Shown here: positions 1 to 26,491 of the stretch, piece after piece | Layout of the letters: every line of letters begins with the position of its first letter | Numbering within the stretch: the first letter of the stretch is position 1 | Assembly (NCBI GenBank): GCA_903881205.1 | Contig: CAIRSC010000089.1 | Location: 1-26,491, forward strand | DNA from: an uncultured bacterium | Lineage (GTDB): Bacteria; Patescibacteriota; Minisyncoccia; Phycocordibacterales; UBA2100 | Length of the DNA stretch: 26,491 nt | Direction: 5' to 3' | Program-made: the position numbers and the translations under genes | Notes under the pieces: generated by a model | What the model was told of the DNA's origin: nothing | The model's input: the letters and a program-made list of their open reading frames with translations, nothing else | Databases searched by the model: none

Positions 1-1275
1 ATCCTTCCGTCGTACCCGGCATCGCGCGAGCTCTGCGCGATGGGAGGCATCGTTTCCAATAATTCCGGCGGCGAACTCACCCTCAAATACGGCAAGACCG
101 CCCACTATGTGAAAGAGTTCGAAGTCGTGCTCGCCGACGGCACAGTCACGACACTCAAACCGCTTTCGGCCGATGAGCTCGGCGACAAAGAGCTCGAGCA
201 GACATTCGAGGGAGAAATCTACCGCAAAATGCATCGTCTGCTGGCAGACAACGAAGCAGAGATCGAAGCGGCGCGGCCGAGTGTGACCAAGAATTCGGCC
301 GGTTATGCGCTCTGGAACGTAATGGATAGAAAAAAAGGCACGTTCGACCTCACTCAGCTCGTCTGCGGAGCCCAGGGCACGCTCGCCATGATCACGAAAG
401 CGAAGGTTGGTCTCGTAAAAACGAGTGAGCATCGCGCCATGCTCGTCGTATTCCTCTCCGACATCAGCATCCTCCCCGAGATCGTACATCGCGTGCTCAA
501 GTTCAAGCCCGAATCATTTGAATCCTACGACGACCAGACCTTCTCGCTTGCCGTCAAATTCATCCCGCAGATCATCGGAAATCTGGGCTTCACCAAAATG
601 CTTTCACTGGGTTTCGCATTCCTGCCGGAAATGTGGATGGCGCTTACCGGCGGTATCCCAAAAATGGTACTGATGGCGGAATTCGCCGAGAACTCCGCCG
701 ACGAAGCGCTCGAACAAGCTCGCCAGGCGCGCGCAGAACTCGAAGGGCTCGCGGTGCGCACCAAGATCGCGCGCAGTGAGGCGCAAACGGCAAAATACTG
801 GACCATCCGCCGCGAGAGCTTCCGTTTATTGCGGCAAAATATGAAGGGGCTCTATGCCGCTCCCTTTATCGACGACATTGTGGTACACCCCGACGACTAT
901 CCGCGATTTTTGCCGGAGCTTGATGCGCTCATCCGTGGACATCGTTTTATATATACCATCGCAGGGCACATCGGCGACGGCAACTTCCATATCATTCCGC
1001 TGGAGAATATGTCGGATCCCGAGGCGCGCGCCGAGATCACCGAACTGATGCCGAAGGTCTTTTCGTTGGTCGCAAAATACAAGGGTTCGATCACGGGAGA
1101 GCATAACGACGGCATCATCCGTACGCCGTATCTCGGAATCATGTTCAGCGAGAAGATGTTGAAACTCTTTGCTGAAGTGAAGAATATTTTCGATCCAAAA
1201 CACATCTTCAATCCGGGCAAGAAAACGGGCGGCACGATTGCCGACATCCGCCGCAGTATGATACGTCACTCCTGA
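1..1275 (+). CDS. FAD-binding oxidoreductase (GlcD/D-lactate dehydrogenase-like FAD-linked oxidase), 5' end outside the window
   Basis: Frame is open from base 1 (ILPSYPASRELCAMGG...). Motifs CGAQGTL, GHIGDGNFH, GSITGEHNDG and NPGK are typical of FAD-linked oxidases. Confidence 0.85.
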   Translation: MLPSYPASRELCAMGGIVSNNSGGELTLKYGKTAHYVKEFEVVLADGTVTTLKPLSADELGDKELEQTFEGEIYRKMHRLLADNEAEIEAARPSVTKNSAGYALWNVMDRKKGTFDLTQLVCGAQGTLAMITKAKVGLVKTSEHRAMLVVFLSDISILPEIVHRVLKFKPESFESYDDQTFSLAVKFIPQIIGNLGFTKMLSLGFAFLPEMWMALTGGIPKMVLMAEFAENSADEALEQARQARAELEGLAVRTKIARSEAQTAKYWTIRRESFRLLRQNMKGLYAAPFIDDIVVHPDDYPRFLPELDALIRGHRFIYTIAGHIGDGNFHIIPLENMSDPEARAEITELMPKVFSLVAKYKGSITGEHNDGIIRTPYLGIMFSEKMLKLFAEVKNIFDPKHIFNPGKKTGGTIADIRRSMIRHS

Positions 1276-1277
1276 GT

Positions 1278-2330
1278 ATGAAGATGCGACACATCGCCTA
1301 CATCACCACCGCACTCACCGCATTGTTGCTGCCCGCGATCGCAAGTGCTCATGAGGTATACGTGCTTCCGCCCGATGTCGTCGCGCGCGACCTCACCATG
1401 CCCGGGCTCCCGGTTCTCAACATTTTTCACGATCATACGGCATCATTCTTCTTTTGGATGTTCATCACGGTATGGGCCGTCATGACAGTACTCTCGATCT
1501 CTCTGTCAAAGCCGGTCGAACGATATCTCTCGCCCGTACTTCGGCCGCTTAAGAGATATGCGCCGCTTGCGGCACGACTCACACTTGGGACCGCGATCTT
1601 CGCATCGGGATATATGGCTGCCCTCTTCGGGCCGGAGCTGCCGCTTACTGCGTTCGTGTCGCCCGAATTCATTCCGATACTGAAACTTATATTAATGGTC
1701 CTCGGCGTCATGGTTGCGGTCGGACTGTTCACACGAGCGGCCGCTGTCGCACTGATGATCGTATTTGCCTCTTCGCTCCCCCATTATGGGACGTATATGC
1801 TTACCTATGCCAATTATCTCGGTGAAATGTTCGTGACCCTTGTCGTCGGCAATACATCGTTGGCGCTCGATCGATATGTTCACCATCGATATCCGCGCGT
1901 CTTTCATGCGATGTTTCAGTGGTGTGAGGATCGCGCATTTCTCATCTTGCGAGTAATGTTCGGAATATCCCTTATTTTCGCGTCCGTGTATGCGAAGCTT
2001 CTGCATGCACAGCTCGCGCTCGATACCGTGACGCGTTACGGGCTTGATCATGTCTTTCCGTTCCAGGCCCCCTTCATTGTGCTTGGCGCCTTCGCCATCG
2101 AGGTACTGCTCGGAATGTTTTTTGTATTTGGTATTGAAATACGATTCGCATCGCTGTTCCTCCTTTTCTGGCTCTCATTATCTCTCCTCTACTTCGGAGA
2201 AGCGGTCTGGCCGCATATTATTCTTGCCGGTGTTGCGATTGCCTTATTCATGCACGGATATGACCGGTACACGATTGAATTAGGTTATCTGCGCCGCAAA
2301 GGAAGACGTGCCAAAGAACCGATCTTCTGA
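1278..2330 (+). CDS. DoxX-family multi-pass membrane protein (two DoxX-like repeats)
   Basis: 350-aa hydrophobic ORF with two similar segments (LMVLGVMVAVGLFTRAAA / IEVLLGMFFVFGIEIRFAS). Confidence 0.65.
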   Translation: MKMRHIAYITTALTALLLPAIASAHEVYVLPPDVVARDLTMPGLPVLNIFHDHTASFFFWMFITVWAVMTVLSISLSKPVERYLSPVLRPLKRYAPLAARLTLGTAIFASGYMAALFGPELPLTAFVSPEFIPILKLILMVLGVMVAVGLFTRAAAVALMIVFASSLPHYGTYMLTYANYLGEMFVTLVVGNTSLALDRYVHHRYPRVFHAMFQWCEDRAFLILRVMFGISLIFASVYAKLLHAQLALDTVTRYGLDHVFPFQAPFIVLGAFAIEVLLGMFFVFGIEIRFASLFLLFWLSLSLLYFGEAVWPHIILAGVAIALFMHGYDRYTIELGYLRRKGRRAKEPIF

Positions 2331-2334
2331 TCTG

Positions 2335-2853
2335 TTATTTCTTGCGCGACACAAACGCGACGAATACAAACAATGCGAAGACTGAGAGTGCCATCCACGG
2401 GATGGTGACGAAACCGAATTCAAATACAGAACGGACCGCACAATCCCCTGCGGCATCACACGGGATAAGTGATCCTGCAGGCAGCATCTGCAGAAGGTGC
2501 TGGTAGAGCGCAACAGCGCCGCCGAATATCGAGAGTGCGAGCACATAGTCGGCGATCTCGGAGACGTCGGTATTCTTTATGATCGCAATGAACGAAATGA
2601 TGACGATCGGATACATGAATATGCGCTGCCACCAGCACAACACGCACGGATTGAGTAGGCCAAGATACTGGATCAAGAGCGTGCCCGCCACCGATGCGGC
2701 GGAGAGAAGGAATATGATTATGCGGGCGTTGGATCGGATCAACACGAGAGCGCTACTGCGACGCGCTGGCATGAAAATCGTCACAATACCGAGCACCAAT
2801 GCGACGTTGAGAAGCACCGTCCCGATTGCCATGAGCGTAATGAGTGTAGGCAT
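2335..2853 (-). CDS. dsbB: Disulfide bond formation protein DsbB family
   Basis: PCVLCWWQRIFMYP motif, a second Cys pair (PCDAAGDC), 4-5 TM helices, adjacent to a DsbA gene. Confidence 0.9.
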   Translation of the reverse strand: MPTLITLMAIGTVLLNVALVLGIVTIFMPARRSSALVLIRSNARIIIFLLSAASVAGTLLIQYLGLLNPCVLCWWQRIFMYPIVIISFIAIIKNTDVSEIADYVLALSIFGGAVALYQHLLQMLPAGSLIPCDAAGDCAVRSVFEFGFVTIPWMALSVFALFVFVAFVSRKK

Positions 2854-2877
2854 AGCGTTATATGTGCCTCGGGAGGC

Positions 2878-3552
2878 CTATTGAGCGGATGCTGTAAGGG
2901 CAGAATCAATCACCGTCTTAAAGTCGGCATAACTTTGCGGATTGGGGATCTGCGCGAGATTCACAAAGAATGTGGGGGTGTGATCCACCTTGGCATCGTT
3001 ACCGCTGGCAAGATCCTTCTGAATCTTTGCCTTCACGGTACTTGCGCTGATATCAGTATCGAACTTCGCCACATTGAGACCGATCGTCTTTGCGTAGCCG
3101 TCAAAATACTTGGCTACGACCGTTGCCGTCGGCTCGACCGACCATTCAGCCTGTTTTGTATAGAGCAGATCATGCATCTCCCAGTACTTACCCTGCAATC
3201 CCGCAGCTTCGGCCGCCTGCGCGCTGATCATCGCATCCTGGTGGACCTGGTAGAGCGGATAGTTACGGAACGCGAAGGTGACCTTGGAACCATAGTCCTT
3301 CGTAAGCTGCTCCACGATCGGCTCGTAGGCGCCGCACGCCGGACACTGGAAATCGCCGTATTCTATGACTGAGACGCTCGATACAGCAGCTCCCCGTGTC
3401 CAATCGACAGCAGTGAGCGCAGGCACGGTAGTGGCGACGAATTGCGTGGAGGCGGTCGTATTGCCGCCTGAGAGCACGGCAGCTGCAATCGTGCCGATCA
3501 CGACCACGGCGACAAAGACCCCTATGATCCACATTTCAGTCTTCCGGGGCAT
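2878..3552 (-). CDS. DsbA-family thioredoxin-fold protein with N-terminal membrane anchor
   Basis: EYGDFQCPACG active site, FRNYPL and TPTFFVN (cis-Pro loop). Start placed at ATG 3552, downstream of a TATAAT. Confidence 0.9.
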   Translation of the reverse strand: MPRKTEMWIIGVFVAVVVIGTIAAAVLSGGNTTASTQFVATTVPALTAVDWTRGAAVSSVSVIEYGDFQCPACGAYEPIVEQLTKDYGSKVTFAFRNYPLYQVHQDAMISAQAAEAAGLQGKYWEMHDLLYTKQAEWSVEPTATVVAKYFDGYAKTIGLNVAKFDTDISASTVKAKIQKDLASGNDAKVDHTPTFFVNLAQIPNPQSYADFKTVIDSALTASAQ

Positions 3553-3595
3553 ATATACGGGCAATTATACTCCTGCTCACGCCGAACACAAACGA

Positions 3596-4015
3596 CTATT
3601 TTCTGTGAACCTTCGCACCACACTTACAGCCAATGGGCTTAATATACTCGTCAAAATACTCCTGATCGTAATCAAATGTTATTTCCTCTCCTTTTCGAAT
3701 ATTCTTCACCGCGCTGATAATGATCTTCCCGCCGGGAACCCCCTCTTCCTCAACAATCTCAGCCTCGGCATTCGGGTCACACGAGTGATTGATATACCGC
3801 GCGGTATTCTCCGTACCCGAGCCATCGATCGCCCAATCTTCGTCGATCTCAAAGAGATATCTCGATTCGCGCTCGTCGGCGATCGCCGTCGGCAGTCGTT
3901 CGCCGGTATATTCAATAATAAACTCTCCTTTCTTGATTGCCACCCGCGCGAACAGTCCGTCACCCATCCCGTGACCGGCATCTTTGATGGAAAAGTGTGC
4001 ATCTATCGTTTTCAT
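3596..4015 (-). CDS. SET-domain protein-lysine methyltransferase
   Basis: G.GLFA, FIIEYTGE, RYINHSCDPN, EEITFDY and a post-SET CKCG motif. Start placed at ATG 4015. Confidence 0.9.
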   Translation of the reverse strand: MKTIDAHFSIKDAGHGMGDGLFARVAIKKGEFIIEYTGERLPTAIADERESRYLFEIDEDWAIDGSGTENTARYINHSCDPNAEAEIVEEEGVPGGKIIISAVKNIRKGEEITFDYDQEYFDEYIKPIGCKCGAKVHRK

Positions 4016-4023
4016 AGAGTGTG

Positions 4024-4031
4024 AGTATAAT
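4024..4031. promoter_or_regulatory. Overlapping bidirectional -10 element (TATAAT on +, TATACT on -) for hisS and the SET gene
   Basis: AGTATAAT lies in the 23-bp gap between the divergent ATGs at 4015 and 4039. Confidence 0.55.
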
Positions 4032-4038
4032 ACAAGAC

Positions 4039-5337
4039 ATGCAAAAGCCCTCGAAACCCTCGGCCGTAGAACCCGCACCACGGGCAAGGCTCTCGACCGA
4101 CCCGTATAAGGGCGTCCGCGACTTCTATCCGCCCGATCAGTTCATTCAGCGCTACCTCTACGAACACATGGAGCGTGTGTGCGAACTCTTCGGCTACGAG
4201 GAGTACAACGCGAGCGTACTCGAACCGACCGACCTCTACCGCTCGAAGACATCCGAAGAGATCGTCAACGAACAGACATACACCTTCCGCGACCGCGCGG
4301 ATCGCGAGGTGACGCTTCGCCCCGAAATGACTCCGTCGTTCGCCCGCATGATCGCCGGACGGTCGCGCGATATCCCGATGCCGGCACGCTGGTACTCCAT
4401 ACAAAATTTCTTCCGCTACGAACAAGTACGCAAAGGGCGCGAACGCGAATTCTGGCAGCTCAATGCGGATATCGTCGGAGTCGCGGGCATCGAGTCCGAT
4501 GTAGAGATCATCGCGATGTCGCACGCGATCATGCGCGCACTCGGCGCCGAAGAGCGCGACTTTGAGATCCGCGTGTCCGACCGCCGCATCCTCGACACCA
4601 TCTACGACACGGTCGATGTGCCGGCCGCAGTGCGCCCCGACGTCACCCGCCTCCTCGACAAACGCGACAAAATCGAGAACTTCCGAGAACAGCTGCTCGG
4701 ATTCCTCGGCAACGATGAGGACAAGGTCGCCGCTCTACTCGATCAGATCGAACGCACCACCTCGACCGCGTATCTCGAAGAGCTTCGTGTGCAACTCGCG
4801 AATATGGGGGTCAACAACATGATCGTCGACACCAAGATCACCCGCGGCTTCGACTATTACACCGGCATGGTGTTCGAAGTATTTGACACGTCTCCCGAGA
4901 ACAAGCGCTCTCTTTTCGGTGGTGGTCGCTACGACAATCTGCTCGCACTCTTCGGTGGAGACCCGATGCCGGCGGTCGGCTTCGCCATGGGCGATGTAAC
5001 TGCTCGAGACTTTCTTGAAGCGCACAATCTCTTGCCTGCATATGCACCGGCAACTGAACTCATGATCTGCATCGTCGAACCCGAAGCTACATCGCACGCG
5101 ATACGCCTCGCTCAAGATCTGCGCCGCGAAGACGTCACGGTCGCTATCAATTTCTCCGGTAAGCGCATCGGCGACCAGATCCGCCATGCCGACAAAATGA
5201 AAATCCCGTTTGTCATTGCCGTCGGCGCCAAAGAACGCGATTCCGGCCGCTACACGGTCAAGAATCTTTCGACGGGCAAAGAGCTCGAGCTCACTGCCGA
5301 CCGCATATCAGAACACCTTTTCAGTTCGCTCGGTTAA
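4039..5337 (+). CDS. hisS: Histidine--tRNA ligase
   Basis: KGVRDF, LRPEMT, WYSIQNFFRYE, REFWQ, RGFDYYTG and GGGRYD motifs plus a C-terminal anticodon-binding domain. Confidence 0.97.
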   Translation: MQKPSKPSAVEPAPRARLSTDPYKGVRDFYPPDQFIQRYLYEHMERVCELFGYEEYNASVLEPTDLYRSKTSEEIVNEQTYTFRDRADREVTLRPEMTPSFARMIAGRSRDIPMPARWYSIQNFFRYEQVRKGREREFWQLNADIVGVAGIESDVEIIAMSHAIMRALGAEERDFEIRVSDRRILDTIYDTVDVPAAVRPDVTRLLDKRDKIENFREQLLGFLGNDEDKVAALLDQIERTTSTAYLEELRVQLANMGVNNMIVDTKITRGFDYYTGMVFEVFDTSPENKRSLFGGGRYDNLLALFGGDPMPAVGFAMGDVTARDFLEAHNLLPAYAPATELMICIVEPEATSHAIRLAQDLRREDVTVAINFSGKRIGDQIRHADKMKIPFVIAVGAKERDSGRYTVKNLSTGKELELTADRISEHLFSSLG

Positions 5338-5630
5338 CCCGCTCTAAGTTTTTTGGCTGGCATTATGCAGTACGTATATATTCTGCAAAGCTCGGCTGAC
5401 GACAACCTCTATGTCGGATGTACTTCTGATCTGCGCAAACGACTGCTTCTGCATAATGCGGGAAAGGTACAGGCAACCAAAAATCGCAGACCAATGAAAG
5501 TGATATACTACGAGGCCTTAATGAATAAGAAAGATGCGTTTGAGCGCGAAAAGTTCTTGAAGACCGGCTGGGGCAGGACGTACATAAGACGAGTTATGAA
5601 AAATCATTTTAGCCAAAAAATTTAGGCGGG
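5338..5630. mobile_element. GIY-YIG cassette bounded by ~20-bp imperfect inverted repeats
   Basis: cccgctctaagttttttggct (5338-5358) versus agccaaaaaatttaggcggg (5611-5630): 19 matches, 1 mismatch, 1 indel. The cassette is AT-richer than its flanks. Confidence 0.55.
5365..5625 (+). CDS. Small GIY-YIG nuclease family protein
   Basis: YVYIL...LYVGCTSDLRKRL..HN and AFEREKFLK.GWGR signature. Confidence 0.9.
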   Translation: MQYVYILQSSADDNLYVGCTSDLRKRLLLHNAGKVQATKNRRPMKVIYYEALMNKKDAFEREKFLKTGWGRTYIRRVMKNHFSQKI

Positions 5631-5633
5631 TAT

Positions 5634-6209
5634 ATGCGGGTCGTTACCTTCGACATAGAGACCGCGAACTGGCTTGCGGATACGGGTTCGAATGACCCGG
5701 CATCGCTCACGATCGCGATCGTCTGCGCGCACGATTCCGAGACAGACGAATATACGAGCTATCTTGAACACGAGCTGCCCAAGATGTGGAACATGCTGGA
5801 GCGCACTGATGTGCTTGTGGGCTACAATTCCGATCATTTTGATGTGCCGCTTTTGAACAAATATTATCCCGGCGATCTGACCAAAATAAAGAGTCTCGAC
5901 ATTATGAAAGAGGTCCAGGCGGTGCTGGGTCGCCGGCTGCGGCTCGACGCGATCGCGGAAGGCACGCTTGGCGTCAAGAAAAGCGGCAACGGCGGACAGT
6001 CGATTGTGTGGTGGCGCAACGGCGAGATCGATAAGGTGCGCCAGTATTGCCTCAAGGATGTAGAGATCACAAAGCGAATTTTTGATTATGCGCTCGAACA
6101 CGGTGGTGTGAGGTATCGGGAGCTCGGCAAGACCTACGACGTCAAGCTCGACGTATCAAAATGGCTCAATCCCGCCGGCGGCGCAATGACGTTTACGCTT
6201 GGGCTGTAA
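5634..6209 (+). CDS. RNase H-like 3'-5' exonuclease (DEDD/YprB-like)
   Basis: VTFDIET, VGYNSDHFD, SLD and YCLKDV motifs. Confidence 0.8.
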   Translation: MRVVTFDIETANWLADTGSNDPASLTIAIVCAHDSETDEYTSYLEHELPKMWNMLERTDVLVGYNSDHFDVPLLNKYYPGDLTKIKSLDIMKEVQAVLGRRLRLDAIAEGTLGVKKSGNGGQSIVWWRNGEIDKVRQYCLKDVEITKRIFDYALEHGGVRYRELGKTYDVKLDVSKWLNPAGGAMTFTLGL

Positions 6210-6294
6210 CGCTATTTTGAAAGCTCCCAGATAAGGTCGCTTTCAATGCACTCGAACCAAGGTTCTCGGCCCAAAAATCACTGCGTGTATGTTT

Positions 6295-6391
6295 GTGCAG
6301 AATACTTGCAATAGCTCGAACCAGCGCCGCCGGTGGGGGCGGCGGCGCAAAACCCCCGCAGGAAAACGGCGCGGCGAAGCCGCACCGCTGA
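6295..6391 (+). other. Distal att arm of element 1 encoding the alternative C-terminus of LSR1 (WC-RILAIARTSAAGGGGGAKPPQENGAAKPHR*)
   Basis: In frame with the LSR1 codons TGG TGC across the GTGC core. Stop TGA at 6389-6391. Confidence 0.75.
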
Positions 6392-6463
6392 CAATATCAA
6401 ATTTTTCTTTGGCGGAAAAGGTTCGAGTGCGCGTCTCGCGTACACAATTGTTCTTTACAACAT

Positions 6464-6494
6464 AGAAAGAACCCCTTGCCGAAGCAAGGGGTTC
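6464..6494 (-). terminator. Intrinsic terminator
   Basis: Perfect 11-bp stem gaaccccttgc/gcaaggggttc, a cUUCGg loop on the minus strand followed by TTTCT, downstream of ORF 6612-6836. Confidence 0.7.
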
Positions 6495-6611
6495 AGTAAC
6501 CAACACGAGGAAGGTTCTTATTCGCTCTCTATCCCGTAGGATAGTGAGCATTACCCTTTAAGAGATCCGAAGACCTCAACCTGTGTGTTGTGGTAAGTTC
6601 TTATCCGTCAT

Positions 6612-6836
6612 TTACCGTGACGTTTCCATGGAGACACTCTTGTATCCGAAGATCCGACCGATGAGGTCGGGAAGAATTGCATCGGCGAATGCCGTCAACT
6701 CTTCCTTCGAGATGCCAGTTTCCTTGGCGATATTTCCGAACCGACGCTTTGCTTCGTCGACGCTCGGAAGGCCGTTTTTGCTGGCGTATGTCTTCACCAG
6801 CTCAAGGGCGATTTCGCCTTGGCGTTTGCTATCCAT
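6612..6836 (-). CDS. Small hypothetical protein (cargo of element 1)
   Basis: MDSKRQGEIALELVK... ORF with GAGGAG 6 nt upstream of ATG 6836 and a terminator downstream. Confidence 0.6.
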   Translation of the reverse strand: MDSKRQGEIALELVKTYASKNGLPSVDEAKRRFGNIAKETGISKEELTAFADAILPDLIGRIFGYKSVSMETSR

Positions 6837-7000
6837 GTTTCTCTCCTCAAGGTACTTCATCCACGAAGCCCTCGTGGTAGGGGTCATCAGAGAATCTAAT
6901 GACTCTGTAATTTTACACCCTAAAGTATGAAGTTGTCAAGTGGTTGTGTGGACATCAAAAAATACCCATATTTACCAACGTATTTATTGCAATTGAGCGT

Positions 7001-7287
7001 ATGCCAAAAGAATTTTCTTTTTTCCAATTAACACATGGTTCGAGCCGATGGTTTTCCGGGCTCCTTGGCGGTTTTCGAGTGGTGCGGCTTTGCCGCGCCG
7101 TTTTCCTGCGGGGGTTTTGCGCCGCCGCCCCCACCGGCGGCGCTGGTTCGAGCTATTGCAAGTATTCTGCACCAGTTCGGAAATTGCAAGTCAGAGCTCG
7201 CCGCCGCGCAGGGCGCGGCGGCTCGCGCATAGTGCGGTTTCGGGTCAAAAACAAATTCGATTGGAAAAAAGAAAATTCTTTTGGCAT
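7001..7287. repeat. Composite repeat: 28-bp perfect inverted repeats enclosing an inverted, joined attP and recombinase-gene fragments
   Basis: 7001-7028 and 7260-7287 are perfect IRs. 7030-7056 = rc 8646-8672; 7056-7077 = rc 7451-7472; 7081-7172 = rc 6295-6386 (1 mismatch); 7169-7259 = rc 8682-8772. Confidence 0.95.
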
Positions 7288-7314
7288 TCCTTTAGCAATT
7301 AGAAACAACAAAAT

Positions 7315-8796
7315 ATGAAATACGTACTCTACGTACGAAAGAGCACTGAGGAAGATGACCGACAAGTATTGAGCATTGAAGCTCAGCTTGCTGAGCTGTC
7401 TTTGTATTCCGCCAAAGAAAAATTTGATATTGTTGCCTCCTTTGAGGAGGCGAAAACCGCCAAGGAGCCCGGGCGAACAAAGTTCGCAGAAATGCTGTCA
7501 TATATCGAGAGCGGGAAAGCAGAAGGCATCATATCGTGGCACCCTGACCGTCTCGCGCGCAATTCGGTGGACGGCGGCAAGATTATCCACCTGGTTGACC
7601 GTGGCTTGATTCGTTCCCTCAAATTCCCCACATTCTGGTTTGAACCCACGCCGCAGGGACTATTCATGCTCAATATTGCCTTTGGCCAATCAAAATATTT
7701 TTCTGACAATTTGCGAGAGAACGTGAAAAGAGGATTACGGCAAAAGATACGAAACGGGGTATGGCCCGGCTGGGCTCCGGCGGGGTACCTAAACAACCTC
7801 AAGACCCGAGGAATCGATGTAGACAACGCTAAGGCTCCAAAAGTACGGAAATTATTCGAATTGTACGCCACCGGAGCTTACACGCTCAACTCTCTCGCAA
7901 ATTGGTGCAAAGAAAACGGCTTGCGAGGCAACCGCGACAAGGAACTTCGCATATCCACCGTCCATCACGTCCTGAAAAATATTTTGTACATTGGCCTTAT
8001 GAAATACAACGGCGAGGTATTTGAGGGAACGCACGAGCCGATCCTGACAAAGAAACTTTTTGACCGAGTGCAGGAAATCCTCGCACAGCGGGGTAAAAAC
8101 CGCAGGGCCAAGCGGCGCACCTTTGCTTTTTCCGGCTTTCTCACGTGCGGCACCTGCACCTGCGCCATTACCGCCGAGCTACAGAAAGGACACACCTACT
8201 ACCGCTGTACCAAGAAAAAGCAAAAGTGCGACGAGAGATATATCCGCGAGGAAAAACTGACGGAGCAAATGCGGGGTTTCCTGCAAAAAGTTTCTTTGTC
8301 GAGCCAAGACACCGAGAAATGTTTGGCGGCGTTGAACAGCGAGGAAGCGCGAGCAAAAGAGGAATCACAGGGCGAAGTCCAACAACTGAAAACACAAACC
8401 GCAGACCTAGACACGAAGCTGGAAAAGTTGTTGGACGCTTACCTCACCGACGCGCTATCCACAGCGGAATACGCCGCCAAAAAAGAAAAGCTGGTGAACG
8501 AGAAAGTGCGCGTGCAAGAAAAAACCACCGACATCGAGACAAAAGGGGTGTCTTGGCTCGAACCGGCTCGTGAATTCGTTTTGTCTTTGAATCAAGCCAC
8601 GGTTCTGCTTTCCCGAAACGAAAAGAGCGAAATGACAGCGTTTCTGAAAACCATCGGCTCGAACCATGTGTTGCGTAATCGCGAATTTGTTTTTGACCCG
8701 AAACCGCACTATGCGCGAGCCGCCGCGCCCTGCGCGGCGGCGAGCTCTGACTTGCAATTTCCGAACTGGTGCCGAGAACCAGATTCGAACTGGTGA
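7315..8796 (+). CDS. Large serine recombinase LSR1 (resolvase, recombinase, zinc ribbon and coiled-coil domains)
   Basis: Catalytic motif YVRKS, DRLARN, zinc ribbon CGTC...YYRC...C. The last 10 codons overlap tRNA-Phe in antisense. Confidence 0.95.
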   Translation: MKYVLYVRKSTEEDDRQVLSIEAQLAELSLYSAKEKFDIVASFEEAKTAKEPGRTKFAEMLSYIESGKAEGIISWHPDRLARNSVDGGKIIHLVDRGLIRSLKFPTFWFEPTPQGLFMLNIAFGQSKYFSDNLRENVKRGLRQKIRNGVWPGWAPAGYLNNLKTRGIDVDNAKAPKVRKLFELYATGAYTLNSLANWCKENGLRGNRDKELRISTVHHVLKNILYIGLMKYNGEVFEGTHEPILTKKLFDRVQEILAQRGKNRRAKRRTFAFSGFLTCGTCTCAITAELQKGHTYYRCTKKKQKCDERYIREEKLTEQMRGFLQKVSLSSQDTEKCLAALNSEEARAKEESQGEVQQLKTQTADLDTKLEKLLDAYLTDALSTAEYAAKKEKLVNEKVRVQEKTTDIETKGVSWLEPAREFVLSLNQATVLLSRNEKSEMTAFLKTIGSNHVLRNREFVFDPKPHYARAAAPCAAASSDLQFPNWCREPDSNW

Positions 8797-8842
8797 CCCT
8801 TCCCTCTTCAGGGGAATGCTCTACCAACTGAGCTATCTCGGC
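8767..8842 (-). tRNA. tRNA-Phe(GAA) with encoded CCA
   Basis: GCCGAGA acceptor stem, TTCCC-CTGAAGA-GGGAA anticodon arm, TTCGAAT T-loop, ends GGCACCA. Confidence 0.97.
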
Positions 8843-8903
8843 AAATTCCGTCCGTTGGCTGGACGCCCATTAATATACCCGTCTTTGGCCCTTTTCTCAA
8901 TGA

Positions 8904-9218
8904 TTACTGTGCTGTTGTCGTTCCCGTCCCCATGCCGGGAATCTTGTTCTTGAATTGATTCCACGTATTTTCGAGGTCACTAAACTTCGTCTGCGCCTGC
9001 ACACTGGTCCCCTGTATCTGTTGGACCTCATCGAGCATGCGATTTACGACCGGCGCAAGATACGAAAGATAGAACCAGATCGGTGCCGCGAGCAGTGCCG
9101 CATATACGATGGTACGGATAATACCGCCCCAAAAAGCATTGCGCTTCATTGTGCGAAGCATCTTATTGTTCTCGAGCGTAAGGCGGTACGTCTCTCGAAT
9201 AAGATCATTTTCGGGCAT
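8904..9218 (-). CDS. Hypothetical single-pass membrane protein between the two tRNAs
   Basis: 104-aa ORF with one TM helix and coiled-coil character. TGgTACGAT lies 6 nt upstream of the ATG. Confidence 0.7.
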   Translation of the reverse strand: MPENDLIRETYRLTLENNKMLRTMKRNAFWGGIIRTIVYAALLAAPIWFYLSYLAPVVNRMLDEVQQIQGTSVQAQTKFSDLENTWNQFKNKIPGMGTGTTTAQ

Positions 9219-9282
9219 GGAGATATCGTACCATTTAAAACCAACACGCCCCGGAGGGCGTGTGGTAAAGTTGCCTCGTTAC

Positions 9283-9354
9283 CCCCTTGTAGCTCAATGG
9301 ATAGAGCAGTCCCGTCCTAAGGGAAAGATGTAGGTTCGATTCCTGCTAAGGGGA
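9283..9354 (+). tRNA. tRNA-Arg(CCT), no encoded CCA
   Basis: CCCCTTG/TAAGGGG acceptor, GCTC/GAGC D stem, loop GTCCTAA, GTAGG-TTCGATT-CCTGC T arm. Confidence 0.9.
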
Positions 9355-10867
9355 CATGACAATTCTGACCACCACCTGACGCCGATGTCAGTGTGAAGAT
9401 TGGCGCTAATTCGACGGTTTTGAATTCCGGATACTGGAACCCGACATTTTGGGGGAAGAAGAGGCTTATCAAAACCCTAAGCTCTCCAGGCTCCAGCGTT
9501 GCCCAACAATGCGGGAATTCTTTTACGAGGCTAATGCCGAACTTTACTGCTGACTCTACTGACTCCTCGGGGCTGATGAGTGCGCTCCTCTGAATTTCCA
9601 GATTCCGCTGCTCTGCTTGCTGCTTCTCACTTTTGCGAGCGTAGTCCTCGTTGGTAATCTTTCTCTCCAGCATCAGCTGCAATAAGGAATCTCTCTCCTC
9701 TTGCAGCTTTTCCATTCTCCTCTCAACTTTCTCTGCAAGACTCAAGCTCTCTTTGTTCTCTTTCTCATGGGCGATGATTATTGCTTCTCCTACTGCGTCC
9801 AACACGTTGGAATCCGGAGTAATGGATTCAAGGAATCTTGTGAAGTCATCTTCCATGTCCGTTTTAGCGATTGCTCTTCTGAGAGGACAACCGAAATTCA
9901 TGCAGCTGTAGTAACCGTACATTTTGCTTCTGCCCTTAGTACGACCTCCCGTCAGGTTTCCTCCGCAGCCACCGCACTTCAGCCCCCTGAGAGGAAAGTC
10001 AGGATTATTCCTACTGCGAGGCTGCTTACGAGATTTGCTGCCCTCCTTGAGAAGCTGCACCTTGAAATACAATTCCTTAGAAATGATGGGCTCATGTCTG
10101 CCTTGTACCGAGATGTTGAATTTTGGTATTTCGATCCAGCCGTAGTGGATTGGGTTCCGTAGGATGTTATATACAAGCTGCTTTCCTACTTTGCGGCCGA
10201 ATCTACTGCGGATATCTCCCATCGCATTAATCTTTTTAGCGATTTCCAGATAGGTCGTTGTGCCTCTTGCGAACTCCTCAAAGCAGAACTTAACGATGGA
10301 CGCTTTTTGAGGATGTGGGGTTATGGTCTTTTTACCGAGTTCATCCTTGCTGTTTTTATAGCCCCAAGGCGCAAGAACAGGCCAATATCCATCGAGGGCT
10401 TTTGCTTTCATGCCAGCGACAGCTCTCTCACCTCGGACATCATTGTCGAACTGAGCGATGACAGCCAGCATTCCCTCCGAGAGTCTTCCGTGAGAAGTGT
10501 TCTCAATCAATTCCGTGGCAGATCTTAGTTCGACCTTACACTCTCGGAGCACTAACTTTATTGCGAAGTGGTCTACTTGATTGCGAGCCAACCTATCGAC
10601 CTTGTAGACGATCAGGTACCCAATTCTCCCTACGTTTTTTATGCAGTGCTTCTGGAGGTTTTGTAGCTCCGTTCTGTCTGCATTCTTCGCTGACTCTCCT
10701 TCTTCACGAAACACCTGCAGAACCTCCCAGCCATTTTTATCCGCGTAGGCTCTGCAATCCTTTTCCTGATTCATGAGGCTGTATCCCCGCACTTGGTCTT
10801 CGGACGAGACACGCACATAGATGATGCAGGTCTTTGGACGCTCAACGCTCTTAATTTGTTTTTTCAT
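9317..10867 (-). CDS. Large serine recombinase LSR2
   Basis: YVRVSS, VDRLARN, zinc ribbon CGGC...YYSC...C and a coiled coil. The C-terminus VPLAGIEPTSFP* is read from the antisense strand of tRNA-Arg. Confidence 0.95.
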   Translation of the reverse strand: MKKQIKSVERPKTCIIYVRVSSEDQVRGYSLMNQEKDCRAYADKNGWEVLQVFREEGESAKNADRTELQNLQKHCIKNVGRIGYLIVYKVDRLARNQVDHFAIKLVLRECKVELRSATELIENTSHGRLSEGMLAVIAQFDNDVRGERAVAGMKAKALDGYWPVLAPWGYKNSKDELGKKTITPHPQKASIVKFCFEEFARGTTTYLEIAKKINAMGDIRSRFGRKVGKQLVYNILRNPIHYGWIEIPKFNISVQGRHEPIISKELYFKVQLLKEGSKSRKQPRSRNNPDFPLRGLKCGGCGGNLTGGRTKGRSKMYGYYSCMNFGCPLRRAIAKTDMEDDFTRFLESITPDSNVLDAVGEAIIIAHEKENKESLSLAEKVERRMEKLQEERDSLLQLMLERKITNEDYARKSEKQQAEQRNLEIQRSALISPEESVESAVKFGISLVKEFPHCWATLEPGELRVLISLFFPQNVGFQYPEFKTVELAPIFTLTSASGGGQNCHVPLAGIEPTSFP

Positions 10868-11207
10868 GGTTTTTATTTTTATTTTCTAAGGTGACGAATG
10901 CTACTTTCACTCCGATTGACTTGAATGCTGCAATTTTTTGGTTGCAGAACATCTTGTACTTATCGAGGTTCTCTGGACGATACACGATGAGGAGATTGAT
11001 TTCTCCCGCACTGTCTTTGGCGTACTGAAGTGCCGCAGGGATTTGCCCCTTCTTCCGCCTCCTCCAGTAACGCTCCCGAAACACCTTCGCAATCTTTAAG
11101 CCGTTTGCTTCCGCATACGCCAGACAATGCTTCTCTTGAGAGAGCAGATCATCGACTGCCCATTTTCCCCAGTAGTCTGTCCGAACGTACACTATTGCTT
11201 TTTTCAT
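10851..11207 (-). CDS. Stand-alone resolvase-like catalytic domain lacking the catalytic Ser
   Basis: MKKAIVYVRTD...Q...CLAYAEANGLKIAKVFRE...LLIVYRPENL. Aligns by eye with the LSR2 N-terminus and overlaps the LSR2 start by 17 nt. Confidence 0.7.
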   Translation of the reverse strand: MKKAIVYVRTDYWGKWAVDDLLSQEKHCLAYAEANGLKIAKVFRERYWRRRKKGQIPAALQYAKDSAGEINLLIVYRPENLDKYKMFCNQKIAAFKSIGVKVAFVTLENKNKNHEKTN

Positions 11208-11497
11208 ACTGTTATTTTCTAATTTAACCTCGTAATTTTTGTCTCTCACGACCGCCGCGCTTTTTCTGGATTCCCAGAACTGGCGGAACGACACCTAGAA
11301 CACCGAAAGTTGGATGGGGTGCTCTTCGCTCTGGCTTCCGTGGTTGCTCTCTGGGGAAACCAGTTTTGGGCTTTCAGCCACACGCTAGACCACCACTGAA
11401 GGTGCGAAACGGCAGGTTGGAGCGACTTATCAACCTCCCGCTGCATTTCTTGCTCTGAAGGTAGAAAGCACCACCCATCTTTTTCCCTTCGTAGAAG

Positions 11498-11534
11498 CTT
11501 CTTTATAAAGAAGTTCTTTATAGAACTTCTTATA
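11498..11534. repeat. AT-rich overlapping palindromes and short direct repeats (origin- or operator-like)
   Basis: 16-bp palindrome at 11498-11513, 10-bp IR at 11508-11517/11522-11531, and ttct(t)tata x3. Confidence 0.7.
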
Positions 11535-11538
11535 ATAA

Positions 11539-11925
11539 TTAGGATCTTTTTGGGTCTTTTCCGAAGCGGTCAATCTTCGCTTTAATGAAGTTTGCGGATT
11601 TTCGCACTTCCGCTGTCAATCTCCTGCCCGGAGTCTTTTTGACAAAGCCGCTTTCGATGATGTTGTCTTTTTCTAATCGTTCAAGCGTCGCTGCTATGTC
11701 CGATTCATTTCCGCCAGAGTACTCAGCAAGCTGTCCAAGCTTATAGAGGCAGTATTGATTGTGGCGCGTCATATTCTCGATTATCGAGAACAAGTGTCTC
11801 TCCAACGGCTCTTTTACGTCGTACTTCTTGCACAGACTGTGCATGATGAGGGAGTACTTTATTTCCTCTTTATCCTCCTGTGGTGGAGGCGGTATATTTT
11901 TAAGGTACTTCTTTGCATGTTCCAT
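11539..11925 (-). CDS. Hypothetical HTH protein, possibly the N-terminal domain of a phage-type replication initiator
   Basis: LGQLAEYSGGNESDIAATLERLEKDNII resembles a winged HTH. It lies directly upstream of the palindromic array. Confidence 0.45.
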   Translation of the reverse strand: MEHAKKYLKNIPPPPQEDKEEIKYSLIMHSLCKKYDVKEPLERHLFSIIENMTRHNQYCLYKLGQLAEYSGGNESDIAATLERLEKDNIIESGFVKKTPGRRLTAEVRKSANFIKAKIDRFGKDPKRS

Positions 11926-11969
11926 GTTTGTAATGTTTACTCTGACAACCTTTCAGCGCTGGTTCCCAC

Positions 11970-12158
11970 CTAGGGTGGTTCCTCTTGGTTGGTAGGGCTG
12001 CTTCTTTGTTTGGCCATCACTCTTGCCCAGATTCTTAGTAATTCTGGAGCTAGTAGAAGGCAAAAGTCAGTGATGTGCTGCGCCTCGACTTCGGTGTATT
12101 GATTTTTTTGGCGCAAAATTCTTAAGATTTTTTCACGCTCATCCGATGTGTGCTCCAT
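11970..12158 (-). CDS. Small hypothetical protein
   Basis: 62-aa ORF co-oriented with its neighbours and filling the gap between them. Confidence 0.4.
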   Translation of the reverse strand: MEHTSDEREKILRILRQKNQYTEVEAQHITDFCLLLAPELLRIWARVMAKQRSSPTNQEEPP

Positions 12159-12199
12159 GCACTTTGTGCAGAATTTCTCGGAATTTTCCTTACATCAAC

Positions 12200-12222
12200 A
12201 AAAAAGCCCCGATTTACGGGGT
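12200..12222 (-). terminator. Intrinsic terminator
   Basis: ccccg-taaat-cgggg followed by CTTTTTT on the minus strand, just after ORF 12248-13045. Confidence 0.6.
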
Positions 12223-12247
12223 CTGACATCCTCAGGAAAAGATTTGT

Positions 12248-13045
12248 TTATTCTAGGTAGGCTCGTTCCTCCCGTTGCTCTGGTAGGATTTCAAATACCA
12301 CCTGATATGCGTCCCCACCCAGAGGCTCAAGCGGTTCTCCCGTTAATCGTGGGAAAACCTCCTTGAGAAGCGTTTTGAGAAGATTGATTTGTTTTCTCTT
12401 GCTCTCTTTAGCGGTCTTGCTTGAAGACAATTTGATAAGCCCCTTGTTAGCCGCCGCTTCTTCCAAGATGTGCCACTGCTCCTTGGGGCGACCACCTTTC
12501 TTTTCAAGCCCAAGCTGCGAACATTCAACACCATTCCTAGCCCAACTCTTGGAGGCTATACCGGCATATAGAGTGCGTCCATCTATGAATCGCAGTTGCA
12601 GGGAGCGCCAGTCAGCATCGGCTGGCGTGTCATCAATCACTATATGACTTGGAGAGATGCTTTCTGGGAATGCCGCTACAGCGCGTTCTATAATCTTGTC
12701 CAAGTCATCTATCCATAGCATCAAACAATCCTTTTCATCGTCAAAGTGAACTCCTTCGAGTACTTCAAAAACCTCAGTGACCATCGTGCCGATGACAAGT
12801 CCGTCATGGTATATGGTTCCATTAAGAATGGTGATATAAGATTTCTCTTTTGCGATTCTAGCGTTCCAATGACCAATTAAGGTTTTTGCCTCTGGATAGG
12901 AAATGTGGATACTCTGTAACACCTGAAATGGAATCTTTACTAGGAGAGGCTTTGAGTCTGGAGATAATTTTGATTGTGTGACAATCACTCCAATGAGATC
13001 GCAAATTTGCCTTTCTTGCTTTTGCGTCAATTTGCCTTGCTCCAT
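12248..13045 (-). CDS. Hypothetical protein, possible C-terminal winged-helix DNA-binding domain
   Basis: Long ORF. The C-terminal WHILEEAA...RKQINLLKTLLKEVF...YQV pattern resembles OmpR-type wHTH tails. Start ambiguous (13045 or 13099). Confidence 0.55.
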   Translation of the reverse strand: MEQGKLTQKQERQICDLIGVIVTQSKLSPDSKPLLVKIPFQVLQSIHISYPEAKTLIGHWNARIAKEKSYITILNGTIYHDGLVIGTMVTEVFEVLEGVHFDDEKDCLMLWIDDLDKIIERAVAAFPESISPSHIVIDDTPADADWRSLQLRFIDGRTLYAGIASKSWARNGVECSQLGLEKKGGRPKEQWHILEEAAANKGLIKLSSSKTAKESKRKQINLLKTLLKEVFPRLTGEPLEPLGGDAYQVVFEILPEQREERAYLE

Positions 13046-13180
13046 ATAGAAAATAGTACAGGCAAAGTGCCAATACGCCACCACCTTTCCTTTCTGCAAT
13101 AGCGAGGTAAGCTTCTAGGACACATACCAAATATCGAAGAGATCTAAACCGTCAGCCTTCCAAAAGCAGGCGGCACGATC

Positions 13181-13308
13181 GCAAATCGTTGACTACAGAA
13201 AACCCGTCATTTAGGGCGTAGTCAACGTTGCAGAGGGAAACTTCTGTAGAGCCGCAAGGCTCCCTAGTGGCGGGCTTTATGTTTGCCCACCACTAATTAC
13301 GAATTAGT
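13181..13308 (+). ncRNA. Candidate structured RNA or leader (unassigned family)
   Basis: Consecutive stems: a 10-bp perfect stem (13187-13196/13218-13227), a GAAA-capped stem (13230-13247), a GCAA-capped stem (13249-13262) and two mutually exclusive 3' hairpins. Confidence 0.5.
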
Positions 13309-13323
13309 TGTGAGACAAGCATT

Positions 13324-13815
13324 ATGCACGTTGGACAAGTAATTGGTTTCATAAAGAGACAATGGTTAGCGGCAATCCTGATTATTCTTCTCATTCTCTT
13401 TTATCTATATTCTCAGAATTCCAACAAGCAAATTATTGATAATCAATTCAAATGCCAACAGCTTGCTAATCAGATCGAGCAGACAATACATTCCGACGAC
13501 ACTGGAATGTTTAGCATGTTGAGCGTGCTGAATGCTCATTTCAACTCCGAGACTCTACCTCCAGCGACGGCAACAAGTACGCCTGCCACTATCACAGGGG
13601 CTGATTTCTTCTATAAAGTCTTCTATAGTCGGAAATACAATTCCTGTTTGTACGCCCACTTTATCCGCGGAAAGGCTGTTGGAATTAACATGACACTTAT
13701 GTTGATTGATGACCTGCTTAGTGGCCAAAATGCGCTGTACATAGATGCCTCTCTTTCTATCTCAAATTCCGATGCGTATGCAGAACTTGAGAAACAAATC
13801 CCAAATTTTCAGTGA
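13324..13815 (+). CDS. Hypothetical membrane-anchored protein
   Basis: 163-aa ORF with an N-terminal TM helix (WLAAILIILLILFYLY) and a Cys pair. Confidence 0.7.
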   Translation: MHVGQVIGFIKRQWLAAILIILLILFYLYSQNSNKQIIDNQFKCQQLANQIEQTIHSDDTGMFSMLSVLNAHFNSETLPPATATSTPATITGADFFYKVFYSRKYNSCLYAHFIRGKAVGINMTLMLIDDLLSGQNALYIDASLSISNSDAYAELEKQIPNFQ

Positions 13816-14312
13816 TTGATATGAAATGGGGTAAACTTCCGGATTCAGGCCTCTTTAGAACTGCTGAACAGGGAGAAATGCTCAGACCATTTCTCATTCT
13901 AGCTTTTTCACTTATTGCCATAGTAGCTATTCTCTATAACACAAAAGATTCACCGGATAATCTACCCGCAAATGCACCTGCAACTGTCTTTGTTCCGCAG
14001 AGCGTAACTCCTGCAGAACAAAAGGCCGCAGTGGCGGGAATTGCAGCTCTAAAATGTCCAGAGGCATATGCCAACGATGTCGAAAGAGCAAAGGCTTTCT
14101 ATGAGTACTTCGACTATTTTTTTACGGTGTACCCGAATAAACACGGAATGTATGACTGGGACGCTGGCCGCATGGACTTCCTTATCTCACATCACTGCAC
14201 AACTACGCTTGTAGCCTATGGTTATGACGGGACAAGCCCGATAGACTCTGCGATTAGACAGAAGCTCATCAACAACGCTATGCAATCAGACCAAGCCACG
14301 AGCACGCCGTAG
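13812..14312 (+). CDS. Hypothetical membrane-anchored or secreted protein
   Basis: ORF coupled to the previous stop codon, with a hydrophobic segment and two Cys. Start ambiguous. Confidence 0.65.
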   Translation: MIDMKWGKLPDSGLFRTAEQGEMLRPFLILAFSLIAIVAILYNTKDSPDNLPANAPATVFVPQSVTPAEQKAAVAGIAALKCPEAYANDVERAKAFYEYFDYFFTVYPNKHGMYDWDAGRMDFLISHHCTTTLVAYGYDGTSPIDSAIRQKLINNAMQSDQATSTP

Positions 14313-14327
14313 TATCAGTAATGCCTT

Positions 14328-14540
14328 ATGCAAGAATCAGGCGATGTTCATTCCACGATACAACTGCTGACCATCAAGGAGGTTGCAGGGTTGCTGAAGA
14401 TATCTCAGATGACGGTACGTCGTTTGCAGCAGGGGCGGCATCTCCCGTTCATAAAGGTTGGCGGTAGTGTCCGTTTCGCCAAGAGTGACATTATTCAATA
14501 TCTAAAGAAACAGAGAATTGATTCAATCGATAGGTTTTGA
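14328..14540 (+). CDS. Excisionase-like HTH (MerR/HTH_17) DNA-binding protein
   Basis: LLTIKEVAGLLKISQMTVRRL...LPFIKVGGSVRF...I signature. Confidence 0.85.
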   Translation: MQESGDVHSTIQLLTIKEVAGLLKISQMTVRRLQQGRHLPFIKVGGSVRFAKSDIIQYLKKQRIDSIDRF

Positions 14541-14618
14541 GATTTGCTGGTCGTTGGGCTATTTACTAATTAAATAGTCAAGGAGCAGTACAGGAGCGGC
14601 CAGCAAATCTCAAAACCT
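14532..14618. repeat. 22-bp inverted repeat (21/22) with a nested AT-rich hairpin, between convergent genes
   Basis: aggttttgagatttgctggtcg (14532-14553) and cggccagcaaatctcaaaacct (14597-14618), with inner gctattta/taaatagt. Confidence 0.9.
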
Positions 14619-14632
14619 CCATTGGGGCTGCG

Positions 14633-14998
14633 CTACTCTTCAGGGATTGACGCATTGCTCTCATTGAGTGAGCGAATGAGCGCAAGGACGCTCAGCCCTC
14701 CTTGATGTTGCACTGTTTCCTTTGGCTTTCCCACCGTATGTTCAAGCAACAGGCGTGCGGCATTCACGTCAGGAGCCTTTGAGTAGACAAACTCTTCTCC
14801 ACCGTCAACCTCTTTGACAACACGCAAGCCAATAGCAGAATCTATGAGAGCGTCAAACAACTCTTTTGCGCGAGGCTTTAATTGCTTCAACATCAATTCA
14901 CGCATCTTTTGAGTCTCAAGCGTCCTTGGTGACATAGGAGCTCCGGCTCCCGCTCTTGCTCCTCCCCAAGTATTCTTTTTTAGTACCGCTGATTCCAT
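14633..14998 (-). CDS. Phage terminase small subunit-like protein
   Basis: N-terminal GGARAGAG and C-terminal PDVNAARLLLEHTVGKPKETV pattern recalled from small-terminase-like proteins. No search was run. Confidence 0.45.
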   Translation of the reverse strand: MESAVLKKNTWGGARAGAGAPMSPRTLETQKMRELMLKQLKPRAKELFDALIDSAIGLRVVKEVDGGEEFVYSKAPDVNAARLLLEHTVGKPKETVQHQGGLSVLALIRSLNESNASIPEE

Positions 14999-15068
14999 AG
15001 ATTTTCAAGTTTCAAGTTCGGAATGCCATTTAATTAAACCTCCGATTTCGTAATATGGATACTATTTC

Positions 15069-15566
15069 CTATTTCACTCGCGTTACATACCGAATTGGGA
15101 TAAGTTCATTCGTTTCTAAAAACTCGGAGCCCGACTGCGCCTTAATATGGGAATTCCCACCCGAAACTAAGATGTGGTATATAAAGGCGTCTTGGCCATG
15201 CTCCTGAAGGAAACTCAGTTCATTTCTAGAAACATAGATGGGCGACGAGAGAGAACTTGTAGTACTCTTCACCTCAATGTATTTCTCTCTGCCGTCCGTA
15301 AAAAATGACAAGACATCATAGCCTGCACCATCTCCATCTTCAGCGGCAACGTTGCGTACCCTGTCTGCCAAATCTTTTCTTCCGATGGACTCAAAAAAAT
15401 CCTGTTCTATTGCAACTGCAATCTCCTCTCCTCTGTCTCCGGTCAATTTCCTTGACCTATTTATTTCTTCCCAGTTAATCTTCCGTGCCGTTCTATAGAA
15501 TCTTTCAGGAGCAATTATTTCTTTCTGCTGTTGTGGTTCGGAAACATCCCTAACGAAATTGCGCAC
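15069..15566 (-). CDS. DUF3883 (NOV C-terminal) PD-(D/E)xK endonuclease domain protein, possibly N-terminally truncated
   Basis: GDRGEEIA...E...DGAGYDVLSF...KYIEVKST...NE motif. Confidence 0.8.
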   Translation of the reverse strand: MRNFVRDVSEPQQQKEIIAPERFYRTARKINWEEINRSRKLTGDRGEEIAVAIEQDFFESIGRKDLADRVRNVAAEDGDGAGYDVLSFFTDGREKYIEVKSTTSSLSSPIYVSRNELSFLQEHGQDAFIYHILVSGGNSHIKAQSGSEFLETNELIPIRYVTRVK

Positions 15567-15592
15567 CGAAGTAATCGCTCCACTTATTTTCG

Positions 15593-15880
15593 ATGCCCAT
15601 CTGGGTTCCTAAACCCCTAGGATTGAATCGTCAAATTATTAATCCCTACACAGGGAGCACGACCTCAGATTCCAACCAAGAGATAAACGGACAAACTTAT
15701 TATCATTTTAAAGGAGCTTTAAGAGATTCGATATACCCAACAAGAGCGAAGTCATTTGCGACTTTAAATCTACCCACCAGCAGCATGCATGGCACCTTCA
15801 CTTTCTTCTCTCAGATTGCCTGTGAAGATGGAGTGTTTCCGGAAAAGTTCGAAGACTCCCCTCTAACAGCAGCTGTATGA
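15593..15880 (+). CDS. Hypothetical ORF or gene remnant
   Basis: 95-aa ORF filling the gap between the two nucleases, with no recognisable motif. Confidence 0.25.
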   Translation: MPIWVPKPLGLNRQIINPYTGSTTSDSNQEINGQTYYHFKGALRDSIYPTRAKSFATLNLPTSSMHGTFTFFSQIACEDGVFPEKFEDSPLTAAV

Positions 15881-15935
15881 ACAGAGAACAATAACCATCA
15901 TCCAAATTATGGTTCAATAGCGTTAGAGTATTGAG

Positions 15936-17072
15936 TTACGCTATTAAATCTCTTATTTTCAATAAATCATGTCCGTCCACTAGCTTTACATTGTTCTTTT
16001 GTGCTAAAGCCTTAGCAGATGGAGTAAAAGTTGAGTTTGTAATTACCCAGCCCTCATTTCCACTGTAGTAGCTAACAGCACCGACAACCTCCTGAACAGC
16101 TTTGTTTCCAACAGTGCCTTGGTATCTTTTGGCTTGGATGACCAAAGTCTTCCCGCTTTTCTTAGCTAACAAATCAGCTCCCTGGTCTCCAGTAGTAGCA
16201 GTACCACTAACATCGTAACCACACTCCTTAAATATTTTTGATAGGTATGTTTCAAATTCAACACCAGAAAGGTCATTTAAGCTGATATCCTTTTTAGGGC
16301 TACCTTTTTGGGCTTCGTGGTATTCTCTAAAAATCTTCTCTAAGACCTTAGGCAAATCTCTATACTGATCTGGTACATTCCATGTATATCCTTTTTTAAA
16401 AAAGTCTTTTAATTTGGCATCACTAATACCGTCAATTACAGCCAGTTTTCTTATACAAGCTTCAATTTCCTTAGATAAAAGAACCCAGCTTTCATCTCCG
16501 TAGTCATCGATGATAGATACCTTTCTCTCTGTAATCTCAAGGAATTTATCTATTATATCTTTCCGGCCATCAAGAAAATGTCTTGCTTCACGCTCAGTCT
16601 TATCTTCGTATTCCTTTTCAGCTTGCTCCTGCCTTATTCTATTTTCCTCTACAATCTCCTTGTATCTCTCTTTAAATTTAGGCAGAAGAGAATTCTTCAA
16701 TTCAATATATTGAAGAGGAATACCCTGTCTCTTTTCCCATACAGGCAACCATTCTCTAGATTTAGGAGCTATGTTTGGAACCCTTTCTCTTATAGCAATT
16801 TCCTTTATACAATCACTCACCTGATTTTCTACATAATGAGGCCAGCTATCCTTTCTAAGGTTTTTTAGATGGTCTTCAATTAAAATCTGGTTTCTTTCCT
16901 CAAGCGATTTGGTCTTATCTAAATCTGCAACAGGGTATTTGTTTTCTAAATCCAATTGTGCCTTACGCGTAACAAAGTGGTTTTTACTAGATTCCTGTAT
17001 AGAGTTAATTACTGAGACTATACCCCAAATAATGAATCCAATGATGACCAGAGGTATGGCAAGTTCCTCCAT
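15936..17072 (-). CDS. Mrr-family (type IV-like) restriction endonuclease with N-terminal TM helix
   Basis: C-terminal LSGVEFE...GY.V...TGDQGADL...VIQAKRY...V..V...ITNSTFT..A...A....V.LVDG. AT-rich. Confidence 0.85.
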   Translation of the reverse strand: MEELAIPLVIIGFIIWGIVSVINSIQESSKNHFVTRKAQLDLENKYPVADLDKTKSLEERNQILIEDHLKNLRKDSWPHYVENQVSDCIKEIAIRERVPNIAPKSREWLPVWEKRQGIPLQYIELKNSLLPKFKERYKEIVEENRIRQEQAEKEYEDKTEREARHFLDGRKDIIDKFLEITERKVSIIDDYGDESWVLLSKEIEACIRKLAVIDGISDAKLKDFFKKGYTWNVPDQYRDLPKVLEKIFREYHEAQKGSPKKDISLNDLSGVEFETYLSKIFKECGYDVSGTATTGDQGADLLAKKSGKTLVIQAKRYQGTVGNKAVQEVVGAVSYYSGNEGWVITNSTFTPSAKALAQKNNVKLVDGHDLLKIRDLIA

Positions 17073-17162
17073 AAAATCATTTCTTACTATACGATAAATT
17101 TTAAAATCTCACAATAACCTCCAACCGCAGCTCTCTAATTACACAACTAGGTTTTAACTCCA

Positions 17163-17297
17163 TCAGGCTCTTGTTTCCTGAAGCTGAGCCATTGGCGTAA
17201 AGCCACGATTTTGGAGGCTGGCGAACTTTCCTGCCACAGAGCTAAGCGTCTGAAGGAACTGGACTATTGGTTTTGAGTTCTGTATCGTCAGGGGGAC
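17163..17297 (-). other. Distal att arm of element 2 encoding the alternative C-terminus of LSR2 (VP-LTIQNSKPIVQFLQTLSSVAGKFASLQNRGFTPMAQLQETRA*)
   Basis: A 45-codon open frame starting at the GTCCCC core, in the same frame as the LSR2 codons GTC CCC. Confidence 0.75.
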
Positions 17298-17536
17298 TAG
17301 ATCGCGAGCAATTCACGGATTCTAGGCTCGTCGAACCCGACGACGAACTGGTCGCCGATGGTGATCACCGGCACGCCCATCTGGCCGCTCTTATCAATCA
17401 TCTCCTTGCGCTTCTCGAGGTCCGTTGCAACATTGTAGTCGGTGAACGCCACGTTGTTGGCGGTGAAGAATTCCTTGGCCATGTGGCAGAAGTGGCACGA
17501 TGGCGTCGAATAAATCTGTACTGGTGTTGTGTTCAT
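17297..17536 (-). CDS. Glutaredoxin/NrdH-like redoxin
   Basis: YSTPSCHFC, GVPV and GFD motifs. Confidence 0.9.
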   Translation of the reverse strand: MNTTPVQIYSTPSCHFCHMAKEFFTANNVAFTDYNVATDLEKRKEMIDKSGQMGVPVITIGDQFVVGFDEPRIRELLAI

Positions 17537-17586
17537 GGTGTTTGTGTAAGGCGTATAAGCTACCCTCAGATTATATCACTGCAGGT

Positions 17587-18168
17587 TTAGGAACGAAGCG
17601 ATGTAAGCGCCTTGGACCACGAGATGAGCTGATCAAGCATGCCGTTGGCACGCTCATCGTACGAAGTGAACAGCTCTGCCTCCGGAGTGCCCTGCGAGGA
17701 GGCCATGATGACATCGAACGGCATGTGGACTGAATACTTTATGGGAGCCATTCCGAGCTCAATAACGACCGATCGCAGCTGCTCGATCGCTCGCGCACCC
17801 ATGGCACTGCCGTAGCTCACGAATCCAACTGCCTTGTTATTCCATTCCGACCCCACGTAATCAAGTGCATTTTTTAGTACGGCTGAATAGCCGTGATTGT
17901 ACTCGGGTGCGATGATGACGAACCCGTCTGCCTCAGCGACCTTGGCAGTCCACTTCACGACCGCAGGATCTGTGTACGGCTTTGTCTTGTAGCTGGGCGT
18001 CTCTGTCTCATTGAAAAACGGCATCGGGTAATCCCGCAGATCGAGCACCTCTATTTCGACCCCTTCTTTCTTTCCAAGAAGTGCGGTGATCCAGCGTGCA
18101 GGCTTTTCGGCGAAGCGGCCCTCGCGGGTCGATCCGACGATTACTTTGATCTTGAGTGGTTCAGCCAT
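17587..18168 (-). CDS. NADPH-dependent FMN reductase family flavoprotein
   Basis: GSTREGR, PEYNHGYSAVLKNALD and VSYG motifs. Confidence 0.9.
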   Translation of the reverse strand: MAEPLKIKVIVGSTREGRFAEKPARWITALLGKKEGVEIEVLDLRDYPMPFFNETETPSYKTKPYTDPAVVKWTAKVAEADGFVIIAPEYNHGYSAVLKNALDYVGSEWNNKAVGFVSYGSAMGARAIEQLRSVVIELGMAPIKYSVHMPFDVIMASSQGTPEAELFTSYDERANGMLDQLISWSKALTSLRS

Positions 18169-18255
18169 AATGAAATTATGTTATTTGATAGGACGTTCAT
18201 TGTACGCACGCAACTTTACTTTGTAAAGTGGATAATGCTATGGTAGCGTATTGCT

Positions 18256-18585
18256 ATGACCCTCAGAACCGCGCAGCAGAAAAAAGACCTCTGCCCCGGC
18301 TGCCCTGTCGCGCGCGTAGCCGACATTTTGGGTGATTCGTGTTCACTTCTGATCGTCCGCGACCTCCTCAGCACTCCCCAGCGCTTCTCACAGCTCGAAA
18401 CATCGCTTCGTGGGATCAGCACACGGACACTCACCAACAAGCTCAAACAACTCGAACACGAAGGAATGATAAAACGAAACGAATATACAAAACCGCAGCG
18501 AGTGGAGTATTCGCTTACCAAAAAGGGAGAGGCCCTGCACACTGTGATCGACGCGATGCGCTCATACGGGAAGAAGTATCTCTAA
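18256..18585 (+). CDS. HxlR-family transcriptional regulator
   Basis: CPV...ILGD...LIVRDL...RFSQL...GIS...L...LK.LE..G...R......VEYSLT.KG. Divergent from the FMN reductase. Confidence 0.9.
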   Translation: MTLRTAQQKKDLCPGCPVARVADILGDSCSLLIVRDLLSTPQRFSQLETSLRGISTRTLTNKLKQLEHEGMIKRNEYTKPQRVEYSLTKKGEALHTVIDAMRSYGKKYL

Positions 18586-18629
18586 CCCCGTGGGGGGGGG
18601 TTGGTACGAAGTTGGAACCAATATGTTAT

Positions 18630-19325
18630 TTACCGACGTCTAGCTGACCGTCGAAGGCCATCGGATAGTGCATATTCGTATAATGGACCGAAAAGCACAC
18701 CTGAAAGAAACCAGAAAACGAACTCCTCAATGGGAACGCCAAGGATGAGGATTCCACTAAGGTGTCCGAAATCGTACGTATGCTGAATCCAGGTCGGTGA
18801 AGCGTACGCAACACTAGCATAGAAGCTCGTGGATATTACTGCCATCAATACGCCGCTCATGAGCGCGTCCTTCCAGAGATCAGACCGGTTCCAAAAGATC
18901 ACTGCAATCGCCAAAATCATTGCAATGCTGCTGGCATAAAACGAAGTCAAACCTATCCCCCAAAACAACCAGGACATCATATAAGCCAGGAAAAGCAGTA
19001 TTGCCAATGCTCCGATGTGATGCGGCTTTGCCTTCACTCGATACAGCTGCCTCGAGAAGATGACCTCGTATGCGACAGCCATTATTCCGCCACTAAAAAA
19101 CCCTAGAATTAGGTCTTCGATACCAACACGGGTGCCTGTAATCGTTTGTGGATGCCACCAATCCTTGGTCCACCAGTAGTAGGCAGTCCACACACTGAGA
19201 ATTCCTATGAATGTTCCTGTATAGAGCATTTCCCTGCGCAGATCTTTTCTCCAGAAGTAGAAAAGAGACCATACTATCGCAAAAGGTATGCAACCGACTA
19301 AATAGACAAGATTCGTCGGAATCAT
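18630..19325 (-). CDS. Lycopene cyclase domain-containing membrane protein
   Basis: Two repeated hydrophobic halves ending G.EDL.LGF and GVPIEEFVFW. Confidence 0.65.
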   Translation of the reverse strand: MIPTNLVYLVGCIPFAIVWSLFYFWRKDLRREMLYTGTFIGILSVWTAYYWWTKDWWHPQTITGTRVGIEDLILGFFSGGIMAVAYEVIFSRQLYRVKAKPHHIGALAILLFLAYMMSWLFWGIGLTSFYASSIAMILAIAVIFWNRSDLWKDALMSGVLMAVISTSFYASVAYASPTWIQHTYDFGHLSGILILGVPIEEFVFWFLSGVLFGPLYEYALSDGLRRSARRR

Positions 19326-19490
19326 CGTACGATAATTATAACCCTGGCGATACGTTAGTTTCCAATTTTCCCCAACTCTTACGATTTGGCCGTCTTTACC
19401 TGCGTACCGGCAAATCAGGACAATACTCGCGCTGACAATTGAGACTTAGAATCTTCATAAAACAAGCCTCTCGATAGGGTTTCCTAATAT

Positions 19491-19516
19491 GTGCGGGCGG
19501 CGGGAATCGAACCCGC
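19491..19516 (-). pseudogene. 3' fragment (T arm plus acceptor strand) of a second tRNA-Gly-like gene
   Basis: The reverse complement reads GCGGG-TTCGATT-CCCGC-CGCCCGC-A. No D or anticodon arm upstream. Confidence 0.6.
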
Positions 19517-19577
19517 AGCTAATCCGAGGGAATGAAAAGTGACGAAGGCAGCTTTTCATCATTTTGCCACTATTTGG

Positions 19578-19595
19578 GTGCGGGTACGGGGAATC
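19578..19595 (-). repeat. 18-bp direct repeat of the tRNA-Gly(CCC) 3' end (att-like scar)
   Basis: gtgcgggtacggggaatc is identical at 19578-19595 and 19725-19742. Confidence 0.9.
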
Positions 19596-19660
19596 AAGTC
19601 AGGCGTAATTTTCTGCTGAAAATTCGCACGACCCTGCCTCGGCGCCGAGCGCCTGCGGCC

Positions 19661-19707
19661 GTTCGATTCCCGACGCGAAGCACGCTGTGCTTCGCTTACC
19701 CGCACAA
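19661..19707 (+). repeat. Inverted tRNA-Gly 3' end split by a 9-bp hairpin
   Basis: gttcgattccc (rc of 19736-19746), then gcgaagcac-gct-gtgcttcgc, then tacccgcacaa (rc of 19723-19733). Confidence 0.85.
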
Positions 19708-19725
19708 TATTCGCTTCGCTCTTTG

Positions 19726-19796
19726 TGCGGGTACGGGGAATCGAACCCCGCTCTCAACCTTGGGAAGGTCGCATTCTACCACTAAACCATACCCGC
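19726..19796 (-). tRNA. tRNA-Gly(CCC), no encoded CCA
   Basis: GCGGGTA/TACCCGC acceptor, CGACC-TTCCCAA-GGTTG anticodon arm, CGGGG-TTCGATT-CCCCG T arm. Confidence 0.95.
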
Positions 19797-19857
19797 AAAA
19801 TTTGTACGCCCGCGACTTTGGTAATGTAACAAAAAACGCACACGAGGGCGAGCTGCG

Positions 19858-22188
19858 CTAAGCGACGGAGCGCTTGATCCAGAAGAATTGCCGCGCAAGG
19901 ACGTAGAGCACTGCGGTGCACACAACTGCCGCAGAGAAAGCGAGAGATACCGCTGCATATGATGGCTCGGTCGCGTTGTAGAGCATCATGAGGATCGGCG
20001 CTTTGAAGAAAAGGAAGACTAGTATCACTTCCACCACACCGAGGCCCGCCAGCTGTATCTTCTGCAACGTGCTCGTCACGCCGCTATACACGGCAGGGGT
20101 GAGAATGAAGAAGCCGTAGCCCAGGAACATAAAGAGAAGCATCAGGCACATGCGCAGCGCATCCCCGCCGAGGACTTCCGTCCCGCGCATGCAGATCAGG
20201 AATGCTGCGACCGCTTCGACAACGGAGAGCGTCACTGGGAATGGAAGTACTCGCCGCAGGAACGGGCGCGTGCTCACAGGCATCGTGTGAGCAGTGGGTC
20301 GTATCGCCCAGTATGAAATAAGCATATACGGTACGCCGACGGCGAAAAAGGTGATGAGCGATACGTTGAGCGGAGTGAACGGGAACGAGTACCCCGCGAT
20401 ACTCAGTGCCATAAACAGGAGAAATCCGACGAAGGTCTGGTTGAGGAAGATGCTCGCATAGATCTCGATATTTTCGATCATGCTGTCGGCAAGTCGCACT
20501 CCTGCGGGCAACTCGATCAGGCTGTTATTCATCAGTACCACGCCCGCCACCTGGCGCGTCGCAGGGGCTCCGTCGAACATCGCGATACCGAGGTCGGCAT
20601 TTTTCACCGATAGTGCATCGTTGGCTCCGTCGCCGACCATTGCAGTGAATCCGTCTTCCTTGAGAATGCCAATCACGCGCTCTTTCTGACGCGGTTGAAT
20701 ACGCGCAAATATGCGGTATTTTTCTACCGCGCTTCGGAATCCGGCATCATCGAGCGCATCCAATTCTGCCCCGGTAATCACGCCATCACTACCCGCAATG
20801 CCCGCGCCCCGCGCGATCGCCTGCACAGTGGCAGGATTATCCCCCGAGAGCACCCGGATGCAGACGCCGCGCTGCTGGAAGAAGTCGACCGTGTCGCGTA
20901 TCCCCTCGCGCAGTTCCTGCTGCAGTACAAACAGCGCAACGGCAGTGAGCTTCATGCCGGGTTCGAGACTCTTGGGTATTTCCTGTGCGTCCAATCTGAC
21001 GACGCTGAGCGTGCGCTTTCCCGCCGACGCATACTGCGCAACGGTGTCCTCGAACCATTTCTTATTTCCGCTTTCCGACAAGTGATCGACGAACGCATCG
21101 GAAGAACCCACGAGGACGATACCGCCCTCAGTGCGTATGCCGCCGTATCCGCGCCACGAAGAAAAAGCGACCGCAGCAAGGATCGCCGCGTCCGTCTGCA
21201 TACCAATGAATGAGCCGACCGCAATGATCGTCTGCGATGTATCGTGCGAACCGCGTATGTAAGTACTCATGAGCTCCCGAGCATGACCCTCGGACTCTCC
21301 CGGAGACACATGCACCGCTTCTACAGTGAGCACATTTTCGGTGAGCGTCCCGGTCTTATCCATGCACAGATGCTTGATGCGGCCGAATTTTTCCGTTGCA
21401 TTCACTTCCTGCAATAGCACATTTCTATTCAAAAAATGTACCGCCCCGAAGGTAAAGAGCAGTGTCGTCGAGACGATAAGGCCCTGCGGCACCAGGATAC
21501 TGGCAAGCGCTCCGACCGTCTCCACCATTTGTATGCCGCTGTCGTGCACCAGAAATCCGCGGATGACGATATATGCGATCGACGCGATGAGTACCGCTAG
21601 TGTGTAGGTGATAACGGTGTTTATCGAGCGCTGTATCGGGCTCGGATTTGCCGTGTATCGTCTGAGCCCCTGGCTCATCCGCGCAAGTGCGCCCTCGGCA
21701 TACGATGTCTCGGCACGCACCGTCGCGCGACCCGCCGTTACCACACTTCCCCCCAAAAGTTGGTCTTCCTCTTTTTTGGTAAACGAATCGGATTCTCCCG
21801 TGATGAGACTTTCACTGATCTCCAGACTGTCCGCGTCGATCACGATACTGTCGCAGGGCACCTGATCCCCGAGTTTTACCCGCAGTGTGTCACCCTTTTG
21901 CACCATTTCGAATGCGATGTCACTCATGCTGCCGTCGGTATTCACACGAGCCGCGTGAAGCGCCGTGAGCAGCTGCAGGCGCTCGAGCGTCTGCCATGCG
22001 CGGATATCCTGCGCCATGCCCAATACCATATTCACGAAGACGACTGCGCCGAGAAAAATACCGTCGCGCACGCTACCGAACACGATCAGGAGCGCGACCA
22101 CGACGAAAATGATCGCATTGATGGGGAGGAAGACATGCCGCGCCACGATCGAAACAATATCCGTGATCTTCCGACGGTCCATATTCAT
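19858..22188 (-). CDS. Cation-translocating P-type ATPase (CtpE-like)
   Basis: ITGES, DKTGTLT phosphorylation site, SGDN and MVGDGANDA motifs. Confidence 0.92.
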   Translation of the reverse strand: MNMDRRKITDIVSIVARHVFLPINAIIFVVVALLIVFGSVRDGIFLGAVVFVNMVLGMAQDIRAWQTLERLQLLTALHAARVNTDGSMSDIAFEMVQKGDTLRVKLGDQVPCDSIVIDADSLEISESLITGESDSFTKKEEDQLLGGSVVTAGRATVRAETSYAEGALARMSQGLRRYTANPSPIQRSINTVITYTLAVLIASIAYIVIRGFLVHDSGIQMVETVGALASILVPQGLIVSTTLLFTFGAVHFLNRNVLLQEVNATEKFGRIKHLCMDKTGTLTENVLTVEAVHVSPGESEGHARELMSTYIRGSHDTSQTIIAVGSFIGMQTDAAILAAVAFSSWRGYGGIRTEGGIVLVGSSDAFVDHLSESGNKKWFEDTVAQYASAGKRTLSVVRLDAQEIPKSLEPGMKLTAVALFVLQQELREGIRDTVDFFQQRGVCIRVLSGDNPATVQAIARGAGIAGSDGVITGAELDALDDAGFRSAVEKYRIFARIQPRQKERVIGILKEDGFTAMVGDGANDALSVKNADLGIAMFDGAPATRQVAGVVLMNNSLIELPAGVRLADSMIENIEIYASIFLNQTFVGFLLFMALSIAGYSFPFTPLNVSLITFFAVGVPYMLISYWAIRPTAHTMPVSTRPFLRRVLPFPVTLSVVEAVAAFLICMRGTEVLGGDALRMCLMLLFMFLGYGFFILTPAVYSGVTSTLQKIQLAGLGVVEVILVFLFFKAPILMMLYNATEPSYAAVSLAFSAAVVCTAVLYVLARQFFWIKRSVA

Positions 22189-22227
22189 AGCATGCTATCA
22201 GTTCCGGCTATGCGCACAATGCTACCG

Positions 22228-22605
22228 TTACCAATCGAACAGGCTCTCGATCCAATGTATCGCCGACGGCGTGGTGGTAGCGGGCACTTCTTTCGACTGT
22301 TCGGGATCGACGATAATGATCATCCCTTCGCCTTGTTTGCCGACGGCATATTGTTCTCTGAGTGTTTCTTCTTTTCCGCGCGGACTCTCGAGCTTGTTGA
22401 TCCGGGCATTCAGCTGCGTCTGCTGCTGCGTGAGCTGCGACAATTCCAGCTCCGATTGAACGCGCAAGAGGCGCGCTTCGCGGTCTTTGTGATACACATT
22501 CCACACGCCCGAGGCCGCCATGATCACGAGCGCGAGCAGCGCCACCATACCGAGACGCCTCCAAAAAACACGGATCGGGTCATGTTTTTCGCGGAACGTT
22601 GCCAT
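22228..22605 (-). CDS. Septum formation initiator family protein (FtsB/DivIC-like)
   Basis: TM helix, coiled coil and the E..LRE.Y...K.GEG.IIIV motif. Confidence 0.8.
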   Translation of the reverse strand: MATFREKHDPIRVFWRRLGMVALLALVIMAASGVWNVYHKDREARLLRVQSELELSQLTQQQTQLNARINKLESPRGKEETLREQYAVGKQGEGMIIIVDPEQSKEVPATTTPSAIHWIESLFDW

Positions 22606-22634
22606 TTCCCTATCCTATCATTATACTGCTACCC

Positions 22635-22757
22635 ATGAGTTTCCTTTTTCACAAGCGGACCAAGAAGATCGTCAATGTCATCTGGGGCGTCGTCGCCGTT
22701 ATCGTCATGATCGGCATGGTCGCATTCTTTGCGCCCGGCATCGTAAACCTGATCTAA
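22635..22757 (+). CDS. Small single-TM protein (40 aa), not in the ORF track
   Basis: MSFLFHKRTKKIVNVIWGVVAVIVMIGMVAFFAPGIVNLI*. TATACT lies 7 nt upstream, and the ORF fills the gap between ftsB-like and lepA. Confidence 0.65.
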   Translation: MSFLFHKRTKKIVNVIWGVVAVIVMIGMVAFFAPGIVNLI

Positions 22758-22764
22758 GGTTCTG

Positions 22765-24552
22765 CTAGTCGTTCTCGCGAACGACTTTCAGGAACACGTC
22801 TGATGGAATATCCACCTTGCCGCGCGCGAGCATCTTCTTCTTTCCTTTCTTTTGCTTATCGAGAAGTTTGTTCTTGCGGCTCACGTCGCCGCCATAGAGG
22901 TAGCCGGTCACATCTTTGCGCATTGCCGATTTGCGGCGCGACGCGATGATGCGGCCACCCACCCGGGCCTGGATCTTGAGTTCGAAAAGCTGCTTCGGAA
23001 GGAGCTTCTCGAGCTTTTCCACCATCGCTTCCGCCTCCTGCTGCACGCGCCGTTTACTCACAATACGCGCGAACGCCGGCACCATTTCTTCGGCGACGAG
23101 CGTATCGAGCCGGATCACGTCGGCATTGCGCAGCCCGGTGATCTCGTATGAGAGCGACGCATATCCGGACGACACGCTCTTGAGTTTGTCGAAGAATTGG
23201 CGCATGAGTTCGCGCAGCGGCATCTGAGAATGGATGCCGACCTTCCCGTCGGGAAGCGATTCGGTATCGCCTACTACAGCTTCGTGATCGTAGAGGATTT
23301 GAGAAATGCCGCCGACATACTCGGGCGGTGTGATCACGAGCACGTCGGCCCAGAGCTCTCGCACCTGACGTGACATTCCTTCATCGGGAAATCGCGCGGG
23401 TGAATACACCTCTTCGATGCGGCCGTCGAGATGTGTCACCTCATACACCGTCGTCGGCATGGTCACCACGAGCTCAAGTGTGAACTCGCGCTTGAGGCGT
23501 TCGATCACGATCTCGAGGTGGAGCATGCCGAGGAAGCCGCAGCGGAATCCTTTGCCCATGATGCCGGATGATTCTTCTTCGTATGAGAGCGAAGAGTCCG
23601 AAAGTCGCAGGCGCTCGAGCGATTGCCGCAGCATCAACAGATCATCCTGACTTTCCGGATATACGCTGGCCCAAATGACCGGAGTCGGCGCGCGATAATC
23701 GGAAAGTGCCGGCGCCGGATTGCGCACCGTTGTGAGGGTATCGCCCACCGAGGCCACCCCCGGCTTCTTGATGCCGGTGACGATGTATCCGATCTCTCCT
23801 TCCACCAGTTTGTCTTTCGGTTTTTCCTCGGGAGCGAGAATACCCACTTCGAGCGCCGTGAATTCTGCACCGCTGGCGATGAATTTGAGCACGTCGCCCT
23901 TGGTCAACGATCCGCCGAACACGCGCGCATACACGATCACGCCGCGGTGATCGGAATAGCCGAAGTCGAAGATCAGTGCCTGCGCGGATGTGCCCGACGA
24001 TTGCGGCGGCGGCACACGCTTCACGATCGCATTGAGCACCTCAGCGACGCCCTGCCCGGTTTTCCCTGATGCCGGCAACACGTCGCTTTCCTCGCATTCG
24101 AGCAGTAGAGCAAGCTCGCTCGTGATCTCGGCGACGCGCGCATTCGGTGCGTCCACTTTTGATACGACCGGGATCACTACAAGCCCGAGCTGCTTGGCGA
24201 CGGAAAGTACCGAGAGTGTCTGTGCCTCCACTCCTTGCGTAGAATCGACGAGCAAGACGACGCCTTCCACAGCGGTCAGCGCGCGGGATACTTCATATGA
24301 AAAATCGACGTGCCCGGGCGTATCGATGAGATTCAGCACGTATTCTGTGCCATCGGCCTTCCACTGCATGCGCACGGGCTGCATCTTGATGGTGATCCCG
24401 CGCTCGCGCTCCAGATCCATGCGGTCGAGCACCTGCGCCTGCATGTGGCGCGGTTCGATCGTTCCGGTGATCTCGAGCATACGGTCGGCCAGGGTCGATT
24501 TCCCGTGGTCAATGTGCGCGATTATGGAGAAATTTCGTATGTTTGAAGCCAT
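22765..24552 (-). CDS. lepA: Translation elongation factor 4
   Basis: IRNFSIIAHIDHGKSTLAD, ERERGITIK, DTPGHVDF, GFRCGFLGMLH and LLDKQKKGKKKM motifs. Confidence 0.98.
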   Translation of the reverse strand: MASNIRNFSIIAHIDHGKSTLADRMLEITGTIEPRHMQAQVLDRMDLERERGITIKMQPVRMQWKADGTEYVLNLIDTPGHVDFSYEVSRALTAVEGVVLLVDSTQGVEAQTLSVLSVAKQLGLVVIPVVSKVDAPNARVAEITSELALLLECEESDVLPASGKTGQGVAEVLNAIVKRVPPPQSSGTSAQALIFDFGYSDHRGVIVYARVFGGSLTKGDVLKFIASGAEFTALEVGILAPEEKPKDKLVEGEIGYIVTGIKKPGVASVGDTLTTVRNPAPALSDYRAPTPVIWASVYPESQDDLLMLRQSLERLRLSDSSLSYEEESSGIMGKGFRCGFLGMLHLEIVIERLKREFTLELVVTMPTTVYEVTHLDGRIEEVYSPARFPDEGMSRQVRELWADVLVITPPEYVGGISQILYDHEAVVGDTESLPDGKVGIHSQMPLRELMRQFFDKLKSVSSGYASLSYEITGLRNADVIRLDTLVAEEMVPAFARIVSKRRVQQEAEAMVEKLEKLLPKQLFELKIQARVGGRIIASRRKSAMRKDVTGYLYGGDVSRKNKLLDKQKKGKKKMLARGKVDIPSDVFLKVVREND

Positions 24553-24580
24553 GTCGCACTACTATACCCCAGAGTGCGCT

Positions 24581-26281
24581 CTAAATCGCCCCCTGCTCTT
24601 CGGCCGAGGCCACGATGGTGGCGCCCTCAATCGTAGCGCGACGCCACAGCCGAGCGCGCACCGCGGTGAAGGTCTCAGCATATTCCCGGCTTCCGAGGGC
24701 ATAGTACGTGATCATCGCGACCAATATCCCGCAAACACCGCCGGTAAGACCGAGTAGGAAAATGGAGAGCGTCGTAGTGGTCGTGATAGAGAAGCCGACG
24801 ATCGTGATCGCGATATATGCACCGACCCCTCCGGCGATCCCGGCGAACGTACTTTCGAAGATCGTACGATAGATCTGTACAAAAAATCCGCCGAAGCGGT
24901 ATTCGAAGTGGATCGTGAGCACGACCGCGCCGATAATCTGCACGACCGCATACGCGAACGCCAAGGCAATGACGGAACTCCCCTGCAACTCTTCGACGCG
25001 TAAGACGCGCTGGACCCAATCGAGAACGGCGTCGTTGTTCAACGCGTGCAGCGAAAGGAACGCAATCGCGAGCGTGCCAGCTGTGACTCCCACCGAAACG
25101 AGCAGCGGTACAAAGGTGCGTCCTGCGGCATAGTAGCCGCGCACGAGCAGCAGTGTGAGGCCCTGCGCTGCCAGCGAGAATGAAAGCAAAGCGAACGCCG
25201 CAGCAGTCAGACGCGTATCGGTCCAATCAAATGCGCCGGAGCCAAGGATCACGCGCACGATATACGCACGGAGCACCAAGATCAGCACACTGGCCGGGAC
25301 CGACCAGAAGAAGACATAGCGCGCGGCGATCGCTACGTGTCCGATGAATTCCTGACGTTCTCCGCGCGAGAGTGCGGCGGCGAGCGTCGGGAAGGCGGCT
25401 ACCGAGAATGACGCGCCGATGATCGAAAGTGGCACCGCCTGCAGATTGTAGGCAAACATAAACACAGCGATCGAGCCTGAGGTGAGCGTCGCGGCAAGTG
25501 CCGTAAGCCCGAAGAACGTGATCTGATTCATCGAAAGCGCGAGCGCACGCGGAAGCGAAATGAACGCGGTATTGAAAAGCGCCTTCGGCTCATACAAGCG
25601 CGGCATGCGGCGAAGAAATCCGTCGCCTACGATCGACGGGATCTGGATGCCGAGGTGCATACAAGCGCCGAATACCACGCCCCAGGCAAGCCCGGTGATC
25701 CCCCACATCGGATACAGGACCTCGATGCCGACGATGATACCGAGGTTGTACAAAAGTGGAGAGATCGCATAGAGCGCATAGCGGTGCCGCACTTGTGTAA
25801 TCGCGGCAAGAATGTTCGAGAGCCCGAGAATGATCGGCTGCAAGAGGATGATGCGCGATATATCGACGAGCTGTGTAGCGTGCACTCCGGTGTATTCCGG
25901 GAACATGATCGAGAGAATGAACGGGGCGAGGAGCGCCGCGACAGCCGACACGGCGACAGCAAAGAGCGAGAAGCCGACGATGATCGTATCGATATATGAT
26001 TTTTGTTCTCGCTCGCCTCTGCGTGAAAGCTCGGGAATGAGCATGTACACCGATACCAGCGCTCCCGTGGCGACGAAGATGAGATCCGGGATACGGAATC
26101 CCGCATAATAGATATCAAGTGTGGTCGACGCGCCGAATGTCTGCGCAAGCATGCGGTCGCGCACCATCGCGAGCAGCGATGAGAGCAAGGCACAAGCCGC
26201 GAGCACGTAGGCAGCAGCATGCAGTCCGCGCACTTCCGACGATAAGTACTTTAGCGCGCGACCCGTGAATGCCGATATCAT
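24581..26281 (-). CDS. murJ: Lipid II flippase MurJ/MviN
   Basis: RDRMLAQTFGA...DIYYAGFRIPD, P.ALA and RGYYA motifs with many TM helices. Confidence 0.92.
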   Translation of the reverse strand: MISAFTGRALKYLSSEVRGLHAAAYVLAACALLSSLLAMVRDRMLAQTFGASTTLDIYYAGFRIPDLIFVATGALVSVYMLIPELSRRGEREQKSYIDTIIVGFSLFAVAVSAVAALLAPFILSIMFPEYTGVHATQLVDISRIILLQPIILGLSNILAAITQVRHRYALYAISPLLYNLGIIVGIEVLYPMWGITGLAWGVVFGACMHLGIQIPSIVGDGFLRRMPRLYEPKALFNTAFISLPRALALSMNQITFFGLTALAATLTSGSIAVFMFAYNLQAVPLSIIGASFSVAAFPTLAAALSRGERQEFIGHVAIAARYVFFWSVPASVLILVLRAYIVRVILGSGAFDWTDTRLTAAAFALLSFSLAAQGLTLLLVRGYYAAGRTFVPLLVSVGVTAGTLAIAFLSLHALNNDAVLDWVQRVLRVEELQGSSVIALAFAYAVVQIIGAVVLTIHFEYRFGGFFVQIYRTIFESTFAGIAGGVGAYIAITIVGFSITTTTTLSIFLLGLTGGVCGILVAMITYYALGSREYAETFTAVRARLWRRATIEGATIVASAEEQGAI

Positions 26282-26308
26282 GACTTTCGTATCCTAACAT
26301 GACGCCCA

Positions 26309-26332
26309 AACGCCTCCCGTTAAGGAGGCGTT
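26309..26332 (-). terminator. Hairpin downstream of rnpB (probable terminator)
   Basis: 9-bp stem aacgcctcc/ggaggcgtt with only a short U tract. Confidence 0.45.
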
Positions 26333-26341
26333 GTGGATGTT

Positions 26342-26491
26342 CTGCACCTGTAAGCCGGATTCTGTCGTGGGCAGCCATGTATCTGGGATAGACGTTGCCG
26401 TCTACCTCAAGCGACTCTCCATCTTTCGATGACACGGTCTTGCATGCAGGTAGGATTTTTGCCGTTGCACCTCTCGTGTTGCCACAAGAGC
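26342..26491 (-). ncRNA. rnpB: RNase P RNA, 3' portion (continues beyond the window)
   Basis: The reverse complement contains GCAAGACC, CCAGATACATG and the conserved 3' ACAGAATCCGGCTTA. The 3' boundary is approximate. Confidence 0.85.

Follow-up and report, generated by a model that had tools for sequence, protein, structure and literature searches.

The window that we analysed, a 26,491-nt stretch of DNA, contains a mobile element of 2,474 bp that runs from position 6295/6299 to position 8768/8772 and is inserted in the 3' end of a tRNA-Phe gene. We consider it probable that this is a tRNA-targeting element of a large serine recombinase (LSR) whose attP lies across the end of its own open reading frame (ORF), which carries a spare attP in inverted orientation, and which exists in two interconverting states. 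The boundaries of the element, its empty site, the change made to the recombinase ORF, the architecture shared by the family and the existence of both states could each be read from sequence. Similarity searches place the element in a large Patescibacteria family that numbers thousands: the recombinase, LSR1, had 7,338 matches, in which the conserved region ends in FPxWC and is followed by variable tails. Elements of the family are 2.3–3.5 kb, and the crossover inside the integrase ORF, with a C-terminus altered by integration, is found family-wide. The features of the two ends of the element are as follows.

6295 to 6298, forward strand: left crossover core GTGC (attL), placed by empty-site contigs and by sequence; the element starts at 6295–6299.
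6299 to 6389, forward strand: B1, the far arm of attP, with the in-frame 30-aa circle-form tail RILAIART...AAKPHR and TCGAAC 17 nt from the core.
7315 to 8796, forward strand: LSR1, large serine recombinase, 493 aa in its integrated form; conservation of the protein stops at Trp485-Cys486 (8767–8772).
8646 to 8768, forward strand: coding sequence (CDS) piece M2 (8646–8672) and attP arm A1 (8682–8768), within the 3' end of LSR1.
8767 to 8842, reverse strand: tRNA-Phe(GAA), the target gene, called by ARAGORN as an intact tRNA; its T-loop motif begins 12 nt away from the core.
8769 to 8772, forward strand: right crossover core GTGC (attR), made up of the Cys codon and the base before it, which closes the Trp codon; antisense to tRNA GCAC.

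The recurrence at 6295 of the GTGC core, reported in the first-pass annotation, was evident when the sequence was read directly, with copies at 6295–6298 and 8769–8772. In run X3, a 7,721-nt contig (depth 14.4) joined position 6294 to position 8769, a join that leaves out 2,474 nt and is ambiguous by 4 nt, and a contig of depth 8.2 from run X1 had the same join, the element itself having a depth of ~21–24 in that run. One of these empty-site contigs is from a sister lake-water sample, run X1 being that of the source sample. The empty site that had been predicted thus exists, and the contigs place both boundaries where they were first drawn and the crossover inside the recombinase ORF. Since 6294 is joined directly to 8769, the element is 2,474 bp and is polymorphic in the population. 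Occupied and empty alleles that meet precisely at a short identical core are consistent with conservative attP x attB exchange. A pattern scan of metagenome contigs for the free circle junction of one common subfamily (LSR-A.B1-m3', a pattern that would catch a circle or a same-family tandem) gave 0 matches, so the empty allele could be just the ancestral one. The circle-junction probe initially suggested was unusable because the integrated element contains that sequence too; this internal inverted copy is identical over ~180 nt, and k-mer and contig data therefore cannot tell a circle from the internal copy.

LSR1 has the Pfam domains Resolvase, Recombinase and Zn_ribbon_recom (PF00239 at residues 4–150, E 1.1e-20; PF07508 and PF13408 were also matched). 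It matched the A118 and SPbeta integrases, including the C-terminal domain of the A118 integrase (4KIS, E 7.6e-9). In the family alignment A1, Ser10 and Arg8 are nearly invariant and four Cys are invariant, and the AlphaFold model predicted long coiled-coil helices at residues 331–378 and 384–411. Based on these matches, the element is driven by a large serine recombinase, with serine and not tyrosine chemistry. No separate directionality factor was conserved in the 2.3–3.5-kb elements, in which the sole other gene is a variable cargo gene, and such a factor may be supplied in trans. A promoter scan, which may misfit CPR promoters, identified no sigma-70-like promoter before LSR1 and one each for the tRNA and the cargo gene.

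The integrated ORF (7315–8796) ends FPNWC-REPDSNW, as first described, and its last seven codons and stop are antisense tRNA-Phe. Joining 8772 to 6299 gives the tail RILAIARTSAAGGGGGAKPPQENGAAKPHR and a stop codon, such that 486 conserved residues plus 30 make an in-frame ORF of 516 aa compared with 493 aa in the integrated element. At the ORF level, the proposal that integration swaps the C-terminal tail was therefore upheld, and homologs also carry the RILAIART-type tail: 24 of 28 loci have a B arm that encodes an in-frame, conserved tail of ~30 aa, and predicted proteins with it include P0024, P0126 and P0134. B-arm length is divisible by 3 in 24 of the 28 loci, with nine distinct lengths, and the frame is open up to a TGA at the end of the arm, a typical ending being AAEPHR. 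The antisense frame across the B arm is likewise open (27/28 loci). Long-tail ORFs in the databases came from the second of the two arrangements described below or from tandem arrays, and none from a free circle. The tails of integrated copies range from 1 to >60 unrelated residues and are mostly antisense T-arm (e.g., DSN or ESN). In the AlphaFold model the folded part of LSR1 ends near residue 462, and pLDDT is <50 at residues 465–488, the Trp-Cys pair included, and in most of the tail, save for a weak helix at 489–499 (pLDDT ~50). On our reading the tail would be a disordered extension that the enzyme can largely do without.

At 45 related loci, representing 17 isoacceptors, the tRNA 3' end always begins at one offset, exactly 5 nt into the conserved Trp-Cys codons. 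The core shared by the two ends is 3–7 nt (minimum TGC, 27 loci), and beyond these nucleotides the far end does not repeat a long stretch of the tRNA in direct orientation. The terminal GCACCA of the tRNA falls within the core and the A1 arm, which means that its CA, lying past the core, belongs to the element; the end of tRNA-Phe is rebuilt by the element, with its last bases supplied by arm A. We propose that strand exchange occurs within TGC, the last three bases of the Trp-Cys codons (TGGTGC, antisense to tRNA GCACCA). With exchange inside TGC, attP would be made up of two arms, A being the final ~100 nt of the conserved ORF and B the other element end. Integration would rebuild the tRNA end and replace the B-encoded tail by whatever the antisense tRNA encodes.

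A TCGAAC-type motif was found at +12 in the tRNA arm of 22 of the 27 scored loci and at +17 in the B arm of 20 by scan; the remaining seven B arms have a GCGAAC variant at the same +17 offset, as read by eye. The zinc-ribbon motif of LSRs has a known 5-bp offset between attP and attB, and the TCGAAC that lies 5 bp further out in the B arm than in the tRNA arm would represent this offset. As a T-loop-like motif is present in both arms, the family appears to read the universal tRNA T-arm, making many tRNAs usable. A palindromic central dinucleotide GC was considered as the reason for the orientation freedom described below, but the shared core allows TG as well as GC.

The interior of the element contains the cargo gene and a mosaic of repeats.

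6391 to 6417, forward strand: m3', perfect reverse complement of M3 (7407–7433); it adjoins B1 in 28 loci.
6469 to 6939, reverse strand: cargo unit, with a promoter-like sequence (6939–6910), an ORF of 91 aa (6612–6887) and a terminator-like hairpin (6494–6469).
7001 to 7028, forward strand: left half of IR3, a 28-bp perfect inverted repeat with 7260–7287.
7030 to 7077, forward strand: m2' (7030–7056, reverse complement of CDS 8646–8672) and m1' (7056–7077, of CDS 7451–7472).
7078 to 7259, reverse strand: second intact attP, inverted (B2' 7078–7168, core GCAC 7169–7172, A2' 7173–7259).
7260 to 7287, forward strand: right half of IR3, upstream of the LSR1 start.
7407 to 7472, forward strand: CDS pieces M3 (7407–7433) and M1 (7451–7472), with inverted copies elsewhere in the element.

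Two inverted repeats pair the ends of the element with its interior, 6295–6389 with 7078–7172 (95 nt, 98%) and 7166–7259 with 8682–8775 (94 nt, 99%), and 7078–7259 is thus the reverse complement of the joined ends. The first-pass annotation had noted an inverted copy of the junction at 7081–7259; the copy is real and begins at 7078. Further perfect short inverted repeats tile 7001–7287 and 6391–6417, and the first base of m3' completes the TGA of the circle-form ORF. The inverted attP copy with its short copies of CDS pieces, hereafter the cassette, is complete in 28 of 40 informative loci, where it sits 44–150 nt upstream of the start codon, and partial in nine; it is truncated in five loci and absent in three. 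In the 28 loci the cassette is 97–100% identical to the functional arms. On this comparison the inverted junction copy is conserved family architecture and not a side detail, and it is probably a more important regulatory device than the tail swap. In the closest relative (L012) the halves of IR3 are adjacent and form an intact palindrome with no cassette, and the cassette is therefore not indispensable. In other relatives, the IR3 sequence is a 5'-UTR/RBS piece directly before the start codon of the cargo gene, with another copy just upstream of the recombinase gene.

Nucleotide conservation of M3 and M1 between loci is 94% and 80%, respectively, compared with 74–77% in control CDS stretches. 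Within each locus the copies of M1, M2 and M3 are ~100% identical to the CDS, which our preferred explanation leaves unexplained, and the pieces are not ordered as a single nested fold would require. Candidate origins for these copies are serial template switching, a defective mini-circle, accessory binding sites and RNA pairing.

Two candidate genes were considered and rejected. A candidate protein across the cassette (6944–7318, forward strand, its stop overlapping the LSR ATG) has a frame that is open for at least 100 codons in ~22 of 37 loci, but its frame differs between lineages and is 31–44 codons in four, so it is not a conserved gene. The cargo ORF as a directionality factor or repressor was dismissed because it has no Pfam family and relatives have unrelated genes at that position; each element has a single variable cargo gene, unrelated between loci, and no conserved second gene.

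With an inverted, intact attP upstream of the recombinase gene, the recombinase and cargo genes (segments 7260–8681 and 6418–7000, respectively) are each bracketed by ~95-nt inverted repeats, and two arrangements follow. In state 1, the common one and that of the window, the recombinase gene is convergent with the tRNA gene and its tail derives from the tRNA. In state 2, the gene is downstream of and co-directional with the tRNA, and the ORF runs on into arm B to give a long tail, this continuation being the B arm of the cassette; for LSR1, the tail from B2 would have 46 aa. State 2 was observed in L011, L105, L113, L116 (in which a tRNA-type 3' end abuts A') and L118, with L104 a hybrid, but it is rare (0 of 80 genome loci), and short-read assemblies can misorient segments between perfect repeats of ~100 nt. 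Near-identical recombinase modules (98.6% and 99% at the nucleotide level) occur in different states, sites and cargo contexts. L011 and L044, with 98.6% identical recombinase genes, were considered as one insertion in both states, but they are at different sites and so do not demonstrate flipping in situ; both orientations, with inverted arms of 91–95 nt, are known among related elements and never at one and the same insertion. Tandem arrays at L093, L016, L039 and L112 indicate that a site already occupied (A.Y) can be targeted again. We infer that each state can give rise to the other, through recombinase action on the internal attP and attR or through homologous recombination, and that the enzyme would be regulated by orientation and promoter context more than by its tail.

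Several other explanations need to be weighed against this reading. An origin of the inverted junction and mosaic as an assembly or amplification chimera, with the 4-bp core a matter of chance, is suggested by the perfect 22–28-nt inverted pieces, which resemble template-switch chimeras, and by the unitig over the internal junction (7143–7198), which has about half the depth of its neighbours. However, the same architecture and CDS offsets recur at 28 loci, which come from many assemblies made, to judge by contig names, with different assemblers, and an independent empty-site contig fits both boundaries. These observations refute the chimera, to which we assign a negligible probability. It is also conceivable, but in our view unlikely, that the C-terminal swap itself is a directionality or activity switch, in which the circle-form enzyme integrates and the integrated form is inactive or prone to excision. 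Such a switch would account for the B-encoded tail being in frame with a conserved ending (24/28 loci) and for the lack of a conserved directionality factor in such small elements. There are also precedents: in Mx8, attP is inside the ORF of a tyrosine integrase and the new 3' end made by integration alters specificity (PMC6070905), and in mycobacteriophages with integration-dependent immunity attP is in the repressor gene and integration removes an ssrA-like degradation tag (PMC9934374). Against this, residues 465–488 and most of the tail, apart from the weak helix, are predicted to be disordered, integrated tails are arbitrary in length and sequence, and the conservation of the B-encoded tail may be a by-product of DNA-site or hairpin constraints, as the open antisense frame suggests.

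Predicted disorder is equally what would be expected if the ORF merely crosses attP in a dispensable tail, the cassette being a hitchhiking mini-circle deletion derivative or an autoregulatory site, with no orientation switch. The cassette corresponds to a circle, M2-A-B-M1, inserted for a single turn in the middle of the IR3 palindrome, which is intact in L012, and the right end of L104 has more than one turn of this unit in tandem; truncation or loss of the cassette in some loci also fits. We regard such neutral compaction as doubtful, however, because the cassette matches the arms almost perfectly in 28 loci whose recombinases differ by 25–40% in amino acids, the CDS pieces that have copies are better conserved than the codons around them, and state 2 ORFs continue into the B arm of the cassette. 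The preferred reading, of a tRNA-targeting element with a spare attP and two states, might be extended tentatively, with a low probability for the combination as a whole, to a modular, self-inverting recombinase system. Recombination of the spare attP with the occupied tRNA site would flip the gene, linking the ORF to the spare B arm (the long tail) and placing it behind the tRNA promoter, which would be ON, while the orientation convergent with the tRNA would be OFF. One-gene cargo modules between inverted B arms would be exchanged among recombinase modules, and no directionality factor would be needed.

The element resembles serine integrases such as those of A118/LI, SPbeta, phiC31 and Bxb1 in its Resolvase, Recombinase and zinc-ribbon domains, coiled-coil insertion, short core and a zinc-ribbon-type motif that stands 5 bp closer to the centre in the host site than in the element site, and unidirectional logic is expected. 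Unlike them, it has an attP that straddles the end of its own ORF, targets the T-arm and acceptor end of many tRNA genes, is 2.3–3.5 kb with one cargo gene and no conserved directionality factor, and has a built-in second, inverted attP and occupied sites that are still targets. The survey of 6,207 LSRs by Durrant et al. nowhere mentions tRNA. An attP inside the integrase ORF and a new 3' end on integration are shared with Mx8 IntP/IntX and SSV1-type integrases, but these are tyrosine recombinases of phage or virus genomes rather than of 2.5-kb one-gene elements and have no inverted spare attP. In the mycobacteriophages, integration similarly cuts the 3' end of a regulator ORF and changes the protein, but the repressor and not the recombinase is affected, and no equivalent of the ssrA-like tag is evident in the LSR1 element.

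As in the Hin, Gin and Min invertases and shufflon-like swapping, a segment between inverted crossover sites is found in two orientations, here among related elements, and orientation would set which C-terminal coding end and promoter connect. By contrast, the large serine recombinase gene would itself be the invertible segment, the att arms are ~95 nt, switching in situ would be the presumed route, and no Fis-type enhancer was identified. Tn4451 and Tn5397 (TnpX and TndX) are also small, are moved by an LSR via a circular form and change recombinase expression with the state of the element, and Tn4451 has a promoter at the circle joint; in these elements, however, the promoter changes and not the ORF, and there is neither tRNA targeting nor an inverted second site. 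Integrative islands of tRNA genes likewise insert at the 3' end and restore the displaced end, as is the case at the same offset in the 45 loci, but those of tyrosine integrases have a long direct repeat of the tRNA 3' end in place of 3–7 nt.

Full-text literature searches found no description of the family, and the family-wide inverted attP copy, the two gene orientations and the single variable cargo gene without a conserved directionality factor are new. LSRs are leading tools for the insertion of large DNA, and control of directionality and choice of target are active questions. The family offers a natural case of attP within a serine recombinase gene, in which integrated and unintegrated states encode different proteins, with a target read from the near-universal tRNA T-arm and the 5-bp attP/attB offset visible in the sequence. 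Its conserved double-attP layout yields two orientations of the enzyme gene without a dedicated directionality factor. If the self-inverting extension is correct, Patescibacteria would have an integron-like economy of gene cassettes that is run by a serine recombinase and needs no such factor. Members of the family are in bacteria that are hard to culture, and with one accessory gene per element they explain part of the strain-level variation beside tRNA genes in the tiny genomes of Patescibacteria.

The large serine recombinase gene LSR1 ends ...FPNWC-REPDSNW followed by a stop codon, and its final 30 nt are the antisense of the tRNA-Phe 3' end. The features involved are as follows.

6295-6298 and 8769-8772, crossover core GTGC
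6295-6389 with 7078-7172, inverted repeat, 95 nt, 98%
7166-7259 with 8682-8775, inverted repeat, 94 nt, 99%
7315-8796, plus strand, LSR1 ORF of 493 aa, domains Resolvase, Recombinase and Zn_ribbon_recom
8767-8842, minus strand, tRNA-Phe(GAA), called by ARAGORN

We refer to the 3' end of LSR1 as arm A, the opposite element end as arm B and their junction, A.B, as the joined attP, with a prime marking inverted copies. When 8772 is joined to 6299, the LSR1 frame runs for 30 more codons (RILAIART...AAKPHR) to a stop codon at 6390-6392, giving 516 aa in total. Together, the two inverted repeats make 7078-7259 the reverse complement of the element's joined ends. The first-pass annotation had described the tail, the recurrence of GTGC, the joined frame and the inverted junction copy, all of them correctly on re-reading. 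At 6229-6256, about 40 nt left of the element, there is a degenerate copy of the T-arm and acceptor end of tRNA-Phe (..tcgaacc..ggttctcggc..). It is in plus orientation, opposite to the live tRNA-Phe, and could have been left behind by an earlier event.

The empty site predicted by that annotation was found in Logan contigs from four runs of one lake-water study aligned to window 5600-9400. The sole joint reported in the four runs connected 6294 to 8769, skipping 2,474 nt, with 4 nt fitting either side, and occurred in contigs of runs X3 and X1. In X3, a 7,721-nt contig (depth 14.4) spanned 5634-6294 and 8769-9355 with 0 and 1 mismatches, respectively, and most of the element was without depth; in X1, probably the source run, the element had a depth of ~21-24 and the empty-site contig 8.2. 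The element is thus 2,474 bp long, has both boundaries where they had been placed and is polymorphic in the population. The joint shows insertion or excision at these points, and either direction fits. The circle-junction probe originally proposed is unusable because the integrated element already holds that sequence. The Logan unitig over the internal B'.A' junction (7143-7198) had a depth of 10.6. The repeat unitigs at 6295-6375 and 7169-7259 had depths of 26.4 and 20.4, compared with 21-24 for unique element parts and the ~45 that two copies per repeat should give. Left of 5634, too, the X3 contig no longer follows the window, which makes the stretch with a small cassette after hisS (5338-5634) a third strain difference within 4 kb.

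A protein search found 7,338 LSR1 relatives among 8,000 candidates scored; the best 120 matches were 68-86% identical, and the named ones were all from Patescibacteria. Relatives share a conserved end, ...L-x-F-P-x-W-C, and diverge completely beyond it, most having tails of xxDSNxH or xxESNxH, which is the antisense of a tRNA T-arm translated. In 45 of 80 loci retrieved from GTDB species genomes, an opposite-strand tRNA starts exactly 5 nt before the end of the WC codons, TGG-TGC being the antisense of the tRNA GCACCA. Seventeen isoacceptors are targeted, among them several Leu and Arg species, Lys, Tyr, Gly, Met, Val, Phe and Ala. At the crossover the left flank and arm A have 3-7 nt in common, and the minimum, TGC, confines strand exchange to these three positions. 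Counting from the core, the tRNA arm has a TCGAA-type motif beginning at 12 nt (22/27 loci), and arm B has a (T/C/G)CGAAC motif beginning at 17 nt (20/27 by scan; the remaining seven, read by eye, have a GCGAAC variant at the same offset). This 5-bp shift, noted separately in the initial reading of the window, is family-wide. It is the attB/attP offset of the serine-integrase zinc-ribbon motif, which Rutherford et al. are said to have described between half-sites in 2013.

Five such large serine recombinase genes are present in the 0.8-Mb genome of the window, three of them on contigs C39, C83 and C101. LSR2 (9317-10867, minus strand, 516 aa) ends antisense inside tRNA-Arg(CCT) (9283-9355), as LSR1 does in its tRNA, and is without an inverted attP copy. 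The X3 empty-site contig exits the window exactly at 9355, so that strain must also lack the LSR2 island or have a different one. The 3' end of tRNA-Gly(CCC) is repeated exactly and directly over 18 nt at a distance of 147 nt (19578-19595 and 19725-19742), resembling a scar left where a small insertion had used another tRNA.

The inverted attP belongs to a cassette whose layout is repeated in relatives at constant offsets from the recombinase start codon. It includes inverted short copies (m1'-m3') of three pieces of the coding sequence (M1-M3) and the halves of a 28-bp inverted repeat, IR3, in this order:

Left flank, B1, then m3' (reverse complement of CDS +91..119)
Single cargo gene, then the IR3 left half
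m2' (reverse complement of CDS ~+1334..1360), then m1' (reverse complement of CDS +137..157)
B2'.A2', an intact inverted attP, then the IR3 right half
Recombinase gene, its terminal A1 joined to the tRNA

Of the 40 loci whose upstream sequence reached at least 350 nt, the full set was present in 28, the A' copy only in nine (five of them truncated) and neither in three. Within a locus each copy is 97-100% identical to its partner, while the recombinases differ in 25-40% of amino acids. Between loci, nucleotide conservation of M3, M2 and M1 was 94%, 87.5% and 80%, compared with 74-77% for control stretches, which suggests that these pieces (7407-7472 and 8646-8672) may have a role at the DNA or RNA level. 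The many assemblies, with contig names pointing to different assemblers, exclude the cassette as an artefact. M2 (8646-8672) contains the T-loop-like GCTCGAACC. In L012, the closest relative (86% aa identity), the IR3 halves adjoin without a cassette. This fits the palindrome-centre position given for the cassette in the first-pass annotation, which had, however, treated as a single capture event what is found family-wide. IR3 lies directly before the cargo start codon, with another copy just upstream of the recombinase gene, and would most simply be a shared 5'-UTR/RBS piece. At the right end of one contig (L104:4079-4377) the unit A-B-M1-M2 is in tandem for more than one turn (B'.A'-m2'-m1'-B'), resembling the product of head-to-tail copying of a ~245-bp circle. 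A plus-strand ORF (6944-7318) spans the whole cassette, its TGA overlapping the LSR1 ATG; it is probably not a gene, as the comparable ORFs open in most relatives use different frames.

Owing to the inverted attP, A arms in inverted orientation flank the recombinase gene, and B arms, likewise inverted, flank the cargo gene. If the recombinase segment flips, the predicted order is tRNA, A2', IR3, recombinase, A1.B2, M1, M2, IR3, cargo, M3, B1', flank, in which all pieces are direct. This arrangement (state 2) was found in L011, L105, L113, L116 and L118; in L116, A2' directly adjoins a T-arm and acceptor end of tRNA type. A tRNA-Lys gene with 14-nt inverted repeats on either side (L116:1660-1850) precedes that end by about 50 nt. 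L104 has a recombinase with cargo modules on either side. In the window (state 1) the recombinase gene is convergent with the tRNA; in state 2 it lies downstream of the tRNA and co-directional with it, and its ORF extends into the B2, M1 and M2 copies, which for the window would give a computed 46-residue tail. Database proteins with a long tail derive from state 2 or tandem arrays, and none from a recognisable circle. Near-identical recombinase modules (L011/L044, 98.6%; L104/L031, 99% of nucleotides) differ in state, site and cargo, indicating that modules reassort quickly. Among the loci compared, no single insertion occurred in both states, and we therefore only infer switching in situ.

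Tails were analyzed in 28 loci with both element ends on the contig, measuring arm B from the core to a fixed anchor. Its length was divisible by three in 24/28 loci (nine distinct lengths, 63 to 123 nt), and in 24/28 the frame past WC was open to a TGA at the arm's end, with the consensus (S/R)IL(E/K)(L/I)(V/A)RT...AA(E/K)PHR. The RILAIART-type tail expected in homologues thus exists, and the reading frame argues that the A.B junction is translated. There are caveats: the antisense frame is open too (27/28), the conserved ending overlaps a small GC hairpin and the core-proximal recognition sequence encodes the first tail residues. An AlphaFold model of P0024, a relative with the natural long-tail form (28-sequence alignment, mean pLDDT 69.9), has the fold's last strands at 451-462, pLDDT <50 at 465-488 (encoded by arm A, up to WC) and over most of the tail, and a weak helix at 489-499. 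The low-confidence stretches suggest that the att site lies in a region of little structural constraint.

The most likely explanation is an ordinary serine-integrase reaction, positioned so that attP spans the end of the enzyme's own ORF, with the tRNA T-arm as the recognition target and the built-in inverted attP making two orientations of the enzyme gene possible. The original proposal, that integrated and circular states make different enzymes and so provide a switch of activity or directionality, we consider possible but unlikely, and we give about the same odds to an overlap that is neutral, the cassette being a hitchhiker. As regulator of the enzyme, we judge orientation and promoter context more likely than the tail, because the tail region is predicted to be disordered, the tails of integrated copies are arbitrary and the gene in state 2 is linked to the promoter of the tRNA. 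A promoter-like site was present at the window tRNA and none was found before LSR1. The exact identity of M1-M3 is accounted for neither by a tail switch nor by neutral overlap, nor by orientation and promoter context. No second conserved gene fit to be a directionality factor was found in the elements compared.

Each element carries a single cargo gene, unrelated between loci (radical SAM protein, SRPBCC protein, NAD(P)HX dehydratase, FAD oxidoreductase, HNH, secreted proteins and unknowns); that of the window has its own promoter-like site and terminator-like hairpin. In L093, L016 and L039 a foreign B-type arm is joined to arm A, and in L112 the ...RLC end of a recombinase from a different family is followed by an element of this one. 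These arrays indicate that occupied sites, with A joined to the tRNA, stay targets and that the tRNA half-site is what matters.

The precedents for an attP inside an integrase gene, SSV1 and Mx8, are tyrosine recombinases, whereas the element here has a large serine recombinase with attP in its own gene. In Mx8, whose attP lies inside int, integration gives a new 3' end and altered specificity (PMC6070905). Integration-dependent immunity changes a C-terminus in like manner (PMC9934374), but that of a repressor rather than the recombinase. The large serine-recombinase survey of Durrant et al. does not mention tRNA targets, and full-text literature searches found no description of the LSR1 family. 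What is new here is the combination, in one large serine recombinase element, of an attP located in the recombinase gene, targeting of the tRNA T-arm and a second attP that is inverted and conserved.

Follow-up and report, generated by a model that had tools for sequence, protein, structure and literature searches.

A T-loop box shifted by 5 bp as a candidate recognition element of tRNA-targeting large serine recombinases in Patescibacteria

Serine integrases are valued genome-engineering tools, and the basis of their target choice is only partly understood. The locus studied here, a window of 26,491 nt that comprises the whole analyzed stretch of a Patescibacteria contig (GenBank assembly GCA_903881205.1, contig CAIRSC010000089.1), raises the question of how such an enzyme may hold to one position of a tRNA gene and yet accept tRNA genes of many identities. 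The window contains two insertions that are best regarded as integrative elements, each of which would be driven by a large serine recombinase (LSR1 in element 1, LSR2 in element 2) whose gene shares its 3' end with attP (Table 1). The boundaries of both are exact, since a single 7,721-nt sister-strain contig carries both empty sites. In this contig, 6294 is fused to 8769 with 4 nt shared, delimiting element 1 (6295-8768; 2,474 bp, 4-bp core), and 9349 is fused to 17292 with 6 nt shared, delimiting element 2 (9350-17291; 7,942 bp, 6-bp core). The identity shared between attP and attB is limited to these few base pairs (4 and 6 bp, respectively), as for serine integrases.

Both elements have the 3' terminus of a tRNA gene, nt 74-71, as their site of recombination, and the tRNA-side half-site of attB would consist of the acceptor 3' strand and the T arm. 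In the integrated state, the last eight codons of LSR1 (seven residues and the stop) come from the antisense strand of tRNA-Phe; in the free form, distal arm A codes a 30-residue native tail of LSR1, and the arm ends at the stop codon of this tail. Arm D terminates in TTGCAATTTCCGAACTGG, which provides the CCA end of the tRNA. The core of element 2 reads GGGGAC (17292-17297), with family-wide sharing limited to GTCC in the LSR sense. An Rfam scan of 6000-9500 returned the two tRNAs and nothing else.

Table 1. Features of elements 1 and 2 in window coordinates; i, arm index.
Feature	Position	Strand	Remarks
GTGC core copy, attL of element 1; left boundary of the insertion	6295..6298	+	Empty-site contig
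Distal arm A (P' arm of attP)	6299..6389	+	Conserved in 46 relatives
T-loop-like box TCGAAC in P' arm	6316..6321	+	i = 18-23; with tRNA nt 72/71 as crossover, positions 19-24
GC-rich hairpin beside attP, A side	6323..6348	+	Repeat family D1; counterpart on D side at 8718-8744
Internal block upstream of LSR1, with 28-bp inverted repeats (7001-7028 / 7260-7287)	7001..7287	+	Same layout in 12/12 relatives inspected
Inverted near-identical copy of the complete attP junction (D + core + A)	7078..7259	-	Box GTTCGA on + strand, 7146-7151
LSR1, large serine recombinase, 493 aa	7315..8796	+	Pfam Resolvase, Recombinase, Zn_ribbon_recom
Arm D (P arm of attP), 3' coding end of LSR1	8682..8768	+	
GTGC core copy, attR; tRNA-Phe nt 74-71	8769..8772	+	
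tRNA-Phe(GAA); its 3' half is the B' arm of attB	8767..8842	-	ARAGORN, Rfam
T-loop box TCGAAC, complement of tRNA-Phe G53-A58	8785..8790	+	i = 13-18 (positions 14-19)
tRNA-Arg(CCT), target of element 2	9283..9355	+	T-loop box GTTCGA at 9334-9339
LSR2, large serine recombinase, 516 aa	9317..10867	-	Final 10 residues read off tRNA-Arg
Element 2 distal arm and core	17270..17297	-	

Both recombinases contain the resolvase catalytic domain PF00239 (E = 1e-20 for LSR1 and 9e-32 for LSR2), together with PF07508 and PF13408, the zinc ribbon of LSR2 falling under the Pfam cut-off. LSR1 begins with MKYVLYVRKST, in which Ser10 occupies the Y-x-R-x-S context of the catalytic serine. Between the families of LSR1 and LSR2, identity is no more than about 29%. 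Among PDB entries, LSR1 matches best the C-terminal domain of the A118/LI integrase of a Listeria phage (4KIS/6DNW, E = 6e-9), with which all four of its zinc-ribbon cysteines align.

The original prediction had drawn on a rule from work on this integrase, by which the zinc-ribbon motif lies 5 bp nearer to the crossover in attB than in attP, and we found this rule in the cited paper: the motif occupies positions 16-24 in attP and 11-19 in attB, the zinc-ribbon domain docks 5 bp closer to the centre on attB, and the offset serves as the signal of site identity (Rutherford et al. 2013, PMC3783163). The same offset is confirmed at both elements of the window. In element 1, TCGAAC starts 12 nt past GTGC (8769-8772) on the tRNA-Phe side and 17 nt past GTGC (6295-6298) in the distal arm. 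In element 2, GGTTCGATTCCTG (9333-9345) matches GTTTTGAGTTCTG (17270-17282) at 9 of 13 positions, the former 4 nt and the latter 9 nt away from the core; the distal motif, TCAAAAC in the LSR sense at i = 18-24 (TTTTGA on the + strand at 17271-17276), is a degenerate version of the box.

TCGAAC occurs in this genome at a frequency of 4.0e-4 per strand position, and its single-element match is improbable by chance, yet the offset was picked post hoc and the family-level tests carry the weight. Whole-arm match counts within the window are 10/30 in element 1 and 12/30 in element 2; other shifts give similar values, with no clear peak at +5, and the single-locus signal is restricted to the local 6-mer of element 1 and the 9/13 match of element 2. 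The symmetry TTGCAA-N22-TTGCAA that had also been pointed out is present in the reconstructed attP (8752-8757 and 6306-6311) and again in the internal inverted attP copy (7156, 7184), but it lacks conservation and is not centred: every possible crossover lies 1-3 bp to the right of its midpoint, and most relatives have TTGAAT as their distal hexamer. We therefore rejected it as an attP dyad.

For the family-level analysis, 80 Patescibacteria loci with LSR1 relatives were taken from about 560 tblastn-positive ones. Sixty-two of the 80 lie at the 3' ends of tRNA genes of 24 isoacceptor types, and all 62 junctions fall at ...TGG followed by nt 73-71. With an attP that is nearly constant across these targets, the family bears out the predicted retargeting among tRNAs and constitutes a widespread natural serine-integrase family of Patescibacteria. 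Its elements measure 2.3-3.5 kb, with the integrase as the sole conserved gene; between the distal arm and the LSR, we found no recurrent protein genes beyond frames that overlap the repeats, and no candidate for a directionality factor. The core is 3-7 bp long in 36 of 38 relatives. As to the crossover dinucleotide, four loci rule out nt 74/73; the TAC found in attR at three loci speaks against 73/72 and 72/71.

Logos built from 46 attP sites of the LSR1 family place the most conserved block of the P' arm, TAGTnCGAAC, at i = 14-23, with CGAAC exactly 5 bp farther out than the TYGAAC of the T loop. Conservation within the box is.96 (C), 1.0 (G),.93 (A),.98 (A) and.98 (C). The first box base varies in attP (T.54, C.28), which leaves 5 nt in common within the LSR1 family; four of these, GAAC, are common to the LSR1 and LSR2-like families. 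When the profiles of the tRNA arm and the attP arm are compared, the +5 shift scores 3.54 and the remaining 25 shifts score from -2.75 to 1.56 (P = 0.0018 by column permutation, or 0.042 for the maximum over 26 shifts), the 46 sites being related by descent and amounting, together with the second family, to effectively two independent families and not to 46 independent observations.

The same register is found in the LSR2-like family, whose attP sites carry TGGAAC or TCAAAA at i = 18-23, as in the LSR1 family. Here the +5 shift scores 3.96, the next best shift 2.42, and none of 5,000 permutations reaches as high. The original prediction would have failed had homologous elements shown no enrichment of the 5-bp offset, and it withstood this test in both families. 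A scan of metagenome contigs with LSR2 yielded one relative (L094). The reading frame of the box differs between families (VRT in LSR1, WN or SK in LSR2-like integrases), and the common feature is therefore the DNA and not the peptide. Similarly, two synonymous third-codon positions within the TAGTnCGAAC block are conserved at 0.98 and 0.93, compared with a mean of 0.63 in the LSR body, where only 9% of such positions reach 0.9; this conservation indicates that the constraint acts on DNA. A third integrase of this genome is of the C39 type, and at an E threshold of 1e-60 its relatives occur in 94 of the 401 Patescibacteria genomes sampled; all inspected loci of this type are integrated at a tRNA, and consequently no attP could be reconstructed.

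Taken as a whole, comparison of the att sites makes it probable that the integrases of both elements read the T-loop box, in a geometry like that of LI with the attP copy 5 bp farther out. The only sequence common to all targets is the T-loop box (G53 T54 T55 C56 R57 A58, or TYGAAC on the integrase-sense strand), and the matching attP arm presents the same box (CGAAC in the LSR1 family; TGGAAC or TCAAAA in that of LSR2) exactly 5 bp farther from the crossover. The zinc-ribbon domain of LSR1- and LSR2-type integrases is most likely the reader of this box, which is presumably needed for recombination. If strands exchange at nt 72/71, the box would occupy positions 14-19 in attB and 19-24 in attP, and if at 73/72, positions 15-20 and 20-25; either set fits the zinc-ribbon motif placement described for A118/LI integrase. 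A switch of site identity is also reported for Bxb1, at positions 14 and 20. The integrase family may be able to use nearly any tRNA gene, given that both the box and its spacing from the 3' end of the tRNA are universal.

The likeness to A118/LI integrase comprises (I) the architecture of a large serine recombinase, in which a resolvase, a recombinase and a zinc-ribbon domain are combined, and (II) a common motif 5 bp closer to the crossover in attB (about 11-19 versus 16-24). The differences are several. The LI motif occurs in both half-sites, whereas here only B', the arm on the tRNA side, and the corresponding attP arm, P', carry it; no inverted box was found in the P arm (the 3' coding end of the LSR) or the B arm (the tRNA trailer). 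LI targets a protein-coding gene, whereas the motif is here the universal T-loop box of tRNA, and attP lies within the integrase gene. The two proteins are of low sequence identity, and the DNA-contacting zinc-ribbon hairpin of LI is, as aligned, shorter in LSR1 and without the LI contact residues. A phmmer alignment of LSR1 216-416 with 6DNW/4KIS spans the LI coiled-coil region at low accuracy (0.69). At three non-tRNA junctions (L017, L040 and L055), the box on the target side is spaced much as in attP, with i = 17 or 18. We also considered, and rejected, covariation between the attP box, with C or T at i = 19, and the target, with TCGAAC or TTGAAC: L027 alone agrees, and four other TTGAAC targets retain a CGAAC attP.

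Other explanations of the shared box have to be weighed against recognition by the integrase in both sites. The distal block could be the true integrase-binding element and its likeness to the T loop a coincidence, the tRNA ends being chosen by their ACCA end, by DNA shape, or by the G/C at nt 61-62 and 65-66. Such a coincidence would agree with the small extent of the match (just 4-5 nt), with the conserved G of the tRNA arms at i = 5, 6, 9 and 10, to which attP has no counterpart, with P and B arms devoid of the box, and with the LSR1-family P of just 0.042 over all shifts. We nonetheless regard it as improbable, as the +5 register arises independently in the LSR2-like family, the box is the most conserved block of both the attP arm and the tRNA arm, and it falls where the LI model places the zinc-ribbon motif.

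Slightly less probable still is that the box is kept for a reason other than integrase binding, either as coding sequence of the native tail or through complementarity to the internal inverted copy, and hence nucleic-acid structure. The entire A arm up to the tail stop codon is indeed duplicated in inverted orientation and identical within each element, and the WN of LSR2-like tails may be a protein-level motif. Complementarity, however, makes the copies match each other and does not hold them constant across 46 diverged elements, in which the D arm is free to vary (64% pairwise identity between elements) while CGAAC is not. Likewise, GAAC persists while peptides (VRT, WN, SK) and frames change, and L027 retains TGAAC despite a stop codon in the box region.

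Finally, the distal arm may be seen as a decayed tRNA 3' half with a 5-bp insertion, in the manner of tyrosine-integrase islands with a tRNA 3' copy, and alike by descent and not by function, a very unlikely origin although tRNA-targeting elements classically carry tRNA 3' fragments and the D arm of element 1 includes a T-arm-like tCCGAACtggtgc (8760-8772; 11/13 to the tRNA), and one that we rejected for the absence of a flanking stem: the A-arm box has no flanking T-stem complementarity, no tRNA-like stem was found around it, no acceptor or T-stem position is resembled at any shift, attP and attB share just 3-7 bp, and a decayed relic is not expected to be the best-conserved block in 46 elements and in a second LSR family.

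A separate observation concerns the interior of these elements. Almost every LSR1-type element carries an internal, inverted and near-identical copy of its attP, accompanied by four or five short segments that are complementary to the integrase gene at its two ends, 5' and 3'. In element 1, the inverted repeats of the internal block enclose reverse complements of 8646-8672, 7451-7472, 6295-6389 and 8682-8775. Internal and own attP are identical over 40/40 (D/D') and 45/45 (A/A') positions in nearly all of the 46 relatives, and given the family-wide conservation of the block we rejected its one-off origin as a "captured mini-circle". Internal inverted attP copies were not found in element 2 or in the C39, C83 and C101 elements, and none of the 80 loci is in a flipped state in which the LSR would run into the internal copy of D·A. 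In Logan contigs, unitigs common to both repeat copies have depths of 26 and 20 versus about 21-24, which is not doubled, possibly owing to a coverage bias at GC hairpins.

As a tentative and rather doubtful extension, LSR1-type elements might be selfish elements that enter essentially any tRNA 3' end via nothing but generic features of tRNA genes, namely the ACCA end and the T-loop box with its 5-bp shift, and that depend on a continually homogenized internal inverted attP, a step not known from serine integrases. Its mechanism could be a folded single-stranded intermediate (DNA or RNA) or an inversion switch that restores the native 3' end of the integrated integrase gene.

Large serine recombinases also act as the only mobility gene in Tn4451 (TnpX) and Tn5397 (TndX), where they use many targets with a short common motif and rely on a short central dinucleotide context. 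LSR1-type elements resemble these in their sole mobility gene and in their many targets with a short motif; they differ in that their targets belong to a structured gene class, tRNA 3' ends, and in that elements of 2.3-3.5 kb contain the conserved internal inverted attP.

Site-specific insertion in the 3' part of a tRNA gene, with the end restored by the element, is likewise the mode of tyrosine-integrase tRNA islands (Islander set, PMC4383910) and of those tycheposons, a minority, that have a large serine recombinase (bioRxiv 10.1101/2020.12.28.424599); in the text available, no att-site geometry is given for the tycheposon serine recombinases. Tyrosine-integrase islands, however, repeat a long stretch of the tRNA 3' end in direct orientation and target a single tRNA each, whereas in the LSR1 family the core is 3-7 bp, the crossover lies at nt 74-71 and at least 24 isoacceptor types are used per family. 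The long tRNA 3' copy (15 bp or more) of classical tRNA islands is absent in element 1, where GTGC alone is shared.

In sum, an attP that hardly varies is paired with no fewer than 24 different tRNA genes, and the target sequence that these share is only a box of 5-6 bp at the position predicted for the zinc ribbon from LI. If recognition of the T-loop box is true, it would provide a clean natural test of the 5-bp rule for discriminating attP from attB, and it would explain how an integrase can be site-specific in position while generic in target identity. It would also yield a minimal target definition, a short core plus one box at fixed spacing, which may guide integrase retargeting. For the organisms themselves, the tRNA genes of these tiny genomes are struck by serine-integrase as well as tyrosine-integrase elements.

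The tRNA-Phe and tRNA-Arg genes are each faced head-on by one large serine recombinase gene, LSR1 and LSR2, respectively, and both reading frames extend into the 3′ end of the respective tRNA. The source genome, a 0.8-Mb assembly of 113 contigs, holds five serine recombinases, all adjoining tRNA 3′ ends; those beyond LSR1 and LSR2 lie on contigs C39, C83 and C101.

Coordinates of the tRNA genes, integrases, elements and att-related segments (window positions, except for the relatives' loci)
Feature	Position	Strand	Details
tRNA-Phe(GAA)	8767-8842	minus	
tRNA-Arg(CCT)	9283-9355	plus	
LSR1	7315-8796	plus	493 aa; Resolvase, Recombinase, Zn_ribbon_recom domains
LSR2	9317-10867	minus	516 aa; Resolvase, Recombinase, Zn_ribbon_recom domains
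Element 1	6295-8768		core GTGC = tRNA nt 74-71; empty-site contigs
Element 2	9350-17291		empty-site contig
Internal block	7001-7287; partner segments 6295-6417, 7407-7472, 8646-8775		inverted attP copy and short complementary segments
Non-tRNA junction, L017	5707-5750		
Non-tRNA junction, L040	11461-11505		
Non-tRNA junction, L055	11473-11510		

Element boundaries were mapped by comparing contigs from four lake-water runs with window 5000-18000. In run X3, a single 7,721-nt contig joins 6294 to 8769 (2,474 bp skipped, 4 nt shared) and 9349 to 17292 (7,942 bp skipped, 6 nt shared), while run X1 contains the empty site of element 1 at depth 8 alongside the occupied form. The boundaries of both elements are exact, and the core first proposed for element 1 is the one given by the empty-site joins. 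The unoccupied tRNA-Phe gene (6294/8769 join) ends ...GGCACAAA, without an encoded CCA, and the encoded CCA is therefore supplied by element 1 (its TGG); in many relatives CCA is already encoded in the trailer, thereby lengthening the shared core to 6-7 bp. We note that 295 bp (5339-5633) are missing from one contig each of X3 and X1, where 5338 is joined to 5634, and are therefore a cassette that some members of the population have and others lack. In the tRNA-Phe trailer, 6251-6272 closely resembles the 3′ half of the same tRNA in inverted orientation (minus-strand GCCGAGAACCttgGTTCGAG versus plus-strand GCCGAGAACCagaTTCGAAC at 8772-8790); this near-copy is 22 nt away from the core, asymmetric about the crossover, and could be the scar of an older event or pair with the acceptor 3′ strand as a hairpin.

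The original prediction placed the tRNA T-loop box TCGAAC 5 bp further from the core in attP than on the tRNA side. The box is indeed present at 8785-8790, 12 nt after the core on the tRNA side (the complement of tRNA-Phe G53-A58), and at 6316-6321, 17 nt after the core in the distal arm (P′ of attP), and the two 13-mers of element 2, 4 and 9 nt away from the core, agree at 9/13 positions with the same 5-nt offset. The proposed TTGCAA-N22-TTGCAA symmetry is present as well, with its centre displaced 1-3 bp to the left of every crossover position that is possible. The genomic frequency of TCGAAC is 4.0e-4 per strand position. Counting matches over whole arms within the window gives no distinct peak at +5, and the evidence from this one locus is therefore no more than suggestive. 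At 8760-8772 the integrase-side attP arm ends tCCGAACtggtgc, which matches tTCGAACtggtga of the tRNA, located 24 nt beyond it (8784-8796), at 11/13 positions; only element 1 has this third T-arm-like string, relatives carrying TTTCCTnnnTGG instead.

A scan of genome contigs yielded 80 Patescibacteria loci with integrases 60-75% identical to LSR1. The integrase gene enters a convergent tRNA in 62/80, the targets comprising 24 isoacceptor types (Leu x5, Arg x5, Ala, Gly, Lys, Tyr, Val, Met, Phe, Asn, Gln, Glu, Ile), and the tRNA junction is invariably ...TTGCAATTTCCTnnnTGG followed by the complement of nt 73-71. The internal inverted attP copy in each element made it possible to locate the distal arms, and 46 attP sites and 38 complete attL/attR/attP sets were recovered. 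Across these sets, attB/attP identity spans 3-7 bp, always including nt 73-71, and the first base past it differs in 33/38. With i counted from the first base after the nt 73-71 triplet (i = 1 being tRNA nt 70), the attP arm reads nGTATnCTTnAAnTAGTnCGAACGCATTTC, then a GC hairpin. Conservation across the 46 sites is highest in TAGT (i = 14-17) and CGAAC (i = 19-23; C.96, G 1.0, A.93, A.98, C.98), position i = 18 being variable; on the tRNA arm, TCGAAC lies at i = 13-18 by tRNA geometry. When the profiles of the two arms were scored against each other at shifts of -10 to +15, +5 reached 3.54 and all other shifts -2.75 to 1.56. Permutation of the attP columns gave P = 0.0018 at +5, the shift specified beforehand, and P = 0.042 for the maximum across all shifts.

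The LSR1-family attP arm also codes for the integrase's free-form tail. Within it, i = 15 and i = 21, both third positions of codons, are conserved at 0.98 and 0.93, compared with a third-position mean of 0.63 in the integrase body, where only 9% reach 0.9 or more. This codon pattern marks a constraint on the DNA of the attP block, not on the peptide.

Among the 120 best LSR2 homologues, peptides read off the tRNA T arm (GIEP-like) terminate at least 91, and nine have free-form tails; DNA was obtained for six LSR2-family free forms. A metagenome relative at tRNA-Ile (L094) gives the family core as GTNN (nt 74-71). The attP arm at i = 18-23 reads TGGAAC (4 sites) or TCAAAA (3 sites, including element 2), and the shift score again peaks at +5 (3.96; next best 2.42), a value reached in 0/5,000 permutations. 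This peak is an independent replication of the LSR1 result. Codons start at i = 3, 6, ... in LSR2 (TGG AAC = WN) and at i = 1, 4, ... in LSR1 (GTn CGA ACG = VRT), so that the two families have in common a string of DNA, GAAC at i = 20-23. The 5-bp offset is thus enriched across homologous elements in both families, as the original prediction required.

LSR1's closest solved relative is the Listeria phage A118/LI integrase, with all four zinc-ribbon Cys aligned. In LI, the zinc-ribbon motif spans 16-24 in attP and 11-19 in attB (Rutherford et al., PMC3783163). The box here fits this geometry, falling at 19-24 and 14-19 with the crossover at nt 72/71, or at 20-25 and 15-20 with the crossover at nt 73/72; four loci lack G74 in the trailer, which excludes a crossover at nt 74/73. 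We infer that the zinc ribbon reads the box. Counting against the LI fit, neither the P arm, formed by the 3′ coding end of the integrase, nor the B arm, formed by the tRNA trailer, has an inverted box. In three loci (L058, L061, L076), attR carries TAC, not TGC, at nt 73-71, giving the host tRNA a G1-U72 wobble pair; the internal attP copy keeps TGC where recovered (L061, L076), and these junctions may be the footprint of a mismatched crossover or of later mutation. In L017, L040 and L055, an LSR1-type integrase end is joined to a non-tRNA arm distinct from its own distal arm, consisting of TGG TGT/TGC, 16-17 nt, and YCGAACC or GAGAACC at i = 17 or 18. This attP-like spacing is a misfit to the model, and the junctions may have arisen by insertion into a site belonging to another element, or may be hybrid sites. 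A similar arm occurs in L019 (15525-15760, 17340-17640) as a 230-nt inverted pair adjoining tRNA-Leu, without an integrase.

In the internal block, 7078-7172 matches 6295-6389 in reverse complement, as 7166-7259 does 8682-8775, and together they form an inverted copy of the entire attP junction directly upstream of LSR1. This copy has exact inverted pieces of 22-28 nt on either side, and the block includes short segments complementary to both the 5′ end and the 3′ end of the integrase gene; in Logan k=31 contigs, each join flanking the block is spanned by one piece (6346-7121 and 7230-8711). The copy recurs in 46 of ~55 testable relatives (among L014-L093), and this shared architecture rejects a one-off capture. 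Pairs A:A′ (distal arm and its inverted copy), D′:D (LSR1 3′ coding end), B:B′, C′:C, E′:E and F:F′ were present in 12/12 elements inspected, and G:G′ often. Within elements the copies are identical in almost all 46 relatives (D/D′ 40/40, A/A′ 45/45), despite only 64% pairwise identity of the D arm between elements, and D and D′ co-vary (696 concerted cells in 74/87 columns versus 71 one-sided cells). Such near-identity amid divergence implies homogenisation or selection for complementarity. No conserved protein genes besides the integrase were found in LSR1-type elements, and an Rfam search of window 6000-9500 returned the two tRNAs only. Candidate roles for the copy are an inversion switch restoring an intact 3′ cassette to the body of the integrase (no flipped state was seen among the 80 loci), a folded single-stranded form, and autoregulation.

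Among 401 genomes sampled from the phylum, 94 contain relatives of the C39-type integrase (E ≤ 1e-60) and 61 contain LSR2-type relatives (E ≤ 1e-40), with nearly all inspected loci at tRNA 3′ ends. In sum, the box observation is confirmed, and the original interpretation withstands its own refutation test in two families, in which the zinc ribbon would be the probable reader of the T-loop box.

What the first reader, a model, noticed from the sequence alone, without database searches (positions are those of the whole stretch)
7001..7287. Captured ~233-bp mini-circle with an intact attP, inserted inverted into a 54-bp palindrome upstream of LSR1
Seen: all but about 4 of these 287 nt are tiled by repeats. 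Read on the minus strand they are IR, the LSR1 3' end (8682-8772), core, the distal arm (6295-6386), 22 bp from the LSR1 5' region (7451-7472), 27 bp from the 3' region (8646-8672), and the IR again. ATT is duplicated at 7027-7029 and 7260-7262. Removing the insert leaves a perfect 54-bp palindrome centred on AATT that ends 27 nt before the LSR1 ATG. Inference: this is a circularly permuted, doubly deleted non-autonomous derivative of the element. It could be a spare attP or decoy, or a 5' leader that pairs with both ends of the LSR mRNA. It could also be an inversion substrate: flipping between the 91-bp repeats would let LSR1 read into the attP-type tail (NWCRILAIART...) without excision.
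Basis: partly seen in the sequence, partly recalled or inferred. Interest (0 to 1): 0.8.

Follow-up and report, generated by a model that had tools for sequence, protein, structure and literature searches.

The report
Inverted spare attP of integrase mini-element
The 287-base patchwork upstream of the recombinase gene is not a one-off captured mini-circle: it is a second, inverted copy of the mobile element's own attachment site, a fixed part of a widespread and apparently undescribed family of tiny tRNA-targeting elements in ultra-small bacteria.

Summary
Window 7001-7287 is tiled by inverted copies of the element's two ends and of two short pieces of the LSR gene, between a 28-nt inverted repeat.

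The element is real and mobile. Sister samples hold the empty site, joining 6294 to 8769, so it spans 6295-8768 (2474 bp) with core GTGC in the 3' end of tRNA-Phe.

The reading as a private captured mini-circle in a palindrome is not supported.
- Nine relatives with LSRs 54-71% identical reproduce the tiling at the same positions.
- 59 of 60 assessable loci of the wider family (41% identity or more) keep an inverted attP arm upstream of the LSR, mostly 98-100% identical.
- No relative has an uninterrupted palindrome.

The inverted copy carries the coding sequence of a conserved C-terminal helix that integration cuts off the LSR.

Relatives show that the arms recombine: a flipped cargo module, two loci with the LSR co-oriented with the tRNA and full length, one LSR between two tRNA-Ser genes, and LSR-less remnants.

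Best reading: a DNA-level recombination module, a spare attP plus a spare 3' exon. Its role as an on/off or directionality switch is inferred, not shown.

The scan met this family before on other DNA (for example e1-744138 and e1-1025595), and I reached the same core conclusion.

The parts
6295..6298 (+). core GTGC at the left junction (attL)
   Evidence: The empty-site joint 6294->8769 has 4 nt fitting both sides. The arm overlap is 7169-7172.
6299..6389 (+). distal P' arm; in the excised form it encodes the LSR tail RILAIART...PHR and stops at 6389-6391
   Evidence: Inverted copy at 7078-7168 with 2 mismatches; free-form ORF of 516 aa.
6391..6417 (+). t3': inverted copy of LSR nt 93-119 (7407-7433)
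   Evidence: 27 nt, 100%; found at the same place in 9 relatives.
6612..6887 (-). cargo ORF of 91 aa (no family hit), with a promoter-like site at 6939-6910 and a terminator hairpin at 6494-6469
   Evidence: The cargo is unrelated between related elements.
7001..7028 (.). left 28-nt arm (inverted copy of the LSR leader stretch)
   Evidence: 100% complementary to 7260-7287; homologous arms of 23-34 nt in relatives; a direct copy in front of the cargo in G072.
7030..7056 (+). t1': inverted copy of LSR 8646-8672
   Evidence: 27 nt, 100%; conserved block in relatives.
7056..7077 (+). t2': inverted copy of LSR 7451-7472
   Evidence: 22 nt, 100%. It follows its own LSR copy in each element: 0.67 mismatches to its own copy against 3.3 to other elements' copies.
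7078..7259 (-). internal inverted attP: P arm (7259-7173), core (7172-7169), P' arm (7168-7078), read on the minus strand
   Evidence: It carries the tail coding sequence in the LSR frame.
7260..7287 (.). right 28-nt arm, 27 nt before the LSR ATG
7315..8796 (+). large serine recombinase LSR1, 493 aa as integrated; its last 7 codons read the antisense of tRNA-Phe
   Evidence: Pfam Resolvase, Recombinase and Zn_ribbon_recom.
8682..8768 (+). P arm inside the LSR 3' end
   Evidence: Inverted copy at 7173-7259, 100%.
8769..8772 (+). core GTGC at the right junction (attR)
8767..8842 (-). tRNA-Phe(GAA), the target; the element supplies its 3' end
   Evidence: ARAGORN; Rfam tRNA, 72.9 bits.

Best explanation
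Window 6295-8768 is a 2.5-kb integrative element made of a large serine recombinase (LSR) and one cargo gene, inserted in the 3' end of tRNA-Phe. Its attP lies inside the LSR gene, so integration replaces a conserved C-terminal helix with junk read off the tRNA.

The 287-nt region is the element's second, inverted, complete copy of attP, including the coding sequence of that helix. It is bracketed by two copies of the LSR leader stretch and accompanied by two short LSR-derived pieces. This is a fixed module of the family, not an accident of this genome. It turns the element into two modules, cargo and LSR, each bracketed by inverted att arms.

Shown here:
- The module is conserved across the family.
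- The arm copies are kept identical at the DNA level.
- Recombination products occur in relatives: a flipped cargo, a flipped or alternatively integrated LSR, use of the upstream site with a second tRNA gene, and LSR-less remnants.

Inferred:
- The inverted orientation keeps the LSR and the cargo together, because direct repeats would delete one of them.
- Rare exchange within the P arms (7173-7259 with 8682-8768) flips 7260-8681. That rebuilds a full-length LSR, now co-oriented with tRNA-Phe and downstream of it.
- The module would then act as a spare attP and spare 3' exon, giving an RDF-less element an on/off or directionality switch.
For: Element and core:
- The empty site 6294->8769 is present in runs X17 and X19, and as a minority in X1.

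Conservation:
- The whole tiling is reproduced in nine relatives at fixed distances from the ATG.
- 59 of 60 assessable family loci have the arm pair. 32 are 100% identical and 47 are at least 98% identical. Arms run from 45 to 231 nt in that survey. One metagenomic element, outside that survey, has a 521-nt repeat.
- LSRs only 25-38% identical, including the window's LSR2, lack the pair.

Tail:
- The free-form tail motif (two hydrophobic residues, xx, I/V, R, T, x, F..NP) is conserved across the family.
- It is kept in the inverted copy in at least 34 of 53 loci.
- AlphaFold2 predicts a helix after a disordered linker of about 35 aa.

Recombination products:
- Cargo orientation is opposite in G072 and G177. 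Both sit in tRNA-Ser and their arms are 106-117 nt.
- The LSR is downstream of and co-oriented with tRNA-Ser, with an intact tail, in G203:C18 and in metagenome contig L136.
- The LSR lies between two inverted tRNA-Ser genes in G306.
- LSR-less remnants carry the junction of the 28-nt arm to the P arm, followed by the core (L082, L083, L150); in L082 and L083 the tRNA follows, while contig L150 ends at the core. That junction requires an inversion followed by a deletion.

Other:
- There is no conserved second gene. Cargo differs between elements, and the G055 element has the LSR only.
- DNA-level homogenisation: mismatches between arms show no wobble bias (18 GU-type, 22 AC-type, 17 transversions). 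Two of the non-canonical loci (G203, G306) have diverged arms, 83% and 89%, and L136 has no arm pair left.
Against: - No read-level proof that either module flips in this window's population. Only 31-mer contigs were available.
- 72 of 74 loci are in the same state, with the LSR convergent on the tRNA. Flipping of the LSR module is therefore rare, transient or selected against.
- The two co-oriented loci have diverged or missing arms. They look like old, frozen arrangements rather than a working switch.
- Canonical LSRs do not recombine attP with attR or attL (PMC3783163), so the exchange would have to be homologous recombination or a new LSR activity.
- The short pieces t1', t2' and t3' are too short for efficient homologous recombination, yet they track their LSR copies. 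This model does not explain them.
- In run X1 the depth of the arms (20-26) and of the internal junction (10.6) is about half of what two copies per element would give. This is unexplained. GC-rich hairpins may depress coverage.
Confidence: 0.62

Rival explanations
1. Capture event. A doubly deleted circular derivative of the element was inserted, with a 3-bp duplication, into a 54-bp palindrome upstream of the LSR, and is a passive fossil or decoy.
For: On the minus strand the tile is colinear with a circularly permuted, deleted free form: t1, P, core, P', t2. ATT flanks the insert. LSR-less and deleted derivatives exist in relatives.
Against: The same module sits at the same positions in nine diverged elements on different tRNAs. 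No uninterrupted palindrome was found in 74 loci. Distant relatives have the inverted attP without the arms. The arms are leader copies, direct in G072. The copies evolve in concert with their sources, so they are not a decaying fossil. The tile occurs nowhere else in the genome.
Confidence: 0.06
2. Autoregulatory operator. The LSR binds the attP copy just upstream of its own gene and represses its own transcription, as Tn3/gamma-delta resolvase does at res. Recombination at the site is incidental.
For: The site lies 8-212 nt upstream of the ATG in every family member. It necessarily co-evolves with the LSR's specificity. No sigma70-like promoter was found between the site and the ATG, so transcription would have to come through the site. 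The role of res is from my own knowledge.
Against: An operator needs about 50 bp, not 85-520 nt of perfect identity that includes the tail coding sequence and GC hairpins. It does not explain why the distal P' arm is also duplicated around the cargo. It does not explain the isomers and remnants either.
Confidence: 0.15
3. Passive stabiliser. An old duplication of attP survives only in the inverted orientation, because direct copies delete the LSR or the cargo. Gene conversion keeps the arms alike, and there is no regulatory role.
For: No direct-repeat arrangement of the arms was seen in 74 loci, while the LSR-less products expected from such an arrangement exist. Arm decay looks neutral.
Against: Retention for as long as LSRs diverged to 41% identity, including in a 1.7-kb LSR-only element with no cargo to hold. 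The tail coding sequence is preserved in the non-coding copy.
Confidence: 0.15
4. RNA-level device. The tile is a 5' leader that pairs with both ends of the LSR mRNA, or an antisense RNA, and controls stability or translation.
For: The leader would contain 22, 27 and 91 nt that are perfectly antisense to the coding region. The short pieces co-vary with their targets.
Against: Among 57 mismatches between P arms in 26 relatives there is no excess of wobble-compatible changes on either strand, and 30% are transversions. The order of the pieces cannot form one continuous duplex with the mRNA. In G072 the short pieces are direct, not antisense. There was no Rfam hit. No transcript data were available.
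Confidence: 0.05
5. Assembly artefact: collapsed or chimeric repeats.
For: The arms have about half the expected depth in X1. Many relatives' contigs end at the arms.
Against: Junctions with 0-1 nt of overlap cannot be made by a de Bruijn graph without reads that carry them. An independent assembly gives the same junctions. The same architecture appears inside long contigs of some 60 genomes from many studies.
Confidence: 0.01

Closest known systems
Phage-type large serine integrases (phiC31, Bxb1, A118/LI, SPbeta SprA; PMC3783163, PMC11722253)
   Same: Resolvase, Recombinase and zinc-ribbon domains, with a long coiled-coil. A short core and precise attP x attB insertion. No host factor implied.
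   Different: attP lies inside the enzyme's own 3' coding end. The target is a tRNA or tmRNA 3' end. The elements are 1.7-12 kb with no conserved RDF gene. A second, inverted attP is always kept.
SSV-type 'suicidal' integrases of archaeal viruses and plasmids (PMC7253208, PMC8371274)
   Same: The attachment site lies within the integrase ORF, the target is a tRNA gene, and the gene is split by integration.
   Different: Those are tyrosine recombinases, split into two inactive halves with no spare copy. Here a serine recombinase loses only a C-terminal helix of about 15-30 aa, and an inverted spare copy of that end stays in the element.
Invertible segments with serine invertases (Salmonella Hin, Mu Gin G segment, P1 Cin); 2-micron plasmid Flp/FRT inverted repeats (own knowledge)
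   Same: The recombinase gene lies in or next to a segment bracketed by inverted repeats that contain the crossover site. Inversion can exchange the 3' end of a gene, as in Mu S/S'. A circle is divided by two inverted repeats into two flippable halves, as in the 2-micron plasmid.
   Different: The arms are 85-520 bp, not 26-34 bp. The enzyme is a large integrase, not a small invertase with a Fis enhancer. 72 of 74 loci are in one orientation, so there is no free flip-flop.
Synthetic integrase-RDF fusions (PMC5737554; SPbeta Int-RDF, PMC11722253)
   Same: A short helix tethered by a flexible linker to the integrase C-terminus sets the direction of recombination. The tail here is predicted as a linker plus a helix.
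   Different: The tail shows no detected similarity to a known RDF, and its effect on direction is untested.
Tn3/gamma-delta res site upstream of tnpR (own knowledge)
   Same: The recombinase's own site lies just upstream of its gene, which allows autoregulation.
   Different: res is the working crossover site of a small resolvase. Here the site is an extra copy, with long perfect arms shared with the element ends.

Membership tests
Large serine recombinase (serine integrase) | N-terminal resolvase catalytic domain, recombinase domain and zinc beta-ribbon | tested here: met
   PF00239 1.1e-20, PF07508 3.6e-18, PF13408 2.2e-7
Large serine recombinase (serine integrase) | Coiled-coil inserted in the C-terminal DNA-binding domain | tested here: met
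   On the homologue L125 (49% identical), AlphaFold2 gives helices 338-385 and 391-441. Not folded for LSR1 itself.
Large serine recombinase (serine integrase) | Catalyses attP x attB with a 2-bp staggered cut in a short shared core | not testable with these tools
   Only the footprint is visible: a 4-bp core GTGC and a precise empty site.
Site-specific integrative element at a tRNA gene | Precise occupied and empty alleles, with the tRNA restored by the element end | tested here: met
   Joint 6294->8769 in X17, X19 and X1. tRNA-Phe is intact.
SSV-type suicidal integrase | att site inside the integrase ORF, so that integration splits the gene | tested here: met
   493 aa when integrated against 516 aa when free. 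The tail is conserved in the family.
SSV-type suicidal integrase | Tyrosine recombinase fold and chemistry | tested here: not met
   Serine recombinase domains. This is an analogue, not a member.
Invertible DNA switch (Hin/Gin type, invertons) | Segment bracketed by inverted repeats that carry the crossover site | tested here: met
Invertible DNA switch (Hin/Gin type, invertons) | Both orientations present within one population | tested here: inconclusive
   31-mer contigs cannot tell. Opposite orientations at 100% identity in the P0088 element may be the assembler's choice, because the repeat exceeds k. Orientation does differ between related elements with short arms.
Invertible DNA switch (Hin/Gin type, invertons) | Small serine invertase with an enhancer and Fis | tested here: not met
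   The enzyme is a 493-aa LSR.
   The 28-nt arms are present. The 'ATT' duplication depends on one base.
   No other copy in the genome. No uninterrupted palindrome in 74 loci.

The most novel reading that the evidence does not exclude
The family has a self-contained directionality and expression switch that needs no RDF. The LSR's regulatory C-terminal helix is encoded across attP and is removed by integration. This leaves a tail-less gene that faces the tRNA gene and is covered by antisense tRNA read-through. The helix can be restored without excision by exchange within the P arms of the inverted spare attP, which also places the full-length gene in sense behind the tRNA promoter.
Probability: 0.25. 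Interest if true: 0.85.

Novelty: new variant of a known kind. Interest (0 to 1): 0.62.

Why it matters
Large serine integrases are main tools for inserting large DNA, and their one-way behaviour normally depends on a separate directionality protein. Here the family is very small: some elements are the integrase alone, and none carries a conserved second gene. It is widespread, found in 76 of 401 sampled genomes of the order. It encodes part of the enzyme across its own recombination site and always keeps an inverted spare of that site.

If the spare controls the state of the enzyme, it would be a new and compact way to control direction and expression. It would also be a natural example of cassette and recombinase modules bracketed by inverted att sites. 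It further explains a recurrent pattern of perfect inverted repeats at tRNA genes, and of contig breaks, in genomes of ultra-small bacteria.

Tried and rejected
- **Complex prediction**. I folded the tail (L125 residues 476-511) against the DNA-binding and coiled-coil part (150-456). No verdict: score 0.00, controls not run.
- **State-B junction search**. I looked for the 28-nt arm, the P arm and tRNA-Phe in that order in JGI metagenome contigs. No match. The collection holds only one contig of a 95% relative, so this says nothing.
- **P0088 element, 11.9 kb**. Contigs with identical sequence show cargo and LSR in both orientations. The repeat (521 nt) exceeds the assembler's k, so the two isomers have the same k-mers and the orientation may be the assembler's choice. 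Not used as evidence.
- **Short metagenome contigs with tail-bearing LSRs**. They could be free circles, but where the arm reaches k they could equally be a path from the LSR into the internal copy. Not used as evidence.
- **Depth in X1**. Arms and internal junction are at about half the expected depth. I considered population heterogeneity and could not separate it from coverage bias at GC hairpins.
- **Second copy of the P' arm in G203**. Only a 36-nt, 86% match. Uninformative.
- **Rfam scan of 6000-9500**. Only the tRNAs.
- **Promoter scan**. Nothing sigma70-like upstream of the LSR.
- **Literature searches**. No description of this architecture in the held library.
- **Other readings considered and dropped.** MDA or template-switch chimera, because the module is conserved. 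An IS bounded by the 27-nt t1'/t1 repeats, because there is no duplication and the junctions are explained otherwise. Tandem integration of a cargo circle and an LSR circle followed by inversion of the middle attP, because LSRs are not known to integrate into attL or attR.

Full report
**1. The observation**

- a 28-nt perfect inverted repeat at 7001-7028 / 7260-7287;
- 7030-7056, the reverse complement of 8646-8672;
- 7056-7077, the reverse complement of 7451-7472;
- 7078-7172, the reverse complement of 6295-6389, with 2 mismatches at 6376 and 6387;
- 7166-7259, the reverse complement of 8682-8775, with 1 mismatch at 8773.

Only base 7029 is untiled. One further piece was missed: 6391-6417 is the reverse complement of 7407-7433. 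None of the pieces occurs elsewhere in the 0.8-Mb, 113-contig genome. An independent assembly of run X1 carries contigs that cross the tile junctions: 6346-7121, 7143-7198, 7169-7259 and 7230-8711. Junctions with 0-1 nt of overlap cannot be made by a de Bruijn graph without reads that contain them. The sequence is real.

**2. The surroundings**

- 7315-8796 encodes a 493-aa large serine recombinase, LSR1, with Resolvase, Recombinase and Zn-ribbon domains.
- Its last codons overlap the 3' end of tRNA-Phe (8767-8842, minus strand).
- Contigs of sister samples join 6294 directly to 8769, with 4 nt (GTGC) fitting both sides. These are a 7.7-kb contig in X17, one in X19, and a minority form in X1. 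X17 and X19 have no depth over 6386-8743.
- The element is therefore 6295-8768, 2474 bp, and is polymorphic in the population.
- It holds one cargo ORF (6612-6887, minus strand, with its own promoter-like site and terminator), the tile, and LSR1.
- Read on the minus strand, 7078-7259 is exactly the junction that excision would create: P arm, core, P' arm.

**3. Not a private accident**

LSR1 homologues are common. 76 of 401 sampled genomes of the order have one at E of 1e-120 or better. In 74 loci with LSRs at least 41% identical, 60 have enough upstream sequence to judge. Of those, 59 have an inverted repeat between the LSR 3' end and the region just upstream of the LSR. 32 of these are 100% identical and 47 are at least 98% identical, and lengths run from 45 to 231 nt. 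The exception is a truncated gene. LSRs at 25-38% identity, including the window's LSR2, lack the repeat.

Where the far end is on the contig, the upstream copy continues past the core into a P' arm of 17 to 263 nt. That arm is repeated, inverted, at the element's far end. The general plan is therefore: core, P', cargo, inverted P', core, inverted P, leader, LSR, P, core.

Nine elements reproduce the whole tiling. Their LSRs are 54-71% identical to LSR1 and they sit in tRNA-Arg, Tyr, Val, Lys, Phe, Ala and Ser. The pieces lie at fixed distances from the ATG:
- left arm at about -316;
- t1' at -287;
- t2' at -259;
- inverted P' at -238;
- inverted P at -144;
- right arm at -44.

A t3' piece lies next to the distal P' arm. 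No locus has the two arms abutting as an uninterrupted palindrome.

**4. The 28-nt arms**

In G072, whose LSR is 55% identical, a 15-nt copy of the stretch that precedes the LSR ATG lies in direct orientation in front of the cargo, after direct copies of t2 and t1. A direct copy of t3 lies next to the internal inverted P' arm. In G177, a related element in the same tRNA-Ser with 76% nucleotide identity in the LSR, the same pieces are inverted and sit next to the internal copy, as in the window. Arms of 106-117 nt are short enough for reads to span them.

The two elements therefore differ by an inversion of the cargo module between the P' arms. The window's 28-nt arms are two copies of one leader stretch, one heading the cargo side and one heading the LSR. 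The 'palindrome with an insert' follows from any inverted repeat once the middle is removed, and the ATT 'duplication' rests on base 7029 alone.

**5. The tail**

Joining the P arm to the distal P' arm gives a 516-aa LSR. Its tail...NWC-RILAIART..., ends exactly at the end of the P' arm. Across relatives down to 44% identity the free-form tail keeps a motif: two hydrophobic residues, xx, I/V, R, T, x, F..NP.

Metagenome homologues fall into two C-terminal classes. One has this tail. The other has R-D-S-N-P, the antisense reading of a tRNA T-loop, and is the integrated form. AlphaFold2 on the naturally full-length homologue L125 predicts the tail as a helix (residues 492-507, pLDDT about 70) after a disordered linker of about 35 residues.

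Integration thus removes a conserved, tethered helix. The inverted internal copy keeps its coding sequence in at least 34 of 53 loci, by a simple motif search. Flipping 7260-8681 would give a 532-aa protein with the tail.

For SPbeta integrase, a helix of the directionality factor works when fused to the integrase C-terminus through a flexible linker (PMC11722253, PMC5737554). This makes a role of the tail in direction plausible, but I could not test it.

**6. The arms recombine**

Besides the G072/G177 cargo flip:
- (a) In G203:C18, tRNA-Ser is followed, in the same orientation, by an inverted P arm, the leader and a full-length LSR ending ...NWRCFLDEVRTFFDENPEN. This is the arrangement expected from a flip of the LSR module or from integration through the upstream attP. 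Its arms have diverged to 83%. Metagenome contig L136 shows the same arrangement with 7 kb of host genes upstream and no arm pair left.
- (b) In G306:C4, the LSR lies between two different tRNA-Ser genes in inverted orientation, each joined to a P arm (141 nt, 89%). This is expected if the upstream site recombined with a second attB.
- (c) L082, L083 and the metagenome contig L150 (95% identical to the window's element) are LSR-less. They run cargo, then the 28-nt arm, then the P arm in sense, then the core; the tRNA follows in L082 and L083, and L150 ends at the core. L083 and L150 also keep P' and t3' at the far end. That junction exists in the full element only as a reverse complement. These remnants therefore need an inversion, of the tile or of the LSR module, followed by a deletion between the repeats that the inversion made direct.

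**7. How the copies stay alike**

Two of the non-canonical loci (G203, G306) have diverged arms, and L136 has no arm pair left. Canonical loci are mostly perfect, with a tail of decayed ones. Among 57 mismatches in the P arms of 26 loci there are 18 GU-type, 22 AC-type and 17 transversions, so there is no wobble bias on either strand. This fits DNA-level homogenisation (gene conversion or exchange between the arms) with neutral decay, and argues against selection for an RNA duplex.

The short pieces are different. t2' has 0.67 mismatches to its own LSR copy against 3.3 to the copies of other elements. t3' has 0.89 against 5.1. These pieces are near the lower limit for homologous recombination, and I have no tested explanation for their concerted change. 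In the LSR gene, t3 and t2 flank a 17-nt hairpin (7434-7450). The pieces may be relics of a second, deleted LSR copy that were co-opted.

**8. Mechanism**

Shown:
- a conserved inverted attP with the tail coding sequence;
- DNA-level concerted evolution of the arms;
- natural recombination products;
- no conserved second gene. Cargo is unrelated between elements, and the G055 element is 1.73 kb with the LSR only, its two P' copies separated by a 14-nt loop.

Inferred:
- The inverted orientation prevents loss of the LSR or the cargo by recombination between direct repeats.
- The resting state, in 72 of 74 loci, has a tail-less LSR convergent with the tRNA gene, so tRNA read-through would be antisense to it.
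- A rare exchange in the P arms would rebuild the full-length gene in sense behind the tRNA promoter.

Whether the tail-less or the full-length enzyme excises is unknown. Autoregulation by LSR binding at the upstream copy is compatible with the data and not exclusive.

**9. Comparison and novelty**

The enzyme is a member of the large serine recombinases. The split-gene logic parallels the SSV-type 'suicidal' tyrosine integrases of archaea (PMC7253208). The bracketing by inverted sites parallels Hin/Gin segments and the 2-micron plasmid. None of these combines a serine integrase, an att site in its own 3' end and an obligatory inverted spare. I found no description in the held literature.

Earlier follow-ups of this scan reached the same core reading on other genomes.
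- the empty site for this element;
- the refutation of the capture model;
- the cargo-flip pair;
- the co-oriented and double-tRNA loci;
- the LSR-less remnants;
- the mismatch-spectrum test against RNA pairing.

Noticed in passing
L082:1985-2111, L083:1-70 and 1030-1155, L150:215-1000: LSR-less cassette elements. They run core, (partial) P', t3', one cargo gene, the 28-nt arm, then the P arm and core; the tRNA follows in L082 and L083, and contig L150 ends at the core. They are probably non-autonomous remnants that could be moved in trans.
   Followed up: partly
L138, L139, L142-L149 (metagenome contigs carrying P0088): An 11.9-kb family member with a defence-like cargo (HTH, PLD/SNF2 helicase, MmeI-type methyltransferase-nuclease, AAA_13) and a 521-nt inverted att repeat. 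It is found with an intact attP on both sides and also with host junctions, and the cargo protein is listed in 102 blocks of the collection.
   Followed up: partly
L088:2780-4584 (G306:C4): An LSR flanked by two different tRNA-Ser genes in inverted orientation. This implies that the element's upstream attP caused a chromosomal inversion or rearrangement between two tRNA genes.
   Followed up: partly
window 6295-6375, 7143-7198, 7169-7259 in run X1: The contig depth of the arms (26.4 and 20.4) and of the internal core junction (10.6) is about half of what two copies per element would give. The unique parts are at 21-24.
   Followed up: no
window 7434-7450: A 17-nt hairpin (GCCTCC-TTTGA-GGAGGC) lies between the two LSR pieces (t3, t2) that are copied next to the outer ends of the P' arms. 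It may mark an old breakpoint.
   Followed up: no
L021:7608-7657 and 8200-8249 (G055:C10): The 1.73-kb LSR-only element sits next to a 50-nt sequence that ARAGORN does not call as a tRNA. A 90% direct copy lies 590 nt upstream across a NUDIX-like ORF. This is a non-tRNA target or an older scar.
   Followed up: no
L067:7291-8523 (G118:C5): Two successive distal ends (t3' plus P') with a second cargo between them. This is an array of two cassettes behind one LSR.
   Followed up: no
window 19490-19532: A 3' half of a tRNA-like sequence, 72% like the tRNA-Gly 3' end at 19724-19766. It is probably a scar at the far end of the neighbouring island.
   Followed up: no
A1 (alignment of metagenome homologues), C-terminal columns: Integrated copies on many different tRNAs share the tail R-(x)-D-S-N-P, because they read the antisense of the conserved T-loop. 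This gives a quick sequence mark for the integrated state against the free state of these genes.
   Followed up: partly

Follow-up and report, generated by a model that had tools for sequence, protein, structure and literature searches.

Large serine integrases such as those of A118 (LI), SPbeta (SprA), Bxb1, phiC31 and TP901-1 share a fold that consists of a catalytic domain with its serine, a recombinase domain and a zinc ribbon with an inserted coiled coil. The integrase considered in this report, LSR2, has the same domain set and fold and, like these enzymes, is encoded at the edge of its element and appears to use short attachment (att) sites with few shared bases. However, the attP of classical large serine integrases is described as lying outside the integrase gene, whereas the LSR2 gene spans attP. 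Moreover, classical enzymes take their direction from a separate RDF protein, and their targets are mostly protein-coding or intergenic, whereas the LSR2 target is the 3' end of a tRNA gene. Serine integrases were described in the Islander paper as not known to target tRNA gene 3' ends (PMC4383910).

Integrase genes that span attP are already known from Mx8 and SSV1, in which they encode tyrosine recombinases, and from Goe14, in which the enzyme is a serine integrase. In Goe14, an SPbeta-like phage, attP resides in the integrase's own C-terminal coding region, which is truncated by integration; no sprB-type RDF was found, and the authors suggest, as a speculation, that integration is carried out by the long form and excision by the short one (bioRxiv 10.1101/2021.11.22.469490). 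[quoted passage not shown] The Goe14 case concerns a single phage that targets a protein gene, spoVK, and loses 131 aa, whereas LSR2 targets tRNA-Arg and, unlike Goe14, acquires a tRNA-encoded replacement tail. Neither family-wide conservation nor a structural site was proposed for Goe14.

The other precedents are more distant. In myxophage Mx8 (IntP/IntX), attP lies inside int, which receives a new 3' end on integration, and the altered integrase is reported to be still active with changed properties (PMC6070905). In contrast to LSR2, this enzyme is a tyrosine recombinase with another mechanism, from a single phage lineage. A passage of the Islander paper describes SSV1-type (fusellovirus) integrase genes as spanning attP and being parted on integration into a tRNA gene (PMC4383910). 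These too are tyrosine recombinases, of archaeal viruses, and their likeness to LSR2 is one of layout only. The SSV1 gene is divided toward its 5' part, which disrupts the enzyme rather than swapping one short tail for another. In integration-dependent immunity (mycobacteriophages BPs and Brujita, corynephage CyranoPS), the 3' end of a gene contains attP, a tRNA gene is targeted and, as for LSR2, the integration state decides a C-terminus. However, the truncated protein is the repressor, not the integrase, which is a tyrosine recombinase.

A 7.9-kb island at the 3' end of tRNA-Arg(CCT)

The window (the whole stretch of DNA that was analyzed, 26,491 nucleotides) carries at positions 9350-17291 a 7.9-kb integrative island that was inserted by its own LSR2 at the 3' end of tRNA-Arg(CCT). 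Its boundaries are defined by the following features.

9283..9355, plus strand: intact tRNA-Arg(CCT) (ARAGORN), which supplies the B half of the attachment site with its 3' end
9350..9355: left copy of the core GGGGAC; at the joint in the X4 contig, six letters fit either side
9356..17291: island interior, missing from the X4 contig precisely between these limits
17292..17297: right copy of the core GGGGAC, from the X4 joint and the empty sites
17297..17536, minus strand: glutaredoxin gene (grx; PF00462), which forms the B' flank

In run X4, which represents a sister strain in another lake sample, position 9349 is followed directly by 17292 on a 7721-bp contig, with six shared letters at the joint. 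The insertion is thus 7942 bp, one core copy included. The predicted attB was also found in three other species of the genus (G012, G003 and G004), in which tRNA-Arg abuts the grx stop codon. These sequences bear out the proposal of the first-pass annotation that removing the island puts tRNA-Arg directly against the glutaredoxin stop. The left core comprises the last four acceptor-stem bases, the discriminator and one further base, and the insertion leaves tRNA-Arg intact; the grx stop codon (17297-17299) starts at the last core base. The G+C fraction of the island is low (0.37-0.48, versus 0.50-0.59 in the flanks).

The att sites share merely 6 bp here, and 4 bp in a related element at tRNA-Ile(TAT) (L005). 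Dyad symmetry of attP, centred in the core, is modest (12/20, versus 10.1 +/- 1.0 in shuffles). As judged from the sequence, the crossover dinucleotide falls somewhere within GGGGAC. No circle junction was seen in the assembled contigs of the runs or in the JGI and IMG/VR collections. Mobility has been recent: sister strains differ by presence or absence of the island, and close relatives use different tRNAs.

The divided LSR2 gene and its relatives

The integrated LSR2 gene and the sequence that continues it at the other end of the island are as follows.

9317..10867, minus strand: LSR2, integrated isoform, 516 aa, with Resolvase, Recombinase and Zn-ribbon domains (Pfam) and a coiled coil
9317..9349, minus strand: tRNA-encoded tail LAGIEPTSFP and stop, antisense to the acceptor stem, T arm and anticodon stem-loop
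17163..17297, minus strand: distal arm, consisting of core codons V-P, 42 tail codons and a stop (17163-17165); also the P' half of attP

The C-terminus of integrated LSR2 reads HVPLAGIEPTSFP before its stop. Its final 10 codons and stop are antisense tRNA-Arg(CCT), and the stop codon (9317-9319) overlaps the anticodon loop, such that the LSR2 gene and the tRNA gene are convergent with a 39-nt overlap. The minus-strand frame that starts at 17297 reads VPLTIQNSKPIVQFLQTLSSVAGKFASLQNRGFTPMAQLQETRA up to its stop, and joining the body to this arm gives a 548-aa protein. The end of LSR2, both core copies, the arm frame with its stop and the two lengths agree with what the first-pass annotation had recorded.

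LSR2 has, by its sequence features, the makeup of a complete large serine recombinase. The catalytic domain (PF00239, E 8.9e-32) contains the motif YVRVSS, in which, across a 70-sequence alignment, S21 is invariant and S22 is kept in at least 90% of rows; R19, R65, R92 and R95 are also invariant. A recombinase domain (DBD1; PF07508, E 1.4e-11) is followed by a zinc ribbon (DBD2) whose match, PF13408 with E 4.7e-4, is below the Pfam cut-off. In the same alignment, the zinc-ribbon residues C298, C301 and C327 do not vary, and at least 90% of rows have C322. AF2 models of P0029, an unsplit relative of 557 aa, show the zinc-ribbon strands and a coiled coil of two helices (362-409 and 415-439, pLDDT >90). 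In Foldseek searches, the folded P0029 matched full-length chains of SPbeta-type, Bxb1 and phiC31 integrases (E 5e-17 to 1e-12) as well as the A118 integrase structure, and a sequence search found the solved relatives TP901-1, TnpX and A118. The ordered fold stops about 10 residues ahead of the crossover (AF2). The crossover lies in a disordered linker, and the catalytic and DNA-binding domains therefore all survive in both isoforms.

Evidence that the arm is a real coding sequence, and as such part of the LSR2 gene, comes from sequence comparison with related elements. The LSR of L005 is 81% identical to LSR2, and its own arm, found 9.2 kb upstream, continues the reading frame across the core GTCC. 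The window arm and the L005 arm (L005:1727-1858) are identical in 43/44 aa, and their nucleotide changes are nearly all synonymous, including a serine AGC-to-TCG change. Homology between the two elements ends 17 nt past the arm stop codon, and the cargo is unlike. P0029 carries the same tail (79% identical to the arm) on a contig without a tRNA, and more arms occur in L102 and L103/L104. In the tail alignment, 10 of the 14 rows are exactly 44 aa long. The dN/dS ratio (omega) of the arm is 0.18 and 0.16, compared with 0.15 for the gene body, and the L005, P0029, L102 and L103 arms thus support the expectation that the tail is conserved under purifying selection. Empty loci and tail conservation were the two points on which the first-pass annotation had staked its reading, and both came out in its favor. 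The first ~9 tail codons also serve as the P' half-site.

A second, smaller element in the window has the same arrangement.

6295..8768: LSR1 element, 2474 bp, at tRNA-Phe; precisely missing from the same X4 contig that lacks the island (4 shared letters) and from an X1 contig
7315..8796, plus strand: LSR1, integrated isoform, 493 aa, whose C-terminus is antisense tRNA-Phe
8767-8842, minus strand: tRNA-Phe, overlapping the LSR1 3' end
7078..7259, minus strand: inverted duplicate, internal to the element, of the LSR1 circle junction as reconstituted (intact attP; repeats I1 and I2)

Rejoined LSR1 is 516 aa. The internal attP copy is identical at 180/182 bases to 8682-8772 joined to 6299-6389. 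Because LSR1 and LSR2 are only 27% identical and X4 lacks both elements, the two represent divergent integrases that use different tRNAs with a common gene-splitting layout, as had been proposed from the window.

The layout extends well beyond these elements. tRNA-derived C-terminal tails are present in 97/114 full-length homologues, and 57/80 genome loci have the integrase stop codon within a tRNA read in antisense (Glu, Ala, Lys, Val or Arg). A tail HMM detected in-frame arms, with the core at a tRNA 3' end, in at least 14 further loci from Patescibacteria, Acidobacteriota, Verrucomicrobiota and Nitrospira, and the arms sit at the far end of their respective islands. The survey for such tails and arms that the first-pass annotation had suggested thus found both. 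In nearly all of the ~80 genome loci, the integrated integrase gene has kept its full length without disruption, and such genes show purifying selection. We are almost certain that attP resides within the LSR2 gene and that integration parts the gene, as in LSR1 and the related clade. Apparently, this is a large clade of tRNA-targeting serine integrases with gene-spanning attP sites that has been undescribed so far. In calling the architecture a system, the first-pass annotation was right as to the conserved gene layout, and a regulatory purpose of the split is something that we infer.

Stacked arms or tandem elements were observed at L070, L064, L055 and L100. L100 has two LSRs, of which the upstream one is unsplit and the second is split at tRNA-Glu. 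Such tandem-element junctions, not free circles, account for some of the "unsplit" proteins in databases.

Other genes of the island

10851..11294, minus strand: small resolvase-like paralogue without the catalytic serine; weak PF00239 match, overlaps the LSR2 start
11539..13099, minus strand: backbone genes of 128 aa, 62 aa and 283 aa, in common with the tRNA-Ile element
13324..14312, plus strand: two ORFs (163 and 166 aa), the second common to L005 and L004
14328..14540, plus strand: HTH_17 (excisionase-like) DNA-binding protein, 70 aa (PF12728, E 1.4e-13)
14633..14998, minus strand: ORF of 121 aa with weak relatives in the L008 and L028 islands
15069..15566, minus strand: NOV_C-domain protein, candidate defence cargo (PF13020; PADLOC PDC-S36, PD-T4-1)
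15936..17072, minus strand: Mrr-type nuclease-domain protein, candidate defence cargo (PF04471), with a long N-terminal extension

The resolvase-like paralogue, in whose alignment YVRVSS is replaced, has counterparts in L005, L099 and L100, each immediately upstream of the integrase. The backbone genes were compared by tblastn with L005, L024, L017 and L023, and for the 128-aa ORF, PHROGs gave a weak match to a replication initiator. The HTH_17 protein matches PHROG excisionase and HTH families and is a candidate directionality factor or regulator; its gene was not conserved among the related islands searched. An excisionase-like protein of this kind could set direction in the ordinary manner. 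PADLOC models for the Mrr-type protein are a ZorD-like nuclease, PDC-S02 and a type IV REase. PHROGs gave no structural or packaging families that would indicate a phage satellite: the island's matches were confined to HTH/excisionase-like, nuclease and weak replication-initiator families, and most ORFs were matchless.

Possible roles of the tail exchange

The free-form 42-residue tail contains an amphipathic helix, whose pattern is the same from CPR to Acidobacteriota on unrelated DNA. In a first AF2 run, the tail was modelled with pLDDT 38-48; with tRNA tails trimmed from the alignment, a helix at 521-542 was predicted with pLDDT 73-81. A complex model of LSR2 residues 1-504 with the 44-aa arm scored 0.61, versus 0.00 for the best of three controls, and in calibration this mark was reached by 58/80 solved complexes and 2/110 mismatched pairs. 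The modelled interface (residues 359-367, 436-448, 454-469 and 488-490) corresponds to the part of the coiled coil next to DBD2 and the helices that follow. The DBD2-CC junction is the reported binding site of RDFs (PMC12286644). From one complex model with custom alignments and a second fold of moderate confidence, we infer that the tail helix may dock at the base of the coiled coil, the site of directionality-factor binding.

A mechanism can be proposed as follows. Because the 3' end of the LSR2 gene contains attP, immediately past the last folded domain, the gene would be continuous on the free circle and would encode the 548-aa protein ending in the conserved 42-residue tail. The tail helix would fold back on the junction of zinc ribbon (DBD2) and coiled coil, and this enzyme would be set for attP x attB integration. 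On integration, the gene is parted at GTCCCC, the core sequence: its body stays by the tRNA and ends in 10 antisense-tRNA residues (516 aa), while the tail codons are moved 7.9 kb to the other island end, beside the glutaredoxin stop. In the tail-less enzyme, the directionality site would be exposed, such that the enzyme might be excision-competent or open to a separate factor, for which the HTH_17 protein and the serine-less resolvase paralogue are candidates. A tail that resembled a classical RDF would favor excision, which is wrong for a free-form enzyme, and the polarity of any switch could therefore run either way.

The models suggest that the two isoforms may differ in function, and the explanation as a whole, a self-split integrase gene with functionally distinct isoforms, seems to us somewhat probable. 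A regulatory role for the tail has, on its own, rather less than an even chance. More tentative still is the specific proposal that the free-form tail is a built-in directionality element that plays or blocks the part of a separate RDF at the DBD2-coiled-coil junction.

A real split that has no regulatory meaning is unlikely, but deserves consideration. The compactness of the element could make attP overlap the 3' end of the gene, in which case the tail would be an ordinary enzyme part, required or tolerated for integration, and the integrated form would work or fail regardless of the swap, with a separate factor setting direction. The HTH_17 gene on the island is a suitable factor, the disordered linker leaves every catalytic and DNA-binding domain in both isoforms, and the P' half-site within the first ~9 tail codons alone would conserve some sequence. 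However, conservation of the tail protein far exceeds the half-site (42 residues, omega 0.16), its helix pattern persists on unrelated DNA, the layout is maintained over a multi-phylum clade, the helix is modelled on the RDF site, and HTH_17 was not conserved in the related islands searched. It is improbable that the swap is instead a lock, whereby the integrated isoform lacks activity or stability or is poorly expressed, and full-length enzyme is needed in trans. Poor expression might follow from an mRNA 3' end antisense to an abundant tRNA and transcription converging on the tRNA gene, given the 39-nt overlap, and the arm stacks and tandem elements fit an accumulation of resident copies. The split integrase gene of SSV-type systems, which is not known to function in the provirus, is a precedent. 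Yet nearly all of the ~80 loci keep intact integrated genes under purifying selection, and sister-strain polymorphism and differing tRNA use among close relatives indicate recent mobility.

The arm might also be a chance open frame or the decayed remnant of an older integrase unrelated to LSR2, since shuffling that intergenic stretch yields an open frame of 44 codons with P ~0.06 and the shared core is so short. We give this reading almost no credence. The open frame exceeds chance because of the empty sites, which place the arm exactly at the island boundary, and because of arm conservation, which includes near-identity in an independent insertion at another tRNA; the arm is also continuous with the gene in P0029 and under purifying selection. 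The L005 identity, the X4 empty site, the family arms and omega refute the chance or remnant reading.

If the free-form tail is indeed a built-in directionality element, then this large clade would alternate between integrating and excising forms for the simple reason that recombination changes how the integrase gene ends. Under the favored explanation, in which the exchanged tails give LSR2 two functionally distinct forms, the integration state itself would rewrite the enzyme that reverses integration.

Organization of the LSR2 gene at tRNA-Arg

The window is one entire contig of a 0.8-Mb genome that comprises 113 contigs; in the public genome collection, its relatives belong to the Patescibacteria. 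The features relevant to the serine integrase LSR2, its island and the companion integrase LSR1 are listed below.

Features of the window (tRNAs predicted by ARAGORN)
7315-8796, plus: LSR1, 493 aa, ending in the antisense of tRNA-Phe
8767-8842, minus: tRNA-Phe
9283-9355, plus: tRNA-Arg(CCT)
9317-10867, minus: LSR2 ORF, 516 aa, with Resolvase, Recombinase and zinc-ribbon domains
9350-9355 and 17292-17297: two copies of the core GGGGAC
10851-11294: small resolvase-like ORF without the catalytic serine, overlapping the LSR2 start
17297-17536, minus: glutaredoxin gene, its stop codon touched by the right copy of GGGGAC
19725-19796, minus: tRNA-Gly

The final 39 nt of the LSR2 gene overlap tRNA-Arg in antisense, and the stop codon lies in the anticodon loop. 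The integrated protein ends in ...HVPLAGIEPTSFP and a stop. A minus-strand frame that starts at 17297 encodes V-P, followed by 42 codons and a stop at 17163-17165. Rejoining the LSR2 body to this distal arm at the core yields a 548-aa protein, and the tRNA stays whole because the crossover falls at its last bases. Between the cores, G+C content is 0.37-0.48, versus 0.50-0.59 in the flanks. All coordinates in the first-pass annotation are correct. A 44-codon open frame arises in 6% of shuffles of the same intergenic stretch, and a 6-bp repeat is trivial. What raises the arm above chance is three independent kinds of evidence: empty sites, an arm that moves with the integrase and a family-wide layout.

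Contigs from four lake-water runs of one study were compared with bases 1-20000. In run X4, a sample other than the likely source, a single 7721-bp contig matches 427-5338, 5634-6294, 8769-9349 and 17292-18470. Absent from it are 9350-17291 (7942 bp), with 6 letters at the joint that fit both sides, and also the LSR1 element at 6295-8768 (2474 bp; 4 shared letters). G012, G003 and G004 represent three other species of the same genus; in them, tRNA-Arg(CCT) ends in ...GGGGAC, and TAGA..., the glutaredoxin stop, comes directly after it. The predicted attB, in which tRNA-Arg abuts glutaredoxin at the core, was thus seen in the X4 contig and in all three species; the predicted empty-site sequence is ...CTAAGGGGACTAGATCGC. 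An exact scan of JGI metagenome contigs and IMG/VR did not find the predicted circle junction, GAATTGTCATGTCCCCCTGACGATACAG.

The same comparison revealed other variable segments. A 295-bp cassette (5339-5633) is precisely missing from the X4 sister-strain contig and from one contig of run X1; it is probably mobile, given this presence/absence polymorphism. Beside tRNA-Gly, the X4 sister strain differs at 18471-19490, and 21 other bases replace 19533-19804. Parts of the tRNA-Gly 3' end are repeated at 19490-19532, 19578-19595 and 19724-19766 (repeats D4 and D7), and these resemble scars that earlier insertions left at a third tRNA.

Conservation of the arm and distribution of the split-tail layout

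Two groundwater contigs encode P0002, a protein 81% identical to LSR2, at tRNA-Ile(TAT). In the island of locus L005, which carries P0002, 43 of the 44 arm residues are encoded 9.2 kb upstream of the integrase on the same strand, in register with the integrase gene through a 4-bp core, GTCC, that was settled by eye. The two arms differ by nine nucleotides and one amino acid, with a serine codon switched from AGC to TCG. Similarity stops 17 nt past the arm stop codon; beyond this point lies an Mrr-type nuclease in the window and a sigma factor in L005. As judged from these alignments, the arm travels with the integrase gene and without the cargo. A more distant relative, P0029 (557 aa, 48% identical), has an unbroken gene whose product bears the tail ...VTLTMQNSKPIIQFLQSLSAVAGKFASLQNRDSVPMALLQETLP; its contig has no tRNA.

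By the Nei-Gojobori method, omega for the arm is 0.18 between the window and L005 and 0.16 between the window and P0029 (dS 0.98), and omega for the gene body is 0.15. The reading of the first-pass annotation depended on conservation of, and purifying selection on, the 42-aa tail in related elements; both are found (43 of 44 residues in L005; omega 0.16-0.18). That the arm is a chance ORF or a decayed remnant was considered and rejected, in view of the empty sites, the near-identical arm of L005, the unsplit P0029 gene and the purifying selection.

An exact pattern for the arm alone matched four loci, and further arms were found in JGI metagenome contigs (L102 and L103/L104). Fourteen tails align readily, ten of them with exactly 44 residues counted from V; a full-length alignment, A2, was discarded, as MAFFT had scattered the short arms. 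When the P0029 tail region was used in a word search of a large protein collection, P0029 itself was the sole match. The attP and attB sites give a modest dyad-symmetry signal, which we left out of the evidence.

Two additional observations concern the surroundings of the arm. About 17 nt just past the tail stop (17146-17162 in the window; TGATGGAGTTAAAACCTAG and variants) are kept in all close relatives (L005, L102 and L103), even as the downstream genes differ. Also, dS between LSR2 and P0002 drops steadily, from 1.45 in the 5' third of the gene to 0.39 in the 3' third and 0.20 in the arm. This fall suggests that recombination holds the attP-proximal gene end and the arm together.

A protein search gave 114 full-length homologues, of which 97 have the ending ...V-x-x-x-G-[IVF]-E-P..., which corresponds to the antisense of a tRNA T arm. 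In the few exceptions, the tails are longer and have a helix motif in common (NSKP-h-h-x-F-L in a close group, SWN-x-h-x-x-W-L in a distant one). A scan of one genome per species, covering several phyla, gave 339 integrase loci; 80 of these were fetched, and in 57 the stop codon of the integrase falls within a tRNA on the opposite strand (Glu, Ala, Lys, Val or Arg, by ARAGORN). We then searched upstream flanks with a profile of unsplit tails that took no account of frame or core. It detected arms in 14 further loci, on the integrase strand and at a distance of 4-11 kb upstream, in genomes labelled Patescibacteria, Acidobacteriota, Verrucomicrobiota and Nitrospira. [quoted passage not shown] The automatic core finder gave spurious cores in L005, L013, L024, L044, L055 and L060, of which all but L005 were left uncounted. 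The split-tail layout is the rule in this integrase family.

Some loci contain more than one copy of these parts. The upstream flanks of L070, L064, L055 and L017 contain at least two tail arms in a row upstream of a single integrase, as if successive elements had left arms at the same tRNA. L100 combines an unsplit integrase with a second element just downstream, in which the integrase is split at tRNA-Glu. Continuous genes are therefore also restored by tandem insertion, and unsplit proteins in databases do not all derive from free circles.

The companion element and the island cargo

LSR1 is 27% identical to LSR2, and its element (6295-8768) has bounds set by the empty-site contig. Joining 8772 to 6299 gives a 516-aa LSR1 with a different tail. 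This joined form existed as DNA, because 7078-7259 is an inverted copy of the rejoined junction (180 of 182 positions identical). The tail HMM had no significant match to the rejoined LSR1 tail (E 0.08), and an N-W motif is all that the tails have in common. LSR1 has the layout of LSR2 with a tail that is not recognizably homologous. The proposal that two divergent integrases at two tRNAs follow one design is supported by the LSR1 bounds, the tail in tRNA-Phe and the rejoined protein. The sequence upstream of LSR1 (7001-7287 and 6295-6417) is pieced together from inverted copies of parts of LSR1 (repeats I1-I5 and I8), among them the intact junction copy at 7078-7259; its internal order rests on the original assembly, because Logan contigs break there.

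Gene calls and alignment place counterparts of the serine-less resolvase directly upstream of the integrase in L005 (9048-9398), L099 (3978-4361) and L100 (7169-7561); tblastn found it in L005 only. These paralogues read YVRTD, YVRDY or YVRTY where the integrase has YVRVSS, and the long E helix is also missing. A role as a regulatory partner is possible. Beyond this gene, the island has three ORFs common to the tRNA-Ile element, an HTH_17 protein with excisionase-like PHROG matches and, at the end of the cargo, two defence-candidate genes (a NOV_C/PD-T4-1-like protein and the Mrr-type nuclease). No capsid or packaging families were found in the island with PHROGs. For a phage-satellite reading, the absence of structural genes is the one relevant observation, and nothing else speaks for or against it.

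A proposed role for the exchanged tail

By sequence, LSR2 is a large serine integrase, and the AF2 model of unsplit P0029 matches full-length structures of SPbeta-type, Bxb1, phiC31 and A118 integrases. Confident structure in this model stops about ten residues before the crossover, so the swap removes no folded domain. The main tail helix of P0029 (521-542) has a pLDDT of 73-81 when tRNA-derived tails are trimmed from the alignment, versus 38-48 untrimmed. When LSR2 residues 1-504 were modelled in complex with the 44-residue arm of the window, the score was 0.61, versus 0.00 for the best of three controls. In the calibration of the tool, which holds only roughly here because we used our own alignments, 58 of 80 solved complexes and 2 of 110 mismatched pairs reach this score. 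From protein-level conservation across phyla, the helix confidence and the complex model, we infer that the free-form tail probably matters.

The modelled interface (359-367, 436-448, 454-469 and 488-490) consists of the coiled coil near the zinc-ribbon domain DBD2 and the helices after it. Recombination directionality factors (RDFs) have been placed at this very DBD2-coiled-coil junction, and C-terminal extensions of some serine recombinases might occupy the RDF site (PMC12286644). In the favoured reading, the free-form enzyme would bear its own occupant of this site and be committed to integration. Integration would take the occupant away, leaving an enzyme able to excise or steerable by a separate factor. 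The tail may be a blocker instead of an RDF mimic, since a classical RDF favours excision.

Several known systems are comparable. The genes for the Mx8 tyrosine integrase, which acquires a new 3' end and is still active with changed properties (PMC6070905), and the SSV1 tyrosine integrase (PMC4383910) also span attP. The one serine-integrase precedent found is the SPbeta-like phage Goe14, where integration into spoVK truncates the integrase by 131 aa; its authors speculate that the long form integrates and the short form excises. Integration-dependent immunity uses a like trick, with a repressor as the changed protein. In open-access text, we found no description of a tRNA-targeting serine-integrase clade or an exchangeable tail.

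According to the Islander paper (PMC4383910), serine integrases are not known to use tRNA genes as targets. This accepted view shifts, as the present clade does so in 57 of the 80 loci examined. Most database entries of the clade represent the integrated isoform, whose tail comes from translation of a tRNA. A protein synthesized from such an annotation will have a chimaeric C-terminus and lack its native tail, and pipelines that seek attP outside genes will overlook the attP of this clade. A separate protein normally determines the direction in which a serine integrase acts. In the present case, recombination itself alters the enzyme, and the changed part is modelled at the RDF-binding site. 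If this proposal is true, control of direction would be state-encoded and protein-free, which would be of interest for integrase-based memory switches and genome-insertion tools.

Follow-up and report, generated by a model that had tools for sequence, protein, structure and literature searches.

The E-helix of serine recombinases makes up most of the dimer interface and also the interface at which the tetramer rotates. The Tn3, γδ and Sin resolvases are regulated through catalytic-domain contacts outside the E-helix. Some large serine recombinases (LSRs) work with a second co-encoded protein, as seen in the CcrA/CcrB pair of SCCmec and in XisF, which acts with XisH and XisI. Among the transposases, Tn5 Inh and the P-element KP repressor are inhibitors that consist of truncated transposase. 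The verified RDFs of large serine integrases have unrelated, scavenged folds and bind at the junction of DBD2 and the coiled coil (PMC12286644, PMC11795197).

The window analyzed here, i.e. the whole stretch of 26,491 nt from an uncultured member of the Patescibacteria, carries an integrated island in which the gene for an LSR is preceded by a small gene encoding a relative of the LSR catalytic domain. Compared with enzymes of the serine recombinase catalytic domain type (PF00239), the small protein and its family are without the nucleophilic Ser, the equivalents of D67, R68 and R71 of γδ resolvase, the E-helix and any DNA-binding domain, and they occur as stand-alone proteins of 100–124 aa.

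A catalytic core without its serine

The LSR in question, LSR2 (9317..10867, minus strand), is an intact 516-aa protein with Pfam Resolvase, Recombinase and Zn-ribbon domains, in which the motifs YVRVSS and DRLAR are both present and which matches a PHROG integrase at 1.8e-86. Its last codons are the antisense reading of the 3' part of tRNA-Arg(CCT) (9283..9355, plus strand; called by ARAGORN and Rfam), which is the integration site of the island. The small ORF (10851..11207, minus strand) starts with an ATG at 11207 and encodes 118 aa. It was characterized as a Ser-less paralog of the serine-recombinase catalytic core from the reading frame and its sequence, Pfam, alignments, AlphaFold2, fold matches, dN/dS and pI.

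A preliminary description of this DNA had held that the ORF resembles the N-terminus of LSR2, and BLASTP bears this out, with 32% identity over 82 aa to LSR2 residues 12–93 (E 1e-9); no similarity to the neighboring LSR1 was detected by BLASTP. Both of the motif substitutions it had pointed out are visible in the alignment. The nucleophile motif reads IVYVRTDYWG as against IIYVRVSSEDQ in LSR2, with the nucleophilic Ser of Y-x-R-x-S replaced by Asp11 (YVRTD). In the second motif region, LIVYRPENLDKYK stands opposite LIVYKVDRLARNQ of LSR2, and the DRLxR motif is lost, with ENLDK in place of DRLAR. The Asp/Arg cluster, i.e. the equivalents of D67, R68 and R71 of γδ resolvase, is missing as well. 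The sole Pfam match is to the Resolvase N-terminal domain (PF00239), at E 7e-4 and 20.1 bits against a gathering score of 23.3, and spans profile positions 3–104 of 145. Pfam detected no DNA-binding domain, neither a helix-turn-helix (HTH) nor the recombinase and zinc ribbon domains, in agreement with the earlier claim.

The secondary structure elements follow the order β1-αA-β2-αB-β3-αD-β4, with a short Lys/Asn-rich tail. An AlphaFold2 model from a 20-sequence alignment (pLDDT 87.7, pTM 0.80) shows the strand-helix order of the resolvase core, and each of the top Foldseek matches of the model, like each VIA match with Z of at least 10.6, is the catalytic domain of a serine recombinase; among them are ISC1926 TnpA, a pneumococcal resolvase, the TP901-1, Bxb1 and phiC31 proteins and the γδ, Tn3 and Sin resolvases. 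The best match has Z 15.0 (6dgc and 3guv) and the γδ and Tn3 resolvases have Z 12; over this range (Z 12–15), the rmsd to serine-recombinase cores is 2–3 Å over ~100 residues. At the sequence level, the profile of the small-protein family matches ISC1926 TnpA at 1e-7, and other structural matches are found by sequence too. As modeled, the fold of the 118-aa protein is that of the serine-recombinase catalytic core, the same α/β core as in γδ and Tn3 resolvases, TP901-1 integrase (3BVP) and ISC1926 TnpA (6DGC). Y7 and R9 correspond to Y6 and R8 of γδ resolvase, and the QE..C..YA helix and the VFRE strand are shared with PF00239 domains.

The likeness stops short of the E-helix. Model residues 2–109 align to residues 1–97 of γδ resolvase, and likewise only to residues 1–97 of Tn3 resolvase; after β4 there is just a low-confidence 13-residue tail rich in Lys and Asn. 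This bears on the proposal in the preliminary description that the protein acts through mixed oligomers with LSR2. That it is a recombinase-core paralog stands, but the helix on which such oligomers would depend is missing, both in the structural alignment and in the truncated Pfam match. The canonical mixed-dimer route is thus unlikely, and any binding would more likely involve another part of the core.

A constrained family and its junction with the LSR gene

A word-indexed search yielded nine clusters of related proteins, 45–100% identical and all of 112–124 aa. When 1.8 billion representative proteins were searched exhaustively with a profile and no length limit, the family grew to ~20 representatives or clusters of 100–124 aa from Patescibacteria metagenomes, with Adlerbacteria among the sources; the few annotated lengths above this range result from starts called further upstream. 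The strong matches of this search included neither fusions nor longer forms, and below E of about 1e-10 they give way to short proteins of other kinds and to the N-termini of ordinary LSRs. PF00239 is matched by each of the 20 family members at E ≤ 0.01 (best 1.8e-8). None has Ser at the nucleophile position, which is taken by D, E, N, P or F, and the Asp/Arg-cluster columns, conserved in LSRs, are lost throughout. The "dead" motif YVRTDxWG is itself conserved in the family. Neither NCBIfam nor PHROGs has a family that covers the 118-aa protein, and the NCBI label of two members, "recombinase family protein", is misleading.

The alignment separates two sets of conserved residues. Y7, R9, L21, Q24, E25, C28, Y31, A32, F43 and G99 are structural positions common to the family and LSRs, whereas T10, W13, G14, A17, D20, K85 and K110 are conserved specifically in the family; W13, Q24, C28 and G99 are invariant among 16 core members. 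On the remodeled face that was formerly the active site, T10, D11, W13, G14, W48 and a basic loop (49–53) are conserved.

In a tree of catalytic cores, all family members fall into a single clade (SH-aLRT 97) with a long stem, far from the clade of LSR2. It can therefore be deduced that the family is old and that the small gene is no recent copy of LSR2. Between the window and its relative L005, the small gene has pS 0.48, pN 0.11 and dN/dS 0.16, similar to the dN/dS of 0.15 for the adjacent LSR; with synonymous change this plentiful, the constraint acts on the protein and not on the DNA. By these sequence measures, the family is maintained by selection over a long time. Three members (P0005, P0007 and P0160; 70–90% identity) probably lie on one JGI contig of 577,468 bases, which suggests that a single genome can hold several related islands, each with its own dead paralog.

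The DNA of the window still hints at where the small gene came from. The start region of LSR2 (10854-10885) and that of the small ORF (11194-11225) are 72% alike over 32 nt, the likeness consisting of an A-rich leader and ATGAAAAAA, and a second repeat of 17 nt is found at 10707-10723 and 11077-11093, spaced 370 nt apart. Judging from their sequence and position, both repeats are faint remnants, at the DNA level, of the tandem duplication from which the gene pair arose and in which the translation-start region would have been included. Such traces, as well as the rarity of the family, are what one would expect if the ORF were a leftover 5' copy of an LSR gene drifting toward loss. We consider this very improbable, as the ~20 divergent clusters have a uniform length and no internal stops, the members form a single clade on a long stem apart from LSR2, the fold is predicted with confidence and dN/dS is low. 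Neutral decay had been named at the outset as the pattern that would speak against a function, and purifying selection was found instead. The other part of the preliminary description's account, namely that the protein is a paralog of the LSR catalytic domain that has lost catalysis, holds up, with Ser, Asp/Arg cluster and E-helix absent from an otherwise recognizable core.

The small ORF ends at 10851 and LSR2 starts at 10867, which confirms the 17-nt overlap reported earlier (10851..10867, minus strand). The LSR2 ATG lies within the His-Glu codons (CATGAA) at the tail of the small ORF, where the sequence is rich in A and unstructured. Contexts L005 and L006 share this CATGAA junction and the relation of the two frames with the window; the overlap is 17 nt in the window, 11 nt in L005 and 23 nt in L006. 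In all three of the readable contexts of the family proper, on which this count rests, an LSR2-type gene lies directly downstream of the family gene (78% identity in L005, 42% in L006). The claim that the small ORF is genetically coupled to the LSR is upheld by this shared overlap, and the homologs are conserved beside LSRs, which is the opposite of what a mere remnant had been predicted to show. The LSR gene of L005 ends inside tRNA-Ile, as that of LSR2 does inside tRNA-Arg; the L006 contig is cut before the 3' end of its LSR.

Could the overlap itself be the point? The upstream ORF might serve as a translational device that brings ribosomes to the LSR2 start, with the peptide mattering little. 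The LSR2 ATG precedes the small-ORF stop by 17 nt and lacks a Shine-Dalgarno sequence, the junction is conserved, and many related LSRs have some small ORF overlapping or abutting their start. We nevertheless regard this as improbable, since the whole 118-aa fold is under purifying selection and its surface residues are conserved across the deep family. The LSR2 start also lies in unstructured sequence where no unmasking is needed, and no significant RNA structure was found around the small-ORF and LSR2 starts. Promoter and terminator scans around both starts were uninformative. The intergenic leader upstream of the small ORF (11208..11538, minus strand; 330 nt) contains blocks conserved with L005, including ~45 nt directly before the ATG; no sigma-70-like promoter was called in it, and a blastn-short comparison with the island ends found no attP-like copy upstream of the small ORF. 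A programmed frameshift joining the small ORF to LSR2 was also considered and rejected: in the window a +1 slip could take place on a run of A, but L005 has not preserved this run.

Ser-less paralogs and other candidate cofactors in LSR islands

Short Ser-less resolvase-domain proteins are also encoded near LSRs outside the family proper. In L045 (G455:C25), two such ORFs lie in tandem (1882-2400 and 2436-2867, minus strand; 172 and 143 aa) directly upstream of an LSR (213-1736, minus strand) whose 3' end runs into tRNA-Ile (180-253). Their motifs are R-T-F in the 172-aa protein and R-I-A in the 143-aa protein, their lineages are distinct from the window family, and in the 172-aa protein the E-helix region is still present (Pfam profile positions 1–141 of 145). 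L051 (G051:C14) encodes a 152-aa paralog (6821-7279; R-T-A/DRLSR) one gene from the LSR and on its strand, and L050 (G286:C3) one of 163 aa (6104-6595; R-A-G/KRF), ~2.4 kb upstream of the LSR and also on its strand, with replication-like genes between them. L050 and L051 come from congeneric genomes, where related LSR islands occupy the same chromosomal spot beside a ychF-like GTPase gene; the two islands have different Ser-less short resolvase paralogs. Among the profile matches, Ser loss clearly goes with short length as far as the sequences tell: Ser is kept in 59 of the 60 proteins of at least 300 aa and missing in 46 of the 80 under 200 aa, although the absolute fractions are biased by a query profile built from Ser-less proteins. 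In two other Patescibacteria genomes, the LSR genes of L046 (G596:C1, 3283-4911) and L047 (G494:C13, 2032-3569) are split by frameshifts into an N-terminal piece, in which Ser is retained, and the rest of the gene. They are ordinary pseudogenes and stand apart from the Ser-less family.

The genomic setting and composition of these proteins leave room for a function that does not involve the LSR at all. The 118-aa protein could be a functional island protein, e.g. a basic nucleic-acid-binding or regulatory protein, which reuses the α/β fold and is merely co-transcribed with the integrase. Its pI is 9.8, with 24 Lys/Arg against 12 Asp/Glu, the basic loop is conserved, the residues that are conserved specifically in the family are not the ones conserved in LSRs, and the L050 paralog is separated from its LSR as described above. 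We think this unlikely, though less so than the explanations weighed above. The overlap with the LSR start codon has been kept down to 42% identity, all contexts of the family and its analogues sit in LSR islands on the LSR strand, and Pfam did not detect a DNA-binding motif in the protein.

The family is rare. LSR N-termini occur in 6–21% of Patescibacteria representative genomes, depending on the E-value cut-off, but no further family members, only LSR N-termini and a few analogues, came up in ~1,100 genome searches at the levels of order, phylum and class (some genomes were drawn twice, and the unpublished G250 enters only the tally of one sample). A scan of genome contigs gave only an ordinary LSR (L001), and a scan of viral contigs gave nothing. 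In L008, the LSR aligns to LSR2 without gaps at 51% identity, shares its N-terminal extension and runs into tRNA-Glu at its end, but an unrelated 52-aa ORF is found upstream of it and no dead paralog. The dead paralog is thus an add-on of a sub-clade and not a core requirement, and from these sequence comparisons the small protein is accessory and dispensable for the LSR clade as a whole.

Upstream of the leader, a 128-aa neighbor (11539..11925, minus strand) is weakly similar to replication initiators and winged HTH proteins (phrog_2880 at 9e-4), and its position is conserved in L005 (ORF 5245-5697). Next to it, a 62-aa ORF (11970..12158, minus strand) is a candidate LSR cofactor and in this respect a rival to the 118-aa protein. 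It belongs to a family of small proteins (50–110 aa, with the pattern roughly L..E(R)..K..IL....(S/T).EE....D.L..LA.EL and no Pfam match) that usually lie directly upstream of LSRs of this type and often abut their start, with relatives upstream of LSRs in L006 (70-405), L008 (1154-1312), L031 (1163-1321), L009, L010 and L023. Going by this recurrence, the 62-aa family could be the usual cofactor or regulator of tRNA-targeting LSRs in the Patescibacteria. A further candidate, for excision control, is a 70-aa HTH_17 gene in the same island (14328-14540, plus strand), which encodes an excisionase-type helix-turn-helix protein and is followed by a 22-nt inverted repeat, 95% complementary, at 14532-14618. 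In the same genome, context L004 (contig C101) has a 62-aa HTH_17-like ORF on the minus strand that ends 5 nt before the start of the third LSR of this 0.8-Mb genome, filling the slot taken by the dead paralog at LSR2.

The island also has cargo. A NOV_C-domain protein is encoded at 15069-15566, and the product of 15936-17072 is 378 aa long and contains an Mrr-type restriction-endonuclease domain (both minus strand); from their domains, these look like defense cargo. A LOOT RNA (Rfam RF03000, 65 bits) is found inside the island at 13141-13262 (plus strand), upstream of the cargo genes.

Proposed role and comparison with known systems

We propose, with a probability of roughly 55%, that the 118-aa protein regulates LSR2 as a non-catalytic partner, acting by direct protein contact and setting the timing or direction of island recombination. 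A domesticated, non-catalytic copy of the catalytic core, which is produced from the LSR2 transcript, would touch LSR2 directly as a regulatory subunit; we infer both the binding and its site. Docking might take place via the outer face of the core or via the remodeled former active-site face, rather than in a canonical mixed dimer. On the remodeled face, the contacts could be provided by the two conserved Trp residues (W13 and W48) and the basic loop. Against a partnership with LSR2, the E-helix is absent, the LSR of L008 works without such a protein, and the island holds two other cofactor candidates, the 62-aa ORF and the HTH_17 gene.

If the protein is a partner of LSR2, its exact part could take several forms. 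By analogy with known systems, it may be an excision or directionality cofactor, which we put first, if well below even chances, because the gene fills a xis-like slot just ahead of the integrase gene. Since the folds of known RDFs are diverse and scavenged, any small protein of an island can evolve into one, and an RDF role is possible whatever the fold; against it, the verified RDFs bind the DBD2/coiled-coil junction and not the catalytic domain. A brake present in excess over the LSR is another possible role, to which we give slightly less weight. With genes that overlap in this way, the two proteins would always be expressed together, the small one probably in excess, and this fits a brake better than a switchable RDF. 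The remaining probability goes to other LSR-linked roles.

A broader idea can be put forward only tentatively, and we think it unlikely as it stands. Ser-less copies consisting of just the catalytic core, to judge by their recurrence in LSR islands, might be recurrent trans-acting regulatory subunits of tRNA-targeting LSRs in ultra-small bacteria, whose target would be the catalytic module and not the DBD2/coiled-coil junction. Such subunits may read the C-terminal tail that is swapped by integration in LSRs whose attP lies inside their own gene.

If this idea is true, serine integrases would be gated or reversed in a way that is new. Genome engineering makes wide use of large serine integrases, and the control of their direction and activity is an active problem. 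The characterized cofactors bind one hotspot far from the catalytic domain; a cofactor derived from the catalytic core would indicate a second control surface and would offer a simple, portable design for inhibitors or switches. It would also help to explain how the compact tRNA-targeting islands of Patescibacteria regulate themselves. Even if the protein makes no contact with the LSR, it would neatly exemplify how the recombinase of a mobile element can give rise to a pseudoenzyme.

Our literature search found no published account of a serine recombinase whose partner is a Ser-less resolvase domain, and nothing relevant on dominant-negative serine recombinases or on LSRs in Patescibacteria or CPR. 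Accessory proteins of site-specific recombinases are known as such; what would be new here is that such a protein is built from the enzyme's own catalytic core. Among the known systems, the RDFs of LSRs (phiC31 gp3, Bxb1 gp47, SPbeta SprB and A118 gp44) are likewise small proteins encoded on the same element as the LSR, and the gene of the 118-aa protein is placed in an RDF-like position, as xis before int. However, none of the known RDFs found in the literature search is described as derived from a recombinase catalytic domain. The 118-aa protein is like Tn5 Inh and KP in being recombinase-derived, without catalysis or DNA binding, encoded with the active enzyme and expected in excess. Those inhibitors, on the other hand, come from the gene of the active enzyme itself, as shortened products in which the multimerization region is retained, whereas the 118-aa protein is the product of a separate, anciently diverged gene and has no canonical multimerization helix. 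In the CcrA/CcrB pair, the second protein is a paralog, as in our case, but both proteins are full-length and catalytically competent. Finally, XisH and XisI are products of small upstream genes that work with their LSR, XisF, as the 118-aa protein is proposed to do with LSR2, but they are not resolvase-like, and the 118-aa protein is.

Follow-up and report, generated by a model that had tools for sequence, protein, structure and literature searches.

A LOOT RNA on a Patescibacteria genomic island, probably a two-state leader of exchangeable cargo genes

A genomic island at tRNA-Arg

The window (the whole stretch of 26,491 nucleotides that was analyzed) comes from an uncultured member of the Patescibacteriota with a genome of 0.8 Mb (93% complete). 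It contains a genomic island (Table 1) bounded by GGGGAC repeats at 9350-9355 and 17292-17297. In a close relative (G012) the site is empty, and tRNA-Arg directly adjoins the 79-aa gene that is found at 17297-17536 in the window. An orthologous island (L201) has the recombinase, the divergent genes and the second membrane gene in common with this one and carries a different first cargo gene. On the minus strand, a resolvase-like ORF without DNA-binding domains (10851-11207; 78% in L201) overlaps the start of the recombinase, and a 283-aa gene (12248-13099; 49% identical homolog in L201) is oriented divergently from the RNA described below. Its product, a candidate partner protein for this RNA, had no family match, and its C terminus is winged-helix-like by eye only. 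On the plus strand, the cargo starts with two genes for membrane-anchored proteins followed by an excisionase-like gene. Otherwise, no family, homolog or usable Atlas match was obtained for the downstream proteins, and searches of the two membrane genes against Pfam, PHROG and PADLOC gave no match. A 22-bp hairpin at 14532-14618, likely a two-way terminator, separates the excisionase-like gene from a converging 121-aa gene; this last protein has no PHROG match and contains a GGARAGAG motif of the kind found in small terminase subunits. The genes at 15069-17072 (minus strand) code for a NOV_C/DUF3883-type nuclease (PADLOC PDC-S36, PD-T4-1) and a membrane-anchored Mrr-type nuclease and are probably defence cargo. 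Elsewhere in the window, there is a second serine-recombinase element at tRNA-Phe (6295-8842) with nested near-perfect inverted repeats (arms of 95 and 94 nt, plus several of 22-28 nt), and the 3' ends of tRNA-Gly are repeated at 19490-19796, suggesting older insertion scars.

Table 1. Features of the island and of the RNA upstream of its cargo genes (window coordinates)
Feature	Position	Strand	Remarks
Host island, 8 kb	9350-17297		Serine recombinase at tRNA-Arg(CCT), lower GC
Large serine recombinase	9317-10867		Inserted at tRNA-Arg(CCT)
Candidate -10 hexamer TAAGCT, weak	13108-13113	+	Would start transcription near 13120; kept in L201
LOOT RNA core (RF03000)	13141-13262	+	Rfam score above the gathering cut-off
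P1 with 11-nt-type GAAA receptor	13141-13180	+	Receptor strands 13143-13148 UCUAAA (5') and 13174-13178 CACGA (3')
P2a, 10-bp helix	13187-13227	+	Arm A 13187-13196, arm A' 13218-13227; perfect inverted repeat
Loop Y, enclosing a small stem P2b	13197-13217	+	Pairs with X in the alternative fold
P3, 8 bp including two G-U	13229-13248	+	GAAA tetraloop 13237-13240, which presumably docks on the P1 receptor
P4, 5 bp, GCAA loop	13249-13262	+	One of four core helices
Switch strand X	13263-13278	+	Beyond the end of the Rfam model; partner Y or Z
U-rich run 3' of the X:Y helix	13276-13284	+	Possible pause or weak terminator tail
Strand Z	13285-13295	+	With X forms H1, or begins extended H2
Hairpin H1	13265-13295	+	-16.6 kcal/mol
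Extended hairpin H2	13279-13322	+	Spans the translation start region; ends 1 nt before ATG
First cargo gene, 163 aa, orphan	13324-13815	+	N-terminal membrane anchor; swapped for another membrane gene in L201
Second gene, ca. 166 aa	13812-14312	+	N-terminal membrane anchor; homolog with 68% identity at the corresponding site of L201
HTH_17 excisionase-like gene	14328-14540	+	PF12728, E 1.4e-13; not a conserved LOOT neighbour

A LOOT RNA in front of the cargo genes

A cluster of hairpins lies immediately upstream of the first cargo gene. A sequence-only reading had delimited it at 13181-13308, taken it to be undescribed and named a match to a known family as its refutation; the Rfam scan returned LOOT (RF03000) over the full length of the model (positions 1-121), with 65 bits (gathering cut-off, 46.4 bits) and an E value of 2.5e-10. 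The cluster is the 3' part of a LOOT RNA, a new copy within an already catalogued family, and had been started ca. 40 nt too late, missing P1. Its stems and strong folding were real, since the segment reached a folding energy of -53.6, compared with -31.2 +/- 3.8 for shuffled sequences (z -5.95, none of 200 shuffles as good). The perfect 10-bp inverted repeat and the GCAA-capped 5-bp stem were as described, while the GAAA-capped stem is 8 bp long, not 7, and the gcaa/ttgc extension proposed for the 10-bp stem overlaps it and falls outside the family fold. The plus strand, deduced from the GNRA loops, agrees with the Rfam match; the choice of strand depends on these two lines, because the folding energy hardly differs between plus (-53.6) and minus (-52.7).

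The homolog collection and covariation check that the same reading had proposed did find covariation. In a gap-free alignment of 31 relatives, 97.3% of the paired positions could pair and 16 pairs had two-sided changes, with a covariation score of 0.370 versus 0.135 for shuffled and at most 0.074 for slid structures; the structure scored included the X:Y pairing discussed below, which contributed 1 of the 16 pairs. The signal was strong in P2a, P3 (two-sided changes at six of its eight pairs) and P4 against both controls. A larger set of 213 distinct sequences was collected, 202 of which could be parsed; about 45% of the members are one pattern-selected subfamily, and relatives are not independent. 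The P4 loop varies (GNRA in 139, UUCG-like in 37, other in 17). The P3 loop is invariably GAAA and starts 10 nt past P2a in 190 of 193 members, a constancy partly set by the parser. Conservation beyond the receptor and the GAAA is limited to linker As (86, 99 and 71%), a C-G pair (97%) and a single U (75%). Two further features of relatives, a GNRA hairpin just before P1 (34/193) and a start motif, ACAAYTRAATA (65/193), have left only remnants here at 13120-13140.

LOOT was present in 41 of 151 genomes of the same order, 29 of 151 of the class and 30 of 151 of the phylum (19-27% of the Patescibacteria sampled) and in none of 14 controls. The named matches come mostly from Patescibacteria, in keeping with a family of uncultured, metagenome-derived bacteria, and pattern matches outside this group were discarded as chance hits in which the fold was absent. 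Our genome has a second copy (contig C101, 78 bits). A recombinase lies ca. 3 kb away from it, and the same holds for 14 of the 30 loci whose upstream flanks are long. The family was entered in Rfam 14 as metagenome based, from ZWD (PMC7779021), its model was revised with R-scape in Rfam 15, adding two covarying pairs (PMC11701678), and CaCoFold reported 28 cross-covariations for it (PMC7657543). Where these three papers name LOOT, they give no function for it, the main text of Weinberg 2017 does not mention the family, and a literature search on riboswitches or structured RNA in Patescibacteria found nothing.

The 124 ORFs located downstream of LOOT fall into 80 families without a common pathway. 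Most are membrane or secreted proteins, with an N-terminal hydrophobic segment in 84 of the 124 versus 221 of 713 genome ORFs. Control of the excisionase, suggested by the sequence-only reading, found no backing, as a homolog was present in none of the 31 loci with long downstream flanks and did not follow the matching gene in L201. The same reading had proposed an sRNA or antitoxin against the two membrane genes, both of whose products do have a membrane anchor. However, the RNA is located on the sense strand directly upstream rather than antisense, proteins of 163 and 166 aa are far from a small (<60 aa) type I toxin and match nothing in Pfam, PHROG or PADLOC, and L201 has a different first gene behind an RNA that is nearly the same. 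An antitoxin is hardly credible here.

A GAAA receptor-like loop in P1

The internal loop of P1 resembles the 11-nt tetraloop receptor, the reference form of which is CCUAAG_UAUGG (PMC11381326, PMC2275092). Among the 202 members, CCUAAA_CAUGG (140) and CCUAAC_UAUGG (39) predominate and the form of the window copy is rare (1/202); part of the motif was demanded by the parser, a step at which just 1 of the 213 sequences failed. C2-G10, U3.A8, the AA platform, a variable position 9 and a covarying 1:11 are shared with the reference receptor. So is a non-Watson-Crick 6:7, which is G-U there and A-C or C-U in LOOT, never a Watson-Crick pair. Making this pair G-C in the 11-nt receptor costs 4.3 kcal/mol (PMC2275092). 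The constant length of P3, its invariant GAAA and the variable loop of P4 point indirectly to the P3 loop as the one that would dock on P1.

Such docking, known from the c-di-GMP-I riboswitch, would fit an orphan riboswitch in which expression of the gene is turned on when a ligand, or Mg2+/K+, stabilizes the docked P1-P2a-P3 core. The conserved core, the variable output platforms, which would act on transcription in some members and on translation in others (see below), and the mostly membrane or secreted products downstream would agree with it, but the few conserved bases outside the receptor and the GAAA leave little for a binding pocket, and the genes downstream have no pathway in common. 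Within 9000-20000, no riboswitch family of Rfam, the c-di-GMP-I model included, gave a match up to an E value of 5. We regard a riboswitch of this kind as unlikely.

A predicted alternative fold between the P2 loop and a downstream strand

Just past the end of the Rfam model, strand X is complementary to loop Y. The duplex was estimated at about -18 to -21 kcal/mol in the window copy and averages -24.1 kcal/mol in the family, versus -12.8 for shuffled sequences, with 186 of 199 members beating all 20 shuffles. When 50 distinct loop types were compared, cognate X:Y pairs reached -26.0 and non-cognate ones -14.2 kcal/mol; the cognate was better in 49 of the 50 and the best of all in 32. The two strands also change together. 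In the pattern-selected subfamily, one Y-X position pair is C-G in 84 members and U-A in four, with zero mixed cases. Our copy and that of L201 differ at six positions over 13141-13282, four of which form compensatory pairs, 13143/13178 in P1 and 13212/13266 in X:Y (U-A in the window, C-G in L201), while 13158 and 13176 are unpaired. Since X pairs with ca. 20 of the 23 loop nucleotides, leaving a median of two free, a full X:Y helix should be incompatible with an intact P2a instead of forming a pseudoknot with it, so that the two would be mutually exclusive.

Predicted energies, from a model that ignores pseudoknots and docking, place the two folds close to each other as X emerges (difference of +0.8 kcal/mol on average, X:Y favoured in 77 of 135 tails; 50:50 at 13280 for the window copy). 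Later the core fold wins (-3.3 at ATG+20 over the 135 tails), and in the window copy it is predicted to be ahead by 3.6-9 kcal/mol after strand Z is made. Adoption of X:Y as a final state would thus need kinetics or a helper. In the family, the U-rich run that follows X usually contains 6 U in 9 nt. The idea that the X tail invades P2a in a sequence-specific way was rejected (5.28 nt for cognate versus 5.07 for swapped tails).

Output platforms and the start of the cargo gene

The sequence-only reading had pictured a cis-regulatory RNA with a switchable 3' end, in which hairpins 13265-13295 and 13292-13308 compete for ACTA (13292-13295), the structure ending 15 nt before the ATG at 13324. That spacing and the shared bases hold, and the covariation and relatives with the same H1/H2 layout lend support to the general idea. 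However, the small hairpin is worth only -2.1 alone and matters only when extended into H2, and the main competitor, X:Y, had been missed.

X:Z pairing in the window copy (-17.8 versus -9.4 for shuffled sequences) beats all 30 shuffles, as it does in 59 of 166 tails (ca. 5 expected). A copy of arm A passes the same comparison in 46 of the 166 (ca. 5 expected) and ends no more than 9 nt from the ATG in 39 of 43. With start codons chosen by rule, the ATG lies a median of 38 nt 3' of X in 183 of 199 members and in or just past X in 17. Relatives use four outputs: a start-codon hairpin (Z leads to it in the window, L018, L021 and L112), a terminator (L032 and L060), an arm-A copy at the ATG and an ATG inside the helix. 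By the model, all four would be OFF in the X:Y fold. In L201, the tail has been rewritten, and Z still fits its own X, with Z and H2 rebuilt before a different gene. Classic terminators were found in just 6 of 166 tails under a strict rule, and neither partner strand in 43 of 135.

In X:Z members, opening the start was computed to cost 6.1 when X is free and 8.6 when it is taken away; in A-copy members, the cost was 11.4 with the real A' and 6.4 with a shuffled one. Over 135 thinned tails, it was 5.5 with the real X and 6.5 with a shuffled X (P 7e-7, overstated, since members are kin). For the window copy itself, the effect appears weak and model dependent: full-length models lower the cost of opening the start by 0.2-3 kcal/mol in the core fold, and a truncated one reverses the sign (12.4 versus 9.4), since the ATG lies under a third hairpin (13302-13344) in that fold. 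Larger effects than this are predicted for L018, L124 and L201. A 5-codon uORF at 13279 was dropped as a candidate, as its start codon, frame and stop vary.

Rfam types LOOT as "Gene; sRNA", and a free-standing sRNA ending at the U-run has to be considered, with X:Y as a fixed pseudoknot or terminator guarding its 3' end and the downstream pairings insulating the next gene. The third of tails lacking a partner strand, the U-run and a promoter-like signal of its own would suit it (-10-like hexamers precede 128 of 191 members versus 56.5 in shuffles). No sigma-70 consensus promoter or classic terminator was seen near the RNA in the window. A free-standing sRNA would leave unexplained why Z and the A copy match the X and A' of the very member in which they occur, and why they are placed in a terminator arm or right at the ATG. 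It also fits poorly with the tight spacing to the gene and with the ATG that 17 members have in or just past X. We consider an independent sRNA rather improbable.

A probable two-state leader

Our preferred explanation, which we hold to be probable, is that LOOT acts here in cis as a two-state 5' leader to the exchangeable cargo position of a mobile island, probably switching the gene found there on or off. In the ON state, P1, P2a, P3 and P4 would form with the GAAA loop of P3 on the receptor of P1, and Z would capture X (H1), making the start at 13324 easier to open. In the OFF state, X would zip up loop Y, P2a would open, and Z, set free, would form the long hairpin next to the ATG. Transcription may also be halted by the X:Y helix together with the U-run. 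The choice would probably be made cotranscriptionally, when X is out and Z still to come. We infer both the polarity of the switch and the transcription of the leader. As input, we favour a factor that keeps P2a together or opens it, either a protein or complementary RNA, over a small metabolite. If this explanation is correct, LOOT would cease to be an orphan sRNA and become a leader that controls genes, in a phylum whose regulation is little known. The family itself was already catalogued, and the value lies in its function and in an extended model with strand X, the U-run, the 11-nt receptor and four outputs with one predicted polarity.

A hypervariable helix without wobble pairs

P2a points to how the switch might be triggered. 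Its pairs 1-9 are almost never mismatched and have 9 G-U in 1,737 cells (0.5%), compared with 17% in P3, 14% in P1b and 19% in X:Y, and pairs 2-8 have none in 574 cells of the pattern-collected members; G-U is tolerated at the top pair (10) alone. The parser required contiguous P2a pairs, which hides mismatches, and put no penalty on G-U. At the same time the helix is hypervariable, more so than any other part of the RNA (1.5-1.9 bits of entropy at pairs 4-8), with 32 alleles among 89 members that have one and the same loop, and alleles are common to different P1b and P3 backgrounds. A plain two-state model does not need a wobble-free P2a. Such a helix suggests either a code that is read through strand exchange or a protein dependent on a perfect duplex.

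The first of these options leads to a version of the leader model with a named input, a trans-acting immunity RNA like CI of phage P4 or c4 of phage P1. LOOT would then be an RNA-only specificity switch with P2a as the code: a short terminated LOOT in the X:Y fold would expose A/A', block P2a of new transcripts by strand exchange and force them OFF, so that resident elements silence cargo with the same code. The lack of wobble pairs, the entropy and the shared alleles speak for it, and so does the repeat/anti-repeat/repeat order within a leader of a mobile island, reminiscent of seqA, CI and seqC. On the other hand, the processed RNA and its action in trans are hypothetical, arm A has no second target in the flanks or the window (best match 8.15 versus 8.03), and co-resident copies show no visible avoidance, 2 of 45 pairs having identical P2a versus 0.4% between genomes, a comparison of low power in which the identical pairs are probably duplications. 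We give this version a small chance of being right. In each of two genomes, a pair of LOOT copies is identical in both P2a and loop (L065/L246 and L076/L257), probably through duplication of the element, and in L206 (LOOT at ca. 1287-1360, minus strand) the P2a arms come from two alleles and are unpairable, pointing to a recombinant or an assembly chimera.

Strict Watson-Crick symmetry would also serve both strands of a DNA site, with A and A' as half-sites for an operator or for recombination, separated by about two turns of the helix (the commonest spacer is 21 nt), and the A copy as a third half-site; at 84 of 169 loci, the intergenic region also borders a divergent gene. However, the receptor, the GNRA loops, the G-U pairs elsewhere and the X:Y covariation are features of RNA, and operators are rarely perfect, whereas just 13 of 202 members have fewer than 10 contiguous pairs (a parser-selected figure). 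A DNA site is very unlikely.

Comparison with known systems

The RNA of the window has the same four helices, receptor-like loop and GAAA as the LOOT family of Rfam, and nothing excludes its membership. The Rfam model, however, ends at 13262, without X, the U-run or the output platform, and its sRNA type differs from the evidence for a leader given here. Alternative folds coupled to a terminator or a start site, as expected of a riboswitch, were predicted by computation. The likeness to the c-di-GMP-I riboswitch (PMC11705072) extends to tetraloop-receptor docking (which in LOOT is inferred), variable platforms and membrane or secreted targets; LOOT differs in having no Rfam match to it, the receptor helix first, no recognizable ligand junction and a Patescibacteria island as host. 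With P4 CI and its seqA/seqC (PMC4825925), as with P1 c4, it would share a structured leader on a mobile element, complementary strands on both sides, and a premature stop or start masking. LOOT has no sequence or Rfam similarity to them and precedes cargo genes, not replication genes. The arrangement typical of CI, complementary targets upstream and downstream within a single leader, is present in LOOT, as Y-X-Z in the window copy and as A-A'-copy in relatives.
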